Made by a program: the position numbers and the translations under genes. A stretch of DNA of 64,000 nucleotides, taken from an uncultured Spirochaetales bacterium. Lineage in GTDB: Bacteria > Spirochaetota > GWE2-31-10 > CAYYKD01. Shown here one piece after another: positions 1 to 64,000 of the stretch (positions are counted from its first letter, which is position 1; the number at the start of each line of letters is the position of its first letter). The notes under the pieces are model-generated. The model did not search any database. It was given only the letters and a program-made list of their open reading frames with translations, and had not been told where the DNA came from. The stretch covers positions 65,136 to 129,135 of the forward strand of contig CAYYKD010000001.1 of NCBI GenBank assembly GCA_964471825.1, given 5' to 3'.

Positions 1-345
1 AACGGCCATCATTTTTCTTTCCTCTTCACCATAGACGCCGTTAGAACCCTGAACAGCCAGCTCTCTTACCCTTTGTAGCATATCGATTGTATTCATTATC
101 TTATTTTCGACGACACCCCTCTCATTGTTAGCATCCTGAATATTTCTAAGATACTGATCAGTCTTGTGAAGTTTGGTATGAAATGTCATAGACTGCGTAA
201 CATCAACAACATTTTCCCTTGGAAGTCTGTGTTTTTTACCTGTAGTGATCTGTTGGCTAACCTTATCCATGTCATACTGTCGCCCCTTTAGATGGTGCAT
301 ACCGTTATCCGGTATAGTATGAGTGCTTATTCTATTAATTGACAT
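1..345 (-). CDS. flgL: Flagellar hook-associated protein 3 FlgL, N-terminal part (gene continues beyond window start)
   Basis: Minus-strand ORF starting with ATG at 343-345 (MSINRIS...). GGAGG RBS lies 8 nt upstream (cctcc at 353-358 on the plus strand). Flagellin_N-like motif RVRELAVQGSNGVYGEEER. Sits immediately downstream of flgK, as in spirochaete flgK-flgL units. Confidence 0.7.
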   Translation of the reverse strand, partial: MSINRISTHTIPDNGMHHLKGRQYDMDKVSQQITTGKKHRLPRENVVDVTQSMTFHTKLHKTDQYLRNIQDANNERGVVENKIMNTIDMLQRVRELAVQGSNGVYGEEERKMMAV

Positions 346-366
346 ATTCTATCCTCCTATAAGCCA

Positions 367-2265
367 TTAACCAAGCCGCATTATCAGCGTCTCGATCATC
401 TTATCCATTTCCGACATTATCTTTGCCGTTGCATTATAACCATGTTGAAACTTCATCATATTTGCAAATTCTTCATCTATATTAACACCTGAGATTGATT
501 TCCTAATATTTTTGAGGTTATGAACTATGGTCTCTGCGTTTTTCAGCCCTTTTTCAGCTACATTTGATCTTGCACCAAGGTCGGAGATGACAGTCTCAAA
601 GTACTGAGAAAAGGTCTGAGACATCCCAACCATTACCTTTTTATCCTTAAGGGAGGCAATTCTCTGAGCTATCTCAGAATCCCCCGATTTATTGTAGACA
701 TCCTTTACTCCATCCCCTGTAGAATCAATCCCCTCAGCAGTTGCAATGTTATTGTGGTCAGCAAGAACCTGTTCATTGACACTCATGTAGGCAGACGGAT
801 GAGTTAACGGAGCTACCGCCCAATTTGACCTCTCAGTAAACTTATCAACCTGATTTATCTGATTATAGTCAAATGCGCCCTCTTCACCTGCCCCCTGTAA
901 AACTGATGCATAGCCTGTAAGAAATAGCCCGTCATCCTGCAGTCTTCTTATAGCAAAGTCCGGTGCACCGTTCTCAACCTGATAGTCAGCCTTAAGTGTC
1001 AATTTGCCATCTGTATTTAGAAATGCGTTAACCCTTGCATCGGACTGATTTATCCTGGTTATAACCTCACTCACTGTATCGGTTTCATAGTAGTCTACTG
1101 TTGAGTCATTTATGATCATCTGACCTCTTATTCCAAGCTTATCATTCAACTCAAGTTTGTTGCTTCCAGACACTCTAAAAAGGAAGGTAGAATCATCCTG
1201 ACCATCCCCGTTTCTGTCATAGTTTCCGGCCGGATCATTTACAAATGGGAACTGAACAAAGAAGTTTACCCCTGTTTTACCATTCGCCCCAAAACCATCT
1301 GAATGAATCTCATTAACAAGATCTGTTACATTTGCCGCAAAGGAGTTTACCTTTTTTATCTCAAAGTTTAGATCAGTGTCCCTTAGATCTACCAGACCTG
1401 CCAACTCACCGCCCCTTAGTACAAGTTTCTCTCCATCACCCCAGAATGCATCAAAATACCCTTCATTCTCTGCCTGGCTCTCAAGCTGAAGTTGTTCATA
1501 CTTGCCGCCCTGCACAAGATGCCGTCCCCCGATAAAGAGGATCAATTCATCAGGGTCCTCTCTGCTTATCTGCACATCGACAAGTTCGGAGAGCCTGTCT
1601 ATAAGCATGTCCCTCTGATCTTTTAGATCATTCGGGTTATCCTTCATCGTTTCAACCTTTAAGATCTTCTCATTTAACAATGCAATATCTTTTGCAATAT
1701 TGTTTACCTCTCTAACCTTATCCTGAAATTCAGTATCAATATTGTCTCTAATATCTTTTAGTTGACTATAGTGGTGCCGTACGCTATTAGTAAGAATATT
1801 TGCCTTCTGAACTACTACAGATCGCATTGATTTTTCATAGGGATTGTTTGCAAGATCACTCCATGATGACATAAACTCATCAAGCCCTGTTCTAAGCGTA
1901 TTTATCCTGGATGGGTCGGTATTCACTCCCGGTTCCTGGTAGACAAGTTCAACCTGCTCCAGATACTTATCGCGAACCTTGTAGTAGCCCTGGTTTTTAT
2001 TTTCAAATATTATTCTATTATCAACCAGCGAATCTCTCACCCGCTCGATTCTTGCGGTTACAACTCCCTGACCAATCTGACCGGTTCTTTCTGCCCTGGT
2101 CATGTCCGGCATATAGATCGGCTCAAATGACTCCATATGGATCATCTGCCTTGTATAGCCTTCATTGTTCATATTATTAAGGTTGTGTCCCGTTATCATC
2201 AATGCCTTTGAGTGTGTTAATAATGACCTCTTGCCCATTTCTATACCATGAAATGTTGATACCAT
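367..2265 (-). CDS. flgK: Flagellar hook-associated protein 1 FlgK
   Basis: 632 aa. N-terminus MVSTFHGIEMGKRSLLTHSKALMITGHNLNNMNNEGYTRQ matches the conserved FlgK/flagellar basal-body rod N-terminal motif (MSSTFSGL...TGHNIAN..T.GYSRQ). Size and position next to flgL fit. Confidence 0.85.
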   Translation of the reverse strand: MVSTFHGIEMGKRSLLTHSKALMITGHNLNNMNNEGYTRQMIHMESFEPIYMPDMTRAERTGQIGQGVVTARIERVRDSLVDNRIIFENKNQGYYKVRDKYLEQVELVYQEPGVNTDPSRINTLRTGLDEFMSSWSDLANNPYEKSMRSVVVQKANILTNSVRHHYSQLKDIRDNIDTEFQDKVREVNNIAKDIALLNEKILKVETMKDNPNDLKDQRDMLIDRLSELVDVQISREDPDELILFIGGRHLVQGGKYEQLQLESQAENEGYFDAFWGDGEKLVLRGGELAGLVDLRDTDLNFEIKKVNSFAANVTDLVNEIHSDGFGANGKTGVNFFVQFPFVNDPAGNYDRNGDGQDDSTFLFRVSGSNKLELNDKLGIRGQMIINDSTVDYYETDTVSEVITRINQSDARVNAFLNTDGKLTLKADYQVENGAPDFAIRRLQDDGLFLTGYASVLQGAGEEGAFDYNQINQVDKFTERSNWAVAPLTHPSAYMSVNEQVLADHNNIATAEGIDSTGDGVKDVYNKSGDSEIAQRIASLKDKKVMVGMSQTFSQYFETVISDLGARSNVAEKGLKNAETIVHNLKNIRKSISGVNIDEEFANMMKFQHGYNATAKIMSEMDKMIETLIMRLG

Positions 2266-2309
2266 ACTATTCTCCTCTATCTAATCAAATCGAACTAAAC
2301 AAATCGAGC

Positions 2310-2810
2310 TTAAACAAATCTATCAAGAACAACCGGCCCATAGGACCATATCTTTTTATTCTGATCCTTGAGTTCCCTATCATATGATGGTTTTTCAGGT
2401 TTAAGGTTAAATACCTTCTCGACCTTCTGTCTTGCTACATACATATTATCGTTTAGAAGTTTTATATTTATACTTTCTATTTCCTTGTAGTTCATGATCA
2501 ACGATTTTATCATGTGCTTTAAACTACTTACATTTGCGTCGACTCTCTCTTTATAGGCAACATTTGCCTGTTCAAAGGCATTTAATTCCTGCAGAATACC
2601 GTTGAATGCAACACCAACTTCCTGTTGTGTCTTTGAAATCTCATAGAGTTCATCCCATCTGGCCTCTAATATAAGACTCTGCTTATGCGTAACAATCTCA
2701 TAGGATCTTTTGAGTACATTCAGAATACTGTTAAGCAGTATAATCTGCCTTGCATGATAATCATCATAGCTAAGTTGTGTGCTAAATTGTGTTTTTTTAT
2801 TCGGTACCAT
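2310..2810 (-). CDS. FlgN/FlbF-like flagellar export chaperone (putative), first gene of the flgK-flgL unit
   Basis: 166-aa acidic helical protein immediately upstream of flgK on the same strand. GGAG RBS before ATG at 2808-2810. In Borrelia a small FlbF/FlgN-like gene occupies this position. No strong motif, so the call is by synteny. Confidence 0.4.
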   Translation of the reverse strand: MVPNKKTQFSTQLSYDDYHARQIILLNSILNVLKRSYEIVTHKQSLILEARWDELYEISKTQQEVGVAFNGILQELNAFEQANVAYKERVDANVSSLKHMIKSLIMNYKEIESINIKLLNDNMYVARQKVEKVFNLKPEKPSYDRELKDQNKKIWSYGPVVLDRFV

Positions 2811-2884
2811 CCGTGGTCTCCGTATCTATAAAAATGGTTGAGGATACACCTCTCTATAAAATTCGGATAGTTCTGAAAATACTT

Positions 2885-2955
2885 AATAGAATTTATTATT
2901 TTTTACTTGATAGAATTTTTATTATTGATAGAATTTTTTACTTGATAGAATTTAT
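2885..2955. promoter_or_regulatory. Direct repeats (3-4 copies of TTGATAGAATTT) in the promoter region of the flgN-like/flgK/flgL unit
   Basis: Plus-strand copies: aatagaattt at 2885-2894, ttgatagaattt at 2907-2918, 2926-2937 and 2942-2953 (spacing 19 and 16 bp). Located between the PAP2 gene stop (2961) and the operon start (2810). Confidence 0.45.
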
Positions 2956-2960
2956 TTAGA

Positions 2961-3563
2961 TTATCTCATCGTTAGGATTTGGACAGCAATAGCTTCCACG
3001 ATATCAATCCATAATAGAGCAGAAAAACCGCAGATTCCCCCTACAAATAATCCGGCTGCACAATCAGAGAAGAAGTGATACCTTTTTTTTATCCTTATAA
3101 ATGAAGTAATAACGGCTGCAATCACAAAACTAAGACAGATCACAGGATATAGATAGGAGGTAGTAATGAATCCACCTATTCTAGCCAGATGTCCGCTGGG
3201 AAATGAGTAGGGATCAATTTTATTTATCAATGGATCAGATGGTCTGGCAAGTCGTTTCCGTTTAAATGTCCATTTCATAAAAAAAACTATTATCGTTGAG
3301 AGTAATAGTGCAAGTGATGCAAGCAATGATGTCTTAAGAAGCTCTTGATTTTTTAGTAAATAACCTGCTAAAAAAAGGAGAGAAATATATAATATTGAAA
3401 AATAGATACTTCCAATAAATGAGATCGGTGAGACTACTATTTTACTATAGTAAATGGTCTCTATGCGATCTGAAACTTTTTTATCAAATTCTAAAAATCT
3501 ATTAATAACACCCTCCCAACCCTTCAGAGTCATAATTATATTATGTTTTATATGGTAAGTCAA
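2961..3563 (-). CDS. PAP2-superfamily membrane phosphatase (phosphatidic acid phosphatase type 2 / undecaprenyl-PP phosphatase-like)
   Basis: 200-aa polytopic membrane protein with PAP2 signature blocks KRKRLARPSDP (KX6RP), SFPSGH (PSGH) and HFFSDCAAG (H...D). Confidence 0.7.
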   Translation of the reverse strand: MTYHIKHNIIMTLKGWEGVINRFLEFDKKVSDRIETIYYSKIVVSPISFIGSIYFSILYISLLFLAGYLLKNQELLKTSLLASLALLLSTIIVFFMKWTFKRKRLARPSDPLINKIDPYSFPSGHLARIGGFITTSYLYPVICLSFVIAAVITSFIRIKKRYHFFSDCAAGLFVGGICGFSALLWIDIVEAIAVQILTMR

Positions 3564-3614
3564 TATCTGAGCAGTAATTAATTAAATATATTATACTGCT
3601 GTTTCAAAAATCAG

Positions 3615-3643
3615 TTGACTTTTTTTCAAAAAAAATGTATTTT
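3615..3643 (+). promoter_or_regulatory. Candidate sigma-70 promoter for rpmF-plsX (TTGACT-17-TATTTT)
   Basis: ttgact at 3615-3620, 17-nt spacer, tatttt at 3638-3643. About 68 nt upstream of the rpmF ATG (3712), which has a GAGGG RBS. Confidence 0.4.
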
Positions 3644-3711
3644 ACCCTCTAATTAACCTGACAGATCAGCTTATGATTCGCTGAAGTTATAATACATACG
3701 AGGGATTTAAA

Positions 3712-3897
3712 ATGGCAGTACCTAAGACAAAGATATCAAAATCAAAGACAAGAAGCCAGAGAAGCATCAATATGAAAATGGAGCTTCCACAGATGACTAA
3801 ATGTTCTGAATGTGGTGAGCTGACACTATCTCACAGAGTCTGTATACACTGTGGATACTACAGAGGCAGACCGGTTGTTGAGGTTAATAAGGCTTGA
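3712..3897 (+). CDS. rpmF: 50S ribosomal protein L32
   Basis: 61 aa. MAVPKTKISKSKTRSQR N-terminus plus C-x2-C...C-x2-C zinc-ribbon (CSECG...CIHCG), typical of bL32. Followed by plsX as in most bacteria. Confidence 0.9.
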   Translation: MAVPKTKISKSKTRSQRSINMKMELPQMTKCSECGELTLSHRVCIHCGYYRGRPVVEVNKA

Positions 3898-4946
3898 TTG
3901 TAGGCATTGATGTTGAATCAGGAGAGCGTCCTTTTCATGAACTTGTTGAGGCGGCTCTTCTCTCAGCAGATAGAATAGATGATATTACAGTTGTTCTTAT
4001 TGGCAATCAAAAAAACATAGAAAAAAAATTTCCTGATATAAACTCAAACAACAAAATTCAAATTGTAAATTCTAATGAAATTATCTACATGGACGAATCA
4101 CCTGTCTCTTCTGTAAGAACAAAGAAGAATTCAACAGTAGTTACAGGTATCAAACTGATCAAAGATGGGTCATTAGATGCTTTTTTCTCCCCGGGAAATA
4201 CCGGAGCTACAGTAGCGGCAAGCATTCTATATCTTAATACTATAGCAAAAATAAAAAAACCTGCACTCTCAACAAGTTTTCCCGGAAACGGCTCAAATGA
4301 GACGCTTATAATTGATATCGGGGCAAATCCTGAGTCAACAGAGGAGGGACTCTGTAATAATGCGATCCTAGGCATGGCCTATTACAGCATGATATGGGAA
4401 AAAGATCTGCCGACAGTTGGCCTATTAAATATGGGCAGCGAGTACGGTAAGGGTTCTCATCAGATCAAAAAGGCCTACGAGAAACTTGAATCAATCCCTA
4501 CATTCCTGGGAAATATTGAGGGCTACAACCTCTTCAACGGCTCTGTAGATGTTGTTGTCTGTGACGGCTTTATGGGTAATTCAATTATCAAAATGGCAGA
4601 ATCAATGACAGGATTCTTCTATAAAATACTAAAATCAGAATTCAGGGAGCCGACTGTACGATCACATAAAAAAGGGACTACAGCGGTTAAAAACGCACTG
4701 ATTGGCACGCTTGAAAGTCTAGGTGCGTTTGAACTAAAAAAGAATAACATTATCCAGAAGTTGTACCCTAGATTTTACGGTGGGGCACCCCTTCTCGGAG
4801 TAGAGGGGCTTGTTCTTGTTGGACACGGTAACTGTAGCGGTAGCGATCTAATAAACGCAATAGAGTTGGCTAACTTTCTTCATGGTAAAGACTACAAAAA
4901 TGAGATGCGAAAAAACATCGATAGATTTGTTGAACTGCGAAGTTAG
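3894..4946 (+). CDS. plsX: Phosphate acyltransferase PlsX
   Basis: 350 aa. TTG start at 3894 overlapping the rpmF stop (translational coupling). N-terminal IVGIDVESGE and C-terminal LLGVEGLVLVGHGNCSGSDLINAIELA resemble PlsX blocks. Conserved rpmF-plsX synteny. Confidence 0.75.
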   Translation: MIVGIDVESGERPFHELVEAALLSADRIDDITVVLIGNQKNIEKKFPDINSNNKIQIVNSNEIIYMDESPVSSVRTKKNSTVVTGIKLIKDGSLDAFFSPGNTGATVAASILYLNTIAKIKKPALSTSFPGNGSNETLIIDIGANPESTEEGLCNNAILGMAYYSMIWEKDLPTVGLLNMGSEYGKGSHQIKKAYEKLESIPTFLGNIEGYNLFNGSVDVVVCDGFMGNSIIKMAESMTGFFYKILKSEFREPTVRSHKKGTTAVKNALIGTLESLGAFELKKNNIIQKLYPRFYGGAPLLGVEGLVLVGHGNCSGSDLINAIELANFLHGKDYKNEMRKNIDRFVELRS

Positions 4947-4974
4947 TTTAATTTCATTTCACACACAGACTTTA

Positions 4975-5069
4975 GAGGCTCTTGCAAAAATCCCTTCTGT
5001 TTTTTTCTTGATCTTTTATTTGTTAAACATGCTTCGCAAAAATTCAAAATTTATTTTTGCAAGAGCCTC
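4975..5069 (+). terminator. Palindromic terminator-like element downstream of plsX (17-bp perfect stem GAGGCTCTTGCAAAAAT, 61-nt loop, T-run); stem sequence shared with the element at 60845-60892
   Basis: gaggctcttgcaaaaat at 4975-4991 is the exact reverse complement of atttttgcaagagcctc at 5053-5069. Followed by cattttttat. Confidence 0.5.
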
Positions 5070-5169
5070 CATTTTTTATCAATTATCTCAAATTTACTAT
5101 AAATTACTTGTGTTTTTTTCAGTTTAGTGTATATTTATTTAAAATTATTTTAAAAAGGAATCATAATAA

Positions 5170-6660
5170 ATGAACAAATCTATCTTTATCTTCCCTAAGG
5201 TCTCCTCCTTGTTTTTATTATTAATTTTCTTCAGTTCTTGCGGGTTAGGAGATAATCCTAAGAATCAAAATGATTTTAATAAAAAAACTAGTATTTTACC
5301 ATCCGAATACTATGTAAAATTGCCTGCTTCAATTACAAATTCTACAAGATCTTCTTCAAATATGCAAAACTATGTAGCATCAATTACCGGAGTTATTGAT
5401 GATTCTAATAATTTTGATTACTCTATAATCAGATCAGCTATCCAGACCACTGAATGGGATAACATATTGAGAGCTATAGATATTGCTATCATTGATAATA
5501 TTTGTGAAAATTCTGATCTGACAGATGATGTTATAAGTGCCAGTTCTATTATTGTAACTGATTCTATGGTCGAAATAATGAAATCAATTACACCAAACAA
5601 TATATATAATAACATCTATGATGTAGTTAAAGGAAGGGAATATTTTATTTCTGACTTTGTTTATAAAAAATCAGATGATCCGATGTATGATAGAGTCTTT
5701 GAGTATCTTTATTTAAGAGATTATATTCCTGCCGAGCAAGATCCTGAATATACACCTGACTGGGAAAGTACTACTAAGTTATACTGGAAAGATGATAAGA
5801 GCTTATTTAAATCTTCATATTATTTTTTTAATCAAACTCACTTAAAATTATCAACTAATTATATATATGATGGAAACAATAAAAAATCAACATTAAACTA
5901 TCTACAATCAATGTACTCCTCGGCAGAACTACAAGAATCAAAACAGGATTCTCCTTTTGTTGAGTTTGCATCACTTACACTTATGGCAAATCCTAGTTCC
6001 AATAATAATGGAGTATTCTTTCTAACTGAAAGACATAGAGCTATTATGCTTCATAAATATGAATTTTACAGATCAACTTCAACGGGTTATTCGGATGACA
6101 ATGGCGGTATAATAAATAGTGAATGGATTAACTCCTTAGGTGATGACAGCTCAGTTGATATTTTTAAACATGGATTTGACGGTACCGGAAAAGTAAGTTA
6201 TTTTTCAGAACTTGTTAATACAGAGTGGGTACCTGGAATTGGTTATGAGAATATTGATGTAGATGCAGTATTTGATAATTATATAAATAAGTTTGAAGCT
6301 GTACAATCAACCATGACAGATGATTCATTAATTTCAGATAACTTTAAACTAGTAAATAGAGAAAAAGAGCTCTCTTATAATGATGCGAAAATTAACACAA
6401 ACTATTTTGTATCTTCTTCACTGTACACAGAAAGGGAAGTTGACTATTTAAACAAAGAGGTTGGGGATCTATCTATTTTTGAGGTGGGTGCAATATTCAA
6501 AAAATTAATTGGTGCCGGCAGATGTACGACAGAGGGCAAAATATCACTTCTGATTTTTACTCAAAATTTATCTGAGCTTAATGGGACAAGTTGCCATATA
6601 TACAAAAAAAATAGTGATGGTACTATAGAGTATATAGGTACCACTACCTTCTCCATGTAG
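5170..6660 (+). CDS. Hypothetical lipoprotein (496 aa)
   Basis: Signal peptide with lipobox-like FFSSCG (MNKSIFIFPKVSSLFLLLIFFSSCGLG). Asn/Tyr/Asp-rich mature part with no recognisable catalytic motif. Confidence 0.5.
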   Translation: MNKSIFIFPKVSSLFLLLIFFSSCGLGDNPKNQNDFNKKTSILPSEYYVKLPASITNSTRSSSNMQNYVASITGVIDDSNNFDYSIIRSAIQTTEWDNILRAIDIAIIDNICENSDLTDDVISASSIIVTDSMVEIMKSITPNNIYNNIYDVVKGREYFISDFVYKKSDDPMYDRVFEYLYLRDYIPAEQDPEYTPDWESTTKLYWKDDKSLFKSSYYFFNQTHLKLSTNYIYDGNNKKSTLNYLQSMYSSAELQESKQDSPFVEFASLTLMANPSSNNNGVFFLTERHRAIMLHKYEFYRSTSTGYSDDNGGIINSEWINSLGDDSSVDIFKHGFDGTGKVSYFSELVNTEWVPGIGYENIDVDAVFDNYINKFEAVQSTMTDDSLISDNFKLVNREKELSYNDAKINTNYFVSSSLYTEREVDYLNKEVGDLSIFEVGAIFKKLIGAGRCTTEGKISLLIFTQNLSELNGTSCHIYKKNSDGTIEYIGTTTFSM

Positions 6661-6759
6661 CGACTCTGTATAAAATTAACGAAATCGCCTGTACTAAAAT
6701 TACTGCCGCTTTTAATTTATCTTAAGGGTAATTAAACTTGGTAGTAAAATTTACAGGCG

Positions 6760-9666
6760 CTACTTCAATCCTATTGGAAAGGGCATACCAAAGATAAATG
6801 TTTTTGGGTACTGTTCTTCACCTTTATACTGCTTGGTTATCAGAGGGAAATATTCGTAGAGGTAATCATTAAGAGAGTTTACTGTAAGCTCCCCCTTATT
6901 ATTGAAGGCACCACCCTTTAAACCATCAATTATTGTATAGGTAAATGAACCATGACCGAGAGCTGTAAACTCCATTGCAAACTGGTCACTTCCTGTTGAG
7001 GCAAAGATCATAGTTCCGGAGGCCTTAGAGAGTTTTGCCAGTGCATTCTCCTCTGCGGCCCCCTTCATCGCAAACTGATCTGCAAATGCACCTGAATTGC
7101 AGGCATCAACAAACATAAGCTGCTTAGTTGCCCTTATCTCCTTTAGCTCGCCCCTCATCTCTGTACCTGATATAGAATTCCTCTGATTGAATGTAAGATT
7201 TGTTAGTTGTACCGTTCCATGAAGAACATAGAAAAACTCATTACCACCATCAGGCAGCTCCAGGGCTTGACCGTGTCCGGAATAATACAGAATAAAGACA
7301 TCCTCCGGCCGGATTGCCGACTTTACCTTTATGAATTCAGCGAGTACATTGTCCCGTGTCGCTTTTTCATCATAGATCTTCGTAACAAATACATTTCCAA
7401 ACAACTTCTCGGCATATGGAACTAAGGAGGAAACAACCCCTTCAATATCCGCAACACAGTAATTGAGATTATAGGATGAATTTTTATATTTATTTATCCC
7501 GACAGCAATAATATACATATCAGGTTTATTGTTAGTCTTTGGAATGTAACGGTAAGTAACGATATCTTCGACCCCCTCGGTACCCTCTAATGAATAGCCG
7601 ACAACCTTAAGCCGGTTCAGTCCGCTTGATAGCGTAACCTTAAAGCTCCTCTTGTAGGTTAAAATATCCGGTGTATCTACAGTATCTTCTATAATAAGCT
7701 TATCATTTGAAAACACCCTTATTCTTGCTATCCCTCCACCCGAGTTAGTTGCTCTGACCTCAATGTTAACAGAATTTTCGTTAACCGTGTAATCAGCAGT
7801 TTCAACAACTGTATTCTTCAAGCCTCTCGAACTGCCTGAACCTGTAAATAGTGAAACGACGGGCGGTAGTTTAAAGCCTGTGTTGATATCGTTTCTAGCA
7901 ACCTTACCAATATCCTCACTCAATGCTCTGGATACAATGTCAGGCCTATAGAATGTATCAAAGAACTTAGAGGCGGGTAAAAATAACGGCGATTTGCCCG
8001 ATTCCCTATTCAGATGCCATCCTATAAGTTCACTTGTCCCCCTAAAATCATAATACCCTTCGGGTGTCCATAGAATCCATTGTTTCTCATCGGGATGAAC
8101 AAATAGAGCGAGTAATTCCTTTCCATCAGAAACCCTATTCCACCTGATTGTACCGTCATCACAGCAATACACAAATATTCCCGTGTCCCCAACAATGTTA
8201 ACAGCCCATGCGTTTCCCGGTACAGGGATCTTCCATATTACAGTGCCATTATCGCTTAATGCATAGATATACCAATCTGCCCCCAGTATAATTGTTTTAC
8301 CATCACCTGAAACTGATGCGGATCTATTTGTTTCATATTTTTCCAGGAAATTCAGACTTTCTCCGTTTAGTTTAGGTTGATATGAATCAAGCCAATCAGT
8401 TATTTTAATGTTTTTAACAGAATCCCTTGCTGTATCGTAGATTATTTCAGACTGCCTCAACTCTCTTCTGACCAGATCAAACTGCATTTGATTTTTTCCA
8501 AATGGTCTGAAGGAGACAAGACTTCCGGTTTGATCAACTCCAAAATACTGGTATTGATAATTTCTAAAACTAATAATCTCACCTGATCTATAATAAACAA
8601 AGGTATTCTCCTTTGTAACCCTCGCAATGTCCGGGCGACCGCTGGTCGTTAAGAAGGATCCATCGCTTAAGGGTTTAATATCCATAATCAATCCTGTTCC
8701 TGCGGAAATATCCCTATATCGTGCCCGCCCTTGATTATCCCACCTGCGGATTACACTCCACCATATATTTTCTCTCAAGATCAGATGAAATCCGCCTGCA
8801 TACAGATATCTGCCATCCTGTGACCAGTTGACCATTAGAAACCTATTCTTGTCATCGGCACCTTTTGTGTTTGGTTCGTATAATAACTCAAGATCAGTTC
8901 CACTTAGCACCTGTATCTTTGTTGTATCATCGTGCCCTATAGCGATCCGGCTGGCATCCGGAGAAAATGCGATTGAGTAAGGTAGACTTCCGCCTGATGA
9001 TAGGATTTTTTTCTGTTCATTGAAATCGCTGTCGTAGAGTCTTATGTATCCATCATTACACACTGTAGCAAGCCGCCCATCATTTGAGAACGAGGTATTC
9101 TGCACACTCCCATTGTATCCCGGAAGAACCTTTAAAATTTTGCCGGCCCTTATGTCGATAATTACCACACCGGAAGTACCTCCGAGGGCGGCGGCAACAT
9201 AGTTTCCATCGTTTGAGTATTCAAGATCGTTTATAACATTTCCTAAACCCTTAATAACACCTGACAGCTCCCCATCAACTGTATTAAAAACATAGATAGC
9301 ATTATTCTGAGTCTCTCTATAGCTTGTCCAACCCCCTGTAATTATCTTACTGCCGTCAGGAGAGATAGCACATGAATATAACTTGCCCTCATTTCCATCC
9401 TCAATTGGGACTCTGAGAGTACGGATCAAAGCCCCATTTTCTGCAGACCAAAGTTTTACCGTTTTATCATCTGATGATGATACAAAATAGACACCATTTC
9501 GATCAACATCAATTCTTCTAATCATAGAAGTATGCATTTCTGTATTAAGCCTTAGTATCGGCTTGTCCTGAACAGGTATATCTGAGTATATTGGAATGTT
9601 TGAACTCATAAAAGTTATTGAAATCAGAACAGACAACATGGTTGTCAAAGTCTTATATTTATTCAT
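6760..9666 (-). CDS. Secreted WD40-repeat protein with C-terminal caspase-like (peptidase C14) domain
   Basis: 968 aa. N-terminal signal peptide. WD40-type repeats (SSSDDKTVKLWSAENG, CNDGYIRLYD, CCDDGTIRWNRVSDG). C-terminal domain carries the caspase His-Gly and Cys dyad motifs ILYYSGHGQ and MFVDACNSG after MYIIAVGINKY. Confidence 0.75.
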   Translation of the reverse strand: MNKYKTLTTMLSVLISITFMSSNIPIYSDIPVQDKPILRLNTEMHTSMIRRIDVDRNGVYFVSSSDDKTVKLWSAENGALIRTLRVPIEDGNEGKLYSCAISPDGSKIITGGWTSYRETQNNAIYVFNTVDGELSGVIKGLGNVINDLEYSNDGNYVAAALGGTSGVVIIDIRAGKILKVLPGYNGSVQNTSFSNDGRLATVCNDGYIRLYDSDFNEQKKILSSGGSLPYSIAFSPDASRIAIGHDDTTKIQVLSGTDLELLYEPNTKGADDKNRFLMVNWSQDGRYLYAGGFHLILRENIWWSVIRRWDNQGRARYRDISAGTGLIMDIKPLSDGSFLTTSGRPDIARVTKENTFVYYRSGEIISFRNYQYQYFGVDQTGSLVSFRPFGKNQMQFDLVRRELRQSEIIYDTARDSVKNIKITDWLDSYQPKLNGESLNFLEKYETNRSASVSGDGKTIILGADWYIYALSDNGTVIWKIPVPGNAWAVNIVGDTGIFVYCCDDGTIRWNRVSDGKELLALFVHPDEKQWILWTPEGYYDFRGTSELIGWHLNRESGKSPLFLPASKFFDTFYRPDIVSRALSEDIGKVARNDINTGFKLPPVVSLFTGSGSSRGLKNTVVETADYTVNENSVNIEVRATNSGGGIARIRVFSNDKLIIEDTVDTPDILTYKRSFKVTLSSGLNRLKVVGYSLEGTEGVEDIVTYRYIPKTNNKPDMYIIAVGINKYKNSSYNLNYCVADIEGVVSSLVPYAEKLFGNVFVTKIYDEKATRDNVLAEFIKVKSAIRPEDVFILYYSGHGQALELPDGGNEFFYVLHGTVQLTNLTFNQRNSISGTEMRGELKEIRATKQLMFVDACNSGAFADQFAMKGAAEENALAKLSKASGTMIFASTGSDQFAMEFTALGHGSFTYTIIDGLKGGAFNNKGELTVNSLNDYLYEYFPLITKQYKGEEQYPKTFIFGMPFPIGLK

Positions 9667-9769
9667 AAAACCCCCTCACTTTATGATCCACTATAATGGC
9701 TCTCATATACACCTCATTTTAGCATTATCGATTCTAATTTCAAACTATTTCTACTAAGAATATGCTGTT

Positions 9770-11152
9770 TTAAAGTTTTATTTTATAGGAAGTTATTTTT
9801 GAGTCGGATTCTATAGGGACTTGATCAAAACTATCAATCCTTGTAAACCTTACAAATGGCGAATCTGATAGGGTGTAGACATCCTCAGAGGTTGTGTTTG
9901 CCGCATAGTCAGTTAACAGACTGTCAGATGACCAACTCTCTACTGTATTTGAATGTCGGCGGCGATAGAGAAGTTTAGTGTATATTAGTTCAGATGTATC
10001 AAAGTAATTTCCCCGGACTATACATTCATCAGTGATATATCCATTATTTGAATACACCCTATAGTTTTTATAACCAAAATCAATCCCTGCTGTAACGATA
10101 GGATTTTGCGGGAAGTACCTTTTAAAAAATGATATGATAGAACCGCCGACATTACGGGAATAGCCTGAGAATACAGGTGTCTTCATCCCGTGGCTCTCTA
10201 ATTCTGCACAGATCGGATGGTCTGATATTAGTGGTGTTCTTCGCGATGACATTAGCCTGACCCTGGCTGTTATATCAAATAGCACTCGCCCGTTATACCT
10301 AAGACCAAGAAAAGGCAGATTAGAATAGTACTGTGCATCTAATGAAAAAATAAGATCAGGAATAATATTATTTCTAAGGAGAATCTTTGCTGAGGTATCA
10401 GTTGCAGCAATAAAAAGCCGTTCTCTTGATGATGATATCTCGGCGATGTTATCCTCCAGTGAAGGACCGCCACCTGTTACAAGAACTATTTTGTCGTTAC
10501 AGATCTCAATCTTTGATTGATCAAACCGCCCTTTTTTTACATCAATTAGATTTTTTCTAACAGATGCTTCCCAGATTTTATTTAATGATCGAATAGTCTT
10601 ATTATCCATAATTACCGGATTAACTATATGCTTTATCATTTTGATCAGTTCCAGTGTCTTTGCCGGATAGAGCCTCTCTAATACCGGATGAGTAACAATT
10701 CTATATGTTGTAGCACCGATTAGATAGGGGCTTTGAGCCAGGTCATCAATTGTTCCGACAGTTAGAGAAGTCCTACCGTTTAAAGAAGTTTTGTCTAACA
10801 TTTTCATCTGATCACTGTTATTTAAAATCACACTCTTCAACAGAGCCACATCTATCGGCACAACAAATGTCTTCTTACATAGCCTGACCCTATTATGCAG
10901 GTGATAACCCATTCCAAAACCAACCGCAATGATAAGCTCAACTTCACTATAGGGATCAGATTTTGCTATCTCATTAGACACAGAGTATTTTGAGTTAAGG
11001 CAATTATCATCCAGGATAGGCACAGAGTAACCATCCCTGGAAATCTCAAACCTTACTCTATCTAATGTCTTACTGCATAGAAGTTTTTCTTTTAAAGTGT
11101 CCGTGATAAATGAAAAATCACCTAAAAGATTTGTGTCTTTATCTGAGTTCAA
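9770..11152 (-). CDS. DUF115/Maf-like (motility accessory factor / MptE-like) protein, putative flagellin glycosylation-associated glycosyltransferase
   Basis: 460 aa. Contains IVLVTGGGPSLEDNIAEI (GPSL motif) followed by IPDLIFSLDAQ, matching the DUF115 signature blocks (GnGPSL...PDy..s.D). Confidence 0.55.
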   Translation of the reverse strand: MNSDKDTNLLGDFSFITDTLKEKLLCSKTLDRVRFEISRDGYSVPILDDNCLNSKYSVSNEIAKSDPYSEVELIIAVGFGMGYHLHNRVRLCKKTFVVPIDVALLKSVILNNSDQMKMLDKTSLNGRTSLTVGTIDDLAQSPYLIGATTYRIVTHPVLERLYPAKTLELIKMIKHIVNPVIMDNKTIRSLNKIWEASVRKNLIDVKKGRFDQSKIEICNDKIVLVTGGGPSLEDNIAEISSSRERLFIAATDTSAKILLRNNIIPDLIFSLDAQYYSNLPFLGLRYNGRVLFDITARVRLMSSRRTPLISDHPICAELESHGMKTPVFSGYSRNVGGSIISFFKRYFPQNPIVTAGIDFGYKNYRVYSNNGYITDECIVRGNYFDTSELIYTKLLYRRRHSNTVESWSSDSLLTDYAANTTSEDVYTLSDSPFVRFTRIDSFDQVPIESDSKITSYKIKL

Positions 11153-11177
11153 GGAGTACTCCTTTTATTAGATCGAG

Positions 11178-11915
11178 TCAATAGATCGAGTCATAAAGAA
11201 AGAGACCATGCGGAGCAATTGTTTCATATGCAAGCTCTCTTGATCGCCCCTCCAGGATATTCTTAATTGCATCAGGTTTCATCATGCCCTTTCCAGCCAT
11301 CATCAAAGTCCCAACAATAATTCTAACCATATTGTATAGAAATCCATCGCCTGACAGAATTATCCTGATTAGATCACCCTCTTTTGTTATCGATATCTCA
11401 TATATTGTTTTAACTGTATTCTTCGTCTTGGACTTCATATTTGTAAAACTTCGATAATCCATTGTTCCAATAAGATATGAAGAGGCCTTCTTCATTGCAT
11501 CTATGTCAAGCGGGGTTTCCTCATGCAGTTCATATTTTCTATTAAATACATCATGAAATGATGAGTTTCTAATATTATAGAGATATTTTTTTTGCTTTAC
11601 ATTGTATCGAGCGTGAAATTTATCATCGACACTCTCCACAGAGTGAACCAGTATATCAAGAGGCAGGTATTTGTAGCAATAAGATAGTATTTGATCAGGG
11701 TTGATTTGTTTGGTTGTCTTAAAGTTTGCTATCTGATTTAGTGCATGAACACCTGCATCTGTTCTGCCCGAACCGATTAGACTGATCTCTTCCTCGGTTA
11801 GTAGTGACAAAACCTTCTCAATCTTTGCCTGTATTGTATTATCAGTATCTCCAAGCCTCTGCCAGCCATTATATCTGGATCCGTCATAACTTATCTTCAT
11901 CTTATAATTAAACAT
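11178..11915 (-). CDS. truA: tRNA pseudouridine(38-40) synthase TruA
   Basis: 245 aa. KISYDGSRYNGWQRL and GSGRTDAGVHALNQ (catalytic Asp motif) are typical of TruA. Confidence 0.85.
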   Translation of the reverse strand: MFNYKMKISYDGSRYNGWQRLGDTDNTIQAKIEKVLSLLTEEEISLIGSGRTDAGVHALNQIANFKTTKQINPDQILSYCYKYLPLDILVHSVESVDDKFHARYNVKQKKYLYNIRNSSFHDVFNRKYELHEETPLDIDAMKKASSYLIGTMDYRSFTNMKSKTKNTVKTIYEISITKEGDLIRIILSGDGFLYNMVRIIVGTLMMAGKGMMKPDAIKNILEGRSRELAYETIAPHGLFLYDSIY

Positions 11916-12041
11916 CTATTATCCCACCTTAAGTCTCATGGAAATAACAGTTAATCATTTTATAAAGGAATAGTCAATATCCGCATTATAAACACAGAAA
12001 AAAACTGAAGGGATTTTAGCAAGCACTTTACTAATATTCTT

Positions 12042-14180
12042 TTAATTTTCTATCATTGTAATATTTGAATTGCTGTCTATATATATCAAATTTTTCACGC
12101 CTTTCGATTTAATCATTTGTAAGACATCATCGATCGATTCTTTAATGTTCTCATCTTTGTCTTTTAACTGATAAAAATCGTAACCGTATCCCAGATATGG
12201 CTTTTCATTTTTATATGGCAATCCATCAATCAAAGCAATACCTGTTAATGCAGGGATTAAAAAAGGGATCGATTTTGCTTCGAGAAGACTCCAGTACGGA
12301 TTATTTCTTTCAATGTAGATGTAAAGATTTGATTTTTGCTTTAGATTGAATGCATCGGTATAATTTTTGATAGTCATCAATAAACTATAGCTTGGTAAAT
12401 TCAACATGCCGTCTCTCTTAACTGACATTGCTTTTATTAACAAAGGTAAACTTTTTTGTTGCAGAGATTTTTTTATTGAATCCTTAAGTGATATAACACC
12501 TACTTTTTCAATTATGCTTTGTTTTAAATTAGAAGAAGTATGATTTAGTGCAAAAATCTCGTTATTTATGTTATATATTGAAAAAAACAATGCTAATGCC
12601 AACAAAAAAAGATAGATTTGAGAAAATCTTAAACTGCTTCGAGATATTACCATGGTGTTTTTGTCAACCTGAAATTTTATCAGGCTCTCAAGTTTAAATG
12701 ACATTGCAATCAATAACGAAAGCGAGAACCATATTTGAAAATCAGAAAAATATCCGGCACTACCCCCACCAATTTTTAATACCAGGCCAGGTAACAATCC
12801 AACAGAAACAAAGATTAATAAGATCTCACAATCAAGAAATGATTTTTTTAACACCACTTCCTTTAATGAAACCATTGTAGTTTTTTTTCTGATATACAAA
12901 TAGAGAATTGATCCAAAGCAGTACATAAGCAAGAAAATAACCGGATTAACAGAGGTGTATCTGCGGATAAAACTGAATAATTCAAAGACTTTTTCATCAG
13001 CTAAAATCCACAACTTATATGTAAAATACGCAGTTAACAAATTAATTAATAGTGCGACTATATTAATAAAATCTGTATACATCTTAAGACGAATGAAAAC
13101 CCATAAAATTACAGGTATCATAATAATCAGAAGTGATATCTTAGATATTCCAATACAAAAAAGCAGGATAGGAAAAACAATTAGAATTGATATATAATAG
13201 AATAGGTTCTTTTTCCTTAGAATAATATTATCATATATAACTACTGAAATACTTAGAAATAGAAATGTTAATATTAATGAAATAAGATATGACTCGCTTC
13301 GTAAAATTGAGTCCCATCGGAGTGCAGATTTATTGAGTATTAATTTTGGCAATATCCCGGCAAAACCGGCAATTAATAACATAAGCATGACAACTATGTT
13401 CCTTTTTTTATCAGAATAAAATCGGTCAATTATATTAAATGTAAAAATAAAAAAAGACTTAATAAATAGTGGAATAAATAGTATTGGATAAACTACATTA
13501 TAAAAGAACAAGGCATCACAGTTAATTATATTAGATATCATTGCAAAGAGATAGTGACTTCCAATGTGATATTGGAGTGGAACAACTCCATCTAGACCTG
13601 TACTCGGTATTCCATATGTTTTAATCATATTCATTATTGAAGAATGAAAAACTGTATCAATATGAAATTTTCCGAGTGCAATCTTTTCAAGATACAATAT
13701 ATTATGATAATTACCACCCCATATTACAGCTGCCATAAACACACCAAATAAAGTCATGATTAACGAAACAATCACGGTATAGAAGATGTTTCCATTTGAC
13801 ATATAGTAAAAAAGATAAACAATAATTGGTATGAACGAAATTACAGCGAAGATAGTTAGTATTATGTTTAAGATGGGGTTGTTTATATAACCCGCTACAA
13901 ATAACAGTAAAATAAATATAAATGTAAACAGCCCGGCTTTATTTATATGACTATGCTTTCTTAATATTACTATAGAAAACTCAATGACATTTATTGCAAA
14001 CAACGAAAGTACAATAGAAACAAGCACCTGTCTAAAATTATCAATATATCCGATTTTCAATTTCAAATAAATAAAAACGAGAATACAGGCAATTAAACTC
14101 GGAAATAAATTTGTCAGAAGTAACCTTTTTTTAAAACTGTCTGGTGAATTATGTTCTAAATTATTCATCTTTAACCTCAT
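12042..14180 (-). CDS. Large polytopic membrane protein (712 aa, more than 12 predicted TM helices, C-terminal ~200-aa soluble domain), function unknown
   Basis: Very hydrophobic Ile/Leu/Phe-rich sequence. No transporter signature recognised. Heads a same-strand run: membrane protein, truA, Maf-like, WD40-caspase. Confidence 0.5.
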   Translation of the reverse strand: MRLKMNNLEHNSPDSFKKRLLLTNLFPSLIACILVFIYLKLKIGYIDNFRQVLVSIVLSLFAINVIEFSIVILRKHSHINKAGLFTFIFILLLFVAGYINNPILNIILTIFAVISFIPIIVYLFYYMSNGNIFYTVIVSLIMTLFGVFMAAVIWGGNYHNILYLEKIALGKFHIDTVFHSSIMNMIKTYGIPSTGLDGVVPLQYHIGSHYLFAMISNIINCDALFFYNVVYPILFIPLFIKSFFIFTFNIIDRFYSDKKRNIVVMLMLLIAGFAGILPKLILNKSALRWDSILRSESYLISLILTFLFLSISVVIYDNIILRKKNLFYYISILIVFPILLFCIGISKISLLIIMIPVILWVFIRLKMYTDFINIVALLINLLTAYFTYKLWILADEKVFELFSFIRRYTSVNPVIFLLMYCFGSILYLYIRKKTTMVSLKEVVLKKSFLDCEILLIFVSVGLLPGLVLKIGGGSAGYFSDFQIWFSLSLLIAMSFKLESLIKFQVDKNTMVISRSSLRFSQIYLFLLALALFFSIYNINNEIFALNHTSSNLKQSIIEKVGVISLKDSIKKSLQQKSLPLLIKAMSVKRDGMLNLPSYSLLMTIKNYTDAFNLKQKSNLYIYIERNNPYWSLLEAKSIPFLIPALTGIALIDGLPYKNEKPYLGYGYDFYQLKDKDENIKESIDDVLQMIKSKGVKNLIYIDSNSNITMIEN

Positions 14181-14478
14181 AATTTGAAATTTTAATCATA
14201 ACAGAAACTCAAATATGCTTAGTACTTACTATTATTATTTAATTAATTCAAGCATATATTTTTTTAAATCAATCCTTTATGCAGCGAAATATAAGTTTTC
14301 AGGTCAATATAATTTAATAATTAGATTCTTCATTAACCACATGATTATGATGATTATCTTCATATTTTACAAATTCTACATATTCTACATGTAATTTGAA
14401 AATAATTGATTATAATAAAATACATATTCTCATTATTCATTAAATTTTAATAAAAATTAAAACTTTTTGTTTTTTTAA

Positions 14479-14507
14479 TTGATATTTAACAAATTTTTAG
14501 TTATAAT
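14479..14507 (+). promoter_or_regulatory. Near-consensus sigma-70 promoter for the adenylate cyclase gene (TTGATA-17-TATAAT)
   Basis: ttgata at 14479-14484, 17-nt spacer, tataat at 14502-14507. About 31 nt upstream of ATG 14539 with AGGTG RBS. Confidence 0.55.
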
Positions 14508-14538
14508 ATTTTTAACATTCATATCAGGTGTAAAATAA

Positions 14539-16245
14539 ATGCAAAAATTAGTTGATAGAATATTTGGCGTTAAGATAAACAAAACTAGGGTTCGACCATT
14601 AGTGGTCAAGATATTACTTCTGTTTATAGTATTTATTCTTGCATCAAATTTTGCATCCAACTATATAAACTTGATATTTAACCGTGCGGAGATGGTAAAC
14701 AGACTTAAAGAATCATTAATTAAAGATCTAAAAACAATTTATAACTATGCTAATTCGCAATTTGAGATATTTCAGTTTAATAATGACATTAAGGCGGCTA
14801 TGGCCAATATCGAGTCTAGATCTAAACTTGATTTTACCTTGCAAAAATCTGTCCTACTTGCAGTTAAAGAAAATGGTGAGTACCTTGCTCAAAGCTATAA
14901 TTATGATAAGGAGATCTACTTTACAGATAAAGCTGCTCTAGAGCAGATGATTAGCAGTAGAGAAGCCTCTATAAATGAAGATTTTATATATTTTAGATAC
15001 GGTAAGAGTAAGTATTACGGCGTATATAAGTACAACCCCAACTGGAACTCCTACATTATCCGAGGTGAAGAGGTAAATGAGTTCTATAAAAGATCTAACG
15101 ACATATTTCTTATTGTCTCTCTGATAATTCTTATTATGACGATTGCCTCATCCATAGTAGGTGCAATGCTGATAAGCTTTATTTTAAGGTTTATTCATAC
15201 CATTACTAAACAGATTATGGATATGCTAGACAATCAAAAGCTTGGAATCATAGATCTTCAGGGTGCAACTAATGATGATGTAACATTCCTTGGTGTTGCA
15301 TTTAATTCACTTTCCAGTACAATAAGCAATCTGATGAACATATTCCTCAAATTTGTTAATAAGGATATTGCAAATAAGGCATATAAGGATAAAGAGATTA
15401 GACTTGAAGGCTCTAAAAAAGATCTTACAGTACTCTTTTCAGATATCAGAAGTTTTACATTTATGACTGAAACTCTTGGTATTGACATTATTAAGCTGCT
15501 GAATCTTCACTATGAAAGTGCAATTCACTATATCAGCCTTCATGAGGGACTTGTCGGTTCAATAATAGGTGATGCACTTCTCGCTGTCTACGGAGCCCTC
15601 GATGAGATTAGTGAGAACAAATCCTACCAGGCATTAAAATCTGCCTACGATATACAGATGGTTACAGGAAACCTCAGAACCTCCATGAAAAAGATCAGGG
15701 AGGAACTGGAAAAAAAGTTCGGTGCATTGAGTGAAGAAGAAGAGAGAGTATTTAGAGCTGTACTAATTGAAGTAGGAGTCGGAATTGACGGCGGAGATGT
15801 ATTTTACGGTACAATAGGCTCAAGCAGTAGGATGACTAATACCGTAATCGGCGATAATGTTAACAGTGCCTCAAGACTTGAGGGGCTTACCAGGGTATAC
15901 AATGTACCTGTTATCTGTTCAGAATACATTAAAGACGATATTGAGAAAAATGTTAAAAACCATGGCATTAGATTTGTTGAGTTGGATACAGTTCTGGTAA
16001 AGGGAAAAACAATAGGCAGAAAAGTATTCTGGCCTATACAGGAAAAAGATTTAAATGACGGATCTAGAGAGGCAATTAATAACTTCTCTGTAGGCCTAAA
16101 AATGTATTATGCCGGCGAATGGGAGAAAAGTGTTGAATGGTTTAACAACTGCAATCTTCCTATGGCAGACGAATTTCTGGATAGAACAAAAAATTATAAA
16201 AAACCAACCGGATGGAACGGAATATGGACAATGACAACCAAGTAG
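14539..16245 (+). CDS. Membrane-anchored class III adenylate/guanylate cyclase (two TM helices flanking a periplasmic sensor region, linker, cyclase domain)
   Basis: 568 aa. Cyclase homology domain motifs LTVLFSDIRSFTFMTE, IGDALLAVYG, VGIDGGDVFYGTIGS and TVIGDNVNSASRLEGL. Confidence 0.8.
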   Translation: MQKLVDRIFGVKINKTRVRPLVVKILLLFIVFILASNFASNYINLIFNRAEMVNRLKESLIKDLKTIYNYANSQFEIFQFNNDIKAAMANIESRSKLDFTLQKSVLLAVKENGEYLAQSYNYDKEIYFTDKAALEQMISSREASINEDFIYFRYGKSKYYGVYKYNPNWNSYIIRGEEVNEFYKRSNDIFLIVSLIILIMTIASSIVGAMLISFILRFIHTITKQIMDMLDNQKLGIIDLQGATNDDVTFLGVAFNSLSSTISNLMNIFLKFVNKDIANKAYKDKEIRLEGSKKDLTVLFSDIRSFTFMTETLGIDIIKLLNLHYESAIHYISLHEGLVGSIIGDALLAVYGALDEISENKSYQALKSAYDIQMVTGNLRTSMKKIREELEKKFGALSEEEERVFRAVLIEVGVGIDGGDVFYGTIGSSSRMTNTVIGDNVNSASRLEGLTRVYNVPVICSEYIKDDIEKNVKNHGIRFVELDTVLVKGKTIGRKVFWPIQEKDLNDGSREAINNFSVGLKMYYAGEWEKSVEWFNNCNLPMADEFLDRTKNYKKPTGWNGIWTMTTK

Positions 16246-17753
16246 TTAAGCGGGACAATCCTACAAAACTTTTTCTAAAAGATACAGAGAATTTTATATC
16301 TGATTCTAAAGATCTCTACAACCTTGATACAGAGTTTGAAAAAACCAAAAAGAATAGAAATCTTAGGTACAAGATAATATTTACAACATTTGTATTGTTA
16401 CTTATCGGCATAAGTTATTTTGTTGCCTACATTGTTGAGAAGCAAAATAGAAACTTAAAAGTTTCAATAGAAGAGTTTAATGATGTAAATCTCCGCGAAA
16501 TTCTTGCAGATGCCAAAAAAAACGAAAGTGAGAAAAGCATTCTTGAGAATCAACTGAAAAATCTGCAGTATGAAATGGATAGAACAATCGATTCTCTTAA
16601 AATTCAGACTCTAAGAGAGATCGAGTCAGTACAGTTTGACTCATCAACAGATTCTATGGAACAGAAAATATCTTTTATTAGAAATAAAGAATTTGCTCTG
16701 ATTGAAAAAATCAAAAAAGAATATGAAGAAAAAATTAACGATAAAAAATTAGAAATAGAGTCTCTCGATAAAGAACTTGCCAACATTGACCAAAATAAAC
16801 TGAATAAAGCTCGTGAAACAGAGATGGTAATCAACAGTCAACAAAAGATCACTGATATGAGGCTTGATGCACAGAGAAAAACCTATGAGACTCAGATATC
16901 AGAAATAAAACAGGGTAATGTTGTCGCTTTAAGAAATACTAAAAACTATTATGAGAGACGAATTAATCTAATAAACCGGGCTCATAAAAAGGAAATTGAT
17001 GAATTAATACTAAAATTCAATCCTATCTTTCAGAATAACCTGATACAAAAGATAGCAGACACAACTGCAGATTTTGCACAGACTGATATTGATCTATTTT
17101 TCTTTGATGATAATGAGTTAAAGATCAACCTCCTGCAAGCAGACAAAGAGGGGATTCTGTCATCTTCAGATTACGAGGAAATTACACTTAGATCAACTAA
17201 ATCAAGAATGCTATCTGAGTATATCGCTGCTATCCCATTTGTCAACTCCGTACCCTTGGTACTTAAACACATTGATTTAAACACGCGTAGAGTTAGACTA
17301 TACTATGAACGATGGATAAAATCATTACTTGAAAACACACTTGAGAAGTCTAAAACAATTGAGGCAAATCTTAGCACTATAGAAAAACTTAATAGTCAAT
17401 TAGAGAATCTTGAGTCACAGAAGAGTGCAATACTTCAAGCAATTGAAGCACAATCTAAAGAAGCATTTGTGCCACCTCAAGCAGATGAAAATCTTGTAGG
17501 TTACATATTAGATAGCAAAGATATATTTAATATTAGTTTTGTATTTATTGATGACTATATACCAGGAAACTTAAAGACCTGTACGATTTATCGAAACTCT
17601 AAGGAAAAAATCGGTACTGCAGTGTTTGTTAAAAAAGGAAATAAGTTTGTATTACAACAGGGGATTCTCACAAATATTAGAAAACCTATTAGTCCATTTG
17701 ATAAAATTGTTGTGTTAAAATCCGAGCCGTCAACAAATCAGCCATTGGAGTAA
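16212..17753 (+). CDS. Membrane-anchored coiled-coil protein (513 aa), unknown function
   Basis: Overlaps the cyclase gene by 34 nt (co-transcription). Single TM segment YKIIFTTFVLLLIGISYFVAYIV, then about 300 aa of heptad-rich Glu/Lys/Leu sequence. Confidence 0.5.
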   Translation: MERNMDNDNQVVKRDNPTKLFLKDTENFISDSKDLYNLDTEFEKTKKNRNLRYKIIFTTFVLLLIGISYFVAYIVEKQNRNLKVSIEEFNDVNLREILADAKKNESEKSILENQLKNLQYEMDRTIDSLKIQTLREIESVQFDSSTDSMEQKISFIRNKEFALIEKIKKEYEEKINDKKLEIESLDKELANIDQNKLNKARETEMVINSQQKITDMRLDAQRKTYETQISEIKQGNVVALRNTKNYYERRINLINRAHKKEIDELILKFNPIFQNNLIQKIADTTADFAQTDIDLFFFDDNELKINLLQADKEGILSSSDYEEITLRSTKSRMLSEYIAAIPFVNSVPLVLKHIDLNTRRVRLYYERWIKSLLENTLEKSKTIEANLSTIEKLNSQLENLESQKSAILQAIEAQSKEAFVPPQADENLVGYILDSKDIFNISFVFIDDYIPGNLKTCTIYRNSKEKIGTAVFVKKGNKFVLQQGILTNIRKPISPFDKIVVLKSEPSTNQPLE

Positions 17754-17846
17754 AATTACACTTTTTTTTTATTATTTCTTTACTTTACTTGACTCATGAT
17801 TTTTTATCTGATATATTAAATTTTAATATGATATTTAGGGGGTTTT

Positions 17847-18788
17847 ATGATAAATTTTAGACATCTAAGGGTTTTACTGGTTCTGTTAGTGTTAATCGGG
17901 TTGAATAATGTTGTGTTTTCAGAAGAGGGGCAGACAGAGGAAAGCAAATTTGCACCCTACCTGACTCTAACAAATGAAGCGGAAGTATCTACAGCAGTTG
18001 AAGGTCAATCACTTACATTTGGTTCATTTACAAACATTGTTAATCTAGATATGGGAGTATATATTACTCTTACGGATATGATTGGTATATATCCGTATAT
18101 CGGAGTTTCTGACTTTGCAGTCTCTATGGGAAGTAACGGAATATTAGCTGATATCTACGGTATGATATATGCCGGTATCGGAACAACAATTACACCTATT
18201 GATATGCTCTCTATTAATATCGGACTTGTTAATACAGAGTTCGTAGGAATTGATAAGGTTGTATATGCAGGTTTTAGTCTCTATACAGGCATAACACTTG
18301 AAGTAGAGGCGGCTTTTATATCACTTGATATAGCTAACTATCTAAATCCACTTTTTAATAATACAACCGTGCTTCTATGGGACACCATAACCTATGAATT
18401 AACTTTCAATTTTCTAAACTTCATTAATCCTAAAATAAATACCGGTCTTTTTGTACAGGGAGAGCTATTTACAAGTAATGATTTTGCTAATGGAAGTTTT
18501 ACAGGTTTTAGTTACTCAAACGAATTATTTGCAGGTATAATAACAAATCCAATAGAGTCGTTTAAACTATATGTTTTGTTTGCAATGTACAACTATGGAG
18601 CATTTGATGATGGATATAAAGCTATCGATGGAAGATCAGATGCATTAGGTATGAAGATAGGCATGAGTTTTACACATAATTGGTTTAATGCAGAGATTAA
18701 CTACATACCTAAATTTGGAGTCTACACAGATGGCGTGATCGGTGGAACTGAGCATTGTTTTCAGGTAAATATAGGTATTACATTATAG
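17847..18788 (+). CDS. Secreted hypothetical protein (313 aa), Gly/Thr/Tyr/Phe-rich beta-type sequence
   Basis: N-terminal signal peptide MINFRHLRVLLVLLVLIGLNNVVFSEE. GGGG RBS. Confidence 0.5.
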   Translation: MINFRHLRVLLVLLVLIGLNNVVFSEEGQTEESKFAPYLTLTNEAEVSTAVEGQSLTFGSFTNIVNLDMGVYITLTDMIGIYPYIGVSDFAVSMGSNGILADIYGMIYAGIGTTITPIDMLSINIGLVNTEFVGIDKVVYAGFSLYTGITLEVEAAFISLDIANYLNPLFNNTTVLLWDTITYELTFNFLNFINPKINTGLFVQGELFTSNDFANGSFTGFSYSNELFAGIITNPIESFKLYVLFAMYNYGAFDDGYKAIDGRSDALGMKIGMSFTHNWFNAEINYIPKFGVYTDGVIGGTEHCFQVNIGITL

Positions 18789-18810
18789 CCATTAATTTCT
18801 AGGATATCTT

Positions 18811-21465
18811 TTGAACAGGACTGTTTTATTACTAATATGCCGCTCTTTTCTAAAAGGGGCGGCATTAATTATTCTAGAGGTGGCAGTAACACCTCTATTT
18901 TTATCACAGGTTTCATACTCAAAACTCCCCTCAGTCTATATAGGGATAGCAATTTTCACAATAATCTCAGGTTTGCTGTTTAGGAAGTTTGACAAAAGCA
19001 CCTCATACAGCAAACTTATATCATACACGCTATTCATTATGATATTCGTTACAGTTATTGCTATTGTTCCGGTATTGATCTCTATCAATCTCCTAACAGT
19101 ATCAATACTAATGATAGTAAAGGCCTTTTTTTGGATACTTGTAAATATTGAATTCTGGAGTGTTGCACAGGCTGTTTTAAACATAAGAGAGGGTAAAAAA
19201 TACTTTGCCCTGGTAAGCTCCGGTGAAATAGCAGCTACAATTATTATCGGTACAGTATTACTTCTTTTTTTAAATAACTCAAGTGTCTTTTTATTACTTC
19301 TTATTGTAATAGTAATCCTACTTTTCTATCTTATATCATTTATAATGATTAGGACATTAAATAAACCCTCTTTTAGAGATGATACCAACGCAATTAATGA
19401 TACCGCAAAAGTCAAAAGATCCCTATCAAAGTTATTAAACAATAAATTTATTATATTTTATTTTTTTGTGGCATTTATAAGTTCATTAGGATTCTATCTC
19501 GTGGATTTTTTATTTCTAAATCAGGCACAGAAATTTATTGCTGATGAGCTAATATTAAGAAGGTTCTTCAGTCTATTCTTTATGATTCTAGGGCTTGTGA
19601 ATTTGGTTGGAACCCTTTTTGTGTCCGGTAAGATAATCGTAAGATTGGGTATCAAAGGAATTGTAATCTTGTTGCCATTTGCAATAACACTATTAACAGG
19701 TGCATCAATTACTGCATTGTTTTGTAATCTCACATTTTTACTTTTTATTCTCGCTGTATCGTCAAAAGGGTTTGACGATGTTATAAGGGTCAATTTCGAG
19801 TACCCGTCACAAAAAATTATGCTTCAAATTGTTCCGCCAAATGAACGGTTTAGGCTCTTAGCAATTCAGGAAACACTCGTTGAGCCGATAGCTATCGGGC
19901 TTTCAGGAATTATACTGCTTCTATTATCGACCAAGACTTATTTAGTTTATATACTTCTATTAACAATAGCCGGAGTCTGGCTTAGTTTGGCATTCCTACT
20001 TAGAAAACAATACACTGTTTTTCTGATTTCATCATATAATAAAAAGAGATTTGATCCCGATCATCTTGAGTCATACGACCCCTCGATCCTTCAAATCATA
20101 GATAGAGGACTTAACAGTAAATATCCTGACGAGATTGTCTATGCAGTTAACCTTGCACAGTCCGTCTGTATAAATAAACCAGGTATGATAATAAAAAGTA
20201 AAAACCTACAGGATATATCAGTAGAACTATGGTTTGAAAATATAATAAGGCAGTGCATTAAGTCAGAAAACAAGATTCTTGTAAAATTTATCCTCGAAAA
20301 AATTAGAACGATAAAACCAAATCAGATCGAGAAAGATTTAAAAGATATTCTATCAAATCCGGCTTTTAATAACAGCCCGATTATATCAGAATGTGCTTTT
20401 ATATTGACATCTGTCTATAATGTATATGATGGATTGGATCAGATCAATACAGATGTAAAATTCAATTACTTAAACGCAGGACTTCTTGCAGGAGCATTTT
20501 GCTGTTCAGATTCGCATATCAGAGATAGGGCAACTGCCGATATATTAAGCCTGAGCGATAATGACGAACTATTTTTAAATATATTAGAAAAAATCTCGAT
20601 CAATAATAAATATAGCAACATATTTGACAACTATCTGATTGCCTACATAGAATCTAAAAATAAGAACCATGTAAGACAGGCAATAAGAATTGGTGGTTTA
20701 GTATCAATTAACTATCTCTATGATAAATTCGAAAAAATCGCTGATGATGTCAAACTCTACAAACCGCTTATACGGGCAGTCTCCGGTAATCAGATCAAGC
20801 TGGAGGCTCTGTTTAAACGGCTTCATGGATTAAACGATATTCTACATTCAAGGAAGGAATATGCTCTGTGTAAAATAGCCGGTTACATAGAGACCAAGAT
20901 CATCCAAACTATACTTGTTTTGATGTCATCAAGTGTTGGACTTTTAAATCGATATTTTTTATATGAATCATTTAGAAAAGTTGTTATACGGGATGGTCTT
21001 ATTGTTTCTAAAAGTGAAGTGTATAGATTAATCTCCGATGAAGTTAAAACAGGCATTTCAAAGCAAACTTTCTTACTAAGACTTAAAAATCTCAATCTTG
21101 ATTATCAAGTTCATGACTTACTAATCAACTCATTTCAATCGGAAATTGCACTTCACAAAAGGTTCGTATTTCAGCTTCTCTCAGTATTGTATAATCCGAA
21201 CACAATTATGAAAATAGAGAACGAGTTTTTTTATAGACACTCAAATAGACAGGCACTTGCGATAGAATCCCTTGAGTCATTGTTGGCCTCTGATTTAAAA
21301 AAGGAAATAATTCCATTTATTGAAGGGACGAATCCAAATGAAGTGGGAAACCACTTTGACCTTACAAGTTCGGTTGATTTGATAAATCATCTGGATAAAT
21401 TTTTAAGTGAAACAGATATTTCACCGCTTACAGTTTTGCTGATAGAAAGAATTATAGAAAAATAA
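18811..21465 (+). CDS. Fusion protein: N-terminal ~12-TM transporter-like domain (MFS/TLC nucleotide-translocase-like) plus C-terminal ~470-aa helical repeat (HEAT/ARM-like) domain
   Basis: 884 aa. First ~410 aa are hydrophobic with regularly spaced TM helices. The remainder is a soluble Leu/Ile-rich helical repeat region. Immediately followed by a cNMP-binding protein gene. Confidence 0.45.
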   Translation: MNRTVLLLICRSFLKGAALIILEVAVTPLFLSQVSYSKLPSVYIGIAIFTIISGLLFRKFDKSTSYSKLISYTLFIMIFVTVIAIVPVLISINLLTVSILMIVKAFFWILVNIEFWSVAQAVLNIREGKKYFALVSSGEIAATIIIGTVLLLFLNNSSVFLLLLIVIVILLFYLISFIMIRTLNKPSFRDDTNAINDTAKVKRSLSKLLNNKFIIFYFFVAFISSLGFYLVDFLFLNQAQKFIADELILRRFFSLFFMILGLVNLVGTLFVSGKIIVRLGIKGIVILLPFAITLLTGASITALFCNLTFLLFILAVSSKGFDDVIRVNFEYPSQKIMLQIVPPNERFRLLAIQETLVEPIAIGLSGIILLLLSTKTYLVYILLLTIAGVWLSLAFLLRKQYTVFLISSYNKKRFDPDHLESYDPSILQIIDRGLNSKYPDEIVYAVNLAQSVCINKPGMIIKSKNLQDISVELWFENIIRQCIKSENKILVKFILEKIRTIKPNQIEKDLKDILSNPAFNNSPIISECAFILTSVYNVYDGLDQINTDVKFNYLNAGLLAGAFCCSDSHIRDRATADILSLSDNDELFLNILEKISINNKYSNIFDNYLIAYIESKNKNHVRQAIRIGGLVSINYLYDKFEKIADDVKLYKPLIRAVSGNQIKLEALFKRLHGLNDILHSRKEYALCKIAGYIETKIIQTILVLMSSSVGLLNRYFLYESFRKVVIRDGLIVSKSEVYRLISDEVKTGISKQTFLLRLKNLNLDYQVHDLLINSFQSEIALHKRFVFQLLSVLYNPNTIMKIENEFFYRHSNRQALAIESLESLLASDLKKEIIPFIEGTNPNEVGNHFDLTSSVDLINHLDKFLSETDISPLTVLLIERIIEK

Positions 21466-21480
21466 ACAAAGGATAATTAT

Positions 21481-21921
21481 ATGCAGGATATAGAAAAAAT
21501 TTTAATATTGAAAACCGTATCAATTTTTTCGGAAGTTCCCGAGATCTATCTTGGAGAAATCGCCGGTTTAATTGAGGAAGTTGAGCTGGAGGATGGCGAT
21601 CAAATTATCACAAAAGGTGAAATTGGTACAGAGATGTTTATAATTGTATCAGGTGCTGTAATAATCTATGATGGATCAACAGAGCTTGCTGTATTAAATG
21701 AGAGGGCTGTCTTTGGTGAACTTGCCGCTCTATCGCCTGAGCCTAGAATTGCATCAGCAAGAGCCTCAGGTGATACACTTCTATTTAAAATATGCGGCGA
21801 TGATCTATTTGAGTTAATAACAGACAATACAGATATGGTAAGAGGGCTTGTGAAATACTTAATCAATGAGATGCGCAGAGTCTACAACATTATAAACCTG
21901 GCAGCTATTGAAAATAAATAA
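21481..21921 (+). CDS. Stand-alone cyclic-nucleotide-binding (CAP/Crp-type cNMP-binding) domain protein
   Basis: 146 aa. GDQIITKGEIGTEMFIIVSGAV and FGELAALSPEPRIASARA match the cNMP-binding beta-barrel and phosphate-binding cassette (FGELAL...R.A.A). No DNA-binding HTH. Confidence 0.75.
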   Translation: MQDIEKILILKTVSIFSEVPEIYLGEIAGLIEEVELEDGDQIITKGEIGTEMFIIVSGAVIIYDGSTELAVLNERAVFGELAALSPEPRIASARASGDTLLFKICGDDLFELITDNTDMVRGLVKYLINEMRRVYNIINLAAIENK

Positions 21922-22016
21922 AACTATAAAAAAAGGTGAGGCTATCATTGATTTAATCGTTTTTTTAAGATTAAAAAATTGATAAATCAATAATTATTCG
22001 CCTCACACATATCATC

Positions 22017-23732
22017 TTATTTGACTAACATTATATCCCATTTATAACTAATCGCTAAATAGATGCCTGCGTCATTCTTAAATATGCCTATTTTATCTTT
22101 CTCGTTTTGAATTATTGAATCAATGTAATCATTGTTTTCACTTCCATCATTTACTATCTGTTTCATGTACTGATCTACCTGTTTGTACTTAACCCATGAG
22201 AAAAACAGATTTGCACCAACTACGATTTTTAAGGACTCAAAAGGCTCAACAGCGAACTCTGTGTTTAAATACAGGCTTCCATATCGCTCCTCGTGACTAT
22301 AATCATAGAGAAGAGGTATTGTATAGACCGCACTAAATGATGGTTTCAATTTTACAGGTCCTGCATAGAATGGAAACTCGGCAAATATTGCCAAACCCTG
22401 CTCAAAACCGGCCTGATAAAGCCCCATCTGATCAGTGATCGCTCTGTAATAGTATTTTTCCATGTAGGATTTGTCATGGGTCTTAGAATTTTCCGGCAAA
22501 CCGTCCTTGTAGTCGCTATAAAAACCTGTGTCAAAACCCGGGATAAATTCCCCAAGATACTGAATATTAAAGTAGAAATCCCTGTCAGGACCAAATCTAT
22601 AATCAAAACCGGTTACAAATGAAAGTTTGTGATTTCTAATCTTGTATGAACTTAGATCATAGTCCTCAGTCATCATATATGAACCCTCAAGCCAAAATCC
22701 AAAGTCATCAATCACTGTTTTAAAATCAGCATTTATTCTATGAACTCGCTTTCTTTCAAGTGTCATCTTCTCGATTCGATAAAGGGCATAAGGTCCCGCG
22801 AGAGGAATGTTAAATAGGTCTCTGGCCATAGTTATAGTCGGTGTATAGTACTGATCAAAATCATAGATATACCCAAACGAAAACTCTGTCTTTGGAACTC
22901 TGAAATTTAGTTTAGCACCAATAACAGGTCTTGACAGATCAAATTTGTAGTTTTTTTCATCTATATTTTTAGCATGGATCACTGTCCCGGGTATATCAAA
23001 TGGATCTGATGTACTGTCATTTGACATTCCATAGAACAAGGCCTGTGGCACATTGTCTTTAAAATCAACAGGAAATGCACTTTCCTGATAGAATGGCACA
23101 TAGACAACCTCAACTTTAAATTGATCAACCGGCTCAAATGAAGTAACGAGACTTAAAACTGACATTTTATCTGCATCAACTCCGGTAGAAAAGTCGCGTG
23201 GATTAAGCATGTCGGATGGGTTTATCTTATCAGCTGTTCCCCACTGATGGTAGATGTAACCTGCCTTGATATTAAACTTCCATAGATTAAAACCTATATA
23301 GTTTTCAAGTGGAACAACTTCTATGTTATCCGTACTAAATCCCTTGCTATCCAATTTTATTGCAATATTCCAATTAGACACTAGATATATCAGACTTATA
23401 TTACTCTTTATAAATTCATAGCTAAGTCCAATCTCATTATCGAAGTCAATTCTTCTGATATTTCCTTCAAGTACCTGATGATCGGGTATAACAGGAATAT
23501 AGAAGTTAAATGATGACTCTCCAAACAGCTTAAACTCGTGCTTCATGTCTGTACTGTTATTGCTTGTTTTAGAATTTTTTGCATCGTCATTATTCGAACC
23601 ATTCAAGCCTGTGTCACCTGAACTACCTGTTTTTCCAAAGAGGTCGCTGTAATCATCGGCTGCAACAAAACCTGTTGAAACCATCACAAAAATTGTTAAC
23701 AATAGGCTAAAAAATATATTAGTATTTTTCAT
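22017..23732 (-). CDS. Secreted DUF1302-like outer-membrane-associated protein, partner of the MMPL transporter cassette
   Basis: 571 aa. Signal peptide. Aromatic-rich beta-type sequence. Position downstream of the LolA-like and MMPL genes mirrors the HAE3-RND / DUF1329 / DUF1302 arrangement. Confidence 0.4.
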   Translation of the reverse strand: MKNTNIFFSLLLTIFVMVSTGFVAADDYSDLFGKTGSSGDTGLNGSNNDDAKNSKTSNNSTDMKHEFKLFGESSFNFYIPVIPDHQVLEGNIRRIDFDNEIGLSYEFIKSNISLIYLVSNWNIAIKLDSKGFSTDNIEVVPLENYIGFNLWKFNIKAGYIYHQWGTADKINPSDMLNPRDFSTGVDADKMSVLSLVTSFEPVDQFKVEVVYVPFYQESAFPVDFKDNVPQALFYGMSNDSTSDPFDIPGTVIHAKNIDEKNYKFDLSRPVIGAKLNFRVPKTEFSFGYIYDFDQYYTPTITMARDLFNIPLAGPYALYRIEKMTLERKRVHRINADFKTVIDDFGFWLEGSYMMTEDYDLSSYKIRNHKLSFVTGFDYRFGPDRDFYFNIQYLGEFIPGFDTGFYSDYKDGLPENSKTHDKSYMEKYYYRAITDQMGLYQAGFEQGLAIFAEFPFYAGPVKLKPSFSAVYTIPLLYDYSHEERYGSLYLNTEFAVEPFESLKIVVGANLFFSWVKYKQVDQYMKQIVNDGSENNDYIDSIIQNEKDKIGIFKNDAGIYLAISYKWDIMLVK

Positions 23733-23741
23733 AGTCCACCT

Positions 23742-24503
23742 CTACTTATCTAATGCTGCTACAGAAAAAACAGTATCGCTCAGTCCGGTATTTACCTTAA
23801 CACCTGTTAACTCAAGGAGCGTCTTCGTGTTGTCTTTCAGGTTATCAAAAACCGTCTTGGTCGGAATAATCACCCCGTCAATAACCTTCACCTCAACGAT
23901 AACTATCCTCTTTATTAATTCATCACTTTTTGAGTCATAACATTCCATTCTATATAGAAAATCATCTTTCTTGCTAATCCAGACAACAGCCCTTGAGTAA
24001 GGTGAGCCGGTATCAACGCTTCTTAACTCTACAACCGAATAATCAACACCATTTAAGGTCTCATCCTTGATGTATCTATATGAAAAATCATCATATTCTC
24101 GACTCTCAAGGTCATAGTATAGAATATCTGAGTTAACAAAACGACCATTCTTACCTGATGACGAGATCAATCTTACCTTCTTCATTGTAGGCAGGTAGAT
24201 CCGTTGTTCCTCAACTCCGTTTTTTGTTACCGATAAAAATTTTGTACCGCTGACATCGGCCGGTTCCATAAACCTGATAAATGTGCCTGTATATGCCTTT
24301 GTTTCCTTAGCGAACATCTCGAGTTTTCGAGATCTCTTATTACCTGACTTGTCAATCAATGTCATAGCTGCAACCGCTGACATATCATTACTTTTCTTTA
24401 AACCAAAAGTTTTTCGGCCAATCTCCTCTCCCTTCGCATCCCCAAATACACTCATACAAACCATCAAAACTAAAATAACCAGTAAATACCTTGTTTTTTT
24501 CAT
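23742..24503 (-). CDS. Outer-membrane lipoprotein-sorting (LolA-like) family protein
   Basis: 253 aa. Signal peptide (MKKTRYLLVILVLMVCMSVFG). Size and beta-rich composition are typical of LolA-like proteins encoded beside MMPL transporters. Confidence 0.5.
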   Translation of the reverse strand: MKKTRYLLVILVLMVCMSVFGDAKGEEIGRKTFGLKKSNDMSAVAAMTLIDKSGNKRSRKLEMFAKETKAYTGTFIRFMEPADVSGTKFLSVTKNGVEEQRIYLPTMKKVRLISSSGKNGRFVNSDILYYDLESREYDDFSYRYIKDETLNGVDYSVVELRSVDTGSPYSRAVVWISKKDDFLYRMECYDSKSDELIKRIVIVEVKVIDGVIIPTKTVFDNLKDNTKTLLELTGVKVNTGLSDTVFSVAALDK

Positions 24504-24576
24504 ACAATTACCCCTTTTTTATTTATTTTTTATTCTTTATTCTTTTTTTTTCTTTCTTTTTTATCATAAGTTATAG

Positions 24577-26949
24577 CTAAGCTAAACTGTTCTTTGCACT
24601 TTCTCTTTCTTTTTTATAGAACAATTCAAAAATTATAGGCATAATGATAAGTGCAGAGAATGAAGTTGTTATCATTGTCACACTTATCAATAGACCAAGA
24701 TACACAAGTGGAACAAAATTTGAAAACAGTAGTACCGAGAATCCCGCACACACCGAGAATGCATTATAGATAATTGCCTTCCCTGTTGTTCTTATTATCT
24801 TATCAACCGAGGTCTGTTTATTAAAACCGACTTTATACTCATGATAGTACTCAGATATAATATGTATAGAATAATCAATCCCTGTACCTATTGCAATTGC
24901 AGATATCATTGAAGTACCTATATCCAGTTTAATTCCAAATAACCCCATTATCCCAAAATTTGTTAAAACACTTACAATTATTGGAACTATACCTAGAATG
25001 CCTGTTTTGAGCGATCTAAAGGTTACACCAATTATCAAAATTACAGCTAATAGGGATGTAACTATATTCCATATTTGACCTGACACAATCAGATCGTTTA
25101 CAGCAAGTTGAATATCCGCCCAACCGGAGACGGTTAGTTTATACTTTTCAGTATCAAAGTGTTTATTAAAATTATCTCTAATATCCTTCTTAATATTTCT
25201 CATTGTTGTAGAATCAAGAGTCTTTATCTGTATGATAATTCTAGTCTCCATTGGTTCAAAGACATCGTCAACAATAGTACTTAGATCACCATCATAGAAT
25301 AAAAGATACTCCGATATTAGGCTGTTTAGTTCATTCTCATCTGATAACCTATACTTTTCAGGAACAGATGGAATCTCATAGAAACTCTTACCGCCGCATG
25401 GCTCATCATAATGCATAACCTCATTCAATCGTTTTACAATCTCAGTAAATGCAATAACCTTACCAACCTTATCAGAATACTTCTCTAAGATCATACTAGA
25501 CAACCCGTCAAGGTCATTTAGGAAGCTATAGTCCTTTATATCGCCCGATTCCTTACCGGCTATCTTCACATCTATAACAAAGGTACCGCCAAGTTTTTTA
25601 TTAAGCTCCCTGTCAGATACCCTCAATGGTGTACTCTCCTTGAAGTACTGTATTATTGAACTCTCAATTATTAGCTTAGTCGTAAAATACGCTGAGAGGA
25701 TAAACACAGGAATACATACTATTAGGACAGCTTTTTTGTGATGTTTTATTATTTTTAATATGAAACTTGTAATTTTATCTGCAATACCTGAGTCCTTCAT
25801 TTGAAACTCAAAATTTATCTTAGGCAGCTTTTTTAGCAATTCTGTCCGATGAATCAATATTGCAGGCACAAGCAAAATAGTTATAAGATATGAAAAAAAC
25901 ACACCTAGAGCAGTAAAAATTCCAAATGTCTTTATTGGATTAATCTCGCTAGTTGCAAGTGATCCAAAGCCTGCAATAGTTGTCAACGCAGAGAGAGTCA
26001 GAGGTGTAAAAATCTTCTTTAAACTCTCAATAACAACAGAGGCATTTCTATCCTTATCAAAATTTGATTCCTTTGATATCCCGTCATAGTAGTGAGTTAC
26101 AAGGTGAATACCGTATGCACTACCGACGGCTATCAGGAGTACAGGTATCACAGTTGCTACAAGTGATAAACTAAACCCCATAAGAGTCATGAGCCCTATC
26201 GTCCATATAGAACTTATAACTACAGTTAACAGGGGATAGAATATACCGCCAAAATTTCCAAATGCAAAAAACAGAACAATTATCAACACAACTATAACAA
26301 ATGGGATGAGAAATATTATATCTCTAATCATGAACCTACCCATCATTACAATTATCGCAGGCTCCCCTGTTATGTAGATATTAATATTACTGTCTTTTAT
26401 GCTACTCGTAATTTTCTCAACTTCTTTAAATATCCGCTGTTTTGCCTTGATATCCATCTTTGACTTAAGATTAATTACTATACCGGACAACTTCTTATCC
26501 TGTGAGATAATGTTATCCTTAAAAATCTTCCATGACTCAATTCGTGAATCGATCAATTCATAGTCGTATCCATTGCCATTATCTTCAGCAAGCTTTGATA
26601 CAACAACCCCATTTTCATCGCCATCTACAAAATCTATCCCGGTAATTGACAGTACACTATGAACACCGTCTACCTGTTCAATATTATCAGTCAACTTTGC
26701 TATGATCTCAAATACATGATCATTATAGACTGTCCCCTCTTTGACTTCAACGCCTACAATAATCCTATCTGTACCGCCAAACTTGTTTTCGATATCCTCA
26801 AAGGCCAGATTTGACTGATGTGTTTTGGGAAGAAAAATTCTTACATCATTATTTATCCTAACATCTTTCAGTTGCCAGCCCAAAAATACAGTAATGATTA
26901 CCGTTATCCCGATTATTAAACCATAACCCGCATTAAAAAACTTTTTCAC
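24577..26949 (-). CDS. MMPL/RND-superfamily (HAE3-like) transporter permease with two sterol-sensing-domain-like 6-TM bundles
   Basis: 790 aa. N-terminal TM, large periplasmic loop, 5-6 TM block, second periplasmic loop, second TM block. This is the classic MMPL topology. Confidence 0.75.
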   Translation of the reverse strand: MKKFFNAGYGLIIGITVIITVFLGWQLKDVRINNDVRIFLPKTHQSNLAFEDIENKFGGTDRIIVGVEVKEGTVYNDHVFEIIAKLTDNIEQVDGVHSVLSITGIDFVDGDENGVVVSKLAEDNGNGYDYELIDSRIESWKIFKDNIISQDKKLSGIVINLKSKMDIKAKQRIFKEVEKITSSIKDSNINIYITGEPAIIVMMGRFMIRDIIFLIPFVIVVLIIVLFFAFGNFGGIFYPLLTVVISSIWTIGLMTLMGFSLSLVATVIPVLLIAVGSAYGIHLVTHYYDGISKESNFDKDRNASVVIESLKKIFTPLTLSALTTIAGFGSLATSEINPIKTFGIFTALGVFFSYLITILLVPAILIHRTELLKKLPKINFEFQMKDSGIADKITSFILKIIKHHKKAVLIVCIPVFILSAYFTTKLIIESSIIQYFKESTPLRVSDRELNKKLGGTFVIDVKIAGKESGDIKDYSFLNDLDGLSSMILEKYSDKVGKVIAFTEIVKRLNEVMHYDEPCGGKSFYEIPSVPEKYRLSDENELNSLISEYLLFYDGDLSTIVDDVFEPMETRIIIQIKTLDSTTMRNIKKDIRDNFNKHFDTEKYKLTVSGWADIQLAVNDLIVSGQIWNIVTSLLAVILIIGVTFRSLKTGILGIVPIIVSVLTNFGIMGLFGIKLDIGTSMISAIAIGTGIDYSIHIISEYYHEYKVGFNKQTSVDKIIRTTGKAIIYNAFSVCAGFSVLLFSNFVPLVYLGLLISVTMITTSFSALIIMPIIFELFYKKERESAKNSLA

Positions 26950-27006
26950 CTTATATCTCCTTTTGCAAATGACTGACTAGTCAATCATCTATATTTTTTA
27001 AAAAAA

Positions 27007-27621
27007 CTAAACCGTTATCAGGCTCATTATTTTTGATAATGAACTCTGCAAATCTTCCTCTGTTAACTTACTGTCAGATAGAATATCCCTTTTCCAGACA
27101 GTCTCTGTAAACCCAAATATTAGCGTTGATGCAAATCTTACATCAATCTCCTTCAACTCGATCTCCTTCTTTTTTATACCCCAATTAATAATTGTACTTA
27201 TGCTTGAGATGATCCTCTCAAATATCTCATCAAGAATCCGCTTGATATTGCGATCCTCAAGCTCAGAGAATGCCTTATAGATAATTCTATAAATTCCCTC
27301 TGTTTCTTTCCGTCTATTATAGAAGTTTTTGACTATAATAGTCAGATTTTCTGAGATTCTATTTAACTCACTTACATTTTCAAAGTAGATTGCCGCCATC
27401 TTATCCCCAATGCTCAAGATTACTTCCGTAAATATCTCCTGCTTGCTCTTAAAGTAGAGATAGATAGTACCCTGAGCAACACCGGCCTCTTTTGCAATCA
27501 TTGCTGTTTTCATTGACTGATAGTTCTCTGTTGATAGCACCTTTATTGCTGATTCTATAATTAGGTTTTTTTTATCATCCGACATTTTACGCTCCGAATT
27601 TATGACTGATTGGTCATTCAT
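27007..27621 (-). CDS. TetR/AcrR-family transcriptional regulator
   Basis: 204 aa. N-terminal HTH MKTAMIAKEAGVAQGTIYLYFKSKQEIF is typical of TetR_N. Directly upstream of the MMPL gene on the same strand. Confidence 0.85.
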   Translation of the reverse strand: MNDQSVINSERKMSDDKKNLIIESAIKVLSTENYQSMKTAMIAKEAGVAQGTIYLYFKSKQEIFTEVILSIGDKMAAIYFENVSELNRISENLTIIVKNFYNRRKETEGIYRIIYKAFSELEDRNIKRILDEIFERIISSISTIINWGIKKKEIELKEIDVRFASTLIFGFTETVWKRDILSDSKLTEEDLQSSLSKIMSLITV

Positions 27622-27678
27622 AAATATAATATATACTTACTTAAAAGTCAATTATTTTATTACCAATTTTCGAATACT

Positions 27679-30600
27679 TTACAAAGTAAGCAAGTCGATT
27701 ATTTTATCATAGTTGTAGGACTCAGCATTATTGATTATTTCTTTTGCCAAATCATTATCATCTAGATTATTTTTATTTATATACTCAACCATATCAAAGG
27801 ACAAGCCCTGTTCGGCTAAAACTAAAACATCATTCTTTTGTTGACTCGTCCATTCTCTTTTAGCAACACTCCGATTATCAAGAAATTTAGATTTATCAAA
27901 TTGCACAGCCGGACTATTGTTATCTTGATCTGAATTGTACTTAATATTAAGATGCTTAGAAATCGAATCCAATATCTCTTCTTCCTTAAATGGCTTCCTG
28001 ATGAAATCATCTGCTCCGGCATCGAGCATTTCATCCCTATATTCACTAAATGCATGAGCTGTAAGTGCCACAATTTTAATATTCATAAGCTCGGAGTCCA
28101 TTTTTATTTGTTTTGTTGCCTCAACCCCATCCATTATCGGCATTCTCCAATCCATAAATATAAGATCCGGATGCCATCGTCTGGCGGTTTCTATAGCCTC
28201 AACCCCATTTATCGCTATTTCTGTTTGGAACCCTGCATTCTCTAGTATTTCCTTGAGAAGCAAACTGTTTTCATATTGATCCTCTACTATCAATATTCTA
28301 TTTAAACTGTTATTTTCTGACTTTATTTTACACTTTTTTAGAGTTTCATTATTTTTCAGTACATTCAGCTTATCAACAACGCCTATCGGTATGCAAAATG
28401 TAAAGACAGATCCAACATCAATTTTACTTTCAACTTCGATTGTACCTTTAAGAAGTTCAAGATATTGTTTCGTTATTGAGAGCCCAAGTCCTGCCCCGCT
28501 GGTACTTAATGACTTCTGAGTAAGCCTCTCAAATGGAGTGAATATTTTATCTATGTCCTCCTCTTCGATCCCAACACCGGTATCCTCAATTCGACAGACC
28601 AATAAAATTTTATCAGCTTCATCCATTGGCTTATAATTTAACTCAATTTTTACATAACCCTGTTCTGTATATTTAATCGAGTTATTAATTAGGTTAATAA
28701 ATATCTGTCTTATCTTTAACTCATCAGAGCTAACATACCTAACAAACTTTGATGATCTATCAAAATATAACGATATTCCTTTTTCGGCTGCTTTGATTTT
28801 CATCATGTCGACAACCTCATTAATCATCATGTCAAGATCAAACGCCTTAGACTCAACCTGTGTATGTCCTGACTCGATCTTTGATACCTCCAGGATATTA
28901 TCAATTAAACTTAGCAGATGCTCTGAACTTTTAATAATTATATCAAGCTTATTTCTATGGTCTGCAGATTCAGTTTCATCTTTTCTTAATAGTTTACTAA
29001 AACCAAGTATGGAGTTAAACGGAGTTCTCATCTCATGGCTCATGTTTGCAAGAAACATACTCTTGGAGTTGTTTGCCTTCTCAGCCTCATCTTTTTTCTG
29101 CTTTAACTCTTCTTCAATTATTTTCCTGTTTCTTATTTCCTCATTTAATAACGCTGTCCTCTCCTCTACTATCTCCTCAAGATTGTCTCTGTACTCAATT
29201 AACTCTCTCTCCGATGCCTTACTCTTTGTTATATCAAGTTCAAGTCCGTCATATACGATAGTCCCATCCGGCATTTTGCGGGGTGCTGATGTTATAAGAC
29301 CCCACCGTTCTTTTCCTGACGGCAGCCTAAATCTAGCCTCAAAACTAAACTGCGTAAGACTCTTTAATGAATTTATTTCAATATCCGTAAATCTGACAAT
29401 ATCCTCATCAAATATCTGATTATACAACTTAAATGGATCTGACAACACCTCATCAGGTCTTATCTCATGGAGTTGCTCAACGCCCTCACTTATATATAGA
29501 AATTTTCTATTATTTCCACTCTCATCTATCTCAACGCGATATATCATTCCGTGAGGAAGATTAGAGGCTATATTTTTTAGCTGCCTCTCTTTTTCATTGA
29601 TTAGATACTCGGCATTATTTTTTTCAATCACTGAACTAATAAGTCTTGAGATCGGTTTCAATAAAGAGATGTCCGTCTCATCCCAATAACCCGCATTGTT
29701 TAGATGTTCAAGTCCAAGAAACCCATACAATTTATTATCAATAAAAATCGGATATAATACAAAAGATGCTATCCCCATCTCTTGAAATAGAGTTCTTATT
29801 CGTTCATATTCAATCCCGGTTATATCACTTACTAATATATGATGTCCGCTATTTAGGATTTCCAGCCATTCTTTAAAAAATATCGAAGGAATTTCTCGAT
29901 ATGAATCTTGATAAGGGGACACACCATCATTGCACCACTCATTCTTTATATGTAATACTGCTTCATCCTCAGCACACACTACCATAAAGACCCTGCTTGC
30001 TTGAAGTTCTCTACCGATTACTTCAATTGTCTCCGAGACAAATAGATCAATTGATAATACGCTCAAACCCAGTGATGAAATTTTTGATAACAGCTGTTCG
30101 TATACCAACTTCTTATTTAACTCATTCTCCCTCTTTTTTATAACATCTGCCATATTGTGAAATCTTTCCAGCAGATCGTTGGCCTCATCTATTTCAAATT
30201 TATAATTAACACGATCATATCTATCCTCTGTTAACTCCTCTGTTATATACTCTAATCTCTTTATTGCCTCGATAGCATACCTGATTGTTCGATTTGAAAA
30301 AACGAGCGAAAATAATATTATCACAATAATCACAACCATAGGAAAAAGTATCCTAAGAATTGTAAAATATACACTATTTGCATCCTGATAGATAATAATT
30401 GCCCAATTGGACTGAGAAGAAAAGTTTATATAACAGATGTATTCTTTTCCATAATATCTTGCCTGTTCTTGCAATATCGCATTCTTAAATTTGCCTTTGA
30501 ATCTCCTGAAGTTATGATCGCTATCGCCGGTCTCTACAAATCTTTTATCTGTATGCCCGATATATGTACCATTTTGATCTAGAATTGCAATCTCTATGTC

Positions 30601-31143
30601 CTTAGTTAGTTTTACAGACTCTATCTCCTCAACAAATTTTGTAAGATCGATATCCATTGTCAATATATAATCATCAAGCGGTACTGATAATGTTGCAACC
30701 TGTTTATTTATAGTTGGCGAAAGAAAACTAGGCCCCCAATATATCTGCCCCGATTCTACTACCTTTTTGAAATACTCATATCCTGAGATATCAAAATTTA
30801 TCATTTCATCATCATGTGGAAAAATCTCCCTAACAAACCCGTCTCTATTTGAGAGATATGCAGATAAAATCTCATCATTAACATCTACCAGATGTTGTAT
30901 CATGTGTTTACTATCGCTCTTTGTCTTGAAATCATGCCGGATAAGATTTAGTATCTGATCATAGAAGTTTTTTAGTCTTGCATCAATTGAGTATGTCAGG
31001 ATCGTATTTGTCTGTCTGAACTTGTCATTTAAGATCCTATTGATAGAAATAGTTGTTAATGGAAACAGGACAAGCACTATGATTATTATTGGTAATACTA
31101 ACCCAAGAACACTATTATATATAGTTATCTTTTTCAGCCTCAT
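27679..31143 (-). CDS. Hybrid sensor histidine kinase / response regulator (TM, periplasmic sensor, TM, GAF/PAS region, HisKA+HATPase, receiver, C-terminal tail)
   Basis: 1154 aa. H-box MSHEMRTPFNSILGF. HATPase N/G boxes (INLINNSIKYT, DTGVGI, GAGLGLSI). Receiver with ILIVEDQ...DLIFMDWRMPIMDG...LTAHA. ATG lies 6 nt after the stop of the upstream SBP gene. Confidence 0.85.
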   Translation of the reverse strand: MRLKKITIYNSVLGLVLPIIIIVLVLFPLTTISINRILNDKFRQTNTILTYSIDARLKNFYDQILNLIRHDFKTKSDSKHMIQHLVDVNDEILSAYLSNRDGFVREIFPHDDEMINFDISGYEYFKKVVESGQIYWGPSFLSPTINKQVATLSVPLDDYILTMDIDLTKFVEEIESVKLTKDIEIAILDQNGTYIGHTDKRFVETGDSDHNFRRFKGKFKNAILQEQARYYGKEYICYINFSSQSNWAIIIYQDANSVYFTILRILFPMVVIIVIILFSLVFSNRTIRYAIEAIKRLEYITEELTEDRYDRVNYKFEIDEANDLLERFHNMADVIKKRENELNKKLVYEQLLSKISSLGLSVLSIDLFVSETIEVIGRELQASRVFMVVCAEDEAVLHIKNEWCNDGVSPYQDSYREIPSIFFKEWLEILNSGHHILVSDITGIEYERIRTLFQEMGIASFVLYPIFIDNKLYGFLGLEHLNNAGYWDETDISLLKPISRLISSVIEKNNAEYLINEKERQLKNIASNLPHGMIYRVEIDESGNNRKFLYISEGVEQLHEIRPDEVLSDPFKLYNQIFDEDIVRFTDIEINSLKSLTQFSFEARFRLPSGKERWGLITSAPRKMPDGTIVYDGLELDITKSKASERELIEYRDNLEEIVEERTALLNEEIRNRKIIEEELKQKKDEAEKANNSKSMFLANMSHEMRTPFNSILGFSKLLRKDETESADHRNKLDIIIKSSEHLLSLIDNILEVSKIESGHTQVESKAFDLDMMINEVVDMMKIKAAEKGISLYFDRSSKFVRYVSSDELKIRQIFINLINNSIKYTEQGYVKIELNYKPMDEADKILLVCRIEDTGVGIEEEDIDKIFTPFERLTQKSLSTSGAGLGLSITKQYLELLKGTIEVESKIDVGSVFTFCIPIGVVDKLNVLKNNETLKKCKIKSENNSLNRILIVEDQYENSLLLKEILENAGFQTEIAINGVEAIETARRWHPDLIFMDWRMPIMDGVEATKQIKMDSELMNIKIVALTAHAFSEYRDEMLDAGADDFIRKPFKEEEILDSISKHLNIKYNSDQDNNSPAVQFDKSKFLDNRSVAKREWTSQQKNDVLVLAEQGLSFDMVEYINKNNLDDNDLAKEIINNAESYNYDKIIDLLTL

Positions 31144-31149
31144 TAAAAC

Positions 31150-32328
31150 CTACTTTAACTTTTCATATTTTCCATCTTTCACAATTGTCTTCTCTAAATT
31201 TCTCTTGCAATCACCATATTCATCAATTTCAAAATTATCAACTATACCGGTAAAAAACTTTTTCTGAATAATATATTTTTTAAGTCTGTCCGGATCAGTT
31301 GTACCTGCTTTTAATATTGAATTTATTATTAACTCTGTAAGTTCATAGGTATAGTCTGACATAAACGATGTCTCAACATCATAGACCTCACGATATTGTC
31401 TATAATATCTTCCATATGGAGTATCTGAGTATTTTTCAGGTTCGTAGAACCCGATTATCCTGGTACCCTCACCAAATCTTCCACTATGTTCTAAAAAATT
31501 ACTGGTCTTTGTCCATGAAGTCCCATAGTAAACCACATCTGCAATATCTCTTTTTAATATCTGAATTAATTTACCGCTGTCTATACCGCTTGCTATAAAT
31601 ACTACTGCATCCGGTCTCTTGTCTCTCAGACTATCAGAAATTTGTCGATATCCATCATTTGTTTTATCTTGAAAATCATTGGTATATACAATCGATTTAC
31701 CTGCACTTTCTACTGAAGATTTTAGTGAATTGTAGAGTGGTATTGAATAATCTCTATTTGCAGTGTCGTAGATTGCTGCAATATTTTGTACTCCATCATC
31801 TATCATATACCCGGCCGTTTCTAAACCCAGTTGATCTGCATCTCCCGTAGTTCTGATAATATAATCATCGATACCGGTCAATTTTGAGGATGAAATTGTT
31901 GAACTAAGGATCAATAACTTATTTGTTGATGAAGCCTTAGCGGATTCCTTAATGGAAGCTGAAGCCTTAATAAATTCCAGCCCCGGTGAACTGGTAAGTT
32001 GAGTAATAACAATTGATATCCCTTCTTTTTTAAACTCTGCTGCTATTTCTTCTGCAGATATGCTGTTTTCAGAGTAGTCCTTTGAAACAAGAATAATCTC
32101 TTTTTGAAAGAACTGTTTATTTTCATTATAATTATTAATTGCAAGTACAGCAGCGTTTCTTGCCGATATACCCATAGACGAATATTTACCTGTAAGACTC
32201 CCGATAAATCCGATCTTTATCTTAGTATTTAAGCAGCCGGAAATAGATAAAAAAATAGATAAAAATACAAATATAAATATAAATTTTGCAAGGAATTTTA
32301 GTAACATTCTCATAATCACATTCCTCAT
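31150..32328 (-). CDS. Periplasmic substrate-binding protein (LivK/Peripla_BP_6-like) coupled to the hybrid kinase
   Basis: 392 aa. Signal peptide/lipobox (SISGCLN). IKIGFIGSLTGKYSSMGISARNAAVLAINNYN is typical of branched-chain-amino-acid-type SBPs. Translationally coupled to the kinase gene. Confidence 0.7.
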   Translation of the reverse strand: MRNVIMRMLLKFLAKFIFIFVFLSIFLSISGCLNTKIKIGFIGSLTGKYSSMGISARNAAVLAINNYNENKQFFQKEIILVSKDYSENSISAEEIAAEFKKEGISIVITQLTSSPGLEFIKASASIKESAKASSTNKLLILSSTISSSKLTGIDDYIIRTTGDADQLGLETAGYMIDDGVQNIAAIYDTANRDYSIPLYNSLKSSVESAGKSIVYTNDFQDKTNDGYRQISDSLRDKRPDAVVFIASGIDSGKLIQILKRDIADVVYYGTSWTKTSNFLEHSGRFGEGTRIIGFYEPEKYSDTPYGRYYRQYREVYDVETSFMSDYTYELTELIINSILKAGTTDPDRLKKYIIQKKFFTGIVDNFEIDEYGDCKRNLEKTIVKDGKYEKLK

Positions 32329-32492
32329 ATCTCAATAAACCCCAAAAAAAAACTACAGATGAATTATACAACTGTAGCATTATTAAATCAATTTATTTCT
32401 AATATTTTTCTTAATGACTATAAGTCACTTCTAAAAACCTTATCTTTTAAGGTTTTTAGAAGCTCAAACCTATTCCTATACCTATCTTGTAA

Positions 32493-33362
32493 CTACTTTG
32501 CCCCCATAAGACGCATCATAAAATCTTTTATTCCACTACCCTCTTTGTATTCAATCCCCTCTAGTCTTGAAACAATATGTTTTAAACAAATAGATGCCTT
32601 ACAGTTTGGATCAAGCACAAAAAAAGGTGTCTGTCTGATTACGCCTTGCGGCACAACGGGATCATTATAGATTATCCCAAGATTATCAACCTTGACATTT
32701 AAGAATTGCCCTGCAATTCCAATAACCCGTTCAGCTACTTTTCTTCCTTCAAATATTGTATTAACTCGATTAACAACAAGTTTGATTTCCAACGATGGAT
32801 TATTTACCTCAGTTGAAATGATCTTTATTATCCCATAGGCATCTGTGATCGCAGTAGGTTCCGGTGTCGTGATTACAATAACCTCTTCAGCTGCTGCAAT
32901 AAACGATAGAACATTCTGCCCTACACCTGCACCGGTATCAACTATAATTATATCAGCATAACTAAGACTCTCAATTTCACTTACAAAGCCCTCTCTCTCT
33001 TCATCTGTTAGATTAGCAACCTTCGAAAATCCTGAGGCACCTGCAACTATATCTATACCATAATTAGTCTCAATTATTATATCTTTCATAGTTTTCTGCT
33101 TCTTTATTATATGAAACAGATTATACTTTGGGATTATACCAAGACAGACATTGACATTTGCAAGACCTAGATCGGCATCCATAACAATTACTTTTTTACC
33201 CATCTTTGCAAAAGCTATCCCCATATTAACTGCAATATTAGTTTTACCAACACCACCCTTACCACTTGTTACTGTTATTATTCTGGTCTTCTTACCTGAT
33301 TTAATAGTTTTTTTATCAATTGTGTTCATCATTTTTCTTAGGTTTTCTGCCTGATCAACCAT
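32493..33362 (-). CDS. flhG: Flagellar number regulator FlhG (MinD/ParA-type ATPase; ylxH/flbE of spirochaetes)
   Basis: 289 aa. Deviant Walker A ITVTSGKGGVGKT. Last gene after flhF. Confidence 0.85.
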   Translation of the reverse strand: MVDQAENLRKMMNTIDKKTIKSGKKTRIITVTSGKGGVGKTNIAVNMGIAFAKMGKKVIVMDADLGLANVNVCLGIIPKYNLFHIIKKQKTMKDIIIETNYGIDIVAGASGFSKVANLTDEEREGFVSEIESLSYADIIIVDTGAGVGQNVLSFIAAAEEVIVITTPEPTAITDAYGIIKIISTEVNNPSLEIKLVVNRVNTIFEGRKVAERVIGIAGQFLNVKVDNLGIIYNDPVVPQGVIRQTPFFVLDPNCKASICLKHIVSRLEGIEYKEGSGIKDFMMRLMGAK

Positions 33363-33379
33363 CTCGTTTCTCCTGTATC

Positions 33380-34564
33380 TTATATCGGATCATTACTAAA
33401 ATATATCGAAGGATCAAATCCTTTTAGCCGCTCAAGCAATATGCTTCTGCCGGCCTTCTTTATGTCATTAGGGACTTTTTGACCATCCGTCAAATATCTC
33501 AGGGTCTTCTTTCGGCTTATTGTTTCATTTAACAACGCCCCAAATGTCTCAGACTCATCAAGTTTTGTTATAATAACACCCTGAAAGTCAAAAACCTCAA
33601 AACTCTTAAAAATCTTAGATACTTCTCGCGGTTTTGTAACAGCACTTATCGTTAAAAGGCACTCATAATCACATCGCTGTAACTCTAGCATCTTTTTCAT
33701 CTTTGCAATATTTATCTCATCCTGCTGACTTCTGCCTATCGTATCAACCAATATCAGATCAGCATTTGATAAGTCTACAATCTTTTGCAGCTCAAGATTA
33801 TCCTCTGCATTTGACATCGGTGTTGACATATACTCTGCATATTTTTCCAATTGGTATTTTGCACCTATTCTAAATCCATCAATGGTTATCAACTCGACAT
33901 TCAGCTTCTCTCTGATCGAATTTGCCGCAAGTTTTGCTACAGTAGTTGTCTTACCAACCCCAGTCGGCCCGATCAATATTACAACTTTTTTTTCGCCCTC
34001 TTTTGCCAATGGTTTAAGAGTTAACTTTATATTATTTAAAATATAGTTTATAACAATTTTATGCAGGTAACTTCTCTCTGATATCTGTGAAAGTGATAAT
34101 GAACACTCAACATGATCTATCACTTCATTAATAAAATCGTCATAAAACTCATTTTCTTTAAGGATTTCTTTCAACCTCAGCAATTCTGTATGGGTATTCG
34201 CTGATCCGACAGGTTGACCCGATATTTTCTGCTCAATATTGTCAAGCTTACTCATTAATGACTTAAGTGTGTCCTCCGAGATTGCTGACGGCTCGTTTTT
34301 GACTTCAATCTCTTTTAAATTATCCATTTTTTTTAAAGGCTTATTGTAAGATGGTATCCCCAGACCCTCTTTATATTTCTTTAGCATTATATCATCCGAA
34401 ACACTATATTTTACCTTAATTAATTTTTTCCTTCCAAATCCCAATACACCGCCGACAAAGTGATCCTCAGAACTAAGCATGGTGGCAGAATCCCCATAAT
34501 CCCGCTTAATTAACGATCTAGCCTCTTCCAGGCTCTTAGCAATTACTTCCCTATAATACATCAA
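33380..34564 (-). CDS. flhF: Flagellar biosynthesis GTPase FlhF (SRP-type)
   Basis: 394 aa. G1 motif LIGPTGVGKTTT and DTIGR (G3). Position between flhA and flhG. Confidence 0.85.
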   Translation of the reverse strand: MMYYREVIAKSLEEARSLIKRDYGDSATMLSSEDHFVGGVLGFGRKKLIKVKYSVSDDIMLKKYKEGLGIPSYNKPLKKMDNLKEIEVKNEPSAISEDTLKSLMSKLDNIEQKISGQPVGSANTHTELLRLKEILKENEFYDDFINEVIDHVECSLSLSQISERSYLHKIVINYILNNIKLTLKPLAKEGEKKVVILIGPTGVGKTTTVAKLAANSIREKLNVELITIDGFRIGAKYQLEKYAEYMSTPMSNAEDNLELQKIVDLSNADLILVDTIGRSQQDEINIAKMKKMLELQRCDYECLLTISAVTKPREVSKIFKSFEVFDFQGVIITKLDESETFGALLNETISRKKTLRYLTDGQKVPNDIKKAGRSILLERLKGFDPSIYFSNDPI

Positions 34565-34575
34565 TTCCTCCGGTC

Positions 34576-36696
34576 CTACGCATTAACTGTTTTCTTTTCT
34601 TCTATAATTATCTGACCAAACATATTTACCTCACACTCAGCTATCAATTCTCTTGTGCTTAGCACTGTTATATGTTTATCAACAAATTTTACCAATTCCC
34701 ATACAGCCCTTCTAACAGGCGGTTGTGTAACAATAATTGGCGGATAACCCTGATTAAACATCTCAGATACTTTTTCCTTTACTGCCTTCTGAATCTTGTG
34801 GAGAATATCAGGACTCATACGCAATACCGGAAATCCATCTGAGTCATGCGATATGTTTTTATATATCTCATTTTCGATCTTTGGTTCAAACCGCAATATA
34901 TTTATCCTTTTCTGCTCGTCCATAAATCTATGTGAAATCATTCTCTTTAAGCTCATTCTTACCTGCTCAACAAGATCGGCCGTAGTAGAGTTTGGATTAA
35001 TAGTTGAAAGTGTTTCAAGGACTGTAACCATATCTCTTATTGACACACCCTCTTTAAGGAGATTTTGAAGTATCTTATGAATCTGTGTTTTACTATAACC
35101 ATCACTTTTTACAACATCATCAACAAGTCCCGGGAAATCCGCCCTAACATTATCTAAAACCTGATTGAGTTCCTCCCGTCCCAGTATCTCATGTGCATTT
35201 GCCTTAATAATCTCCTGAATATGCGTCGAGATAATAGTCGGTGCATCAACTACTGTATACCCCAGTGTCTCTGCTCTCTCTCTTATACTTTCACTAATCC
35301 AAAGGGCCGGCATACCAAATGCAGGTTCTATTGTCTTTTCACCCTCAACAGATTCACTTCCTTCACCCATTGCCAACAGACAACCTGTTTTTATCATCCC
35401 CTTACCCATCTCCTGACCTCTAAACTGAAAATCATACTGTCCGGGCAGAAGTCTCATATTATCCTGAATCCTTATAGGCGGAACAATTATTCCAAGATCC
35501 TTAGCTAGCGTTCTTCTTATATTTGTTACGCTATTGAGAAGTTCTGCACCTTTCGTTTTATCTACCAACGGGATCAACTCATAGCCAATATACAATGATA
35601 GCGGATCGACCTTTAATAGTGCAGATACATTTTCAGGTCCCTTTGCTTCCTCTTTTTTATCCTTAACCTTTGAGCCCTCAGTTTTCTCTTTTGTCTCGGC
35701 CTTTCGTATCACATAACCAAGACTAATCATCGCAATACCCATAAGTATAAGTGCTATCTTTGGAAAACCCGGCAATACAGCCATTAGTATCAAAACTGCA
35801 CCTGATATAAAGAATATATTGTACTGTGACTTAATCTGTTTCCAGATAGTCTCCCCCATCGGATCTTTAACCGTTGATCGGGACACTATTAAACCGGTTG
35901 CAGTACTTATAAGAAGTGAGGGGATCTGACTGACAAGGCCATCACCAACTGTTAGTGTTATATAGCTTGTAAGTGCAAGATCAAAAGACTCCCCTCTTGT
36001 TAACATTCCTACTGCAAATCCTCCGATTATATTTACAACTGTGATAATTATACCAACTATAACATCACCTTGAACAAACTTACTCGCTCCATCCATACTA
36101 CCGTAGAATGAGGATTCTTCCTGGATCTCATTTCTTCGTCTGATAGCCTCATTTTCATCAATTATGCCATTATTCTGATCATACTCAATCGCAAGAAACT
36201 TGTTTGGCATCGCATCAAGTGTAAACCGTGCAGCAACCTCAGAGATTCTCGTAGCACCTCGGGTGATAACAATAACCTGTACAATAGTTAGTATAATAAA
36301 GATGATAACACCTACAATCAGTCCTGAGCCGTCAGTCGTACCAACAACGAACGAACCGAATGCCCTTACCATTTTCCCGTCAAACTGAGAACCCTGAGTT
36401 AAAATCAACCTTGTAGAACTGACATTGACCCCAAGTCTAAATAGCGTTGAAACAAGCAGGACAGTAGGAAATACCGAGAACTCAATCGACTTTCTAACAT
36501 ATGAGACTGTCAGGATAACAAGTAGCCCCATCAGAATACTTATGACCATAAAAAAATCTAGTAAGAATGTTGGTACCGGTATAATTAGCATTAAAACTAT
36601 TACTATCAAAAATGAACTAAATATCATTGACGGCTGTCTAGCCATATCTTTTAGATAATCAAATACCTTTCCTGTTGAACTTCTACTATCTGACAT
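34576..36696 (-). CDS. flhA: Flagellar export apparatus protein FlhA
   Basis: 706 aa. N-terminal 8-TM domain plus large cytoplasmic domain. Typical size and position. Confidence 0.9.
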   Translation of the reverse strand: MSDSRSSTGKVFDYLKDMARQPSMIFSSFLIVIVLMLIIPVPTFLLDFFMVISILMGLLVILTVSYVRKSIEFSVFPTVLLVSTLFRLGVNVSSTRLILTQGSQFDGKMVRAFGSFVVGTTDGSGLIVGVIIFIILTIVQVIVITRGATRISEVAARFTLDAMPNKFLAIEYDQNNGIIDENEAIRRRNEIQEESSFYGSMDGASKFVQGDVIVGIIITVVNIIGGFAVGMLTRGESFDLALTSYITLTVGDGLVSQIPSLLISTATGLIVSRSTVKDPMGETIWKQIKSQYNIFFISGAVLILMAVLPGFPKIALILMGIAMISLGYVIRKAETKEKTEGSKVKDKKEEAKGPENVSALLKVDPLSLYIGYELIPLVDKTKGAELLNSVTNIRRTLAKDLGIIVPPIRIQDNMRLLPGQYDFQFRGQEMGKGMIKTGCLLAMGEGSESVEGEKTIEPAFGMPALWISESIRERAETLGYTVVDAPTIISTHIQEIIKANAHEILGREELNQVLDNVRADFPGLVDDVVKSDGYSKTQIHKILQNLLKEGVSIRDMVTVLETLSTINPNSTTADLVEQVRMSLKRMISHRFMDEQKRINILRFEPKIENEIYKNISHDSDGFPVLRMSPDILHKIQKAVKEKVSEMFNQGYPPIIVTQPPVRRAVWELVKFVDKHITVLSTRELIAECEVNMFGQIIIEEKKTVNA

Positions 36697-36740
36697 AATA
36701 TCCCCCCCATACCACTAAAACAACTAAATAAACTAAAATA

Positions 36741-37898
36741 CTAGACCGGTTCCATTCTTTTTTCACCAAACTCGTATGCAAGTTTTAAGGCTGTAACAAT
36801 AAAACCCCAGTATTCTTTTGGTACAATCTCATTAATCTCGACAGATGCATATAGCTGTCTTGCAAGCATAACATTTTCATAGGTATATATGTTATTTGCT
36901 CTTGCCACTGCCTTTATTTTTTGAGCAAACTCATCTTCACCCTTTGCGATAACTCTCGGTGCTTCCTCAAAACTTCTATTATACCGTATCGCCACAGCAT
37001 AGTGATCAGGATTTGTGATAACCACATCGGCATTTGGAACTTCCTTTAACATCTTCTGCTGACTCATTATAGTCTGATATGCCTGTTTTATCTTAGCCTT
37101 AACCTGCGGATCTCCGTATAATTCTTTCTGTTCCTCTTTGATCTCTTCTTTTTTCATCTTTAGTGACTCTTCAAAGTGCCACCTTACAAACATAAAGTCA
37201 ACAAATGCAAATACAAAAAGTATTATCGACGCCTTCATAATCAATTCAAATGTTACCTTTGATATAAGTATCAAGGCGTTGATCATACTTTCTTCAAACA
37301 TCAATAGCTTAATATTTTCCATCTGACCGGTTATTGTTAAATAGGCCATCGCAAAAATAATCAAGACTTTTATTATTGACTTGACCAGATTAAATGCTCC
37401 CTGAGGAGACAATATCTGATTTTTAACAAATTTTATCAAGTCGGGCAGAATTTTTTTAAAATCAGGTTTTAGTGCCTTAGTTGATATTTTAAATCCAATC
37501 TGACCATAGTTCGCAATGATTGCTATTACAAATATAGTGATGGCAACCGGTAAGAATATCTTTAAAAAAGGATAAATCATAAGGTTAAAAATCAGATCAG
37601 GTTCTGTCAATTCTAGTGTTGCAACATTCTCAAAGGTGTATCGCGTCATCAACACTATCTCTTCTAAAAAATACTTCGCAAGAAATGCAATTACAGAGAT
37701 GCCTGCTATCGTTATAATACTGGCGGGTAGTTCCTTTGATAAGGCAACCCGCCCCTCTTCCCTTGCCTTCCTTTTTTTATGTTCTGTTGCCTTCTCGGTA
37801 CGCCCCTCAGCTTCCGCCGAGGCAAATCTTTGCAGATTAAAGGCAAGGCTTGAGTGATTTAAATATATTCTATCTAAAAACAACTCTAAACTATCCAT
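36741..37898 (-). CDS. flhB: Flagellar export apparatus protein FlhB
   Basis: 385 aa. EKTEKATEHKKRKAREEGRV resembles the FlhB N-terminus. Autocleavage-site region NPDHYAVAIRY (variant of NPTH). True start may be internal (long N-extension). 8-nt overlap with fliR. Confidence 0.85.
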   Translation of the reverse strand: MDSLELFLDRIYLNHSSLAFNLQRFASAEAEGRTEKATEHKKRKAREEGRVALSKELPASIITIAGISVIAFLAKYFLEEIVLMTRYTFENVATLELTEPDLIFNLMIYPFLKIFLPVAITIFVIAIIANYGQIGFKISTKALKPDFKKILPDLIKFVKNQILSPQGAFNLVKSIIKVLIIFAMAYLTITGQMENIKLLMFEESMINALILISKVTFELIMKASIILFVFAFVDFMFVRWHFEESLKMKKEEIKEEQKELYGDPQVKAKIKQAYQTIMSQQKMLKEVPNADVVITNPDHYAVAIRYNRSFEEAPRVIAKGEDEFAQKIKAVARANNIYTYENVMLARQLYASVEINEIVPKEYWGFIVTALKLAYEFGEKRMEPV

Positions 37899-38673
37899 TT
37901 GACACCGCCATCAATAGAAACCATAGATTTCTAAACATTTCAAAAAAATACTCTCCAAACAATAGGACCATCATAGGAAGGATGACCAATAGAAGCATAA
38001 AAGATGATGCTATAGAGATTGGAAACCCCACCATCAGCAGATTCATTTGAGGACTCGCCTTTCCCATCAGTCCAAGAGCAACTGTAACAAGAAATAACGC
38101 TCCTATCATAGGCATAGCGATCCTCAGCCCCGTAACAAACATATTTGAAAATATCTCTATCAGACCGTACTCAGATGTTAAAAACTGCCCATTCATAAAG
38201 TTTGCAATATTTACCAATTCAAATGAATGGTAGATTGCCTTAATTATATGCAGCGGCCCCATTGTAACAAGAAAAACTAATAGTGCCAAAAAATATAGAT
38301 ACTGCCCGATCAATGGGATACTTATCTGACTTAACGGATCATAGACCTCACTTGCACCAAACCCCATCTGCACTGTAAAAAACTGACCGGCCAACTGAAA
38401 TACTGAGAAAGCAACATCTATACAGAAACCTATTCCAATCCCGATTATTGCCTCACCAACAAGAAGCCCGCCATACTCATAAAAAGTCAGAGGGATCATC
38501 GGCAACAAATCATGAACAACCGGAAATATAATTATTGACAACAAAAATGCAAGTCCAAACCTTACCTGAGGTATCAATGTTTCAGAAGAAAAGAATGTTG
38601 CAACAAATGACAGGGCAGTAATTCGTGCAAAGACAAGCATAAATTTCGCGAAATTTTCTACAAAATATTCCAT
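37891..38673 (-). CDS. fliR: Flagellar export apparatus protein FliR
   Basis: 260 aa. 6-8 TM. Position between fliQ and flhB. Confidence 0.85.
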   Translation of the reverse strand: MEYFVENFAKFMLVFARITALSFVATFFSSETLIPQVRFGLAFLLSIIIFPVVHDLLPMIPLTFYEYGGLLVGEAIIGIGIGFCIDVAFSVFQLAGQFFTVQMGFGASEVYDPLSQISIPLIGQYLYFLALLVFLVTMGPLHIIKAIYHSFELVNIANFMNGQFLTSEYGLIEIFSNMFVTGLRIAMPMIGALFLVTVALGLMGKASPQMNLLMVGFPISIASSFMLLLVILPMMVLLFGEYFFEMFRNLWFLLMAVSNG

Positions 38674-38751
38674 AATTCTCTATCTTTCTCCCGGCTATTC
38701 TCTGCTGTGATACTTACACCCTCAATAAAGTTATCTAGTAATTAATTTCCA

Positions 38752-39030
38752 TCATGGAGAAGGAACACCCATTAATGCAATCATATCAAATATTTCCACT
38801 GTGTAGTTAAGTAGCAGATCGCCAATCCATGGTCCAAAGATCACCAATGCGAGTATTATTGCAACCATCTTAGGCACGAATGTAAGCGTCTGTTCCTGTA
38901 TTGAAGTCGCTGCCTGTAGGATTGAGATTATCAAACCGACAACCATAGCAGTTCCCAGAACAGGCAGAGAGACCAAAAATGTTACCCAGATAGACGCTCT
39001 CGAGATTTCTCCGATAAACTCTGTATCCAT
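38752..39030 (-). CDS. fliQ: Flagellar export apparatus protein FliQ
   Basis: 92 aa. Two TM helices. Conserved FliQ core VGLIISILQAATSIQEQTLTFVPK. Confidence 0.9.
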   Translation of the reverse strand: MDTEFIGEISRASIWVTFLVSLPVLGTAMVVGLIISILQAATSIQEQTLTFVPKMVAIILALVIFGPWIGDLLLNYTVEIFDMIALMGVPSP

Positions 39031-39045
39031 ACAGCTCCCCCTCCG

Positions 39046-39852
39046 CTAGTTGAAACTTCTAAAGATATTGTACGACAGAAGACTCCAGCCATCTACCAAT
39101 ATAAACAGAATCAACTTAAACGGCAGCGAGATCATTACGGGAGGCAACATCATCATACCCATCGCCATCAATATAGATGCAATTATCATATCCAAAACCA
39201 TAAAGGGGATAAAAATTAACACTCCCATCTTAAAACCTACAGTCATTTCATTTATTACAAATGCAGGTATAAGAATATATGAAGGCACATCATCGTATGT
39301 TCCCGGTGGGGGAAGTTTACGCATATTCATAAAGAACCCGATATATTTTGGATCTGTCTGTTTAAACATAAACTCTCTTAATGGAACCATAGACTTCTCA
39401 AAGAACACCTCAGTTGAGGTAATTCTCTGTTCAATCGGAACAGTCTGACTGTTAAAGAATGGAGTGAATGCCTCGTTATTCATCCTCTCAATTGTCGGCC
39501 ACATAATAAAAAGTGTCATAAACATTGCAAGCCCAAATATAACCTGATTTGGCGGCATCTGCTGGAGTGATAATGCCCTCTTTACAAAATCGAGTACTAT
39601 TGCTATCCGCAAAAATGAAGTAACAAGCAGAATAATAGACGGTGCTAGAGTCAGAATAGATAATAAAAAGAGAATCTGAAGTGATAATGATATTTCCTGA
39701 GGTGTCTGTGCCTCTTGTATATCAAGATTGATCTTCGGAATCGGAATTCTTGTTCTGTCGCTTGCCTGAGCATACAGATTTAACCCGATAGGCAATAATA
39801 GTATTAACACAGTTAATAATATCTTTATTTTTTTCATTATTCCCCTCCCCAC
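39046..39852 (-). CDS. fliP: Flagellar export apparatus protein FliP (with signal peptide)
   Basis: 268 aa. Conserved FliP blocks (SFLRIAIVLDFVKRALSLQQMPPNQVI..LAMFMT). True start probably MKKIKILL at 39837. Confidence 0.9.
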   Translation of the reverse strand: MGRGIMKKIKILLTVLILLLPIGLNLYAQASDRTRIPIPKINLDIQEAQTPQEISLSLQILFLLSILTLAPSIILLVTSFLRIAIVLDFVKRALSLQQMPPNQVIFGLAMFMTLFIMWPTIERMNNEAFTPFFNSQTVPIEQRITSTEVFFEKSMVPLREFMFKQTDPKYIGFFMNMRKLPPPGTYDDVPSYILIPAFVINEMTVGFKMGVLIFIPFMVLDMIIASILMAMGMMMLPPVMISLPFKLILFILVDGWSLLSYNIFRSFN

Positions 39853-39973
39853 AAAATAAGAACATGAAAAATTCGTATTTAATTACAGGTAACTTTAATT
39901 TATTTTTAACACAATTGTCACATTTAATTTTCCTATTTCAATGTGAAATTCCTGCACGGACATCTCAATTGAT

Positions 39974-40630
39974 TTATTTATCATCGTCCTTTAACCTCGC
40001 AGCTCTCTTCTTTTGCTCCTCGTAGAAATTTATAGAGTCATTCTCGTAGTTAAACTCTTTCTCAGGTTCTTTCTTAGTAAAAAAATTCTTTAGAAATCGC
40101 GATGAAATATCAATAAAATCATCACCCTCCTCAGCCTTCCTTGTATTAGAGATAATTTCAAGCCTATCAATCTCCTTAGGATCTGTTACCTCTGTTATGA
40201 GTGATATGTTATCATTAGTTACGCCAAGAACAAGATATTTGCCGGCTACAAATACCACCTGGAGGAATTTACCGTTTCCGATAGTCTGACTAAGCAACAC
40301 ATTTGATGGTTCACCTATCATTCCTCTCTTCTTTAGATACCTCTTTAAGATAAGCGACAACAGATAGATTGTGAATACTACGGCAGATAACACCAGTATA
40401 AATCTGATATATGTAAACGCATTTAATCCATAACTTCTGTTCTGTTTGACTGCACTCTCTTGCGATTGAGCTGTTGCTCCGCCCATATACGATTTTACTT
40501 CTTTAAAATACTTGTCTGTTGTTGTATCTGCATATAGATTAAGAATTGAAAATGAAAATAATAATATTATAAAAATAACGAGCTTCCTGATAACATCCCC
40601 CCCCGGATAATTAGCAACTCTACCCTTCAC
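39974..40630 (-). CDS. fliZ: Flagellar protein FliZ (FliO-like single-TM export component of spirochaete fla operons)
   Basis: 218 aa. One TM. Located between fliY and fliP exactly as Borrelia fliZ. Called by synteny. Confidence 0.6.
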   Translation of the reverse strand: MKGRVANYPGGDVIRKLVIFIILLFSFSILNLYADTTTDKYFKEVKSYMGGATAQSQESAVKQNRSYGLNAFTYIRFILVLSAVVFTIYLLSLILKRYLKKRGMIGEPSNVLLSQTIGNGKFLQVVFVAGKYLVLGVTNDNISLITEVTDPKEIDRLEIISNTRKAEEGDDFIDISSRFLKNFFTKKEPEKEFNYENDSINFYEEQKKRAARLKDDDK

Positions 40631-40684
40631 AAATGTGTCTGTAATTCAAATATAATACTTGCCTGTGCCTGCAGGCAATAAATA

Positions 40685-41956
40685 CTACAATTCCTGTATT
40701 CTATCCATAGGACTGATAATCTCGGTAACCCGGACTCCAAAGTTTTCATCGATAACAACTACTTCACCACGAGCTATCAACTTTCCATTAACCAATATAT
40801 CTACAGGTTCCCCTGCCAGTTTATCCAACTCAAGAACTGTTCCTTCACCCATACCAAGTATGTATTTTACAGATTTCCTTGTTCTACCCAACTCAACAGT
40901 CAACTCCATTGAAACATCCATCAAGAGATTGATGTTGCTGGGCTGATTGTCATTCATATTATCTGCAAACGGCTGAAACTGAATATTTTGAACTTGTGCA
41001 TTAGGCGGCACAAAACCTCCGCCCATTTGCATTCCCATATTTTGCTGACCACCCATCATTCCCATGTTAGGCATCCCCATATTCTGCTGACCACCCATCA
41101 TACCCATGTTAGACATCCCCATATTAGGCTGTCCGCCCATCATACCCATGTTAGGCATCCCCATATTAGGCTGTCCACCCATCATACCCATGTTAGACAT
41201 CCCCATATTAGGCTGTCCACCCATCATACCCATGTTAGGCATCCCCATATTAGGCTGACCACCCGATGGCTGGTTTACTTGTGGTACTATCTGAGAGACA
41301 AGCTCTTTAACTGAGCTTAGATCATATAGTTCTACCAGTGTAGATTTTGGATAACCTTCCACCGTAAAATCATAGACAATCTTAACTATATCTGTACTTC
41401 CAAATGAAATGGCATCCTTAGATTTCTTAGAGAACTCAGGAGGGCTTGTTCGCAGTTCTTTCTTTGCTATTGTACCCATCGTTGTACAGGCGTTTCCAAC
41501 AAGAACATTCATCGCCTCACCGATTGCACTTAAAGAGGCCTCAGTGATCTCACCTCCATCCTGCCCCATCATTAGCCCTGCAATAACAGATGATGAATCC
41601 ATCTGAAGAATATATGAATGGGCTCCCGATATACCCGAGTCAAAATCCATCTGTACTTCTACTATCTCTCCCGGCAACTGACTTTTTACGCCAACCAGAT
41701 TTGTTACTTCAATTCTAGGGTTGGTAATAGTCACCCCTGTGTTAATCATCGCCTCAAGAGCCTTGCCCTGCTTCTCAGAGGACTGATTTAGTAGGTCCTG
41801 AAATGCATTTAATTCCCCCTGTGTAAGCCCCGCTGAACTGCCCATCCCACCTGATGCACCGCCAAACATATCACCGCCACCATCTGATGGGGAAAAATCA
41901 TCTGAACCCTGTAACAATGCATCTATTTCATCCTGTGATAATGAACCATCACTCAT
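40685..41956 (-). CDS. fliY: Flagellar motor switch protein FliY (CheC-like N-domain plus FliN C-domain) with internal Met/Gly/Asn/Pro-rich repeat linker
   Basis: Start at MSDGSLSQDEIDALLQG, with a GGGGAG RBS. This is M6 of the track ORF and sits 2 nt after the fliM stop. C-terminal FliN/SpoA block LLMDVSMELTVELGRTRKSVKYILGMGEGTVLELDKLAGEPVDILVNGKLIARGEVVVIDENFGVRVTEI. Confidence 0.85.
   Translation of the reverse strand: MSDGSLSQDEIDALLQGSDDFSPSDGGGDMFGGASGGMGSSAGLTQGELNAFQDLLNQSSEKQGKALEAMINTGVTITNPRIEVTNLVGVKSQLPGEIVEVQMDFDSGISGAHSYILQMDSSSVIAGLMMGQDGGEITEASLSAIGEAMNVLVGNACTTMGTIAKKELRTSPPEFSKKSKDAISFGSTDIVKIVYDFTVEGYPKSTLVELYDLSSVKELVSQIVPQVNQPSGGQPNMGMPNMGMMGGQPNMGMSNMGMMGGQPNMGMPNMGMMGGQPNMGMSNMGMMGGQQNMGMPNMGMMGGQQNMGMQMGGGFVPPNAQVQNIQFQPFADNMNDNQPSNINLLMDVSMELTVELGRTRKSVKYILGMGEGTVLELDKLAGEPVDILVNGKLIARGEVVVIDENFGVRVTEIISPMDRIQEL
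41005..41265 (-). repeat. In-frame 42-bp tandem repeat (~6 copies) inside fliY, encoding (QPNMGM[PS]NMGMMGG)n
   Basis: Plus-strand units such as catcatacccatgttagacatccccatattaggctgtccacc recur head-to-tail with few substitutions across about 41010-41262. Protein repeats QPNMGMPNMGMMGG x6. Confidence 0.85.
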
Positions 41957-42980
41957 TATTTGCCTCCCCATCTAACTCTTCAATATCTTTAATCTCTTGA
42001 CCTCTTATAACCTTTACAACCTGTACAGCCATCCTGGCGCCGCTCAATCCCGGGCGGCACTCAAACTTATGTTGATTTCCAACCTTTACGATGAAATTAT
42101 CTGTAAGCTTGACATTATCAAGTTTAACAAGATCACCCATCTTTAGAGCAAGAACATCTTTTATCTTAACATCTATTTTACCAATCTCTACTATGACATC
42201 TACATTAACTGTCTTTAACCTATCCTTAATTATGGCAAGATTCTCAGTTGTCGCACCTTTTCGGACGCTCGAATACCAGTACTGACCCGACAACTTTGAG
42301 ATAACAGGTTCAATCGTAATATATGGTATACAAAAATTGGTCATCCCTTCAACTTCGCCTATCTTAGTCTCAAGTGTAACCAATACGACCATGTCTGATG
42401 GAGGTACTATCTGTGCAAACTGCGGATTTACTTCTATCCGTCCAAGCCTTGGTCTGAGATCAATAACATTTGCCCATGCTTCCCGAAGATTTCCAAGAAT
42501 ACGAACTATTACACCCTCAATAACGGCCTGTTCAATCTCTGTCAACTCGCGTGTGATCTTTGATGAACCTTCGCCCTTTCCACCGAAAAGTTTATCAATA
42601 ATAGCAAATGTAATGGATGGATCAATCTCGAGAACTGCATTACCCTTTAACGGCTCCATATCTATTACGGCAAGTGTTGTAGGATTAGGAATAGACCGGA
42701 TAAACTCTTCATAAGTCAACTGGTCAACCGAGGCAACATGCACATGAGCCATAGCTCTTAGCTGTGCCGAAAGCCCTGTTGTAGTCAAACGGGCAAATGT
42801 TTCGTGAATCATAGAAATAGTTCTAATCTGATCCTTAGAAAACTTATCAGGTCTCTTAAAATCATATATCTTGATTTTACGAGAATCCTGCTTTTCGTTC
42901 ATTTCCTCGGCATCAACTTCACCGGTAGAGATTGCTGTTAATAACTGGTCTATCTCCTCCTGGGAGAGTACTTCCGTCAC
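41949..42980 (-). CDS. fliM: Flagellar motor switch protein FliM
   Basis: 343 aa. N-terminal MTEVLSQEEIDQLL (CheY-P binding motif LSQxEIDxLL). CheC-like middle domain. Confidence 0.9.
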   Translation of the reverse strand: MTEVLSQEEIDQLLTAISTGEVDAEEMNEKQDSRKIKIYDFKRPDKFSKDQIRTISMIHETFARLTTTGLSAQLRAMAHVHVASVDQLTYEEFIRSIPNPTTLAVIDMEPLKGNAVLEIDPSITFAIIDKLFGGKGEGSSKITRELTEIEQAVIEGVIVRILGNLREAWANVIDLRPRLGRIEVNPQFAQIVPPSDMVVLVTLETKIGEVEGMTNFCIPYITIEPVISKLSGQYWYSSVRKGATTENLAIIKDRLKTVNVDVIVEIGKIDVKIKDVLALKMGDLVKLDNVKLTDNFIVKVGNQHKFECRPGLSGARMAVQVVKVIRGQEIKDIEELDGEANNE

Positions 42981-43021
42981 AATTTGCCTCGCTTATTTGC
43001 ATCTACATCGCTTATTTGCTT

Positions 43022-43573
43022 CTACATTAATGTGTATTCCTGGAAGAATAACTTATCTACCTTACCATCATTTATAATTCTATTAATCTGTTTTAAAATA
43101 TCCCGTTCCAACTTATCAAGACTCGCACCTTCCTGATCCACAAAATCCTCTGACTTAAGCCTGGAAAGGTGTCTGATAATGATATCCCTAAGCTCCGGTT
43201 TGATCTGACTCAACTCGGTTTGAAGTTTCTTATCACCGGTTTTATAGCCGAGCATTACTTTTAACTGTATCATCCTTCCATCAAGAAGCTGCTGTCTGAA
43301 GGTCGCATCAAGGTCCATATAATCAAGATGTGTTACAGCCTGTCTCTTGATCCCATCAACCTCTGTTAATGTCGGGCCGCTTGGTTTAACTGACTTGATA
43401 ACAATCATTGATACTACAATAGAGATTATAAGCATTGCGATAAGAGATGCAGCTATAGAAAGAATCTTTACAACAAGAGGGCTTAATCCACCGCCCTTTT
43501 TGGGGGTGCCGCTTGCAGCTTCTTCTTGACCGCCGATATCACCTTCTATATCATCTTTTTCCTCATCTGACAT
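43022..43573 (-). CDS. fliL: Flagellar basal-body-associated protein FliL
   Basis: 183 aa. Acidic N-tail, single TM (LVVKILSIAASLIAMLIISIVVSMIVI), then FliL-like C-domain. Position between motB and fliM. Confidence 0.8.
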   Translation of the reverse strand: MSDEEKDDIEGDIGGQEEAASGTPKKGGGLSPLVVKILSIAASLIAMLIISIVVSMIVIKSVKPSGPTLTEVDGIKRQAVTHLDYMDLDATFRQQLLDGRMIQLKVMLGYKTGDKKLQTELSQIKPELRDIIIRHLSRLKSEDFVDQEGASLDKLERDILKQINRIINDGKVDKLFFQEYTLM

Positions 43574-43656
43574 AACCCCTCCAAAACAGTAATATTATTT
43601 AATTTTTTAAAAAATGTCAATAAAAAATCGATTTTCTACTGAATTCAACAGATTTA

Positions 43657-44388
43657 CTACTTTTCCCTTTTGATTAACACATCAACTCGACGATTTTTAC
43701 TTCGCCCCTCCTCCGTATCATTGGAGTACATATTTTTATATTCACCATAGCCCATAACAGACAACTTTGACGGTTCTGCCCCAAAATCAACCAGATAATT
43801 TAACACATTAAGTGATCTTGCAACTGACAGATCCCAGTTTGTCGGCCACGGCCCATATGGATCTGTTGGAGAATTATCGGTAAAACCTTCAATAATTATC
43901 TCATTATTTCTATATTCTGTCTTCGTTATTAACTGTGCCACTTTTTCAAGAACACTTCTCGCAGTATCAATATCAAGCTCTGCACTGGCCGGCCTAAAGA
44001 ATGCATCCGCAGAAAGTGAGACTGTTATCCCTCTCTCGCTTACATCGACACGCACCTTTTTGTTTTTTATCTCTGTATGAAACAATGACACGGCCTCTCT
44101 CACCTGCTTGGCCATGCTCTTTCCTTTGTCTGTGGACGGCAAACTCTCCATCGTATTGCCCATCTCGGCAAGTTTACCCGGACTAAGCGTTTGACCGCCG
44201 GGCAGCAGACCGAATGAACCGGTAAATGCAGATAATATTAACTGCATCTCTGTATCACTTTTTCCAATAGGTAATGTCGCAAGTAACATTACAAAGAATG
44301 TTAGCAATAACGAATTTAAATCTCCAAATGTTAACATCCAATCAGGAACGCCCTCAGGGCATTTTTGTTCCTTCTTTTTTTCGGACAT
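43657..44388 (-). CDS. motB: Flagellar motor stator protein MotB
   Basis: 243 aa. N-terminal PDWMLTFGDLNSLLLTFFVMLL (conserved MotB plug/TM with Asp). C-terminal OmpA-like peptidoglycan-binding motif (NRRVDVLI). Confidence 0.9.
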   Translation of the reverse strand: MSEKKKEQKCPEGVPDWMLTFGDLNSLLLTFFVMLLATLPIGKSDTEMQLILSAFTGSFGLLPGGQTLSPGKLAEMGNTMESLPSTDKGKSMAKQVREAVSLFHTEIKNKKVRVDVSERGITVSLSADAFFRPASAELDIDTARSVLEKVAQLITKTEYRNNEIIIEGFTDNSPTDPYGPWPTNWDLSVARSLNVLNYLVDFGAEPSKLSVMGYGEYKNMYSNDTEEGRSKNRRVDVLIKREK

Positions 44389-44397
44389 AAGTCCTCC

Positions 44398-45174
44398 TTA
44401 ATCTTCAGATGTTTTTAGTTTAGCTCTATCCTTAGGCGGAATAAATGCCAGGAGCTTTTCCTCAACAACTCTCGGGTTATCACCTGTCTGAATTGAAAGA
44501 ATACCCTCAACTATTATCTCCATCTCACCAACCTCACCATTACTTCTCATCTCAAGTTTATCTTTTGCAGGCCCAAACACCAGGTTTGCGAAGATAGCAC
44601 CGTAGAATGTTGTGATAAGAGCAGCCGCCATCCCTTTACCGATCGCTGATGGGTCACCCATGTTTGCTAACATACCTACCAGACCATATAGCGTACCGAT
44701 CATACCCCACGCAGGTGCAAGTTTACACCAGTCTGAGAATAACTTTATCGGACCGGCGTGCCTTGAGGCTTTCTGATTCATCTGATTATATAGAATTGCC
44801 TTAATGACATCCGGGTCGGTCCCATCTACAACCAACCTGATCCCCTGCTTAAAAAATTCATCGGTCAACGATTCTACATCATCTTCCAATGATAACAACC
44901 CCTCTCTTCTAGATTTTTCTGAAAATGAGACGAGTGTTTTTATTATATCAGCAACATTTGACTTTGGCTGCTTATATATAAGGGCAAAATATTTTGTTAT
45001 CTTAGAAAGCACCCCCATATCTGAGGATACCATTAGTGCGGCAAACGATCCGACGAGCGTAATAAACACTGACGGTAAGTCTAGATAGAGAAGTATTGAG
45101 AACCCCCCGATAAATATCGATATAATAATCGCCATAAACCCCAACGGAATCCCAATCAGTGAACCCATATCCAT
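44398..45174 (-). CDS. motA: Flagellar motor stator protein MotA
   Basis: 4-TM MotA/TolQ/ExbB-family protein. Probable start MDMGSLIGIPLGF with AGGAG RBS (M10 of the track ORF 44398..45201). Confidence 0.85.
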   Translation of the reverse strand: MDMGSLIGIPLGFMAIIISIFIGGFSILLYLDLPSVFITLVGSFAALMVSSDMGVLSKITKYFALIYKQPKSNVADIIKTLVSFSEKSRREGLLSLEDDVESLTDEFFKQGIRLVVDGTDPDVIKAILYNQMNQKASRHAGPIKLFSDWCKLAPAWGMIGTLYGLVGMLANMGDPSAIGKGMAAALITTFYGAIFANLVFGPAKDKLEMRSNGEVGEMEIIVEGILSIQTGDNPRVVEEKLLAFIPPKDRAKLKTSED

Positions 45175-45238
45175 AAAAATATCTCCTAAACAGATAGGCA
45201 AGGCCCATCTTTTTCATATTTACATTGCCGATTTTACT

Positions 45239-45424
45239 CTACTGGTCAATCAACAAGATTTTACCTCTTTTAATCAGTTCCATCACTACTTCTGCACCCT
45301 CTTTAACTAGATATTGCGTCTGAGAGTTCATTGTAATCATCGTATCCGGTTTCATCTCAATTCTTTCAATCAAGAATGGGTTTAAATAAACTGAGTCGCC
45401 ATTAAGTCTTGTTAATTTTATCAT
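45239..45424 (-). CDS. flbD: Flagellar protein FlbD
   Basis: 61 aa. MIKLTRLNGDSVYLNPFLIERIE matches FlbD. Located between flgE and motA as in Borrelia. Confidence 0.85.
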   Translation of the reverse strand: MIKLTRLNGDSVYLNPFLIERIEMKPDTMITMNSQTQYLVKEGAEVVMELIKRGKILLIDQ

Positions 45425-45684
45425 TAGCTCTCTCTTCTTGCAAAATCATATAGCACACATATATCACAAACCGGATAGAGGGATTTGCTGCGAAGTTTTT
45501 TTCTTATATCTATATCAAAACTATATCAAATCTCGGTATCAACAATCTGTATCAAAATCCCTGCCATTTTTAAAAAAATTATTTTTACTATAACAATATT
45601 TGAATTCTTATGTCAATAAAAAAATAGAGATGTGAGAGAAATTTTTCATTATTTCCCTACATCTCAACTATTTACACTAGAATT

Positions 45685-47148
45685 CTACCTTTTTAGACTT
45701 AGAAGTTCCTGTATCATCTGATCGGCCGTCTGTATAGTCTTACTGTTTGCTTGAAACCCCCGTTGAGTTACAATCATGTCTGTGAACTGATCTGCCAGAT
45801 CCACATTACTCATTTCCAGTGTACCGGCAATTATCTTACCCAATCCAACCGTACCGGCCTGAGCAATATCGGCCTCACCGGAGTTATTTGACATAACAAA
45901 GTTTGTTTCACCGGCTTTTTCAAGACCTTGAACATTGACAAAGTTTGCAAGAGCAAGCTGTGCAAGTGCTCTATTATTTCCATTCGAAAAAACACCCGTA
46001 ATAGTTCCTGTATCATCTATCTTAAAGCCTTCGAGGTAACCCATTCCATAACCATCCTGTCTAAATGGTTTTGTTGAGAAACCTGAAGCAAACTGTGTTA
46101 CCCCGATTCTATCGCTGGTTGACACCTGACCTGCAACACCCATATTCATCTGGATATTTATGTTCTGTCCCGGTGAATCAGGCGTTGTATTTGGTACATT
46201 TAAGTTTATATTAAAGAACAACTCGCCCTCACTCTTTGTATCAAGTACATTTCCCTCAGCATCGAGGTCTGAGACAGAGGCAAGTCTTCCCAAGTTATCA
46301 AACCTCATGATAAACTCATTCTGATTTGGATTGGTTACTGCAGCATTACTTTCTCCCTCAGTAGCATTTGTACTTAGTGAGAATTGATCATTTGGAATCT
46401 GTATTCTTAATTCGGGGTTATTTGGATCTTTTTGAAACATCTCTACCCTTGCACGCCACTCATTCGTATTGGATTTGTAGAATGTATATCTTGACTCATA
46501 GGTGTTTCCCTGAGAATCATATATATCTATACTTGATTGCCATGTGTTTTTATCCCGTTCACCCTGAGTCAGTGCATTTAAATCCTCTACAATCGGCTTC
46601 TGAGCCATAAGATTACACTTGAAATCAACATTGGTTGTCTGCTTAGCCGGATCCTTAGAGTAGAGCGGTATCTTAATATCAGACGGACTTCCATCTGCCT
46701 TCATAACAAACTCTCCATTAACCTCCCTGCTATTCCAACCTTGCACCTTAAGACCTGAGGCCGGATTTACAAGAAGACCATCCTTATCAAGACTGAACGC
46801 ACCTGCTCTCGTAAAAAATGTTTTATCACCATCTTTTAAGATAAAGAATCCGTTTCCTGATAATGCCATATCCAGATTATTGCCGGTTGTCTGTAGTGAT
46901 CCTTGAGTATGAATAGTATCAATAGTTGCGATCATCATACCAAGACCAACCTGTTTAGGGTTAACCCCCCCCTTATTCTCTGTTGGTTTTGCGGCACCAC
47001 TCATAGTTTGAGATATCATGTCCTGAAAGTTTACCCGCCCCTTTTTAAAACCGGTAGTGTTTACATTGGATATGTTGTTACCAACAACATCCATTCTGAT
47101 TTGATGGTTCTGCAGACCGCTTACGCCCGCAAATAGTGACCGCATCAT
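45685..47148 (-). CDS. flgE: Flagellar hook protein FlgE
   Basis: 487 aa. N-terminal MMRSLFAGVSGLQNHQIRMDVVGNNISNVNTTGFK and C-terminal rod/hook motif (GFQANSKTIQTADQMIQELLSLKR). Confidence 0.9.
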   Translation of the reverse strand: MMRSLFAGVSGLQNHQIRMDVVGNNISNVNTTGFKKGRVNFQDMISQTMSGAAKPTENKGGVNPKQVGLGMMIATIDTIHTQGSLQTTGNNLDMALSGNGFFILKDGDKTFFTRAGAFSLDKDGLLVNPASGLKVQGWNSREVNGEFVMKADGSPSDIKIPLYSKDPAKQTTNVDFKCNLMAQKPIVEDLNALTQGERDKNTWQSSIDIYDSQGNTYESRYTFYKSNTNEWRARVEMFQKDPNNPELRIQIPNDQFSLSTNATEGESNAAVTNPNQNEFIMRFDNLGRLASVSDLDAEGNVLDTKSEGELFFNINLNVPNTTPDSPGQNINIQMNMGVAGQVSTSDRIGVTQFASGFSTKPFRQDGYGMGYLEGFKIDDTGTITGVFSNGNNRALAQLALANFVNVQGLEKAGETNFVMSNNSGEADIAQAGTVGLGKIIAGTLEMSNVDLADQFTDMIVTQRGFQANSKTIQTADQMIQELLSLKR

Positions 47149-47187
47149 AATAATACTCCTTTAGTTCTGTTAAATATTCACACTCAG

Positions 47188-47658
47188 TTAATTTTTTACT
47201 TTTACAATATCTGATGCAGGATAGTTGACTCCATCGATCGTTACAACCGAGTCATTGCCAATCTTACCTACAGATTCAACCATACCACTTATGAGCCGCG
47301 GATTTCCATTCTTGTCTGCCATAGAGCTGCTCTCAATATCAACCTGTTTACCAAGAAGATCAAAACTTGATTGAAATGATAGATTTCCAAGAAACTTTTC
47401 CATATTCGTATTGATGTTCAACATCTGCTCAAGTGATGAGAACTGTGCCATCTGTGCAATAAACTCTCTATCCTGCATTGGATTTGTCGGGTCCTGATGC
47501 TGAAGTTGAGTAACAAGAAGTTTAAGGAATTGATCCTTACCCATCTCCTTTACCGTCTCTCTCTTTTCAGCCTTAAGCTTATTATTTACCTCATCAGTTC
47601 TAAGCTTTGACATGAACTTATCCTGACTTGTCTGTTGAAACATTCCACCTATATCCAT
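47188..47658 (-). CDS. flgD: Flagellar hook capping/assembly protein FlgD
   Basis: 156 aa. KDQFLKLLVTQLQHQDPTNPM is the conserved FlgD N-terminal block. Confidence 0.85.
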   Translation of the reverse strand: MDIGGMFQQTSQDKFMSKLRTDEVNNKLKAEKRETVKEMGKDQFLKLLVTQLQHQDPTNPMQDREFIAQMAQFSSLEQMLNINTNMEKFLGNLSFQSSFDLLGKQVDIESSSMADKNGNPRLISGMVESVGKIGNDSVVTIDGVNYPASDIVKVKN

Positions 47659-47676
47659 CTATATTACCCCCTGAAA

Positions 47677-49305
47677 TTAGACAACTACATTAATACCTGT
47701 TTTATATCCATTATAACTATTAGACTCTAATGATGATATTACATTTGATTCAAACCGATCTGACGCCTCACTCACTTTTTTACTCTTCAATTTATCGTCT
47801 TCGTTAAAGGCTTTATCACTCTGCTCCTTAAACCCTGAGCTCTGCCCCATGTTGGACCCGGCAAGAATAATATCAATATTTCCAAACTCTACATTTGATT
47901 TTTGAAATACTGCTTTTAGGTCCTCAATATTTGCTCTAAAGAAGTCCGCAGCCTCTTGATTCTGCAGGATAACCTTGCCGTTGAACTTCCCGTCTTTTAC
48001 CGTAAAGCTAAAATCAATTCTACCCAACTGTTCCGGCCTCATCATAGATGAAAACTTTGTTTCACCTGCAGTCATAGCTATCTTTGTGTTGTTAACAATC
48101 TCATCAAATGTTCTGGAACGCATTTGATCTGCCTCTGCTCTAAGACTAGACCTATCCGCTCTAATCTCACCATCTATTTTAGTTCGGTCAAAACTAAAGT
48201 CAGTATTTACCTTAGACATCTCTCTTGTATCCGTATTTGTAAGTCCTGATAATTTTTCACCTTCAGTTTTTTCTGATATTTTTGATTGCAGAAGATCAGC
48301 TATCCTTAATGATTTTTTCCCGCCTGAAGCTTCTTTTACAGAACCGACCGCTCCACCCTCCGGGCTTAGTGCTGATTCTTCACCCGATTTTATAAACTTA
48401 TTAAGAGACTTAATCCCTTCAAATATCGATGAAGTTTTAGTGGCTTTCTCTGCGTCCAATGAGATCTTTATCCCGTGTTCGCCTCTCTTGGTGGTCAGAT
48501 CTCCTGCACCAAGTTTTATTCTTGCTTTCGGCCCACTCTTTGCATCATCTGATTGAGCGGCTTTTTCTAGATTATTATTAATCATACTGCCGAGGTTTAT
48601 CAAACCACCTGTGTTAGACTCAAGTCCCTGGCCGGTCATATCTTTTTTTAACACTCTTTTTAACAGACTGTCGCCTCCGACATCCTTTACAGCATCCTTT
48701 AAAACGACTTTCCCGCCATCATTCATTGAGACCTCAACAGTTGAACTCTTTCCAGCCTGTTTTAATTGAACACCGATATTCTGCTCATTAGATAATTCAT
48801 TAGATAATTCGTTACTTCCTGAAAATATTTTATTCAATGCTCCGATATTCTTTTTTGTTTTGTTTATAGTATTGTTTTCCGTTCTATCAGCAATACCCGA
48901 TCTATCAGTTCTTTCTCTATTAAGAGTTGATGCATATTCACCTAAAACTGATTTATCCTGCGATAATATTCCCGCTATATCTATTTCCTGCGATTCATTG
49001 TTGTTTCTTTTTTCATGTTCTATAGCCTCTTCATTGAATTGGTTAGTATTACTTGAATAGTCTGATTTATCATCCATGGATGCCGGTTTCACAACCTCTG
49101 CCGTTTTGTCCATCTCTGAGGGATTATATTTTCGCTCGTTCTCAAGATTATTACTCATATAGCTCTCAAATCCAGGGTCTGAGTGCCTGGCACCGACTCT
49201 CGATATAGAATCCATTTTAACTGAGTAATCATCATATCCGATTTTCAGCATATCTACCTCACTAACTTTTATTATCCGCTTTAATGATTTTCGGACAAAT
49301 TCCAA
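47677..49305 (-). CDS. fliK: Flagellar hook-length control protein (FliK-like; flbC position of spirochaete operons)
   Basis: 542 aa. Ser/Asn/Glu/Lys-rich low-complexity middle. C-terminal Flg_hook-like region (GRIDFSFTVKDGKFNGKVILQNQEAADFFRANIEDLKAVFQKSNVEFGNIDI). Immediately upstream of flgD. Confidence 0.65.
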   Translation of the reverse strand: MEFVRKSLKRIIKVSEVDMLKIGYDDYSVKMDSISRVGARHSDPGFESYMSNNLENERKYNPSEMDKTAEVVKPASMDDKSDYSSNTNQFNEEAIEHEKRNNNESQEIDIAGILSQDKSVLGEYASTLNRERTDRSGIADRTENNTINKTKKNIGALNKIFSGSNELSNELSNEQNIGVQLKQAGKSSTVEVSMNDGGKVVLKDAVKDVGGDSLLKRVLKKDMTGQGLESNTGGLINLGSMINNNLEKAAQSDDAKSGPKARIKLGAGDLTTKRGEHGIKISLDAEKATKTSSIFEGIKSLNKFIKSGEESALSPEGGAVGSVKEASGGKKSLRIADLLQSKISEKTEGEKLSGLTNTDTREMSKVNTDFSFDRTKIDGEIRADRSSLRAEADQMRSRTFDEIVNNTKIAMTAGETKFSSMMRPEQLGRIDFSFTVKDGKFNGKVILQNQEAADFFRANIEDLKAVFQKSNVEFGNIDIILAGSNMGQSSGFKEQSDKAFNEDDKLKSKKVSEASDRFESNVISSLESNSYNGYKTGINVVV

Positions 49306-49437
49306 ACTGCTTAACTGTTTAATAACATTTTTTTTTACATCGTATTTTCACCGACCGGGACTAATATGTAAATAATGATTTATTGACTTGATTAAAACAT
49401 GAGAATTCTATAATATAATATTTATGGGAGTCTCTTA

Positions 49438-52344
49438 ATGAAAAATTCACTGGTTTTATTTGTTATTTTATCATCTATGGTAAATATTTTTACACAGTCA
49501 TCAACTATTTCTATATTTGATTCTGCTAAGGATGACTACAAGAGAGGGCAATACTCATTTGCAGTAAGCGGATTTAACCGATACATTAAGCTCTCAAACG
49601 ATAACGACAAAATACCGGAGGCACATTTTTACCTTGGGCTTTCTCATTATTTTCTTAAAAACTACCCGCTTGCACTTTACAACTTAAACTCAATACAGAG
49701 AGTAAACAACCTCTCTCCCTATAAGGCACTCTCATTTTTCTGGAAAGGTCTGATATATCAGAATAGCGGCAATTTTGCTGCAGCTGAGTCTGAGTTTAAT
49801 AATTTTATTACCCTACTGCCAAACTCCGATCTGATCCCGAGAGCACTGTTTGCTTCTGCAAACAGTAGAGTAGAACAGGACAACCTTGATGGTGCATTAA
49901 CAGCACTTGAGACACTCCTTTCAAAATATCCAACCTCAGAGCGGTTTGAGGATGCTGTAATTCTAAGATCCTATATTCTTATTAAAAAGAACAAACTTAT
50001 TGAGGCAAAGAAATTTCTGTTAAAAACACACGCCAATATTAAGTCAGACAGAATATTATCCTATCTAGGTGAGATATGTTTTGAGCTTGGCGACTATGAT
50101 GAATCAATGGATTTTTACAAGACTATTGAACGGGACTTCTCCTCATCTAAACTTCTAGACATTGCATTGCTGAGGCTATCACAGATAGAGAGAATGAAAG
50201 GTAACTACCCGGAAGCTACAGAATATATTCTAAGATTAAACAATGAATTTCCACAGACTCTATATAGTTTGGAGGCGGCTGTAGATCTTGCACTTATAGA
50301 GTTTGCAAAGAATAACATCACTGACTCACTGGTTCTATTCAATCAGGTTCTAAAGACAACAAATCAAAGATTACTTCAAAAAGGGATGCCAAAACCGGAG
50401 AGAGATAAATTAAGCGAGATAAAAAATTATTCAACTCTTTATATTGCAGAGATTAATCTAAAACGAAACGACACCAATGCTGCAATTAATTCATTAAATG
50501 AGGTGTTAAGGTCAGGATATTTTAAGGAAAATGCATTGCTCAAACTTCTTGAAGTCTACATAACTAATAAGGAATATGTAAAAGCAAGCGAACTCGCTTC
50601 AAAACACTCTCAATCTTTTAATGAAAATAATTATTTTAACTTCTATAGAGCAAGACTTGAATATGAAAAGGCTGATTATAAACAGGCAATTAAACTTCTG
50701 GAGCTTGTAACAATTGATGATGACAACAGAGAAGCTATAATTTCATTAAAGACCGCTCTCTACACGATAGCAGGCGATCCAAAAAAAGCTCTTGAGCTTT
50801 TAAGACAGACTACTAATGAAACACCTATTCAATACAAGGCTCGATATATTAATAGAATCATGAAAGTTGCCCTGGGTCTGAAGGATTATTCAACAATTAA
50901 TTCGTACTATGATGAGTTTCAGACTATGATAAAATTCAATCCGGTAGATACCAGACTAGTTCTACAACTGGATACAGATTTTATTGCAGCTCTCTCATTT
51001 ATGCAACAGTTAAGATTTAAGGAGTCACAGGGCCTACTTCAGTCAATAATTGCCTATAGAGATAATAAAAGCCTGACAAACTTATCGGAGACTTTCAATC
51101 TATCCAATTTCTATCTTGGATGGGTCCTATACAAACAAATGGACTATATCAATGCATCCAGATACTTTACCCTTGCGGCCAACAGTGATATAGATCTCTC
51201 TATTAAGGAAGAATCCTCATTTATGGATGGCTATTCCTACTTCTCTTCCGGTGATTACAGGATTGCAAGGGACAAGTTTATAAGGATAACCACCTCTACC
51301 AAAAATCCTGATATCATTGTTAAGGCAACATTCTACGCTGCAAAATGTTCAGACAACCTCTCGGATCGAACTACTTCTGTAAAATACTACAATCAAATTT
51401 TTAACAACTACCCAAAAAGTGAATATGCCGATGACACTCTCTTTGAACTTATTAAAATATCTATAGAAAAAAAAGATTCTGTTAGCTTAGCCGACAAAAT
51501 CTCCACATTTGAGACAACCTATAAGGAATCTCCCCTTCTATTAAATGCAATAGTAACAATTGCTGATTTCTATTATAAAAACAATCAATTTTCTGAAGCA
51601 TTTTCATACTATACTAAATATATCTTACTCTTATCGGACCCTACCGATCCCGATCAGGACTTTGCCTATTATTTTACGGCAGATTCCGCAATTAAAAATA
51701 CAGACTTCACCTCAGCATCTGACTATTCATCAAGACTCATATCTACATTTCAAGAGTCGCCATATCTTGAAAACACATTACTGATAAAGATAAAGGCTGC
51801 AGCAGCAACCGGCGACTTTAACGGTGAAATTGAAGCTATTAAAAAGATTGAAGTCAAATATAGCGATAAATATACAAAAACATTTGAACGAAGAAAAATG
51901 GCACTAGAATTAATCTCTAAGGGGACACCTGAGGCGGATGCTGTCAGGCAAGTTACATTTAACTTAGGCACAGAACAGGAAAAATTAGCTGTCATTAAAT
52001 TCTATCTAAACTCCGGTGACACCGGAACAGGACTTAAATTAGCTGATAAGCTATACAATACTTCCAAAAGTCAATTTGCGGCAGAGGCTCTACTGTTAAC
52101 AGCAAACATTAAATTATCAATTGATGAAAAGGTTTCTGCTGAGGCATTATACTTAAAACTAATAACTGAGTATGCAGGGGCTGAACTGGTCATGGCTGAG
52201 GCTCTATACAAACTCGCTTTTATCTATCACTCCAATGGTAAAACACAACCGGCAATAAAACTCCTCGATACTATTATCAGTCGCTATAGAGAAACCGAGT
52301 GGGGGGCAAGAGCCGTTTCACTAAAAGAGAGGGTGCAGAATTGA
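49438..52344 (+). CDS. Secreted TPR-repeat protein (968 aa)
   Basis: Signal peptide MKNSLVLFVILSSMVNIFTQSS. Many 34-aa TPR-like repeats (W-LG-Y..A...F...Y P pattern). Divergent from the fla operon. Confidence 0.7.
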   Translation: MKNSLVLFVILSSMVNIFTQSSTISIFDSAKDDYKRGQYSFAVSGFNRYIKLSNDNDKIPEAHFYLGLSHYFLKNYPLALYNLNSIQRVNNLSPYKALSFFWKGLIYQNSGNFAAAESEFNNFITLLPNSDLIPRALFASANSRVEQDNLDGALTALETLLSKYPTSERFEDAVILRSYILIKKNKLIEAKKFLLKTHANIKSDRILSYLGEICFELGDYDESMDFYKTIERDFSSSKLLDIALLRLSQIERMKGNYPEATEYILRLNNEFPQTLYSLEAAVDLALIEFAKNNITDSLVLFNQVLKTTNQRLLQKGMPKPERDKLSEIKNYSTLYIAEINLKRNDTNAAINSLNEVLRSGYFKENALLKLLEVYITNKEYVKASELASKHSQSFNENNYFNFYRARLEYEKADYKQAIKLLELVTIDDDNREAIISLKTALYTIAGDPKKALELLRQTTNETPIQYKARYINRIMKVALGLKDYSTINSYYDEFQTMIKFNPVDTRLVLQLDTDFIAALSFMQQLRFKESQGLLQSIIAYRDNKSLTNLSETFNLSNFYLGWVLYKQMDYINASRYFTLAANSDIDLSIKEESSFMDGYSYFSSGDYRIARDKFIRITTSTKNPDIIVKATFYAAKCSDNLSDRTTSVKYYNQIFNNYPKSEYADDTLFELIKISIEKKDSVSLADKISTFETTYKESPLLLNAIVTIADFYYKNNQFSEAFSYYTKYILLLSDPTDPDQDFAYYFTADSAIKNTDFTSASDYSSRLISTFQESPYLENTLLIKIKAAAATGDFNGEIEAIKKIEVKYSDKYTKTFERRKMALELISKGTPEADAVRQVTFNLGTEQEKLAVIKFYLNSGDTGTGLKLADKLYNTSKSQFAAEALLLTANIKLSIDEKVSAEALYLKLITEYAGAELVMAEALYKLAFIYHSNGKTQPAIKLLDTIISRYRETEWGARAVSLKERVQN

Positions 52345-53963
52345 AAAAACACTTAATATTATCATTATGTCTGTTGTCATTGTCATTTATGTATTCTGAT
52401 GAGATAGAATTACCCGAGCTAAATCTAAACCTCATTGACAATAAAACATTTAACATTGAGATCCTTAACGATCAAGCCGCGTTTCCTGTGTTAAAGTATT
52501 CTATCCTGCCAAGACCATCTTTTAGTGAGGAGATTAAACTTGACCTCGAAAAAATCCTTCCAGACAAGTCTGAAACAGTAGAATCTCAGAAACCTGTTAA
52601 CGCCCAATTAAATCTGGGATATGGGCTAAACAATGAGCTTCTAGTCTCATTTGCACTGTTTTTATCAGATATGAATCCAAAAATCTCACTTAACTACATC
52701 CGAAAAACCTATGAAAGAAACCGGATTGACAGACCTGATGACACTTCAAGTGCCTCGTCAATTGACCATGTCTCAGTCGGTCTGATTTCAAACTACAAAC
52801 AGTTCTCAGTATTTGGTAAACTGGACTTCTTCAATAAAAACTACGGTCTACAGGGGCTTTCTGCTGCGTATAATGAACAAACCAAACGGCTTATAAACCT
52901 TGATATATCTCCATCATTTAAGTTTAACAACCGTAACGAGCTTACCTATAAATTAGAGACAGATATAATAATGATTGAGAATAGTCCAAATGAATCATTC
53001 AAATCTCTCAATCAGTTTACCGTCTTTGTCAGAAACGACTTCCTATTTACTCAGGTTTTTACCGATAATCAGGTCTTGCAGGCAACACTTGGCTACAACT
53101 TTAACTACATGAACAACTCCGAAAACGATCGTAATTATTATTTCTATGGAAATATTTCAGATATATTTTACAATGAGATCAAAACAACCCTTTCATATCA
53201 AACAATAATAAAAGATGCATTTCTTATACAGGGATTATTGGATATTCGTTTTTTATTTAGAGATACAACTTTCCATTGGTATATAAATCCATTTGTAAAA
53301 TTAGAATACAACTTACATGAATACTTTTCCTGCTCAGTTGAGGGTGGATCGCTGATCAATGAACGGCCGGATGAGAATTTCATTTTAAAAAACGATTATT
53401 CTTTACTGTCAACAAAAGTTTTGCCTGGCTATAGATGGTTTGCAGACACCGGTCTGACCGCGTCTGTTCTTGAATGGTTTAAGATCACAACCAACTTTGA
53501 GTACGCATTTAATATGAGCGGCACAAATCTCACAATCATCGACCCCAATCAACGCCTTGTTTCACATATAAACAGAGAGTTTCATGAGTTAAATATAAAT
53601 GCAGGATTATTCTTCACGGTTAAGGGCATATTAAATATTAAGGCGTCCTGGGAACATCGATTCCTTGAGGTGCCTGCATACACCGGCAGAGACAGATTAA
53701 GTGCCGAAATCAGGTGTACATTCAGCAATGTCGGGATTGATTTTTTTGTAGATGGAAAGTTTGATTTTGTAGTTCGAGATTATGCCGGTATTTTGATGGG
53801 CAATAAATATGAAGTAGGAACTGGTTTTGACTTTAGTAAAAATGAAGCGTTTGCTATTGGATTTAAATTTTCTAACATCGCATTTCAACAAGAACAAAGA
53901 ACAATTGCCGGTTACTTTGACCGGGGCATAAATGGTATAATTTATATTAAAATCGGATTCTAA
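52341..53963 (+). CDS. Putative outer-membrane beta-barrel protein, translationally coupled to the TPR gene
   Basis: Likely TTG start at 52341 overlapping the TPR stop (aatTGAaaa), with a GAGGG RBS. N-terminal signal-like LKKHLILSLCLLSLSF. Alternating beta-pattern. C-terminal IYIKIGF ends in Phe as in OMP beta-barrels. The track ORF starts at 52299 in the same frame. Confidence 0.5.
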   Translation: MKKHLILSLCLLSLSFMYSDEIELPELNLNLIDNKTFNIEILNDQAAFPVLKYSILPRPSFSEEIKLDLEKILPDKSETVESQKPVNAQLNLGYGLNNELLVSFALFLSDMNPKISLNYIRKTYERNRIDRPDDTSSASSIDHVSVGLISNYKQFSVFGKLDFFNKNYGLQGLSAAYNEQTKRLINLDISPSFKFNNRNELTYKLETDIIMIENSPNESFKSLNQFTVFVRNDFLFTQVFTDNQVLQATLGYNFNYMNNSENDRNYYFYGNISDIFYNEIKTTLSYQTIIKDAFLIQGLLDIRFLFRDTTFHWYINPFVKLEYNLHEYFSCSVEGGSLINERPDENFILKNDYSLLSTKVLPGYRWFADTGLTASVLEWFKITTNFEYAFNMSGTNLTIIDPNQRLVSHINREFHELNINAGLFFTVKGILNIKASWEHRFLEVPAYTGRDRLSAEIRCTFSNVGIDFFVDGKFDFVVRDYAGILMGNKYEVGTGFDFSKNEAFAIGFKFSNIAFQQEQRTIAGYFDRGINGIIYIKIGF

Positions 53964-54037
53964 ATAGGGATTGCTGAATAAGTACCTTTTTGCTAAACTC
54001 TTCGTCATTTATCAAGTGCAAGCTTTTTTAGAGTCCT

Positions 54038-54850
54038 TTAATAATATGTATATTTATAAAGAGACTTTGTATACAAAGAGCCGTCGCCTCTGTATTTCGC
54101 CTCTTCAATCAAATTCCTATTAGCATCATACTTATAGATATTTTTGCTATTTAACGAGCCATCAGTTCTGAAACTTGCATCTTCTACCTTATTTCCTATT
54201 GCATCATACTTGTAAATCTCTTTTGAAAATATTGAACCGTCATTTTGATATTTAATCTTTTCAATTTTATATCCTTTAATATCATACTTATAGGCCTCTC
54301 TGGAAAAGAATGAACCTTTGGAGCCGGTTACAACTTCTTCAATCATATTTCTGTTATCATCATACTTATATGTGTTTTTACTTTTCAAATAATCGTCGTA
54401 TCGATATTTGGCTTCCTCAATCATATTTCCACCGGCATCATATGTAAAAGTGGATTTATACCACAAAGCACCATCTGGGCCATGGGTAGCCTTATCACTC
54501 ATTTTACCACTATCATCATACCTATATATAATTTTAGATTCCATAGAACCATCTGATCGAAACATCCCCTTTTCAATAATATTTCCTTTAGCATCATACT
54601 TATAAATTCTTTTTCCCTCTAAGGAGTCGTCGGCTTCATAGAATCCCTCTTCAATCAAATTTCCACTTTGGTCATATTTATATGAGGTTTTCCAATTCAA
54701 CACTTCTACATTTTTTCCAGAATCAAACACTATATCATATTTAAACTCAGTTTTTTCTTTTACTTTAAGCGTGTCTGTGTTTACCTGCTGACTGGATAGC
54801 ACTGTCAAAAATGCAAACAAAAAACAAAACAAAAATAACAATCTCTTCAT
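54038..54850 (-). CDS. Secreted MORN-variant / YwqK-like repeat protein (~8 tandem ~23-aa repeats YKYDxxGNxIEExxYxxDGS)
   Basis: 270 aa. Signal peptide MKRLLFLFCFLFAFLTVLS. Repeats such as KRIYKYDAKGNIIEKGMFRSDGS, SKIIYRYDDSGKMSDKATHGPDGA, KEIYKYDAIGNKVEDASFRTDGS. Confidence 0.6.
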   Translation of the reverse strand: MKRLLFLFCFLFAFLTVLSSQQVNTDTLKVKEKTEFKYDIVFDSGKNVEVLNWKTSYKYDQSGNLIEEGFYEADDSLEGKRIYKYDAKGNIIEKGMFRSDGSMESKIIYRYDDSGKMSDKATHGPDGALWYKSTFTYDAGGNMIEEAKYRYDDYLKSKNTYKYDDNRNMIEEVVTGSKGSFFSREAYKYDIKGYKIEKIKYQNDGSIFSKEIYKYDAIGNKVEDASFRTDGSLNSKNIYKYDANRNLIEEAKYRGDGSLYTKSLYKYTYY

Positions 54851-54937
54851 ATAAACTTCCTTTAATATAGTATTAAATAATTTAGTATTAAATCACTTCT
54901 TTAATATCATATCATTTTAGAATATTTGTCAAATACA

Positions 54938-54983
54938 TAGTTAGAATTTTTTAGTTAGAATTTTTTAATAGTTAGAATTTTTT
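54938..54983. repeat. Tandem AT-rich repeat (AGTTAGAATTTTTT x3) in the promoter region of the YwqK-like gene, immediately downstream of the Toprim-protein gene
   Basis: tagttagaatttttt at 54938-54952, agttagaatttttt at 54953-54966, aatagttagaatttttt at 54967-54983. Followed by gtataat on the plus strand. Confidence 0.6.
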
Positions 54984-55054
54984 GTATAATTTATATTTCG
55001 TGTTCCATTCTGATTCTATACTTTATTCTATAAATATCGGCTTGAGTTTTCCTA

Positions 55055-57325
55055 TCATTTAAAAATATTTTCAAAGACAGCTCTTACAAATTGTACAGGT
55101 ATCAGCTCCTGTTCAAGACGATTCTTCTGAGGATAGCTGTTTAATTTCTCAAATAAGTCCAGTTCATCTGAGGTTAAATTTTCCGGTTGTGCGGCTTTGA
55201 CAACTTCACCATCCGTAACAAACTCATAGTGTCTTTCACATGTAACTCTATCCATCATAATGCTCTCCATCTGCGGAAAGTTCCCTCTCAAACCGGATAA
55301 GATCATAAATCCATGAGGATCTATATCACCCCAATAAATAATCCGCTTATCTCTAAACCACTCGGCATCCCTAATTAGTCCGACCCCAAACCCTTTCCCA
55401 AAGATAGCAAGTGTGTTTTCTATTTGCGGCATAGTAAGAAAGTTATAGATATTTGTATAGCTTGTTTTATTTTCAAGGATTATAATTCTCTTTACCGGTA
55501 ATTTCAATTTATTAAAATCGGAGACCTTTATCGATATGTCGCTTATCCCCGAAAAATATTTTAGTGCAATCTCGTTATCAAGGATATTTAACCTTATTAA
55601 TGGTTCATTGAACTTAAGGCCATACCTTTTTTCAAATACCCTTTCATTTGTCAAAGTTGAGTCCGAAATGATATCAAGGAATTCTTTCACTAGGTTCATG
55701 TTGCGTTCAATAAACTTAGTATCAACCTCTATCGGCAACTCTCTTATATACAGCTGCGGCATTGGATTTGATTTAAAGTATTTTAAAACAGAAAATATTT
55801 TTTCTTTAATCTCAGATATATAACAAATATCAGCTATATTTACGGCAAGTATTTTAACAATATCAGTTATATGCGACTCATCGAGGTTGTTCTCAAGTTG
55901 CTCATGAAGGGTTTTTAGTTTATCAGAGCTGTCCTCAATCTTTTTCTTCTCAACCTTATGAACTTCCAATTCCTTGGCGTAGAGTTCCCAATTGATTTCA
56001 TCAAAACTATCAAAACTCTTTAGGAAGAAAAGATTTCGCTCTTTCTCCTCACAGGCCGATTTATACTGATTTGATAGATTCAGCTTATCTTTTTGCACCA
56101 ATATTTCTTCTCTGCAACGAGATATCCTCTCTTCATATGTACTAATCTTCTTTCTGTTATCCCAACCGAGAATGTAACTGCGCCTGTCATCCTTCTCATG
56201 TCTGACACCGGCTGTCTTAATAAGCCCCGATTTAGTTACAGCAAAAGGGTATTTATTAAACTCATCAGCACTTTCACAACATGCAAATCCAAATCGTGAA
56301 TTTATCTCATTATATATCCAGTTATAGAAAGGGGTGTCCTCTTTGATTGCAAGCCTATTTATAACTGACATCTTATTACCATCTATTTGTATCTTTGGGG
56401 ATTTAGAATCCTCGATTCTGTAAAATACAACTCTACTCTTTAAATCAGTTTTATTGATAAAGTCGTTTATACGATCGTACAACTTTTCCGGCACCAACAT
56501 ACTCAGACCGAATGAACGCAAAAGCCTTTCAATTGCCGGCTCCCAGTCCTCAAACCCCTCTTTTACCTTCACCAATTCAGCAACAAACGGGATCTCAATC
56601 TCATTGACACCGGTACCATCAGCGATAATTTTTCTGATTTTACTATTCTCTAACGGTATCTGGCTATTTCGAGACATTAGGTGTTTAAGCTCATCCTCGT
56701 CATTATAAAGCCTTTCATTGAGATCGCGGATAACAATCCCTGTTTGTATTATGCCCTCATTAACCTCGGTTATCTTTATGGACAATTCCGACCTTAAACT
56801 CTCAATATTTAGAATATTTCTGTAGAATAACTCCTCTGAACATTCACTCTGTAGTTCAAGAGCCTTAATAATTGCCTTGTAGTTATCATATTTTCTAAGT
56901 CTATCTTGCTTCTTCTCAGAGCAAACTTTAATCTGATAATCTATCTCCATTAGCCGTTTCGAGTCCTTATCATTAGCTATCGCTTTTATCAGTGATGTCT
57001 TATCATTATCTAACCGTTCAATCAGCTCCCGGCTCTCTTGAAGTTTGTTTGTAAAGACTCCGTAGTTTGCAGTGAGTTCATTTGTTTTTTTCTTGTAAAG
57101 TTCAAGCCGGATTTTATTAAAATACAACAATAGCCCGTCAGAATATCTCTTATTATCCTCGATTTTTTGAATCAATCTTCCATACTCATCTGAGGAATTA
57201 ACCAATGGCTCAAGCGTCTTCAACTGTTCCCTTGCTCTCTCAACAGACTCATGTGCTCGGTTTAAATTATCAAAGTTCTTCAATAGAAGTGTGATTTCAT
57301 CCCGAATCTCCTCTTTCTCAAGCAT
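55055..57325 (-). CDS. Coiled-coil protein with C-terminal Toprim domain (TopoVI-A/Spo11/JetD-MksG DUF2220-like), no ATPase motifs
   Basis: 756 aa. C-terminal ~190 aa has KRIIILENKTSYTNI (conserved Glu) and DKRIIYWGDIDPHGFMIL (DxD metal-binding motif) in JetD/TopoVI-A-like spacing. N-terminal ~560 aa is helical/coiled-coil with an SMC-arm-like segment FAELVKVKEGFEDWEPAIERLLRSFGLSMLVPE. No Walker A or Walker B. Confidence 0.6.
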   Translation of the reverse strand: MLEKEEIRDEITLLLKNFDNLNRAHESVERAREQLKTLEPLVNSSDEYGRLIQKIEDNKRYSDGLLLYFNKIRLELYKKKTNELTANYGVFTNKLQESRELIERLDNDKTSLIKAIANDKDSKRLMEIDYQIKVCSEKKQDRLRKYDNYKAIIKALELQSECSEELFYRNILNIESLRSELSIKITEVNEGIIQTGIVIRDLNERLYNDEDELKHLMSRNSQIPLENSKIRKIIADGTGVNEIEIPFVAELVKVKEGFEDWEPAIERLLRSFGLSMLVPEKLYDRINDFINKTDLKSRVVFYRIEDSKSPKIQIDGNKMSVINRLAIKEDTPFYNWIYNEINSRFGFACCESADEFNKYPFAVTKSGLIKTAGVRHEKDDRRSYILGWDNRKKISTYEERISRCREEILVQKDKLNLSNQYKSACEEKERNLFFLKSFDSFDEINWELYAKELEVHKVEKKKIEDSSDKLKTLHEQLENNLDESHITDIVKILAVNIADICYISEIKEKIFSVLKYFKSNPMPQLYIRELPIEVDTKFIERNMNLVKEFLDIISDSTLTNERVFEKRYGLKFNEPLIRLNILDNEIALKYFSGISDISIKVSDFNKLKLPVKRIIILENKTSYTNIYNFLTMPQIENTLAIFGKGFGVGLIRDAEWFRDKRIIYWGDIDPHGFMILSGLRGNFPQMESIMMDRVTCERHYEFVTDGEVVKAAQPENLTSDELDLFEKLNSYPQKNRLEQELIPVQFVRAVFENIFK

Positions 57326-57413
57326 ATTTTCCCTGACAAAGTCTGTAAAATTGCCAATCTGTTTTAAGGAAACAGTATGAAAAAATAGTTCTATCCCTTT
57401 TTAGAGCGATGTT

Positions 57414-58727
57414 CTAATATTCGATCAACTCTAACAAACCTTTTTTTACAGGGTAACTATTAATAAGTTCTCCCAGAGCGATCTGTTCTTTTTGTGTAAG
57501 AGCTTTTTCGATATTCGCAATCAATTCACCCTTATCAACGAATATTTGCCCATATACAAACGCCGCATCAAAGTCTTCAACTTCACTTGCAATCTCTTTT
57601 ATATTAAAGACAACCTTTTCAGGTACTCTATAGAATAGTCTTGAAACAACCGATTCTATCTCAGGCTTATCATTTATCTGTACAAATTTCCTTTCATTAG
57701 CGAGGTTTTGGTTTTTCGTTAGCTTTATTGCCCTCGACTCGATCTCTTTAATGATATCAAGCACCCTTCTGTTGCTATCAATTGCCCGCTCATCAATAAA
57801 CCTTGCCAACTGCTCGATCAGGATAAATATTGTTTTATTAACCTTACTGCCGGATTCTGTCAAACTATATTTTAATCGCCTAATAAAAGTATCATCAGAC
57901 AATCCTTTAACCTCGTCCATTTCTATAAGTTGTCTGATAAGATAATCAAGCTCATCCAGCCTGGTCTGTGATAGAAGAAGCTCCCAGAATGAACGGAAAC
58001 TCCGCCCCTGATCTGTTTCCCATATAGACCCCTGCATATTAAAAAAGTTGTCAACAACATCCCCTTTAGCGACAGAAACATCAGAGAGTTTTACCCTTAT
58101 CATTCTATCAAGATCTCGGAAGTTATACTCTACCTGCCTAAAATCACCTATCAATCTCCTTGCTGTATCGGTCAACTCAAAGAATCTTTCCTTAATTTGA
58201 GTATTATCAAGCGTCTCTATAACCCCGGCATCTATCTTGTCAATTTCTGCCTGTAATTTTAATTTCTCTTCATGCAGCTCCTTTAGACGGACTTTAGGAT
58301 CACTGGAACTTTTATACACAATCTCCCGCAATAGATCAAAGATCTTAATCATACGGGACTCAGTGCCTACAAAATCCCTCTCCTTAAGATCATCAATCCA
58401 CTCAATTGCCTTCTCCATGGCCGGTGTCATTTCATACAGCGGCTCATCCCCTGATTCTCCATAATACTTTCTTAAGATACCGTCATCCGCCCACTGAGTA
58501 AGATAGGATTCCGGTGACAATGGATACGACTCGTCGCTGTAGTTCTGATTGAGATAGTATATGTAATCTGTGAGTTTAACGGTAATATCTTTATGTTGTA
58601 TTACAGAACGGTTATCGTTCTTAAAAACGCCATATAGAAACCCCGCAACAAATGGGAGAGTCTCTTTGCTTAATATCTTAAGAGTTGTATTATTATTTTT
58701 GTAGTATCGTATATCCTCAAAGTTCAT
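57414..58727 (-). CDS. Helical protein, partner of the Toprim protein; N-terminal region resembles my recollection of the JetA/DUF3375 (MksF kleisin-like) family
   Basis: 437 aa. No nucleotide-binding motifs. YLTQWADDGILRKYYGESGDEPLYEMTPAMEKAIEWIDDL and DFRQVEYNFRDLDRMIR resemble DUF3375-type blocks from memory. 88-bp gap to the downstream Toprim gene on the same strand. Confidence 0.4.
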   Translation of the reverse strand: MNFEDIRYYKNNNTTLKILSKETLPFVAGFLYGVFKNDNRSVIQHKDITVKLTDYIYYLNQNYSDESYPLSPESYLTQWADDGILRKYYGESGDEPLYEMTPAMEKAIEWIDDLKERDFVGTESRMIKIFDLLREIVYKSSSDPKVRLKELHEEKLKLQAEIDKIDAGVIETLDNTQIKERFFELTDTARRLIGDFRQVEYNFRDLDRMIRVKLSDVSVAKGDVVDNFFNMQGSIWETDQGRSFRSFWELLLSQTRLDELDYLIRQLIEMDEVKGLSDDTFIRRLKYSLTESGSKVNKTIFILIEQLARFIDERAIDSNRRVLDIIKEIESRAIKLTKNQNLANERKFVQINDKPEIESVVSRLFYRVPEKVVFNIKEIASEVEDFDAAFVYGQIFVDKGELIANIEKALTQKEQIALGELINSYPVKKGLLELIEY

Positions 58728-58911
58728 AAATCAGTAATAATATATTTTTTCATAAATATCAATAAATCCTAATCATCTTTCTTATTCATCTATTTGTCGA
58801 ATTACTCACATCACCGGCTATAGTGCGGATTTTCTATAAACACAAAAAAAAACAATTGTTTATTTTTATTTATTATTATATAAATCTTAATAATTTTTTC
58901 GGGAGAGAATA

Positions 58912-60183
58912 ATGCTTGACATAAAATTTATTAAAGATAATGCAGAGACAGTTAAAGATAATATTGCAAAGCGATTTGTAAAGGCCGATGTAGACAAACT
59001 TCTTGAGATCTACTCACAGAGAAATGACATAATCACTAAGGCTGATGCTCTAAGGCAGAAAAGAAATGAGAATGCCGCATCGCTAAAATCTCAAAATGAC
59101 TACCAAAAAAGAGTTTCACTTATCGAAGAGGGTAAAAGGCTAAAAGATGAGCTATATACCTATGAAGATAAAGAGATCAAAATAAATAAACTTTTTATCG
59201 AAGAGATGTATAAAATTCCCAATATGACCCACCCTGACACGCCTATTGGACCTGAAGAAAAGGACAGTAAGGAATTAAGAAAAGTTGGAGCAATCCCTGA
59301 GTTTGACTTTGAAGTTAAAGATCACACTGTTCTTGGTAAGGAACTTGATATTATTGATTTTGAATCAGGTGCAAAAGTATCAGGACAGAAATTCTATTAT
59401 CTAAAAAATGAAGGTGCATTATTAGAGTTGGCACTTATTCAGTTTGCTATAGGTCTCCTAGTGTCTAAAGGATTTACCCCGGTTTTAACACCCGATCTTG
59501 CAAGAGAGTCTATCCTTGAGGGGATTGGCTTTAACCCGCGAGGAAATGAAACTAATGTCTATATGGTAGAAAATACTGATCTCTGTCTTGTGGGTACAGC
59601 AGAGATAACACTTGGCGGAATGTATTCAAACACAGTTATTGATAGAGAAAAGCTGCCTATAAAGATGGTTGGACTAAGCCATTGTTTTAGAACCGAGGCA
59701 GGAGCAGCAGGCAAAGCACAGAAAGGACTCTATAGAGTTCATCAGTTTAGTAAGGTTGAAATGTTTGCAATTTCATTACCTGAGGACGCAGCAGGGATTC
59801 ATGAAGAACTTAGAGAGATCGAAGAGGAGATTGTGTCTAAACTTGGTATACCATATAGAGTACTTGACATAGCGTCAGGTGATCTCGGAAATCCAGCCTA
59901 CAAGAAATACGATCTTGAAGCATGGATGCCGGGCAAAGGTGAATATGGCGAGATTACATCAACTTCTAACTGTACAGATTACCAATCAAGAAGACTTAAT
60001 GTAAAATACAAGACTGAGAACGGCAAGGCTGACTACACCAGCATGTTAAATGGCACTGCAGTTGCGATACCACGAATGATTATTTCTATTATTGAGAATT
60101 TTCAGACTAAAGATGGTGAAGTTATAATCCCTGAAGCACTACACCCGTATATGTTTGGAATAAAGAAGATAAGCAAAAAGTAA
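58912..60183 (+). CDS. serS: Seryl-tRNA synthetase
   Basis: 423 aa. N-terminal coiled-coil arm. Class II motifs (GLYRVHQFSKVEMF, TSTSNCTDYQSRRLN, NGTAVAIPR). Confidence 0.9.
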   Translation: MLDIKFIKDNAETVKDNIAKRFVKADVDKLLEIYSQRNDIITKADALRQKRNENAASLKSQNDYQKRVSLIEEGKRLKDELYTYEDKEIKINKLFIEEMYKIPNMTHPDTPIGPEEKDSKELRKVGAIPEFDFEVKDHTVLGKELDIIDFESGAKVSGQKFYYLKNEGALLELALIQFAIGLLVSKGFTPVLTPDLARESILEGIGFNPRGNETNVYMVENTDLCLVGTAEITLGGMYSNTVIDREKLPIKMVGLSHCFRTEAGAAGKAQKGLYRVHQFSKVEMFAISLPEDAAGIHEELREIEEEIVSKLGIPYRVLDIASGDLGNPAYKKYDLEAWMPGKGEYGEITSTSNCTDYQSRRLNVKYKTENGKADYTSMLNGTAVAIPRMIISIIENFQTKDGEVIIPEALHPYMFGIKKISKK

Positions 60184-60267
60184 AAAATATATTCAAAAAA
60201 CAAAAATTATTATTTGAATTTGATTGAATTTACTGGTATAATCATTCAATAGCATGGGAGGGTATTT

Positions 60268-60798
60268 ATGAGGGATTGCGAACAGAATTATGCTCCTACC
60301 AAATTTTATGCTCTTGAAGAAACTGATCAGTATAGAAGATATGTTGTACTCTGTTCAGAAATTACCGTAATGAAGAAGTTACTATTAAGGATGCTTGATT
60401 TTTTTAATGCAGATCTTGTAGTTATGATAAAAACAGTTGTAGCTTACGATGAAATATCCAAGGAATACGACTGGGATTATTACACAGGAGATTCTAACAG
60501 AGATCGTGTACTTGACTCAATAAATATGTTTGAGGATTATATTTTTCATGATCCCTCTCACCAATTACTGGTAAGAGACAAGAGAAGCCATGACTATTTT
60601 ACATTTGATGAACATGGCACATTATTTATTTACACAGATAGAAATGTTGAATATATTCTAGAACAGCATAGCATCCCTTTTGAAAATAATCACAATCTAA
60701 AGTGGGAATGCGGTCAAATAAAATATGTGATGGGTTCACTATGTGAAAACTTTGAAAAACTAAAAAATTATTTAGGTCTATCGATTAGAAAAACTTAG
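60268..60798 (+). CDS. Hypothetical cytoplasmic protein (176 aa), no recognisable domain
   Basis: ORF with GGGAGGG RBS (60253-60259). Aromatic/acidic composition. Followed by a strong hairpin terminator. Confidence 0.45.
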   Translation: MRDCEQNYAPTKFYALEETDQYRRYVVLCSEITVMKKLLLRMLDFFNADLVVMIKTVVAYDEISKEYDWDYYTGDSNRDRVLDSINMFEDYIFHDPSHQLLVRDKRSHDYFTFDEHGTLFIYTDRNVEYILEQHSIPFENNHNLKWECGQIKYVMGSLCENFEKLKNYLGLSIRKT

Positions 60799-60844
60799 TT
60801 CTATTCATAGGTGTTTCATAGGTGTAGTATAAAATAATATTAAT

Positions 60845-60892
60845 GAGGCTCTTGCAAAAATTTCATTTGTTTTTTTTGCAAGAGCTTCTTAT
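60845..60892 (+). terminator. Rho-independent terminator (13-bp stem GCTCTTGCAAAAA, 12-nt loop, T-rich tail); stem sequence shared with the element at 4975-5069
   Basis: gaggctcttgcaaaaa at 60845-60860 pairs with tttttgcaagagc at 60873-60885. Followed by ttcttatttcc. Confidence 0.65.
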
Positions 60893-61001
60893 TTCCTTAT
60901 TTGTATTGTTTCATTAGTATTATTATGACTGTAATAACAGTTGTTTTTTACGAGGAATTTTGCAATTATTAAAAAGAAAAAAAATAAATTTGGAGGATAT
61001 A

Positions 61002-61838
61002 ATGATTAAAGTAAACGATAAGGACATCTCCTTTAAGGAATTTGAGTTGTCCTGCAGAGATGCAATGATGAGAAGCGGTGTTCAAACATTAAGCAGGGAA
61101 GATAAGTTGGGTGTTGCCAATAGACTAATTGATGCAGTACTTCTTCTTGAGGAAGCCAAAAAAAGCTCTGTCGTAGTCCCATCTGACGATGTAAACTGGG
61201 CTATCGAAAAAATTAAATCTCAATTTAAAACCAAGGATGAATTTGAGAATGCAATCAAACAAACTAACAATACCGAAGAGTCTCTTAGGGAAAAAGTAAG
61301 AGACGATATGCTCCTAAGAAGGTATATTGATGAAACCTATACATCAACAATAACGATTGAGGACGAAGCTGTATCAAACTATTTTGCTGATAACAAGGAC
61401 GCTTTTCACAAAGAAGAAACAGTAAAAGCAAACCACATCCTTTTTTCTCCTGACGACAAGTCAAATGCAGAATCTGTTCTAAAAGAGATCACTGATGGAG
61501 CTGACTTTGAGGAGATGGCTAAGAAACATTCTAAATGTCCCAGCGGGGCAAGAGGCGGTAGTCTTGGAGAGTTTGGTAGAGGCCGAATGGTCAAGCCTTT
61601 TGAGGATGCAGCTTTTGCCTGCGGAGTCAATGAAGTCACAAATCTGATTGAAACTCAATTCGGATGGCACATTATTAAGGTAACCGATAAGTCTGAGCCG
61701 GAGGAAACTGAGTTTGATACTGTAAAAGACGATATCAGAAACTACCTTCTAAGCGAACAACTGGGTGCATTATTAGATAAGAAGGTCTCTGACCTAAGAT
61801 CTATCAGTAACATTAATATTGACGAATCGATGCTCTAG
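61002..61838 (+). CDS. Parvulin-type peptidyl-prolyl cis-trans isomerase (PpiC/PrsA/SurA-like)
   Basis: Parvulin domain ANHILFSPDD...GGSLGEFGRGRMVKPFEDAAFA...GWHIIKV. Start is probably the ATG at 61002 after the GGAGG RBS (track ORF begins at 60960). No obvious signal peptide. Confidence 0.75.
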   Translation: MIKVNDKDISFKEFELSCRDAMMRSGVQTLSREDKLGVANRLIDAVLLLEEAKKSSVVVPSDDVNWAIEKIKSQFKTKDEFENAIKQTNNTEESLREKVRDDMLLRRYIDETYTSTITIEDEAVSNYFADNKDAFHKEETVKANHILFSPDDKSNAESVLKEITDGADFEEMAKKHSKCPSGARGGSLGEFGRGRMVKPFEDAAFACGVNEVTNLIETQFGWHIIKVTDKSEPEETEFDTVKDDIRNYLLSEQLGALLDKKVSDLRSISNINIDESML

Positions 61839-61846
61839 GAAAAACA

Positions 61847-63301
61847 ATGAATTTAAAACTATGCAGACCACCTGTTTTTCTAATTGTAATTATTCTTTCT
61901 ATAACTTCTATAGTGATTTCTACTTACAGTTTGTTTAAGACAGGCAGTATAGTTAAGCCGGTACTGGCATCAACAGAGGATTATTCATCTGCACTAGCCC
62001 AATCTAAACAGGTACAGCAGATATTTAATCAGATCGCACGAAGAGTTGTTCCTGCTGTAGTTAGGATTAATGTATCACGAATTGATAACGACCCCGGTTC
62101 AAAGACAGGAAAAACAATTGAAACAAAATCGTTTGGTTCGGGGGTAATCATCGAAAAAACCGATGGTTATTATTATATTCTAACGAATGAACATGTTGTT
62201 GTTCGTGCAAATTCCATTGAAATAACATTATTCAATAATACGACAATTGAAGCTGAGTATATCGGAGTTGATAAACGATCAGATATTGGTCTAATAAGAG
62301 TTAAGACAGAGGAAGCTCTGTCTGTCGCCAAGGTTGGCGATTCCGATATGGTTACTGTTGGTGACTGGGCAATATGCATTGGTAATCCACTTGGTTTTAA
62401 TGGCAGTCTAAGTGTAGGTGTTATAAGTGCTTTAGGCAGATCTATGTTTAATAGAGATTTTTCTACTGACTTTATACAAACTGATGCCGCTGTTAATCCG
62501 GGAAATTCCGGTGGACCTCTGTTAAATATCGATGGCGAAATTGTTGGACTTGCAAGTTGGATTGCGACAGATACCGGAGCAAATACCGGATTGAGCTTTG
62601 CAGTGCCGATTAATAATGCAATGATGATCTACAGAGAATTAAAAGAAAAAAGATCTGTCGAGTATGCATGGCTTGGGGTTATGATCAAATCACTTACAGA
62701 TGAGGACTTCAGAAAATCGATCGGTGAAAAGAGACGATCTGGTGCATATATAACAGAGGTCATAAATAATTCACCTGCATCTAAGTCGGGATTTGCGATA
62801 GGCGATGTAATAGTTGCTATTGATAACACAACTATTACAAATTCAAATGAATTAATCTGGAGTATAAGCAAACTTAGGCCGGGGGCAGCTGTCAAGGTTA
62901 TATTTTTTAGAAATGGTATAGAAAAATCTATGTCAGTTATTCTTGAAACCAGACCTGGAACTGAAGTCGCAAATAATAAAACAGAGAGTCAAAATTCTCA
63001 ATTGCAGACTGCAGAGATCCTTGGGGCCACAGTAACGACTATTGATAACAATCTTGCTTCAAAGTACTCAATTACAAAGGCTAAGAATGGCGTGGTTGTA
63101 ATCAAAATAATTCCGGAATCACCATCAGAACTCTATGGTGTTCTTGAAGGTGACCTAATTACAAGAATCAACTCTACAGAAATAAAAACAGTTAATGATG
63201 TTGCCCAATTTAATAATTCAATTAACCCGTCGGTCAATAAACAATTTTTCCTATATATTATTAGGGGAAATAGAGAATTTGTTTTAGGCATTCAGAGATA
63301 A
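61847..63301 (+). CDS. htrA: HtrA/DegP-family periplasmic serine protease (trypsin-like domain plus two PDZ domains)
   Basis: 484 aa. N-terminal TM/signal. Catalytic triad contexts TNEHVV, DIGLIRV, GNSGGPLLN. Two PDZ-like regions (YAWLGV..., ILGATV...). Confidence 0.85.
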   Translation: MNLKLCRPPVFLIVIILSITSIVISTYSLFKTGSIVKPVLASTEDYSSALAQSKQVQQIFNQIARRVVPAVVRINVSRIDNDPGSKTGKTIETKSFGSGVIIEKTDGYYYILTNEHVVVRANSIEITLFNNTTIEAEYIGVDKRSDIGLIRVKTEEALSVAKVGDSDMVTVGDWAICIGNPLGFNGSLSVGVISALGRSMFNRDFSTDFIQTDAAVNPGNSGGPLLNIDGEIVGLASWIATDTGANTGLSFAVPINNAMMIYRELKEKRSVEYAWLGVMIKSLTDEDFRKSIGEKRRSGAYITEVINNSPASKSGFAIGDVIVAIDNTTITNSNELIWSISKLRPGAAVKVIFFRNGIEKSMSVILETRPGTEVANNKTESQNSQLQTAEILGATVTTIDNNLASKYSITKAKNGVVVIKIIPESPSELYGVLEGDLITRINSTEIKTVNDVAQFNNSINPSVNKQFFLYIIRGNREFVLGIQR

Positions 63302-63336
63302 CTCTCTAAATATATATTAAAAATAGGAGTAAGAAA

Positions 63337-63924
63337 ATGAAAGGAACAATTATTTACAAGGCAAGGGGACCAATATATACATTATTTCCAATATCACTTA
63401 TTGCATATTATCTGTTCAACCCTGATTTTAAAACTACCGCAGTATGGTTTTTTTCTGGTATTGCATTGATAATTTTAGGTGGAATTATCAGATTTTTTTG
63501 TGCGTCTTATATCGGAACCTGTGGAAGAGCATTTAATGTTAATGTTCCAAAACTGCGAACAACAGGTCCATACACATATGTTCGTAATCCAATCTATATT
63601 GCAAATTTTCTATGGATCGGCGGTATGGCTATTATGGCACGATTACCGTGGATGATCCCTGTTTTCTATGCTATTCTGATATTAATCTATATCAGCATAA
63701 TTCCATTTGAAGAAAGTTACCTACTTCAGACATTTGGTGATGAATACAGAGAATACTGCAAAAAGGTTCATAGAATAATTCCTAAACTTAATCCGCGTGG
63801 ACCTAAGGAAGAAAGGCACTACGACCTAAAAAAAGGACTTGTCAACGAGATGCATACATTTTTGTTGTTTGTCTCTGCTATTGGTATTATCTACTTTATT
63901 ACCTTTACGAGGGGCGGTTTATAA
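63337..63924 (+). CDS. Isoprenylcysteine carboxyl methyltransferase (ICMT/PEMT)-family membrane methyltransferase
   Basis: 195 aa. Multi-TM. TTGPYTYVRNPIYIANFLWIGG and FEESYLLQTFGDEYREY match the ICMT family signature (G.Y...RHP.Y.G ... EE..L...FG..Y..Y). Confidence 0.7.
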   Translation: MKGTIIYKARGPIYTLFPISLIAYYLFNPDFKTTAVWFFSGIALIILGGIIRFFCASYIGTCGRAFNVNVPKLRTTGPYTYVRNPIYIANFLWIGGMAIMARLPWMIPVFYAILILIYISIIPFEESYLLQTFGDEYREYCKKVHRIIPKLNPRGPKEERHYDLKKGLVNEMHTFLLFVSAIGIIYFITFTRGGL

Positions 63925-64000
63925 AATTATATTCAAGGCCTCTACTATAGGCCTCTACATTTGTAGGACTTTACATTTATAGAACTTTATATTTGTTATT

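Follow-up and report, generated by a model that had tools for sequence, protein, structure and literature searches.

The window, i.e., the whole 64-kb stretch of spirochaete DNA analysed here, contains on its minus strand a gene encoded by a single ORF (Table 1). Its 968-aa product is 100% identical to a database protein (P0001) and has hundreds (> 100) of full-length homologues, hence the ORF is a real gene. It is preceded by a Shine-Dalgarno sequence and by a candidate sigma-70-like promoter, a consensus match only, which lies within the 103-bp gap to the upstream gene. No RNA families (Rfam) were found within the window. A spirochaete host is borne out by the FlhA encoded in the window, whose named relatives are all from Spirochaetota MAGs. 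A second ORF of 968 aa (49438..52344) was considered as a paralogue and ruled out, as it encodes an unrelated TPR protein.

Table 1. Features of the caspase-domain gene and of its predicted product (window coordinates).
Feature	Position	Strand	Basis
Complete gene, 968 codons plus stop (ATG at 9666, stop at 6760): predicted exported double-propeller / Ig-like / C14 peptidase	6760..9666	-	ORF list, translation
Candidate sigma-70-like promoter, TTGAAA-16 nt-TAAAAT, extended-10 TG	9716..9743	-	Consensus scan, 10/12 matches
Shine-Dalgarno sequence GAGGGGG, ATG 4 nt downstream	9671..9677	-	Direct sequence reading
Predicted Sec-type signal peptide, residues 1-28; n-region MNKYK, h-region about 9-20	9583..9666	-	Heuristics, family statistics
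First beta-propeller, canonical WD40 repeats, residues 36-300	8767..9561	-	Pfam, PDB match, AF2
Second, family-specific beta-propeller, residues 301-565	7972..8766	-	AF2, PDB fold matches
Short helical linker, residues 566-600, conserved FYRPD motif	7867..7971	-	AF2 secondary structure, conservation
Ig-like beta-sandwich, Big_7-like, residues 601-710	7537..7866	-	AF2 beta strands 603-707
Peptidase C14 domain (predicted caspase-hemoglobinase fold), residues 711-968	6763..7536	-	Pfam, domain model, Foldseek
Asp740 codon, predicted acidic S1-pocket residue, TbMCA2 Asp95 equivalent	7447..7449	-	Profile alignment to MCA2 'CCND'
Catalytic His798 codon, SGHG motif	7273..7275	-	Family alignment
Asp854 codon, predicted acidic S1-pocket residue, TbMCA2 Asp211 equivalent	7105..7107	-	Aligned to MCA2 'D-C-C'
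Catalytic Cys856 codon, D-A-C-N-S-G motif	7099..7101	-	Family alignment
Lys868-Gly869, conserved [RK]-G, candidate autoprocessing site	7060..7065	-	Conservation, low pLDDT

From the N- to the C-terminus, the protein is composed of a predicted signal peptide, a WD40 propeller, a second propeller, an Ig-like domain and a Peptidase_C14 domain. In an HMM search, which the initial annotation had suggested as a check, both WD40 (PF00400, 78.1 bits against a cutoff of 27, approximately residues 40-300) and Peptidase_C14 (PF00656, 52.2 bits against a cutoff of 21.4, residues 721-936) scored above their Pfam cutoffs, and these positions bear out its claim that the WD40 repeats stand N-terminal to the protease. 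Its architecture of signal peptide, WD40 and C14 thus holds; the second propeller, the Ig-like domain and the predicted acidic S1 pocket had been missed. No NTPase domain (NACHT/NB-ARC) is present among the Pfam matches of the protein.

The first propeller, which opens with a conserved 'PILRLNTEMHT' motif, matches PDB 2YMU both by sequence (E=1.3e-48) and by fold (8.7e-29) and was modelled by AF2 with a pLDDT > 90. The second propeller has no Pfam match, even at E<=10; it is all-beta in the AF2 model (pLDDT about 90-97) and carries the family signature GTIRW..SDG...W[VI]LWTPxGYYD (residues 505-543). The best PDB structural matches of the N-terminal half are double-propeller proteins. The Ig-like domain, which is the least conserved globular part of the protein, scores 19 bits with Big_7, below the cutoff of 24.1, while the homologues P0013 and P0096 exceed this cutoff. 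The full-length AF2 model has a pLDDT of 88.7 and a pTM of 0.76, and the model of the caspase domain alone reaches 90.4 and 0.89, respectively. In sequence, the C14 domain is only weakly similar to solved structures (E 1e-9 to 1e-5). Foldseek matched the predicted domain with a probability of 1.0 to 3BIJ (GSU0716, a bacterial C14 protein), metacaspases 9 and 4, MALT1, legumain and caspases (TM 0.55-0.67), and with the same probability to Yca1 and TbMCA2; GSU0716, metacaspases and MALT1 are the best matches. Based on this model, the C14 domain is predicted to adopt the caspase-hemoglobinase alpha/beta fold.

The His/Cys dyad motifs that had been reported as intact were indeed found ('ILYYSGHGQ' with His798 and 'FVDACNSG' with Cys856) and are conserved in an alignment of 60 family sequences, in which G797, G799, D740, D854 and C856 are each present in 60/60 and H798 in 59/60. 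The dyad and both S1 aspartates are also kept in all tandem paralogues. An active-site misalignment, as proposed for a pseudo-protease, was not seen; the two residues fall on the catalytic positions of MCA2 and Yca1, His798 aligning with the SGHG of TbMCA2 and Yca1 and Cys856 with the catalytic Cys213 of TbMCA2 (A or G in mutant chains). The S1-pocket residues of TbMCA2 have been named and accommodate a basic P1, and C14B enzymes cleave after basic residues (PMC6426788). Because D740 and D854 are invariant and would form an acidic S1 pocket, cleavage after Arg/Lys is predicted. Judged by sequence, the C14 domain therefore appears to possess the acidic S1 pocket of the C14B subfamily (metacaspase/orthocaspase type), and the protein is predicted to be a protease with Arg/Lys P1 specificity.

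The fold runs on for approximately 110 residues beyond Cys856, and in its alignment with MCA2 the segment Q895-E899 coincides with 'QTSAD', which we take to be within the p10-like region of that enzyme, suggesting that a p10-like region may be present in the C14 domain. Orthocaspases are defined as prokaryotic enzymes with p20 only, in which the p10 domain is absent (Klemencic & Funk; PMC5756287). The Lys868-Gly869 pair lies 12 residues past the catalytic Cys in a loop predicted to be disordered (pLDDT < 50 for 868-882), and the family alignment has a basic residue at position 868 in 56 of the 60 sequences and a Gly at position 869 in 47. Since autoprocessing is needed for the activity of the orthocaspase MaOC1 (PMC5756287), Lys868-Gly869 is, by analogy, a candidate autoprocessing site.

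The N-terminus of the protein (MNKYKTLTTMLSVLISITFMSSNIPIYS) combines an n-region of charge +2 with a hydrophobic core (12-aa Kyte-Doolittle 2.03). The (-3,-1) rule is satisfied at one site only, IYS|DIP (residues 28/29), which is the predicted SPase I site. Neither a lipobox nor a further TM-like segment was found in the 968 aa. Across the family, the sequence of the signal peptide is not conserved while its physico-chemical features are. A hydrophobic core >= 2.0 is present in 95% of the homologue pre-anchor N-termini (n=105) compared with 0.4% of internal segments matched for length; 102/105 homologues have a (-3,-1) site, 103/107 a net-positive n-region, and just 3/120 a lipobox. The signal peptide of the initial annotation is hence backed by heuristic features kept in about 95% of homologues and, by these heuristics and by family conservation, the N-terminus is predicted to be a Sec/SPase I signal peptide. 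Export by Sec would place the protease in the periplasm.

The protein is a member of a large and widespread bacterial family and not a spirochaete-specific oddity. A profile of the second-propeller module retrieved 1,838 clusters at 50% identity (E<=1e-30), and the architecture was found in 542 species-representative genomes from at least 12 diderm phyla; all labelled hosts of homologues belong to diderm phyla. The gene had been called unusual, which stands for the N-terminal position of the accessory domains and for the export, and does not for any peculiarity of this genome. Distribution across phyla is patchy, and tandem paralogues occur in about 8 of 82 loci. Most of the hosts are heterotrophs of environmental origin (sludge, sediment and groundwater), and those that can be cultured include Holophaga foetida DSM 6591, Lewinella cohaerens and Thermodesulfovibrio sp. 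TK110. Conservation is higher in the propellers than in the caspase domain, whether expressed as majority fraction (0.58 and 0.54 versus 0.52) or as identity to the query (0.44 and 0.39 versus 0.32), and the first (WD40) propeller is the most conserved domain of the family. Length variants gain propellers, TPR/Sel1 repeats or a second C14 domain, and no effector enzyme other than C14 was found in the seven long scaffold variants scanned. One family variant carries a PDZ insertion; PDZ domains are common in periplasmic proteases. A description of an exported propeller-C14 architecture was not found in the literature, the coverage of which was incomplete, and this is an absence of evidence only.

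The upstream neighbour (9770..11152) encodes an MptE-like protein (PF01973). The term Maf-like in the initial annotation needs correcting to the sense of the motility accessory factor, as the gene is not that of the Maf nucleotide pyrophosphatase. It had also placed the caspase gene in a run with the Maf-like gene and a large membrane protein gene. In a synteny test, all ORFs of 90 aa or more lying within +/-8 kb were clustered across 82 loci, and the window neighbours (including the Maf-like, TruA and membrane-protein genes) had no homologue within +/-8 kb in the 81 other loci, which include other spirochaete loci and the closest relative, 51% identical. The two window neighbours of 496 aa and 712 aa are not related to those of this closest homologue, which measure 499 aa and 974 aa. 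The gene-run hypothesis was thus rejected, with recurrence in 0/81 related loci. The absence of synteny, together with a promoter-like site of its own, suggests that the gene is not functionally tied to the Maf-like, TruA and membrane-protein genes.

Taken together, the protein is probably a stand-alone, Sec-exported periplasmic regulatory endopeptidase of the metacaspase/orthocaspase branch of C14, with propellers that recruit a partner or substrate and with activation by autoprocessing. The gene would be transcribed from its own promoter and the product made as a zymogen, which would be exported and lose its signal peptide at about 28/29. Autocleavage at the [RK]868-G869 loop past the catalytic cysteine would then activate the enzyme, and the mature form would cleave after Arg/Lys. 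The two propellers may serve as a gate or as a platform on which a conserved envelope partner or substrate docks, and present it to the protease; in this they would resemble propeller-gated or PDZ-gated periplasmic proteases. A conserved partner is proposed because conservation across phyla is stronger in the propellers than in the caspase domain, and a dedicated scaffold because the length variants never swap C14 for a different effector enzyme. Proteolysis in the periplasm would be limited and regulatory rather than bulk degradation. A processing role for the protease in the periplasm, as initially put forward, is plausible; the docking role of the propellers and the autoprocessing site are what we infer by analogy. 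A point against a periplasmic enzyme is that a catalytic cysteine needs protection in the oxidising periplasm, but other periplasmic or extracellular Cys enzymes exist.

The same architecture could also serve as a single-chain periplasmic danger sensor and executioner, i.e., a conflict or abortive-infection device in which the Apaf-1-like double propeller senses a periplasmic ligand derived from an invader or from damage (phage, toxin or envelope breach) and the caspase domain cleaves envelope proteins, leading to growth arrest or cell death. This is rather unlikely, although Apaf-1 ranks high among the structures matched by the propeller pair and the family combines a patchy distribution with tandem paralogues. 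In one tandem triplet (L059), the propellers are 57-61% identical and the caspase domains 79-93%, and this faster divergence of the propellers is better explained by diversifying recognition than by one conserved partner; family-wide, however, the propellers are the most conserved part and not hypervariable. The closest NCBIfam model is that of a conflict-system caspase (NF047832, caspase_w_EACC1), but its 65.1 bits are far under the cutoff of 140 and the protein is not a member. Similarly, PADLOC returned only its generic 'caspase' model (39 bits) and no match for the neighbours. An NTPase, a conserved partner gene and a defence-island setting are all absent from the window. Nor does any other effector domain take the place of the caspase. 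On the supporting side, the adjoining gene in Saprospiraceae loci encodes an EAD11-TM-DUF4384 protein, EAD11 being the Pfam family named 'Effector-associated domain 11', and CHAT/TPR proteins are found near the family gene in 5 loci. Effector-associated domains of the EAD11 kind come from conflict systems. In the window, an HMM built from 16 DUF4384 neighbours had no match among the six-frame ORFs. A related and unlikely reading is that of a periplasmic 'mini-apoptosome', in which the propeller pair would detect a conserved danger ligand without an NTPase and trigger envelope proteolysis, resulting in growth arrest or death. In some lineages the adjacent EAD11-TM-DUF4384 proteins could span the inner membrane and wire it to conflict systems with Death-like domains in the cytoplasm.

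Retention of the N-terminus as an uncleaved signal anchor, which would give an inner-membrane-tethered ectoprotease facing the periplasm instead of a soluble enzyme, is quite unlikely. It is suggested by the moderate hydrophobicity of the query h-region, by the long c-region, which puts the sole (-3,-1) site 8 residues past the core, and by the AF2 model, in which residues 2-21 form one continuous helix followed by low pLDDT at 21-28. Most homologues, however, have canonical AxA-type sites near the core (VAIAQ, FAQ, NAQ), and an h-region of about 12 residues is short for a membrane span. Degradation of extracellular proteins by a secreted or surface-exposed nutritional protease would agree with export and with hosts that are mostly environmental heterotrophs, but it is very unlikely: there is neither an outer-membrane secretion signal nor a lipobox, the C-terminus is the catalytic domain, so that the Bacteroidota members lack a T9SS C-terminal domain, and no conserved peptide-uptake genes were found near the family gene in 82 loci. 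Furthermore, narrow P1 specificity combined with large conserved recognition domains points to limited proteolysis, of which such features are typical in caspase-fold enzymes. It is highly improbable that the gene forms a functional unit with the Maf-like gene (flagellin-glycosylation type) and the membrane protein, acting on periplasmic flagella. The TruA, MptE-like and caspase genes are co-directional, FlgK and FlhA are encoded elsewhere in the window and spirochaete flagella are periplasmic, but the synteny test largely refutes this reading. The 103-bp gap with its promoter-like site also argues against it, as does the fact that most hosts, e.g., Bacteroidota, are not known for periplasmic flagella. 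Finally, it is barely credible that the protein is a pseudo-protease or scaffold devoid of catalysis, or that it is a cytoplasmic orthocaspase whose N-terminus was misread. Substituted-dyad pseudo-orthocaspases are common in bacteria (PMC6426788, PMC3501461), but here the dyad and S1 aspartates are (near-)invariant across the 60 diverse members aligned as well as in every tandem paralogue, and a cytoplasmic enzyme is hard to reconcile with the family-wide signal-peptide features and with a strong RBS in front of M1.

Bacterial caspase homologues have generally been discussed as cytoplasmic and tied to programmed cell death, stress and conflict systems. The present family is, by its sequence, an apparently active Arg/Lys-type caspase-fold protease, consistently exported and placed behind two strongly conserved propellers. 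If the favoured reading of a periplasmic regulatory protease is true, part of bacterial caspase biology moves into the periplasm, and the family would represent a new class of envelope proteases with a probably conserved partner.

Several known systems resemble the window protein in part. The S9 prolyl oligopeptidase/DPP-IV, Tricorn, Tsp/Prc and DegP proteases, many of them periplasmic, use an N-terminal propeller or PDZ module to select or gate the substrates of a C-terminal catalytic domain. These are Ser hydrolases of unrelated fold, in contrast to the predicted Cys-His caspase fold of the window protein, and the likeness is one of logic only. Among structural analogues, the tandem WD40 double propeller of Apaf-1 ranks first as a class (with 3SFZ, 3SHF and 3J2T in the top 10), and Apaf-1, the apoptosome sensor that controls caspase-9, likewise ties a propeller pair to a caspase-fold protease, a likeness restricted to the fold at 14-15% identity. 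However, Apaf-1 has an NB-ARC/STAND ATPase and a CARD and recruits its protease in trans, whereas the window protein lacks both and carries its protease in cis. It is further set apart by its predicted location in the periplasm, a compartment that lacks ATP.

The bacterial orthocaspases and type-I-like metacaspases (MEROPS C14B, e.g., MaOC1 of Microcystis, GSU0716 of Geobacter, TbMCA2 of T. brucei and Yca1 of yeast) share with the window protein the caspase-hemoglobinase fold, the two acidic S1 aspartates and the SGHG and DxC[HNQ]SG motifs. Among the domains that accompany prokaryotic caspase homologues, WD40 is the most frequent (PMC3501461). The extra domains of orthocaspases are commonly C-terminal to p20 (PMC5756287), while those of the window protein are N-terminal. 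In addition, characterised orthocaspases are cytoplasmic, unlike the window protein, which is predicted to be exported, is without NACHT or other NTPase and adds a family-specific second propeller and an Ig-like spacer. An N-terminal Big_7 domain was described in 15 archaeal orthocaspases (PMC6426788), and both in these and in MALT1 an Ig-like domain adjoins the caspase domain, as in the window protein. The Ig domain of MALT1 follows the caspase domain, whereas that of the window protein, with its sub-cutoff Big_7 score (19 vs 24.1), precedes it, and neither MALT1 nor the archaeal enzymes have propellers or a signal peptide. Cyanobacterial YS pseudo-orthocaspases with a TAT-like N-terminal extension were proposed to exit the cytoplasm (PMC6426788). 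These single-domain proteins with a TAT-like RR signal are predicted to be inactive (Tyr/Ser for His/Cys), in contrast to the window protein, which combines an intact dyad with a predicted Sec-type signal and multiple domains.

The gene under study is a single long ORF whose start signals and predicted segments are listed in the table. Its product carries WD40 repeats (Pfam PF00400, 78 bits) at residues about 40-300 and, at the C-terminus, a Peptidase_C14 domain (PF00656, residues 721-936; 52.2 bits, cutoff 21.4). In an AlphaFold2 model obtained with 60 homologues as input (mean pLDDT 88.7, pTM 0.76), the top PDB matches of the whole protein are tandem double-propeller proteins, namely 2YMU, Apaf-1 (3SFZ/3SHF), Aip1 (1NR0) and Pwp2. 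For the second propeller (residues 301-565), Pfam gave no match even at E<=10. A separate model of residues 705-968 (pLDDT 90.4, pTM 0.89) matches, with probability 1.0 throughout, the bacterial C14 protein GSU0716 of Geobacter (3BIJ; E=4e-13), Arabidopsis metacaspases 9 and 4, MALT1, legumain, Yca1, TbMCA2 and caspases 3 and 9.

Features of the target gene, its product (residue numbers; AlphaFold2 model) and other genes of the window (nucleotide positions)
Feature	Position	Strand	Remark
Target ORF	9666 (ATG) to 6760 (stop)	minus	968 aa
Ribosome-binding site GAGGGGG	4 nt 5' of target ATG	minus	
Sigma-70-like site TTGAAA-16-TAAAAT	9743..9716	minus	within 103-bp gap to upstream gene
Second propeller (residues 301-565; no Pfam model)	7972..8766	minus	
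N-terminal helix	residues 2-21		
Disordered stretch	residues 21-28		after N-terminal helix
~46 beta-strands	between residues 36 and 565		
Short helical linker	residues 566-600		
Beta-sandwich	residues ~601-710		also weak Big_7 match
Alpha/beta domain	residues 711-968		
496-aa protein	5170..6660	plus	lipoprotein-like N-terminus …LLLIFFSSC; no Pfam or NCBIfam family
MptE-like 'Maf' gene	9770..11152	minus	weak PseD-like match; DUF115 'motility accessory factor' type
TruA	11178..11915	minus	MptE-like gene directly downstream
712-aa ORF	12042..14180	minus	no Pfam or NCBIfam family; large membrane protein in the initial annotation
FlgK	367..2265		
Adenylate/guanylate cyclase-domain protein	14539..16245		
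Several large ORFs	16212..23732		no Pfam match
MMPL/sterol-sensing-domain transporter	24577..26949		
Hybrid histidine kinase, 1,154 aa	27679..31143		dCache, GAF, PAS, HisKA, HATPase, receiver domains
FlhA	34576..36696		
TPR-repeat protein, exactly 968 aa	49438..52344	plus	weak YfiO/BamD-like match
Wadjet-like locus	55055..58727	minus	apparently decayed
756-aa ORF of Wadjet-like locus	55055..57325	minus	
JetA	57414..58727	minus	PADLOC JetA1, 468 bits

The catalytic dyad lies in ILYYSGHGQ (His798) and FVDACNSG (Cys856). Across a 60-member alignment, G797, G799, D854, C856, D740 and D789 are invariant, while H798 is kept in 59 members. Profile alignment of the C14 domain to the T. brucei metacaspase MCA2 (TbMC2) pairs SGH798G with SGHG, D854-A-C856 with D211-C-C213, D740 with the Asp of 'CCND' and Q895 to E899 with the 'QTSAD' stretch. 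In TbMC2, Asp95 and Asp211 receive basic P1 residues; C14B enzymes cut after such residues (PMC6426788). Because the dyad and the equivalents of the two Asp residues, D740 and D854, are conserved, the target is predicted to be an active Arg/Lys-specific protease of metacaspase/orthocaspase type, and a pseudo-protease is disfavoured. The features tested for C14 membership and for the acidic pocket of C14B were all found in the target, which scores below the NCBIfam cutoff for EACC1-associated caspases (65 vs 140 bits) and contains no NTPase domain. Twelve residues after the catalytic Cys stands an [RK]-G pair (basic in 56/60 members, Gly in 47/60), in the one loop of the C14 domain that was modelled with low confidence (pLDDT below 50 at 868-882). 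Since activity of the Microcystis orthocaspase MaOC1 requires prior autoprocessing (PMC5756287), this conserved pair, K868-G869, is proposed as a candidate autoprocessing site.

Export was assessed by heuristics on the query N-terminus and by conservation across the family, i.e., the homologues sharing a signal peptide, two propellers, an Ig-like domain and C14. The query has an n-region charge of +2, a 12-aa hydrophobic core (KD 2.03) and one site only that obeys the (-3,-1) rule, IYS↓DIP at 28/29; the same heuristics found neither a lipobox nor a further TM-like segment. Among 105 full-length homologues, 95% have a core of at least 2.0 before the conserved 'PILRLNTEMHT' anchor that starts the first propeller, against 0.4% of length-matched internal segments, and 102 have a (-3,-1) site, often canonical AxA, no more than 12 residues from the anchor. 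The pre-anchor segment itself shows no conservation of primary sequence across the family, as is expected of signal peptides. Together with labelled hosts that all belong to diderm phyla and a variant bearing a PDZ insertion (P0013, residues 503-570), these features make a predicted export to the periplasm well supported, and a cytoplasmic enzyme is disfavoured. It is a minor alternative that the segment acts in this particular member as an uncleaved signal anchor, which would yield a membrane-anchored ectoprotease. In prokaryotic metacaspases, many N-terminal 'TM helices' could be signal peptides (PMC3501461). The initial annotation is supported in part: the WD40 repeats, the C-terminal C14 domain and the intact dyad were confirmed at the positions it gave and the signal peptide appears sound, whereas its gene run and its view of the protein as unusual fared less well.

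That run comprised a Maf-like gene and a large membrane protein gene. ORFs were taken from 82 related loci (+/-8 kb) and clustered; the MptE-like, TruA, 712-aa and 496-aa genes recur in none of the other loci, and the neighbours of the closest target homologue (51% identity) are entirely different from those in the window. Given the flagellar genes FlgK and FlhA elsewhere in the window, the MptE-like gene may serve flagellin glycosylation and not go with the caspase gene; the synteny test speaks against a functional unit of the target with flagella or the Maf-like gene, which is largely refuted. PADLOC gave only a generic caspase match at the caspase locus. Elsewhere in the window, the apparently decayed Wadjet defence locus holds JetA and a single 756-aa ORF, in which residues 1-483 correspond to just the central section of JetC (model positions 232-718 of 1123) and residues 503-755 to the C-terminal part of JetD; JetB is absent from the 89-bp gap.

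The sole enriched neighbour of family genes encodes a DUF4384 protein (16/82 loci, directly adjacent in about 10), including loci in Saprospiraceae (L008, L013, L017, L018, L021) and in Gallionellaceae/Sideroxydans/Holophaga (L055, L064, L067, L069, L073); none is encoded in the window. It occurs as signal peptide-LPP20-DUF4384 or as cytoplasmic EAD11-TM-DUF4384. Because DUF4384 is extracytoplasmic in both topologies, this protein is a possible partner or substrate of the propeller-caspase, and its EAD11-TM form may provide a link across the membrane.

Conservation is higher in the propellers than in the protease, both in majority fraction across the family (0.58 and 0.54 vs 0.52) and in identity to the query (0.44 and 0.39 vs 0.32). 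Its peak for the protein as a whole, residues 505-543 (GTIRW..SDG..L....W.LWTP.GYYD), lies not in the protease but in propeller 2, for which Pfam has no model. Such conservation favours a conserved ligand or partner over an arms-race sensor. Tandem paralogues are found in about 8 of the 82 loci (among them L059 4958..14234, L012, L019, L066 and L067), with the dyad kept in all. The three copies of L059, a Burkholderiales MAG, show a trend opposite to that of the family, their caspase domains being 79-93% identical and their propellers only 57-61%; L019 shows the reverse of the L059 pattern. The second 968-aa ORF of the window was rejected as a target paralogue, since it encodes an unrelated TPR-repeat protein. 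Long variants gain propellers, N-terminal Sel1 or TPR repeats (P0347, P0354), PDZ or a second C14 stretch (P0294, P0344), or are without C14 (the propeller-only P0025, P0243 and P0314). No other effector enzyme was seen in these variants; this is a caspase-dedicated scaffold.

The best explanation, to which we give somewhat better than even credence, is that the target is a stand-alone periplasmic C14B endopeptidase exported by Sec. The double propeller and Ig-like spacer would bring in, or control the access of, a conserved partner or substrate in the envelope; the role of the enzyme would be regulatory, and activation would probably proceed via autoprocessing at the [RK]-G loop. Domains, dyad, pocket residues, signal-peptide features, distribution and the missing synteny are direct results of the analysis, whereas the P1 specificity, the docking by the propellers, the autoprocessing and the regulatory role are inferences. 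The main rival, which we consider unlikely, is a periplasmic danger sensor and executioner that operates free of an NTPase. A secreted nutritional protease is a minor alternative.

The target shares 33-51% identity with more than 100 full-length homologues, which are about 950-985 aa long. A search of species-representative genomes, a set that leaves out the window's own genome, with the signature W[VI][LM][WY]T[PA]xGY[YF] plus tblastn yielded 542 loci, including Bacteroidota, Spirochaetota, Desulfobacterota, Nitrospirota, Acidobacteriota (with Holophaga foetida DSM 6591), Alpha-, Beta- and Gammaproteobacteria, Ignavibacteriota, Chlorobiaceae, Omnitrophota, Deferribacterales, Armatimonadota and Verrucomicrobiota. 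A second-propeller profile retrieved 1,838 clusters at 50% identity (E<=1e-30); in most of them the protein measures about 950-985 aa and the module occupies residues about 295-610. Such an architecture is neither uncommon nor confined to spirochaetes. Relatives of the window FlhA are labelled Spirochaetota only (nearest 78% identity), and the closest labelled target homologue, a partial match at 56% identity, belongs to a Spirochaetes MAG (L006); the host is therefore a deep, uncultured spirochaete. Within this widespread family the target locus is unexceptional, and the window supplies no functional context for it.

No description of a signal peptide/double-propeller/Ig/C14 family was found in the literature searched, and database labels of its members read only 'caspase family protein' or 'WD40 repeat protein'. 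The family is a real, well-conserved and uncharacterised form of a known protease kind. Among prokaryotic caspase homologues, WD40 is the most frequent partner domain (PMC3501461). What stands of the 'unusual' character claimed by the initial annotation is the extracytoplasmic location, consistently predicted across the family, and the domain order, both noteworthy for the bacterial caspase field: in the orthocaspases covered by reviews, accessory domains are commonly C-terminal to p20 (PMC5756287), whereas those of the target are N-terminal, i.e., in reversed order.

What the first reader, a model, noticed from the sequence alone, without database searches (positions are those of the whole stretch)
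14539..21921. Five-gene plus-strand cAMP-signalling cluster: membrane adenylate cyclase, overlapping coiled-coil membrane protein, secreted protein, transporter-HEAT fusion, cNMP-binding protein
A class III cyclase with an extracytoplasmic sensor region is driven by a near-consensus promoter. It overlaps the next ORF by 34 nt. Four genes downstream there is a 146-aa stand-alone cNMP-binding domain with no output domain. A producer and a receptor of cyclic nucleotide in one transcription unit suggests a self-contained second-messenger module. The cNMP-binding protein may gate the upstream transporter-HEAT protein.
Basis: partly seen in the sequence, partly recalled or inferred. Interest (0 to 1): 0.55.

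Follow-up and report, generated by a model that had tools for sequence, protein, structure and literature searches.

The report
Cyclase pair beside cAMP-gated NTT-HEAT transporter
The five genes are real, but they are two separately conserved gene modules that happen to sit side by side in this spirochaete: a membrane sensor cyclase with its overlapping partner, and an already-described but uncharacterised transporter (NTT-HEAT) with its detached cyclic-nucleotide-binding subunit.

Summary
All five plus-strand ORFs exist at the stated coordinates, and the domain calls hold. They are a class III cyclase, a bitopic helical protein, a signal-peptide protein, a transporter with an alpha-solenoid tail, and a 146-aa cNMP-binding protein.

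The cluster is not one conserved unit.
- Genes 1-2 are a widespread spirochaetal pair with a conserved 22-nt overlap. In four relatives the pair is followed by unrelated genes.
- Genes 3-5 recur as a trio in the only close relative found, with no cyclase within 10 kb.

Genes 4-5 belong to the NTT-HEAT / cNBD family described bioinformatically by Major, Embley and Williams in 2017. Its function is still unknown. In 18 of 60 loci from other phyla the same cNBD is fused to the transporter, and in 42 it is split off as here.

The link to the cyclase is weaker.
- Against: it is not conserved in close relatives, and this cyclase family has Ser in place of the adenine-specifying Lys.
- For: adenylate cyclases of four different architectures sit directly beside NTT-HEAT/cNBD modules in Desulfobacterales and Bacteroidota (p≈4e-5, uncorrected for phylogeny).

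Verdict: a new member of a known but uncharacterised kind, of moderate interest.

The parts
14479..14507 (+). Sigma-70-like promoter match TTGATA-17-TATAAT, 32 nt upstream of the cyclase ATG
   Evidence: 11 of 12 matches. The number of such matches in the region equals the shuffle expectation, so it is suggestive only. An AGGTG Shine-Dalgarno-like motif lies 8 nt before the ATG.
14539..16245 (+). Membrane sensor class III nucleotidyl cyclase (568 aa). Layout: TM1 about aa 21-45; periplasmic PAS/Cache-like alpha/beta domain about aa 46-188; TM2 about aa 189-223; low-confidence HAMP-like linker about aa 224-285; catalytic domain aa 288-500; C-terminal helical tail aa 507-552.
   Evidence: Pfam PF00211. 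PDB alignments to Cya2, bPAC and CyaC. AF2 model with pLDDT 78.5. Foldseek finds CyaC/CyaB/PAC with TM about 0.75-0.82. TM prediction. Catalytic residues: D302, D345, N442, R446 present; specificity positions are S341 and T435. More than 2500 full-length homologues at 52-69% identity; the ones that carry a source name are mostly labelled Spirochaetota.
16212..17753 (+). Bitopic membrane protein (513 aa from the first ATG; the conserved start is probably ATG 16224, giving 509 aa). It has a short cytoplasmic N-terminus, one TM (aa 55-73) and a long, charged, helical periplasmic region. It is the conserved partner of the cyclase.
   Evidence: homologues at 43, 29 and 24% identity always directly downstream of the cyclase orthologue. 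(conserved 22-nt overlap). (TM, composition, periodicity). No Pfam family.
17789..17817 (+). Promoter-like site TTGACT-17-TATATT with extended TG, in the 93-nt gap between gene 2 and gene 3. It is a candidate separate promoter for the trio.
   Evidence: In the relative L002/L005 the trio starts after a divergent intergenic region, so it must have its own promoter there.
17847..18788 (+). Signal-peptide protein (313 aa), probably an outer-membrane beta-barrel. It is a lineage-specific upstream partner of NTT-HEAT.
   Evidence: The N-terminal hydrophobic segment is followed by ...VVFS/EEG. It is 47-51% identical and in the same position in L002/L005. The family is small: 32 representatives among 1.84 billion proteins. 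OMP hints are weak only. One member each hits OMP_b-brl at 2e-7, Porin_10 at 1e-4 and Channel_Tsx at 3e-3, and the profile hits OmpX at E 0.16.
18811..21465 (+). NTT-HEAT protein (884 aa, TTG start). It has an N-terminal 12-helix NTT/TLC-type MFS transporter domain (aa 1-412) and a C-terminal HEAT-like alpha-solenoid (aa 424-884).
   Evidence: homologues carrying PF03219, HEAT and PF00027. (TLC at 21.4 bits against a cut-off of 21). (AF2 model, pLDDT 79). (the top five Foldseek hits are the AtNTT1 and C. pneumoniae NTT1 ATP/ADP translocators). (family profile against CpNTT1 at 1e-28 and alphaRep/HEAT at 2e-51).
18837..18897 (+). Two hairpins inside the first 90 nt of the NTT-HEAT ORF: a 13-bp stem at 18837-18865, then an 8-bp stem plus U-run at 18875-18897. 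This is a possible attenuator or processing site.
   Evidence: (z = -5.6). The same 13-bp stem occurs in L005 at 7393-7421, with one compensatory C-G to U-A change, although the two proteins are only 36% identical.
21481..21921 (+). Stand-alone cyclic-nucleotide-binding protein (146 aa). It is the detached regulatory subunit of NTT-HEAT.
   Evidence: Pfam PF00027. PDB hits to PKG, PKA-R and CNG channels. G79, E80 and R89 are invariant. It is 72% identical in L002 and 42-49% identical to the fused cNBDs of P0004. It has its own AAGGA ribosome-binding site, 15 nt after the NTT-HEAT stop.
21936..22006 (.). Long hairpin between the convergent cNBD gene and the minus-strand 571-aa gene. It is a candidate bidirectional terminator marking the end of the plus-strand unit.
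   Evidence: -22.4 kcal/mol, z = -5.1. The simple terminator scan did not flag it.

Best explanation
The region holds two independently conserved modules placed next to each other.

Module A is genes 1-2. Gene 1 is a spirochaetal membrane sensor cyclase with a periplasmic PAS/Cache-like domain, two TM segments, a HAMP-like linker and a class IIIb-like catalytic domain. Gene 2 is a bitopic, largely periplasmic helical protein that is translationally coupled to it through a conserved 22-nt overlap. It most likely modulates or supplies the periplasmic input of the cyclase (inferred).

Module B is genes 3-5. Gene 4 is an inner-membrane NTT-type MFS transporter with a cytoplasmic HEAT solenoid. Gene 5 is its detached cNMP-binding subunit. 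Gene 3 is a probable outer-membrane beta-barrel, found upstream only in this spirochaete lineage.

Proposed mechanism (inferred). The 146-aa cNBD binds a cyclic nucleotide, most likely cAMP, through its intact Gly-Glu...Arg cassette. It docks on the HEAT solenoid and switches transport by the NTT domain on or off. This is the same job the domain does when it is fused to the C-terminus in other phyla. The substrate is unknown. A nucleotide or related anionic metabolite is the default guess, from the NTT fold.

The neighbouring cyclase may supply the ligand (my estimate is about 0.4). However, the two modules are not an obligate unit and probably have separate promoters.
For: Shown:
- ORFs and domains.
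- Module A recurs as a pair in L085/86, L087 and L089/90 with the same 22-nt overlap and with different downstream genes.
- Module B recurs as a trio in L002/L005 at 47, 36 and 72% identity, without a cyclase within 10 kb.
- There is no other synteny between the window and those loci.
- The cNBD is orthologous to the fused cNBDs.
- Among 60 loci from at least six phylum-level groups, 42 are split and 18 are fused.
- The NTT fold and the solenoid are supported.
- The cyclase catalytic residues are intact and the fold matches.
- An internal promoter-like site lies in the 93-nt gap.

Published precedent: NTT-HEAT with an adjacent or fused cNBD is described in PMC5381601, and the Arthrospira NIES39_A00950 architecture in PMC2853384.

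Support for a possible cyclase link:
- Cyclase genes sit at position -1 or +2/+3 next to the module in 13 of the fetched loci, counting L084 by Pfam only. They occur in one of 422 more distant flank genes, the second cyclase of L050 at +3 (12 of 245 near genes; Fisher p 4e-5).
- They come in four different architectures.
Against: - No experiment on any NTT-HEAT protein was found in the searched literature. Transport and gating are therefore inference from homology and domain fusion.
- HEAT repeats are not detected by Pfam in this protein itself.
- The outer-membrane assignment of gene 3 rests on weak hits, and no structure could be predicted with an alignment.
- All genes are co-oriented with short gaps, so read-through co-transcription from the cyclase promoter remains possible.
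- The enrichment test for cyclases is not corrected for shared ancestry. It represents about 4-6 independent lineages.
- The cyclase family has Ser341 instead of the adenine-binding Lys, so its product is uncertain.
Confidence: 0.6

Rival explanations
1. All five genes form one operon that is a dedicated, self-contained second-messenger circuit. The sensor cyclase makes cAMP in response to a periplasmic cue, the cNBD protein reads it locally, and it gates the transporter-HEAT protein.
For: - The genes are co-oriented, with small gaps (-22/-34, 93, 22 and 15 nt) and no recognised terminator between them.
- The cNBD-to-transporter link is strongly supported.
- Adenylate cyclases of four architectures lie directly beside NTT-HEAT/cNBD modules in Desulfobacterales, Cytophagales and Chitinophagales.
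- There is precedent for linked cyclase and cNBD-receptor genes: XC_0250/XC_0249 in Xanthomonas (PMC3770947, listed).
Against: - The five-gene arrangement was found only in this genome.
- The cyclase pair stands without the trio in four relatives, and the trio without a cyclase in the closest relative.
- The cyclase is a vertically conserved spirochaetal gene (more than 2500 homologues), whereas close NTT-HEAT relatives are very rare (2 clusters).
- An internal promoter-like site lies before gene 3.
- The cyclase has Ser at the Lys specificity position, unlike every module-linked cyclase examined.
Confidence: 0.3
2. The module maintains or secretes the second messenger itself. In this model NTT-HEAT exports (or imports) the cyclic nucleotide, and the cNBD senses the cytoplasmic level and opens the exporter. 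The cyclase provides synthesis, an HD phosphohydrolase (in Bacteroidota) provides degradation, and the transporter provides efflux. Together they set cNMP levels or release cAMP as an extracellular signal.
For: - In Bacteroidota the module is followed by a conserved HD-domain gene of about 195 aa (18 of 127 downstream neighbours) and then a REC-cyclase. Synthesis, a candidate hydrolase, a receptor and a nucleotide-type transporter therefore co-localise.
- NTT proteins carry nucleotides (family knowledge; structures 9j3l-9j3o listed).
- An outer-membrane partner is present here.
- The Arthrospira genome paper links its NTT-cNBD protein to responses to external cAMP.
Against: - It is entirely inferential. 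No NTT is known to carry cyclic nucleotides.
- The HD gene is generic and is absent from this window.
- The substrate-binding residues were not mapped.
Confidence: 0.1
3. A Pycsar-like anti-phage system, in which a class III-like cyclase makes a cyclic (pyrimidine) nucleotide on infection and a cNBD effector kills or arrests the cell.
For: - PADLOC PycC models match the cyclase (E 1.5e-12), and PycTIR effector models match the cNBD (E 1e-11).
- The non-canonical Ser at the base-specifying position leaves the nucleotide open.
Against: - The PADLOC scores (45 and 42 bits) are no better than the generic Pfam domain scores (53.5 and 59 bits).
- No TIR or pore-forming effector domain is fused to the cNBD.
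- The cyclase is a TM sensor protein conserved at 52-69% identity across many homologues, mostly labelled Spirochaetota, in housekeeping contexts.
- The cNBD/NTT-HEAT module is a widespread chromosomal family.
- No phage or defence-island genes lie nearby.
Confidence: 0.02
4. The cNBD-fold protein does not bind a cyclic nucleotide. Many CRP/FNR-type domains bind other ligands or none, so it may serve as a constitutive structural subunit of NTT-HEAT, and the adjacent cyclase would be irrelevant.
For: - The residue after the cassette Arg is Ile (PRIASA), not the usual Ser, Thr or Ala.
- No ligand data exist for any member.
Against: - Gly79, Glu80 and Arg89 of the phosphate-binding cassette are invariant in split and fused homologues.
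- The best PDB matches are bona fide cGMP- and cAMP-binding domains of PKG and PKA-R (E 1e-23 to 1e-14).
- AC-type cyclases recur beside the module in other phyla.
Confidence: 0.08

Closest known systems
NTT-HEAT and NTT-HEAT-cNBD proteins (Major, Embley & Williams 2017, Genome Biol Evol, PMC5381601); Arthrospira platensis NIES39_A00950 (PMC2853384)
   Same: - An N-terminal NTT/TLC transporter domain and a C-terminal HEAT-type solenoid.
- A cNBD gene a few nucleotides downstream, 15 nt here.
- The cNBD is orthologous to the domain that is fused in other members.
- The same published hypothesis that cAMP tunes transport.
   Different: - This member is very divergent. It is 16-22% identical to the typical members and 34-36% to its single close relative, Pfam HEAT is not detected, and TLC is at the cut-off.
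- It comes from a Spirochaetales-like MAG lineage.
- It is preceded by a lineage-specific signal-peptide (probable OMP) gene and, in this genome only, by a sensor cyclase pair.
- The 2017 paper did not report cyclase or HD-gene adjacency.
Characterised NTT ATP/ADP translocators (Chlamydia pneumoniae NTT1, Arabidopsis AtNTT1; PDB 9j3j-9j3o)
   Same: They are the best structural matches of the transporter domain (Foldseek E 2e-5, TM 0.60-0.70 on the target). The family profile matches CpNTT1 at E 1e-28.
   Different: - Only 13-17% identity.
- The characterised NTTs have no HEAT tail and no cNBD.
- Conservation of the nucleotide-binding residues was not mapped, so the substrate is unknown.
Class IIIb adenylate cyclases (Spirulina CyaC, P. 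aeruginosa CyaB, bPAC/OaPAC) and Synechocystis Cya2
   Same: - The catalytic fold (TM 0.75-0.82).
- Both metal Asp, and the transition-state Asn and Arg.
- Thr at the second specificity position, as in class IIIb.
   Different: - Ser341 replaces the adenine-binding Lys (Glu in the guanylate cyclase Cya2). It is conserved in at least 90% of 62 family members.
- There is a long helical insert at about aa 361-408.
- The protein has a periplasmic PAS/Cache-like sensor and an overlapping partner gene.
Linked cyclase / cNBD-receptor gene pairs, e.g. Xanthomonas XC_0250 (cGMP cyclase) and XC_0249 (cNBD-GGDEF) (PMC3770947)
   Same: The producer and the receptor of a cyclic mononucleotide are encoded close together.
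   Different: - There the receptor carries its own output domain and the pair is a functional unit shown by genetics.
- Here the receptor has no output domain, its effector is a transporter, and the producer-receptor adjacency is not conserved in close relatives.
Pycsar (PycC cyclase plus cNBD-TIR/TM effector)
   Same: Class III-like cyclase and cNBD domains are encoded in one neighbourhood, and PADLOC gives domain-level hits.
   Different: There is no toxic effector domain, no defence-island context, and a vertically conserved sensor cyclase. It is not a member.

Membership tests
Class III nucleotidyl cyclase (PF00211) | Catalytic-domain profile match above the curated cut-off | tested here: met
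   53.5 bits against a cut-off of 21.9, aa 293-491.
Class III nucleotidyl cyclase (PF00211) | Two metal-binding Asp, plus the transition-state Asn and Arg | tested here: met
   D302, D345, N442 and R446 align with Cya2, bPAC and CyaC. They are invariant or at least 90% conserved in 62 homologues.
Class III adenylate cyclase (substrate ATP) | Lys at the first base-specifying position (KxxGD), with Asp or Thr at the second | tested here: not met
   The first position is Ser341 (GSIIGD), conserved in at least 90% of the family. The second is Thr435. All nine comparison cyclases next to NTT-HEAT modules have Lys. The product is therefore uncertain.
Class III nucleotidyl cyclase (PF00211) | Catalytic fold | tested here: met
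   The AF2 model (pLDDT 78.5) matches CyaC, CyaB and Cya2 with TM 0.7-0.82.
Class III nucleotidyl cyclase (PF00211) | Cyclase activity in vitro | not testable with these tools
   Needs an enzyme assay.
NTT / TLC nucleotide transporter (PF03219) | Profile match to the TLC family | tested here: inconclusive
   There is no hit on the full protein. The N-terminal 420 aa alone score 21.4 bits against a cut-off of 21, covering only profile positions 161-371. A family profile that includes this protein hits CpNTT1 at 1e-28. Single-sequence phmmer against the PDB finds nothing.
NTT / TLC nucleotide transporter (PF03219) | 12-helix MFS-type fold closest to the solved NTTs | tested here: met
   The AF2 model has about 12 long helices in aa 3-412. 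The top five Foldseek PDB hits are AtNTT1 and CpNTT1, ahead of other MFS proteins.
NTT / TLC nucleotide transporter (PF03219) | Conserved nucleotide-binding residues and nucleotide transport | not tested
   Residue mapping onto 9j3l/9j3n was not done, and transport needs an experiment.
NTT-HEAT(-cNBD) clade (Major et al. 2017) | NTT domain fused C-terminally to a HEAT-repeat domain | tested here: met
   Full-length homology (98% coverage, E 6e-41) to P0004, which carries TLC, HEAT and cNMP Pfam domains. An AF2 all-alpha solenoid spans aa 424-884. The family profile matches alphaRep/HEAT at 2e-51. Caveat: Pfam HEAT models do not hit this protein itself.
NTT-HEAT(-cNBD) clade (Major et al. 2017) | A cNBD gene immediately downstream (or fused) that is orthologous to the fused cNBD | tested here: met
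   A 15-nt gap with its own ribosome-binding site. 42-49% identity to the two cNBDs of P0004. 42 split and 18 fused loci.
Cyclic-nucleotide-binding domain (PF00027) | Profile match, plus the phosphate-binding cassette Gly-Glu...Arg | tested here: met
   59.3 bits against a cut-off of 27.5. F78-G79-E80...P88-R89 are present, with G79, E80 and R89 invariant in 7 split or fused domains.
Cyclic-nucleotide-binding domain (PF00027) | Binding of cAMP or cGMP | not testable with these tools
   Needs ITC, DRaCALA or similar.
Outer-membrane beta-barrel protein (gene 3) | Signal peptide, a beta-barrel profile or fold, and a C-terminal hydrophobic or aromatic residue | tested here: inconclusive
   A signal-peptide-like N-terminus is present. 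There is no Pfam hit for this protein. Of 32 relatives, one each hits OMP_b-brl, Porin_10 and Tsx, weakly. The profile matches OmpX at E 0.16. The family ends in F, L or I. No structure prediction was possible with an alignment.
HAMP domain (cyclase linker) | PF00672 profile match | tested here: not met
   No HAMP hit even at E up to 5. There is only a motif-level resemblance (…VTFLGVAFNSLSSTISNL…), and the AF2 segment at aa 243-282 has low confidence.
Pycsar defence system | PycC cyclase plus an effector in which the cNBD is fused to a TIR or membrane-disrupting domain, in a defence context | tested here: not met
   There are only generic domain-level PADLOC hits. The cNBD has no fused effector. 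The context is housekeeping.

The most novel reading that the evidence does not exclude
NTT-HEAT with its cNBD is a widespread, non-transcriptional cAMP effector of bacteria. In at least three phyla it sits inside a local cAMP circuit. The circuit has an adenylate cyclase of varying input type directly adjacent. In Bacteroidota it also has an HD phosphohydrolase, and in this spirochaete lineage an outer-membrane channel. In this reading cAMP directly gates the uptake or release of a nucleotide-like metabolite, possibly the cyclic nucleotide itself, across the envelope. The window would then be one instance in which a periplasmic signal is wired to transport through a cyclase with an unusual Ser/Thr specificity pair.
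Probability: 0.25. Interest if true: 0.7.

Novelty: new member of a known kind. Interest (0 to 1): 0.36.

Why it matters
- NTT-HEAT proteins occur in many free-living bacteria, in Chlamydia and in oomycetes, and none has been characterised. Direct gating of a transporter by cAMP would be a bacterial cAMP output that bypasses CRP-type transcription factors.
- This locus adds little that is fundamentally new about the family. The comparative work does give three testable leads.
  - AC-type cyclases, and an HD gene, recurrently flank the module in other phyla.
  - A small family of probable outer-membrane proteins is coupled to it in one spirochaete lineage.
  - A very conserved spirochaetal sensor cyclase family carries Ser instead of the adenine-binding Lys, and always has an overlapping periplasmic partner gene.
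- It is also a caution for scan-based operon inference. Co-oriented, tightly spaced genes with matching 'producer' and 'receptor' domains can be two juxtaposed modules.

Tried and rejected
- In-frame split. The cNBD ORF is in the same frame as NTT-HEAT, separated by one TAA, which suggested read-through or a recent nonsense split. Rejected: it has its own ribosome-binding site, the split form is common, and only 12 of 42 split loci are in frame, which equals the 1/3 expected by chance.
- Pycsar-like defence. Rejected; see the rival explanations.
- Genome scan with a 7-sequence cNBD alignment failed for lack of a conserved stretch. It was repeated with 4 sequences.
- The window's own genome is not among the GTDB representatives. 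The best hit is a 72%-identical 'uncultured Spirochaetales' MAG.
- The metagenome scan with the gene-3 family found only one distant locus (L094, 27% identity), and there the gene is not next to an NTT-HEAT.
- I tried to show that the 69% cyclase orthologue (P0022) and the trio relative (P0002) come from the same genome. The NCBI record was not returned. They co-occur in ENA assembly ERZ27262924 and have similar G+C (0.34 and 0.36), but a shared genome is not proven.
- Single-sequence PDB search with the transporter half found nothing.
- Upstream neighbours of the module in 55 loci show no common partner family apart from the four Desulfobacterales cyclases.
- The Rfam scan of the window found nothing.
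- Literature searches for functional work on NTT-HEAT or cNBD found only the 2017 survey and papers citing it.

Full report
**1. Observation**

The ORF list reproduces the five plus-strand ORFs exactly:
- 14539-16245 (568 aa)
- 16212-17753 (513 aa)
- 17847-18788 (313 aa)
- 18811-21465 (884 aa, TTG start)
- 21481-21921 (146 aa)

Pfam confirms a class III cyclase domain in gene 1 (PF00211, aa 293-491, E 2.9e-14). It also confirms a cNMP-binding domain in gene 5 (PF00027, aa 34-115, E 3.8e-16). Gene 4 gets only a sub-threshold MFS_1 hit, and genes 2 and 3 have no family.

However, promoter-like sites in this AT-rich stretch are exactly as frequent as in shuffles, 43 found against 42.7 expected.

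The surrounding genes are ordinary chromosomal genes: PlsX, TruA, an MptE-like protein, a hybrid histidine kinase and FlhF/FlhG-like proteins. A convergent minus-strand operon encodes an unknown 571-aa protein, a LolA-like/TP_0789-like protein, an MMPL/HAE3 RND pump and a TetR regulator. Rfam finds nothing in the window.

**2. Gene 4 and gene 5: an NTT-HEAT transporter and its detached cNBD**

Gene 4 has only two close clusters in 5.8 billion proteins: itself, and P0002 at 36% identity. Its distant full-length homologues carry Pfam TLC/NTT (PF03219), HEAT and, in several, a C-terminal cNMP-binding domain. Examples are P0004, P0010, P0011 and P0014. JGI names one of them 'CRP-like cAMP-binding protein/ATP/ADP translocase'.

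Direct tests of gene 4 give the following.
- The N-terminal 420 aa scanned alone just reach the TLC cut-off, 21.4 bits against 21.
- An AF2 model built on 13 homologues (pLDDT 79) shows about 12 long helices at aa 3-412, followed by about 26 short helices forming a solenoid.
- Its five best PDB matches are the 2025 structures of the Arabidopsis and Chlamydia pneumoniae NTT1 ATP/ADP translocators, ahead of all other MFS transporters.
- A profile of the family hits CpNTT1 at 1e-28 and designed HEAT (alphaRep) proteins at 2e-51.

Gene 5 starts 15 nt after the gene-4 stop and has its own AAGGA ribosome-binding site. It is 42-49% identical to the two fused cNBDs of P0004. The alignment of split and fused domains keeps G79, E80 and R89 of the phosphate-binding cassette invariant. 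Its best solved relatives are true cGMP- and cAMP-binding domains of PKG and PKA-R.

A scan of one genome per species with the cNBD alignment returned 80 loci. They come from Desulfobacterales, Chitinophagales, Cytophagales, Anaerolineae, Spirochaetota, Acidobacteriota and others. My ORF and phmmer analysis shows 60 loci with both parts. Eighteen are fusions of 1036-1281 aa. Forty-two are split, with the cNBD gene of about 135-160 aa usually -4 to +50 nt from the transporter gene. The fact that genes 4 and 5 share a reading frame here is chance, since 12 of 42 split loci do so.

This is the family described by Major, Embley and Williams (2017, PMC5381601). [quoted passage not shown] They also noted NTT-HEAT-cNBD fusions, and proposed cAMP control of transport. 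No member has been characterised. The Arthrospira genome paper had noted the same architecture in 2010.

It is also already in the literature.

**3. Gene 3**

Gene 3 has a signal-peptide-like N-terminus. It is conserved directly upstream of NTT-HEAT in the single close relative, at 47-51% identity (L002/L005, an 'uncultured Spirochaetales' MAG).

An exhaustive HMMER search finds only 32 representatives, all about 300-370 aa. Their alignment shows a signal peptide, an acidic linker and alternating hydrophobic patterns, ending in F, L or I.

The only family hints are outer-membrane barrels:
- one member each hits OMP_b-brl at 2e-7, Porin_10 at 1e-4 and Tsx at 3e-3;
- the profile matches OmpX at E 0.16.

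I read it as a probable outer-membrane beta-barrel that is lineage-specific. It is absent from the other 79 loci, and in the one distant metagenomic relative it is not next to an NTT-HEAT.

**4. Genes 1 and 2: a separate conserved pair**

The cyclase has more than 2500 homologues. The best 120 are full length at 51-69% identity. Only some carry a source name, and those names are mostly Spirochaetota/Spirochaetia, with single Bacteroidota and Firmicutes labels.

In loci at 69, 62 and 58% identity, the cyclase is always followed by a homologue of gene 2, at 43, 29 and 24% identity. The start codon of that gene lies inside the cyclase's conserved Ile-Trp codons (ATATGG). This gives the same 22-nt overlap in all four genomes. 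In the window that start is ATG 16224. The 34-nt figure belongs to an upstream in-frame ATG.

What follows the pair differs each time: an AP endonuclease, a dNK/thymidylate-kinase-like gene, or an unknown 266-aa gene. It is never gene 3, 4 or 5. Conversely, the trio in L002 has no cyclase within 10 kb. Apart from the two modules, the 64-kb window shares no synteny with those loci.

Gene 2 has one TM segment (aa 55-73) with a basic N-terminal flank, so its large C-terminal part is probably periplasmic. The stretch at about aa 85-230 is Pro/Gly-free and 43-52% charged or Gln. Clear heptad periodicity appears only at about aa 358-420.

The cyclase model (pLDDT 78.5) has this order: TM1, a long helix, a small alpha/beta (PAS/Cache-like) periplasmic domain, TM2, a low-confidence linker, the catalytic domain, and a helical tail. 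The catalytic domain matches CyaC, CyaB, the PACs and Cya2.

Catalytic residues in the cyclase:
- D302, D345, N442 and R446 are present and conserved.
- The base-specifying pair is Ser341/Thr435 rather than Lys/Thr or Lys/Asp.
- Ser341 is at least 90% conserved in 62 homologues.

The enzyme therefore looks active, but its nucleotide is not certain.

**5. Is the juxtaposition meaningful?**

Evidence against a dedicated circuit:
- The arrangement was seen only in this genome.
- The two modules travel independently.
- The 93-nt gap before gene 3 holds a promoter-like site with an extended -10 (17789-17817).
- In the relative, the trio must have its own promoter.

Evidence for a functional link comes from the 80 loci.
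- Pfam scans of the two genes on each side of the module found Guanylate_cyc in 4 upstream and 9 downstream neighbours. They also found an HD-domain gene of about 195 aa in 18 downstream neighbours.
- By position, cyclases occur only at -1 (4 loci), +2 (8 loci) and +3 (1 locus). That is 12 of 245 near genes, against 1 of 422 more distant flank genes (the second cyclase of L050 at +3). Fisher p is 4e-5.
- They have four architectures: Zn-ribbon-HAMP-cyclase, REC-cyclase, HNOBA-like-cyclase and TPR-cyclase. This argues for several independent recruitments, although the test is not corrected for shared ancestry.
- All of these cyclases carry Lys plus Thr or Asp, which is the adenylate cyclase type. 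This suggests that the cNBD family reads cAMP. The window's cyclase, with Ser, is the odd one out.

I put the probability that this cyclase is the main ligand source for this cNBD at about 0.4.

**6. Rivals**

A Pycsar-like defence system is rejected. The PADLOC hits are generic domain matches, no toxic effector domain is present, and the context is housekeeping. A ligand-free cNBD is unlikely, given the intact cassette. A role of the transporter in cNMP efflux and homeostasis is speculative, but the evidence does not exclude it.

**7. Verdict**

The receptor-transporter link is strong, but it is already published as a hypothesis. The single self-contained five-gene operon is not supported by conservation.

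The locus is a divergent new member of the known, uncharacterised NTT-HEAT/cNBD family, lying next to a conserved spirochaetal sensor-cyclase pair.

The most useful by-products are these:
- cyclase and HD genes are enriched around the module in other phyla;
- a probable outer-membrane partner family accompanies the module in this lineage;
- the cyclase family carries a conserved Ser at the Lys specificity position;
- a conserved hairpin lies at the 5' end of the NTT-HEAT ORF.

Noticed in passing
window 18837-18897; L005 7393-7460: A 13-bp hairpin lies 26 nt inside the NTT-HEAT ORF, followed by a second hairpin plus U-run. The first stem is preserved in the 36%-identical relative, with one compensatory C-G to U-A change and one U-G to U-A change. 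The fold z-scores are -5.6 and -4.2. It may be an intragenic attenuator or processing site that sets the ratio of gene 3 to gene 4 expression.
   Followed up: partly
L031, L035, L036, L048-L050, L052, L054, L055, L057, L069, L072-L076, L078, L080, L084 (about 10.4-11.0 kb in full-length loci): In Bacteroidota the NTT-HEAT/cNBD module is followed on the opposite strand by a conserved HD-domain gene of about 195 aa (18 of 127 downstream neighbours). In 9 loci a REC-, HNOBA-like- or TPR-cyclase follows that. Together these form a possible local cAMP synthesis, degradation and receptor neighbourhood, which the 2017 survey did not mention.
   Followed up: partly
window 15559-15561 (codon of Ser341) and alignment A7: The whole spirochaetal cyclase family (62 sampled, 52-69% identical) has Ser where class III adenylate cyclases have the adenine-binding Lys and guanylate cyclases have Glu. 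The second specificity position is an invariant Thr. The product nucleotide of this abundant family is therefore an open question.
   Followed up: partly
window 16212-16245; L085 11686-11707; L087 1700-1721; L089 11686-11707: The start codon of gene 2 is embedded in the cyclase's conserved Ile-Trp codons (ATATGG). It gives an identical 22-nt overlap in four genomes that are 58-69% identical, which is a fixed translational-coupling junction.
   Followed up: yes
window 21936-22006: A long imperfect hairpin (-22.4 kcal/mol, z -5.1) lies between the convergent cNBD gene and the minus-strand 571-aa gene. It is a candidate bidirectional terminator that the simple terminator scan missed.
   Followed up: partly
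window 22017-27621 (minus strand): An operon encodes an unknown 571-aa signal-peptide protein, a LolA-like/TP_0789-like protein, an MMPL/HAE3-family RND transporter and a TetR regulator. It is probably a lipid or hydrophobe export system, unrelated to the finding and not syntenic in the relative.
   Followed up: no
window 6760-9666 (minus strand): A 968-aa protein combines N-terminal WD40 repeats with a C-terminal caspase-like Peptidase_C14 domain.
   Followed up: no
window 12042-14180 (minus strand): A 712-aa polytopic membrane protein with no Pfam or NCBIfam match lies divergent from the cyclase, in the lowest-GC stretch of the window (0.29).
   Followed up: no
L006, L010, L011, L013, L015 (Desulfobacterales): Here the NTT-HEAT proteins are about 1270-1330 aa, the length of fused forms such as P0004 that carry two cNBDs. 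They are still followed by a separate cNBD gene of about 140-150 aa, so some lineages may combine fused and detached cNBDs.
   Followed up: no

Follow-up and report, generated by a model that had tools for sequence, protein, structure and literature searches.

Type I Wadjet (JetABCD; also MksBEFG or EptABCD) is the described system closest to the locus reported here. Cleavage by Wadjet requires all four subunits together with ATP and the JetC ATPase, and neither JetABC alone nor JetD alone is active (10.1101/2022.10.04.510915). In JetD, a Toprim domain is flexibly tethered to an aCAP domain, through which the subunit docks on the JetC head at its larynx; restriction is lost in vivo when this contact is broken (10.1101/2023.11.03.565488). 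The system can also disappear from a genome, as in Clostridium cellulovorans, where spontaneous loss of jetABCD raised plasmid uptake about 1e5-fold (PMC12287153). The nuclease subunit JetD and its counterpart MksG (PDB 7TIL, 8Q72 chain M and 8B7F) are kin of topoisomerase VI-A and Spo11.

The window, that is, the whole stretch of 64,000 nucleotides analysed here, is ordinary chromosomal sequence and comes from an uncultured member of Spirochaetota with a 36% GC genome. Its seryl-tRNA synthetase (SerRS) has at most 66% identity to that of any species representative, with Spirochaetota MAGs as the best matches. The ORF at 55055..57325(-) encodes 756 aa with a helical N-terminal part, as the first-pass annotation had described, and a 437-aa ORF lies 88 nt upstream on the same strand. 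A pattern scan found neither Walker A nor Walker B in either ORF, in agreement with the absence of ATPase motifs already noted from the letters. On this basis the pair had been read as a stand-alone arm plus Toprim protein with one helical partner, perhaps a minimal ATPase-free module derived from Wadjet, or a new family. Our analysis supports a different reading, to which we assign a probability of roughly 0.88: the region 55055-58727(-) is a type I Wadjet (jetABCD) operon that was inactivated recently and is now three lesions away from the four-gene layout. The 756-aa protein is most likely a young pseudogene left by two internal deletions, not a new ATPase-free defence module. The features of the locus are collected in Table 1.

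Table 1 Features of the jet remnant, in window positions
Feature	Position	Strand	Basis or remark
JetD-derived part, ~JetD 128-393	55055..55857	-	aCAP/DUF3322 end and complete Toprim, then stop codon
Catalytic residues	E618 at 55472-55474; D667 and D669 at 55319-55327	-	PDB-chain alignment
Junction 2, in frame	55858..55882	.	fusion residues ~482-490
JetC-derived part, fusion residues 1-481, ~JetC 227-713	55883..57325	-	PADLOC, blastp, PDB chains, MAFFT with four references
25 residual jetC codons, reference residues 202-226	57326..57400	-	tblastn, DNA inspection, MAFFT
Junction 1, out of frame	57384..57403	.	JetA similarity ends ~57384; JetC similarity begins 57400
~10 residual jetA codons past the stop, untranslated now	57384..57413	-	alignment to JetA of L001, L085 and L086 through 'NIAL...'
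Premature TAG stop, jetA codon 438	57414..57416	-	tblastn and MAFFT read-through
jetA', truncated kleisin gene, 437 aa, JetA residues 1-437 of ~478-481	57414..58727	-	Pfam, PADLOC, blastp

Around the locus lie serS, a gene for a hybrid histidine kinase and flagellar genes (FlgK, FlhA, FlgE and a FliK-like gene). Close to the remnant we saw neither a tRNA or Rfam family nor any mobile-element gene, and scanning positions 54800-59000 for promoters and terminators gave no signal above shuffled sequence. The ATG of the 756-aa ORF is preceded, at a distance of 4 nt, by a weak Shine-Dalgarno-like AGGGA. NCBIfam returned no useful match for either the 756-aa or the 437-aa protein.

The nearest homologue of the 756-aa protein among 5.8 billion protein clusters is a normal JetC of 1117 aa (P0002, 51% identity), encoded in a canonical operon (L001/L002) with the order jetA(478)-jetB(198)-jetC(1117)-jetD(393). 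The further closest JetC matches (P0003, P0010 and P0009) likewise come from complete jetABCD operons, whose subunits have the same sizes. As a reference set, four independent jetABCD operons (L001, L085, L086 and L087) were aligned by MAFFT; their subunits span 478-481 aa (jetA), 198-201 aa (jetB), 1111-1125 aa (jetC) and 391-396 aa (jetD). Compared with type I Wadjet, the remnant keeps homologues of JetA, the middle of JetC and the end of JetD in canonical gene order on one strand, and its nearest relatives are complete operons at 51-65% identity. The differences are losses. Between jetA and jetC, the jetB gene for the kite subunit (PF13835/MksE, ~200 aa) is absent. From JetC (~1100 aa), residues 1-201 and ~714-1117 are missing, together with Walker A/B, the larynx and most of the descending arm. 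JetD is without its first ~125 residues, comprising most of the aCAP domain, and is fused in frame to JetC, and JetA (~480 aa) ends at a premature stop, with its last ~40 residues gone. An intact allele at this site was found in no closely related genome, and the ancestral layout is therefore deduced from homologues with 51-65% identity. A search of 185,579 species genomes with the fusion protein for the same genome or close jet relatives gave no confirmed match, and at none of 80 serS loci was serS adjoined by jet genes or by its other neighbours in the window.

The C-terminal part of the 756-aa protein is derived from JetD. Pfam JetD_C (PF09983) matches residues 569-749 (E = 3.7e-44), and PADLOC JetD1 aligns its model positions 135-380 of 382 with residues 503-755 (E = 3e-89). 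The end of DUF3322 was found at residues 508-551, covering only profile positions 146-190 of 190, with most of the aCAP domain missing. Consistently, phmmer against all PDB chains recovered JetD (8q72_M and 7til_A) and MksG (8b7f_A) with E values of 1e-15 to 1e-16. E618, the glutamate of IIILENKTSY, aligns with the residue mutated in 8q72_M, named JetD(E248A) in the PDB, and 'GDIDPHG', which contains D667 and D669, is aligned on 'GDMDSWG'. With 40 JetD sequences as input, AlphaFold2 modelled residues 483-756 at a mean pLDDT of 91.2; the PDB folds that matched this model best in Foldseek were MksG 8b7f_A (E = 2e-16), JetD 7til, topoisomerase VI-A and Spo11. The fusion C-terminus therefore has the features of the JetD_C/MksG Toprim (the fold, the acidic glutamate and the DxD metal site), as had been proposed. 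It differs from JetD and MksG in that their docking and DNA-contacting N-terminal arm/CAP region is truncated, with JetC arm and hinge sequence in its place. An affiliation with OLD, Gabija GajA or PARIS AriB was rejected, since PADLOC gives the fusion JetC and JetD models only. The lone GajA match in the PADLOC scan fell on the JetA' protein and was marginal (E = 0.0031).

The N-terminal part is derived from JetC. PADLOC JetC1 aligns model positions 232-718 of 1123 with residues 1-483 (E = 6.8e-119). In blastp against the intact L001 operon, residues 1-481 correspond to JetC 227-716 at 51% identity and residues 492-751 to JetD 128-388. The solved JetC chains 8dk2_C and 8as8_A also match this part. 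By sequence comparison, the homology matches of the fusion are far beyond chance. Of the DUF2220/DUF3322 profiles that the first-pass annotation had in mind for the N-terminal part, the end of DUF3322 was recovered as described above, and residues 1-483 turned out to be JetC instead. The helical segment FEDWEPAIERLLRSFGLSMLVPE (residues 258-280), previously called reminiscent of SMC/JetC arms, is indeed JetC sequence and aligns with the conserved 'W.GAIERA..S..LRILVP' block of the solved JetC chains. Given its position close to the centre of JetC, it probably belongs to the hinge or adjoins it and is not plain arm.

The surviving JetC residues are 202-713, of which 227-713 are translatable. 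The translated part runs along the ascending arm helix and through the hinge region into the first part of the descending helix; the two lobes of the ATPase head are absent, including the region where reference JetC has GNIGSGKS (residue 45). The SMC arm is an intramolecular antiparallel coiled coil, and SMC hinges dimerise. Since the ascending helix is kept whole and only ~60-70 residues of the descending helix remain, most of the heptad-rich helix of the fusion would be left without an antiparallel partner.

The upstream 437-aa protein is a truncated JetA. It matches Pfam DUF3375 (E = 7e-108) and positions 1-437 of 480 of the PADLOC JetA1 profile (E = 8e-141), and its residues 1-437 share 65% identity with JetA 1-436 of L001 (blastp). 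The TAG that ends it occupies a position held by tyrosine in three of the four reference JetA proteins (TAT in L001), which points to a Tyr-to-TAG nonsense change at jetA codon 438 as one of the lesions. Read through this codon, the jetA frame of the window gives 'LLELIEY*NIALKRDRTI', compared with 'LLELLEYYNIAHIREKTI' in the reference.

Shortly after the stop, JetA similarity gives way to JetC similarity at junction 1, the exact base of which is ambiguous within ~20 nt. Compared with the intact operon, ~1.28 kb is missing here, namely jetA codons ~448-478, the whole of jetB and jetC codons 1-201; this would represent an out-of-frame deletion that took the jetA 3' end, jetB and the jetC codons for the Walker A lobe. 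The missing pieces were not found elsewhere: tblastn over the whole 64 kb gave no match to L001 JetB (best E = 3.3) and no fragment of the JetC head. A possible 'GAAAAAG'-type microhomology at junction 1 was inferred from L001 only. Downstream of the junction, residual jetC codons encode 'KGIELFFHTVSLKQIGNFTDFVREN', aligned with 'KALDLFYHTVSLKQIGNLTEFVREN' and with three further JetC proteins, and the jetC frame across this stretch reads KGIELFFHTVSLKQIGNFTDFVRENM in the window and KALDLFYHTVSLKQIGNLTEFVRENM in the reference. Of the 25 stranded residues, 19 are identical to the reference; an in-frame stop directly precedes them, and no start codon lies inside. The ATG of the ORF at 57325 corresponds to a conserved internal JetC methionine ('RENMLEKE'; 'R[ED]NMLEK' in three of four references, with the Met in all four). 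Because jetC similarity runs 25 codons further upstream, this ATG is, on the alignment, not a native start.

At junction 2, ~1.57 kb is missing, corresponding to jetC codons ~714-1117 and jetD codons 1-~125. Fusion residues ~478-492, which cross the junction, read LENNLDESHITDIVKILAV, and the JetD matches in a scan of 1.84 billion cluster representatives begin at fusion residue ~483-488, equivalent to JetD residue ~119-128. The third lesion would be this in-frame deletion, removing the last ~400 jetC codons (the descending helix, the larynx and the Walker B/signature lobe) and the first ~125 jetD codons. In size, the remnant spans 3.67 kb and the intact L001 operon 6.55 kb; the difference of 2.88 kb agrees with the two deletions. 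An ORF finder reports a 756-aa 'arm plus Toprim' protein because junction 2 is in frame and the internal JetC methionine is the first start after the stop at junction 1.

The joined architecture was found nowhere else. The cluster that contains the fusion protein has no other member, and it comes from a single sample. In the search of 5.8 billion clusters, 1668 matches passed the E-value cut-off; the best 120 of them were ordinary JetC proteins, of which most have ~1120 aa and a few are shorter, with query coverage of 62-75%. A junction-spanning phmmer query (fusion residues 400-756) was run against all 1.84 billion cluster representatives, and no junction-spanning protein besides the query was among the best 150 matches listed; the others were ordinary JetD proteins of at most 441 aa. 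The start of nearly all these listed matches, JetD residue ~119-150, coincides with the junction or follows it closely; one begins earlier, at query position 42. Homologous pairs without SMC genes in other genomes, a possibility raised by the first-pass annotation, had no instance among the matches listed. The idea of a stand-alone system also fails on its supposed partner, which is a truncated JetA, and on the four nearest relatives, which belong to complete jetABCD operons. The Wadjet derivation stands, whereas the minimal ATPase-free module or new family is not supported, the protein being best explained as a JetC-JetD fusion produced by deletions. The failure of this reading affects only the interpretation; the observation itself was confirmed. 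The same annotation had named a decayed Wadjet remnant as the outcome that would overturn its proposal, and this is what the stranded jetC and jetA codons, the two junctions and the intact relatives point to.

The remnant is well preserved. Its 781 jetC- and jetD-derived codons contain no stop, with ~61 expected at random and 59 and 120 present in the other two forward frames. The JetD part keeps all 23 invariant columns of the 40-sequence JetD alignment and has no mismatch at 26 columns conserved at ≥95%. The JetC part deviates at 10 of 86 columns conserved at ≥95%, and the intact relatives P0002, P0003 and P0010 do so at 9-12. Relaxed constraint on the JetC part, suggested at first by more deviations than in the median homologue, was rejected, since intact close relatives deviate equally; by this comparison the deviation is lineage-specific and not a sign of decay. 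We judge the remnant to be young because the 781 codons hold no stop and conserved positions show no excess change. This intactness fits a very recent deletion and, equally, purifying selection on a functional fusion.

Such a functional fusion would be a new protein, either a hinge-dimerised ATP-independent Toprim nuclease or a dominant-negative or regulatory factor, perhaps acting with the truncated JetA; we consider this very improbable. The 756-codon frame is intact in a 36% GC genome, and junction 2 is in frame, but among ~15 billion proteins the fusion stands alone, with no second instance, even a distant one, among the matches listed. E618, D667, D669 and all invariant JetD_C residues are retained; JetD is nonetheless inactive without JetABC and ATP, and the aCAP domain needed for docking is largely deleted. 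Although the AGGGA precedes the fusion ATG, that codon is the conserved internal methionine of JetC, with 25 stranded jetC codons upstream. The hinge region is kept, and SMC hinges in general dimerise, yet ~230 residues of the ascending arm helix would lack an antiparallel partner, judging from SMC architecture. Substitutions at conserved JetC positions are not in excess of those in intact relatives, whereas JetA, the supposed partner, is interrupted by a nonsense codon beyond which codons are still readable. Expression of the fusion from the internal methionine with a new role, as a hinge-dimerised ATP-independent nuclease or as a decoy against other Wadjet complexes, seems to us a shade less probable still. 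If true, it would be a one-step natural example of a defence nuclease freed from its SMC motor, and the JetD Toprim would act without that motor, contradicting current biochemistry.

The least probable explanation, leaving a small residual doubt, is that the deletions are assembly artefacts or a minority allele in a mixed population with mainly intact jetABCD: the sequence is metagenomic, the JGI, ENA and NCBI records all trace to one sample, and that sample holds two other intact jetABCD operons, but 4 kb with both junctions and the TAG is base-for-base identical in the JGI contig (133,774 bp) and an independent ENA MEGAHIT k141 contig, collapse by an assembler would require repeats, which the deleted segments are not, the other jet operons of the sample are only 36-65% identical at the protein level and so too divergent for chimeric joins, and the jetA nonsense codon is an independent third lesion.

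Collectively, our results indicate that the locus is a decayed type I Wadjet, a known system, and not a member of a new ATPase-free family. Any fusion polypeptide that is made would have neither an ATPase motor nor a kite subunit, and both the C-terminus of the kleisin and the surfaces by which JetD docks on JetC would be missing. Since no Wadjet subunit is dispensable and ATP is required, the remnant is very likely non-functional, and plasmid restriction would have been lost with it. This loss was perhaps neutral, or favoured by letting the cell take up plasmids; the rise in plasmid uptake after jet loss in C. cellulovorans (PMC12287153) offers a plausible selective reason for the decay. Both cases would be natural chromosomal jet deletions; in C. 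cellulovorans a 23-kb deletion took the whole operon, whereas the spirochaete locus appears to carry two small internal deletions and a nonsense mutation. The locus also calls for caution, in that an in-frame deletion within a defence operon can yield a long, clean ORF resembling a new domain architecture; comparison with intact relatives, together with translation past the flanking stops, exposes such false architectures. For the biology of the system, it would be a small case of defence-system turnover, a Wadjet caught shortly after its inactivation in an uncultured spirochaete.

Metagenome sample JGI 3300020048, which is also the source of the window, contains two complete jetABCD operons on other contigs. 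The nearest of these, L001, served as the reference for the Wadjet remnant, and its GC content is similar to that of the window (0.364 vs 0.358). In L001, an IS200-type Y1 transposase adjoins jetA, while HicB and RelE toxin-antitoxin genes adjoin the operon of L086.

Immediately downstream of the Wadjet remnant lies an RHS/YD-repeat gene, whose product carries a signal-peptide-like N-terminus and is unusually small among RHS-repeat proteins. Both public assemblies include a gene call for the 176-aa ORF, which gave no match in a Pfam search. Similarly, the 712-aa and 884-aa ORFs had no Pfam matches at E <= 1e-4. In the 968-aa protein, WD40 beta-propeller repeats at the N-terminus are joined to a caspase-like domain, Peptidase_C14, at the C-terminus.

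Features in the window and intact jetABCD operons
Feature	Location	Strand	Remarks
WD40 + Peptidase_C14 protein, 968 aa	window 6760-9666	-	Peptidase_C14, E 8.5e-14
Large ORF, 712 aa	window 12042-14180	-	
Large ORF, 884 aa	window 18811-21465	+	
RHS/YD-repeat protein, 270 aa	window 54038-54850	-	PF05593, E 4.8e-11
ORF, 176 aa	window 60268-60798	+	flanked by serS and PpiC-like gene
Complete jetABCD operon	L001/L002 988-7536		sample JGI 3300020048
Complete jetABCD operon	L086 3972-10523		sample JGI 3300020048

Placed on L001, the endpoints of the deletion at junction 1, the out-of-frame scar in the remnant, correspond to jetA codons ~443-446 and jetC codons ~200-203. Both endpoints carry similar A-rich strings, AGAGAAAAGACA and TCAGAAAAAGCA, and the scar at window 57384-57403 reads CTAAAAAGGGATAG. 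Together, these sequences hint that junction 1 may have arisen by microhomology-mediated deletion, as judged against L001, which may differ from the ancestor.

Follow-up and report, generated by a model that had tools for sequence, protein, structure and literature searches.

The locus described here, which lies within a 64-kb stretch of DNA (the window, by which we mean this whole stretch) from an uncultured Spirochaetales bacterium, raises the question of whether two adjacent genes, one resembling the Wadjet subunit JetA and the other encoding a Toprim protein, constitute a new minimal defence system or the remains of a larger one. The preliminary description had left the choice between a novel minimal system and a reduced Wadjet. 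Its account of the layout was borne out: an open reading frame (ORF) of 437 aa is co-oriented with one of 756 aa across a gap of 88 bp, serS diverges upstream, and a repeat-protein gene with a short tandem repeat in front of it lies downstream. The features of the locus and of its borders are as follows.

54038-54850, minus strand: YD/RHS-repeat gene of 270 aa, downstream of the 756-aa ORF
55055-57325, minus strand: 756-aa ORF
57326-57413: the 88-bp gap between the two ORFs
57414-58727, minus strand: jetA remnant ORF, 437 aa, corresponding to JetA aa 1-437 of ~478 (Pfam, PADLOC and alignment to the closest intact JetA)
58728-58911, no strand: divergent intergenic region between jetA and serS, where the old operon promoter is presumed to have been (coordinates only)
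58912-60183, plus strand: serS, diverging upstream of the jetA remnant

We propose, with a probability of about 0.88, that the locus (55055-58727, minus strand) descends from a canonical type I Wadjet operon, jetA-jetB-jetC-jetD, of which two internal deletions and one nonsense mutation have left only a relic. Measured against the closest intact operon, the ancestral ~6.55 kb have been reduced to 3.67 kb, with 2.9 kb (44%) gone. The term reduced Wadjet was therefore appropriate, on the understanding that the reduction came about by decay and not by design; the idea of a novel minimal system found no support, the fusion described below being unique in the databases and every feature needed for SMC loop extrusion having been deleted.

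The identity of the first gene leaves little ambiguity. Against Pfam PF11855 (DUF3375), the 437-aa ORF scores 361.9 bits (cutoff 28.6, E = 7e-108, profile 5-434/474), and against the PADLOC model JetA1 it reaches 8e-141 (profile 1-437/480); the resemblance initially noticed in the N-terminal third is consequently real and extends over the whole protein. JetA chains of the PDB are matched directly (8dk1_A at 3.4e-18, and also 8q72), and the closest intact JetA (P0122, 478 aa) is 65% identical. The ORF is clearly a genuine JetA. NCBIfam has no model that matches either the 437-aa or the 756-aa protein. JetA homologues are 475-500 aa long, and the remnant lacks the final ~41 aa, which belong to the C-terminal winged-helix domain through which JetA contacts the JetC head, so that it is not a full-length kleisin with its head-binding domain. 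The truncation is due to a single codon.

57414-57416, minus strand: premature TAG in place of Tyr438 (tblastn through the stop and DNA comparison)

In the closest intact JetA, the codon at this position is TAT, and the tblastn alignment of JetA continues across the stop (GLLELIEY*NIA vs GLLELLEYYNIA). A reassignment of this stop codon was considered and ruled out: TAG terminates 19 of the 38 long ORFs in the window, and because it is a regular stop in this genome, the jetA stop is taken as genuine.

The second gene had been regarded as a stand-alone Toprim partner, and JetC as absent. Both statements have to be revised, since some 500 residues of JetC (profile 232-718/1123) form the N-terminal two thirds of the Toprim protein. 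The alignments indicate that the 756-aa product is an in-frame deletion fusion between the middle of JetC and the last two thirds of JetD. Its constituent parts, in the direction of transcription, are listed below.

57326-57400, minus strand: JetC-derived codons, JetC aa 202-226, KGIELFFHTVSLKQIGNFTDFVREN (tblastn to JetC aa 202 onward)
55883-57325, minus strand: JetC-derived part, chimera aa 1-481, corresponding to JetC aa 227-716 (PADLOC, the intact JetC P0002, PDB and AF2)
55853-55882, minus strand: deletion junction 2, in frame; chimera aa 482-491, DESHITDIVK, of ambiguous origin (alignment ends)
55055-55852, minus strand: JetD-derived part, chimera aa 492-756, corresponding to JetD aa 128-393 (Pfam, PADLOC and alignment to 8q72_M)

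The JetC-derived part matches PADLOC JetC1 at 6.8e-119 over chimera residues 1-483, is 52% identical to the intact JetC P0002, and finds 8dk2_C and 8as8_A among the JetC chains of the PDB. It comprises the N-terminal arm helix, the hinge and ~90 aa of the returning arm helix; the ATPase head is missing. An AF2 model of this part, built on an alignment of 58 sequences, has a mean pLDDT of 87.4 and places arm helices at aa 7-238, a mixed alpha/beta hinge at ~240-390 and a return helix of ~90 residues (a single-sequence AF2 run on the whole 756-aa chimera gave a pLDDT of 33.8 and was unusable). Because the modelled return helix covers only ~90 residues of an arm of ~230 aa, about 140 residues of the arm helix have no antiparallel partner. 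The absence of the head is equally visible at the level of motifs. No AAA_29 or SbcC_Walker_B domain (Pfam) is found in the 756-aa protein, whereas every intact JetC match carries them, and in the closest intact JetC the Walker A (aa 48), signature motif (aa 1005) and Walker B (aa 1042) all lie in the deleted parts, outside the retained aa 202-716; an SMC ABC ATPase is accordingly not encoded.

The JetD-derived part consists of the end of the CAP region and a complete Toprim domain. It matches Pfam JetD_C at 3.7e-44 (profile 1-177/179) and PADLOC JetD1 at 3.1e-89 (profile 135-380/382, chimera residues ~503-755); of Pfam DUF3322, only profile positions 146-190/190 are represented, and the N-terminal arm and CAP (aCAP), JetD aa 1-~127, are missing. 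The acidic residues of the Toprim domain are kept: ILENK (E, aa 618), GDIDP (aa 666-670) and LEQE (aa 737-740) align to E248, D290/D292 and E362/E364 of E. coli JetD (8q72_M, the JetD(E248A) chain), and DTKF (aa 535-538) is also retained.

The breakpoints were mapped by tblastn of the proteins of the closest intact operon (L004: JetA 478, JetB 198, JetC 1117 and JetD 393 aa) against the window. JetA aa 1-447 align to 58727-57384 (65% identity), JetC aa 202-716 to 57400-55883 (52%) in a frame that differs from that of JetA, and JetD aa 128-388 to 55852-55073 (58%) in the frame of the JetC piece. JetB has no match anywhere in the 64-kb window, which confirms its reported absence. The first junction is located as follows.

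57390-57404, minus strand: deletion junction 1, best guess 57401-57404 (end of JetA homology vs start of JetC homology)

Homology to JetA runs past the stop to 57405, with a tblastn extension to 57384, and homology to JetC begins at 57400 in the other frame. The codons KGIELFFHTVSLKQIGNFTDFVREN share the frame of the 756-aa ORF and precede its first start codon; they follow immediately on a TAA at 57401-57403. JetC homology thus starts 25 codons before the ATG of the ORF, and that ATG is the internal Met227 of JetC; no clear ribosome-binding site was seen in front of it. At the second junction the JetC alignment stops at 55883 and the JetD alignment begins at 55852, the sequence spanning it being …LENNLDESHITDIVKILAV….

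These positions define two deletions. At the first, of ~1.28 kb, JetA codon ~441 is followed in another frame by JetC codon ~202; gone are the end of JetA (the kleisin), all of the KITE subunit JetB and JetC aa 1-201, which contain Walker A and make up the N-terminal half of the ATPase head. At the second, of ~1.58 kb, JetC codon ~716 is followed in frame by JetD codon ~118-128, and JetC aa 717-1117 and JetD aa 1-~127 are missing; most of the returning arm helix and the docking arm of JetD are lost with them, as is the C-terminal half of the head, which carries the signature motif and Walker B. What is left is a JetA cut at its C-terminus and a fusion of the JetC arm and hinge to the JetD Toprim domain, and the fusion ORF can start only at an internal methionine of JetC.

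The surroundings had suggested a small defence island. The locus is not a defence island, because it is bordered by housekeeping genes (serS, PPIase, HtrA, a TPR protein and flagellar hook genes) and its composition is unremarkable, with a GC of 0.367 for the remnant vs 0.358 for the window. Promoter-like sites occur at background frequency (17 found vs 17.2 expected), and the terminator scan likewise returned background counts.

The closest intact operon (L004/L003; JGI 3300020048 contig Ga0207193_1002480; NCBI GCA_964608985.1) belongs to a sister spirochaete from the same metagenome, with a GC similar to that of the window and a tetranucleotide correlation of 0.88. It is complete, unlike the locus, and adjoins a Y1 (IS200/IS605-type) transposase instead of serS. 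That sister is also the nearest relative found (SerS 83% identical). It keeps the order serS-PPIase-HtrA and has unrelated genes upstream of serS; no jet genes stand beside its serS, and its intact jetABCD lies elsewhere in the genome. With full coverage, the fusion protein finds only itself among 5.8 billion clustered proteins and in an exhaustive HMMER search of 1.84 billion representatives, its best other matches being normal JetC or JetD. Since the nearest relative is without jet genes at serS and the fusion is unique, the pair does not belong to the core of the lineage, nor does it recur as a cassette. The comparison with the nearest relative agrees with the earlier expectation of accessory content and is silent on function. 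Two wider scans gave nothing closer: among genome contigs, JetA recovered only a 35%-identical Phycisphaeraceae locus and no close relative, and among metagenome contigs the neighbouring 554-aa protein recovered no syntenic relatives, in a scan that also missed the source contig.

The retained pieces are homologous to, and colinear with, the type I Wadjet systems of E. coli GF4-3 and P. aeruginosa PA14 (8as8, 8dk2, 8q72 and 7til). Their best PADLOC models are JetA1, JetC1 and JetD1, their PDB matches are JetA, JetC and JetD, the Toprim residues E/DxD/ExE are conserved, and the order jetA-jetB-jetC-jetD is kept in that the remaining pieces are colinear and co-oriented with the intact operon of the sister. 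In contrast to type I Wadjet, JetB is missing, JetC is headless with one third of its returning arm, JetD is without aa 1-~127, JetA is cut at aa 437, and the JetC and JetD pieces are fused. What marks the family is consequently present (JetA sequence, JetD Toprim and gene order), and what defines the system is not (the full set of four genes, the SMC ATPase, the arm of JetD and a kleisin of full length). The MukBEF and MksBEF condensins share the SMC-kleisin-KITE ancestry of JetABC; they are without a Toprim subunit, whereas the locus has a part of JetD and its best matches are Wadjet-specific models.

Published work specifies what such losses entail. All four Wadjet subunits are needed for plasmid restriction, and ATPase-dead JetC(E1022Q) and JetD(E248A) each abolish it (10.1101/2022.10.04.510915; PMC10586767). 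The JetD aCAP docks on the JetC head, to which the C-terminus of JetA also binds (10.1101/2023.11.03.565488), and PADLOC defines Wadjet by the presence of all four genes (PMC9252829), of which jetB is missing from the locus and from the whole window. Because JetB, the JetC ATPase, the JetD arm and the head-binding end of JetA are all missing, and in view of these published requirements, we infer with strong confidence that loop extrusion and controlled plasmid cleavage would be impossible and that the defence function is gone. Pseudogenised Wadjet operons and spontaneous Wadjet losses are phenomena already known. A frameshifted jetC is on record (PMC9252829), and a spontaneous deletion of jetABCD in Clostridium cellulovorans and a mutation of EptC in M. 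smegmatis have been described, such losses opening cells to plasmids (PMC12287153). As in these documented cases, the locus is inactivated by mutation or deletion with the remaining genes recognisable; it differs from them in that they consist of a frameshift or the loss of a whole operon, whereas here two internal deletions are combined with an in-frame JetC-JetD fusion.

The exhaustive search, which could see only in-frame JetC-JetD fusions, returned three further proteins that match both halves of the query.

P0390 (L013): 679 aa, JetC profile 213-610, JetD profile 132-377
P0401 (L016-L018): 712 aa, JetC profile 67-563, JetD profile 190-380
P0364 (L014/L015): 1025 aa, JetC profile 296-1027, JetD profile 116-385

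Like the fusion in the window, each joins the middle of JetC in frame to the Toprim part of JetD, and those with a known upstream context lack JetB and the Walker A region. They differ from it in their breakpoints and in their unrelated genomic contexts, and they are only ~30% identical to it. In L013, the gene after a full-length JetA encodes a fusion whose first ~26 residues precede JetC ~200; read by eye, this start looks like the N-terminus of JetB, with no JetB match by tblastn. In L016-L018, JetA is reduced to a 102-aa stub (JetA aa ~11-97) that continues into JetC at aa 59. As in the window, both have lost jetB and Walker A. The relatives of P0401 from metagenomes (46-68% identity) are all intact jetABCD operons. 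The chimeras appear to have arisen independently, since they are ~30% identical to the window fusion, the pieces of which are 52-65% identical to an intact operon.

Several observations stand as counterpoints to the interpretation of the locus as a relic. Both remaining ORFs are long and uninterrupted, in a genome of 36% GC; the second deletion keeps the frame, and the catalytic residues of the Toprim domain are all intact. At least two unrelated lineages have a similar layout (JetA or a JetA fragment, JetB missing, and a headless JetC-JetD fusion), a recurrence higher than naive random decay would lead one to expect.

It can be asked on these grounds whether the pair is a functional new minimal system, in which a truncated kleisin would partner a coiled-coil Toprim nuclease that dimerises through its hinge and no longer has its autoinhibitory arm and CAP. 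Such a system would run without ATP-driven loop extrusion, as a deregulated nuclease or as a decoy poisoning other SMC complexes. The intact ORFs and conserved acidic residues, the lack of any rate acceleration and the recurrence of headless fusions in the unrelated lineages of L013 and L016-L018, each time next to JetA or a fragment of it, are consistent with it, as is the report that JetD alone cuts DNA at high concentration, the CAP domains being thought autoinhibitory (PMC10586767). The breakpoints, however, are never alike: JetC ends at 563, 610, 716 or 1027 and starts at 59, ~200 or 202, JetD starts anywhere from ~110 to ~190, and JetA is complete in one case, shortened in a second and reduced to a stub of 102 aa in a third. 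The breakpoints run through folded domains and conserved motifs, RHEKDDR and the signature-motif helix being two examples. The chimeras sit among intact operons where this was checked, the constant architecture and boundaries that a minimal two-gene Wadjet-derived system would show are seen in no other protein of the collections searched, and the window fusion itself is without a full-length relative, its closest JetA, JetC and JetD homologues coming from an intact operon. The 88-bp gap, the start at an internal Met with no clear ribosome-binding site and the unpaired part of the arm helix further argue against a functional pair, and we regard it as highly improbable. A related proposition, which we hold to be very improbable, is that headless JetC-JetD fusions, which evolved separately in no fewer than three lineages and were accompanied there by the loss of jetB and the Walker A region, are a recurrent end-state under selection. 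Such an end-state could be a hinge-dimerised nuclease freed of the autoinhibitory arm or a dominant-negative decoy against SMC-based immunity; alternatively, toxic partial Wadjet complexes could force a stereotyped second deletion. In our reading, the chimeras are parallel relics, their recurrence being the one aspect that is incompletely explained, and two kb-scale deletions between essential flanks would nearly always leave a 5' piece, the middle of JetC and a 3' piece.

The relic interpretation also has to be set against two further explanations. The remnant might still work with partners supplied in trans, from an orphan jetB or jetC or from a second Wadjet locus in the genome. The search for jet genes covered 64 kb, the contig itself measuring at least 207 kb, and other Wadjet loci exist in the same metagenome, both of which leave room for this idea; it is nevertheless hardly credible, given that further jet homology is absent from the window, that the other loci of the sample come from other organisms (the operon of the sister MAG, SerS 83%, and L009), and that, even given partners, JetA would be without part of its head-binding C-terminal domain and JetD without its head-docking arm. 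The sample contains a third Wadjet locus, L009; that it might be a second locus of this genome was rejected, its tetranucleotide correlation with the window being only 0.40. The other explanation is that both deletions are artefacts of metagenome assembly and that the real genome carries an intact operon, a concern prompted by the nature of the sequence, which is a metagenome assembly, and by the related Wadjet operon in the same sample. Against this, L007, assembled independently with megahit, matches the window at 100% identity for 15.7 kb, and a JGI scaffold (L006) is identical to the window except for an N run at 61477-61486, far from the locus. The three assemblies, including those of ENA and JGI, agree across the locus, all being derived from one sample; because L007 and L006 match across it, a fault of any single assembler does not account for the deletions. 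Moreover, no repeats were found at the two junctions, the co-occurring operon is 52-65% identical at the protein level, too divergent for co-assembly, and the collection contains no proteins more than 65% identical to the missing parts. We give an assembly error almost no credence.

The decay was probably recent, because there are no frameshifts inside the retained jet pieces and no excess substitutions. In a Tajima-type relative-rate test with two outgroup operons, the unique changes in the window and in the sister numbered 27/20 for JetA, 17/22 for the JetC piece and 12/11 for the JetD piece; no acceleration is thus seen in the window lineage, a result that fits recent decay and equally continued constraint. 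Our overall reading is of an ordinary type I Wadjet locus, in all likelihood pseudogenised recently and dead as a defence, and not of a new minimal system. Its loss may have been neutral, or may have been favoured as allowing plasmid uptake.

The finding of the genes in itself matters little, as they represent a decayed copy of a well-characterised system. Automatic annotation would label the locus a DUF3375 protein plus a JetD-like Toprim protein, and defence-system finders would output Wadjet_other or a candidate new system; the map of the breakpoints leads instead to the correct annotation, which is a pseudogenised jetABCD. The locus offers a natural example of how a defence operon is dismantled, by internal kb-scale deletions between essential flanks, while a close relative retains an intact copy. 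Given the handful of independent JetC-JetD fusions, Wadjet relics surveyed systematically might tell whether there is a preferred path of loss.

The surroundings of the Wadjet relic contain two further reading frames, both encoded on the plus strand of the window:
52299-53963 (+), 554-aa ORF with a GTG start
60268-60798 (+), 176-aa ORF between serS and the gene for a SurA-like PPIase

The smaller frame returned no match when Pfam and NCBIfam were searched. Since the PPIase gene follows serS after only 13 bp in the serS region of the sister genome (L010), this ORF is a lineage-specific insertion, located on the other side of serS. The PPIase gene itself contains a spot that is hard to assemble, at 61477-61486, where the JGI scaffold carries a run of N; the ENA contig ends at 61476, exactly where this run begins, and the window sequence is continuous across it. 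The 554-aa ORF, whose GTG start lies within a 46-bp overlap with the end of the gene for a 968-aa TPR protein, has no family match, and its product looks like a putative beta-barrel outer-membrane protein. In addition, the gene for the 270-aa YD/RHS-repeat lipoprotein lies behind a promoter-like site (TTGACA-18 nt-GATATT, 54932-54903, minus strand), immediately upstream of which a unit of 14-17 bp occurs in three tandem copies (54937-54983; minus-strand sequence AAAAATTCTAACTA). These copies may form an operator or an array of binding sites.

Wadjet loci elsewhere, on database contigs (L-handles), are as follows:
L002:106-522 and L002:988-7536 (also L003-L005), intact jetABCD of the sister spirochaete MAG GCA_964608985.1 and its Y1 transposase neighbourhood
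L009:1-15552, a third type I Wadjet operon, which comes from the same metagenome
L013:6502-10040, JetC-JetD fusion P0390
L016:7693-10139 (also L017, L018), JetC-JetD fusion P0401
L014:33-3110 (also L015), JetC-JetD fusion P0364

The operon on L009 is set in a true defence island, which holds DUF4365, an MmeI-like RM protein with a fused Y1 transposase domain, and toxin-antitoxin genes (HicB-like and RelE). The contig's tetranucleotide signature, which correlates with that of the window at 0.40, points to a different organism. The sister jetABCD, the closest intact operon, directly adjoins an IS200/IS605-type Y1 transposase gene. Because its gene context is unrelated to that of the window, and given this transposase, the operon or its surroundings moved after the two lineages split. 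Besides the fusion in the window, unrelated organisms carry three in-frame JetC-JetD deletion fusions (P0390, P0401 and P0364), which are of independent origin. In those whose upstream context is known, jetB and the Walker A region of JetC have been lost too, just as in the window. Each fusion has breakpoints of its own.
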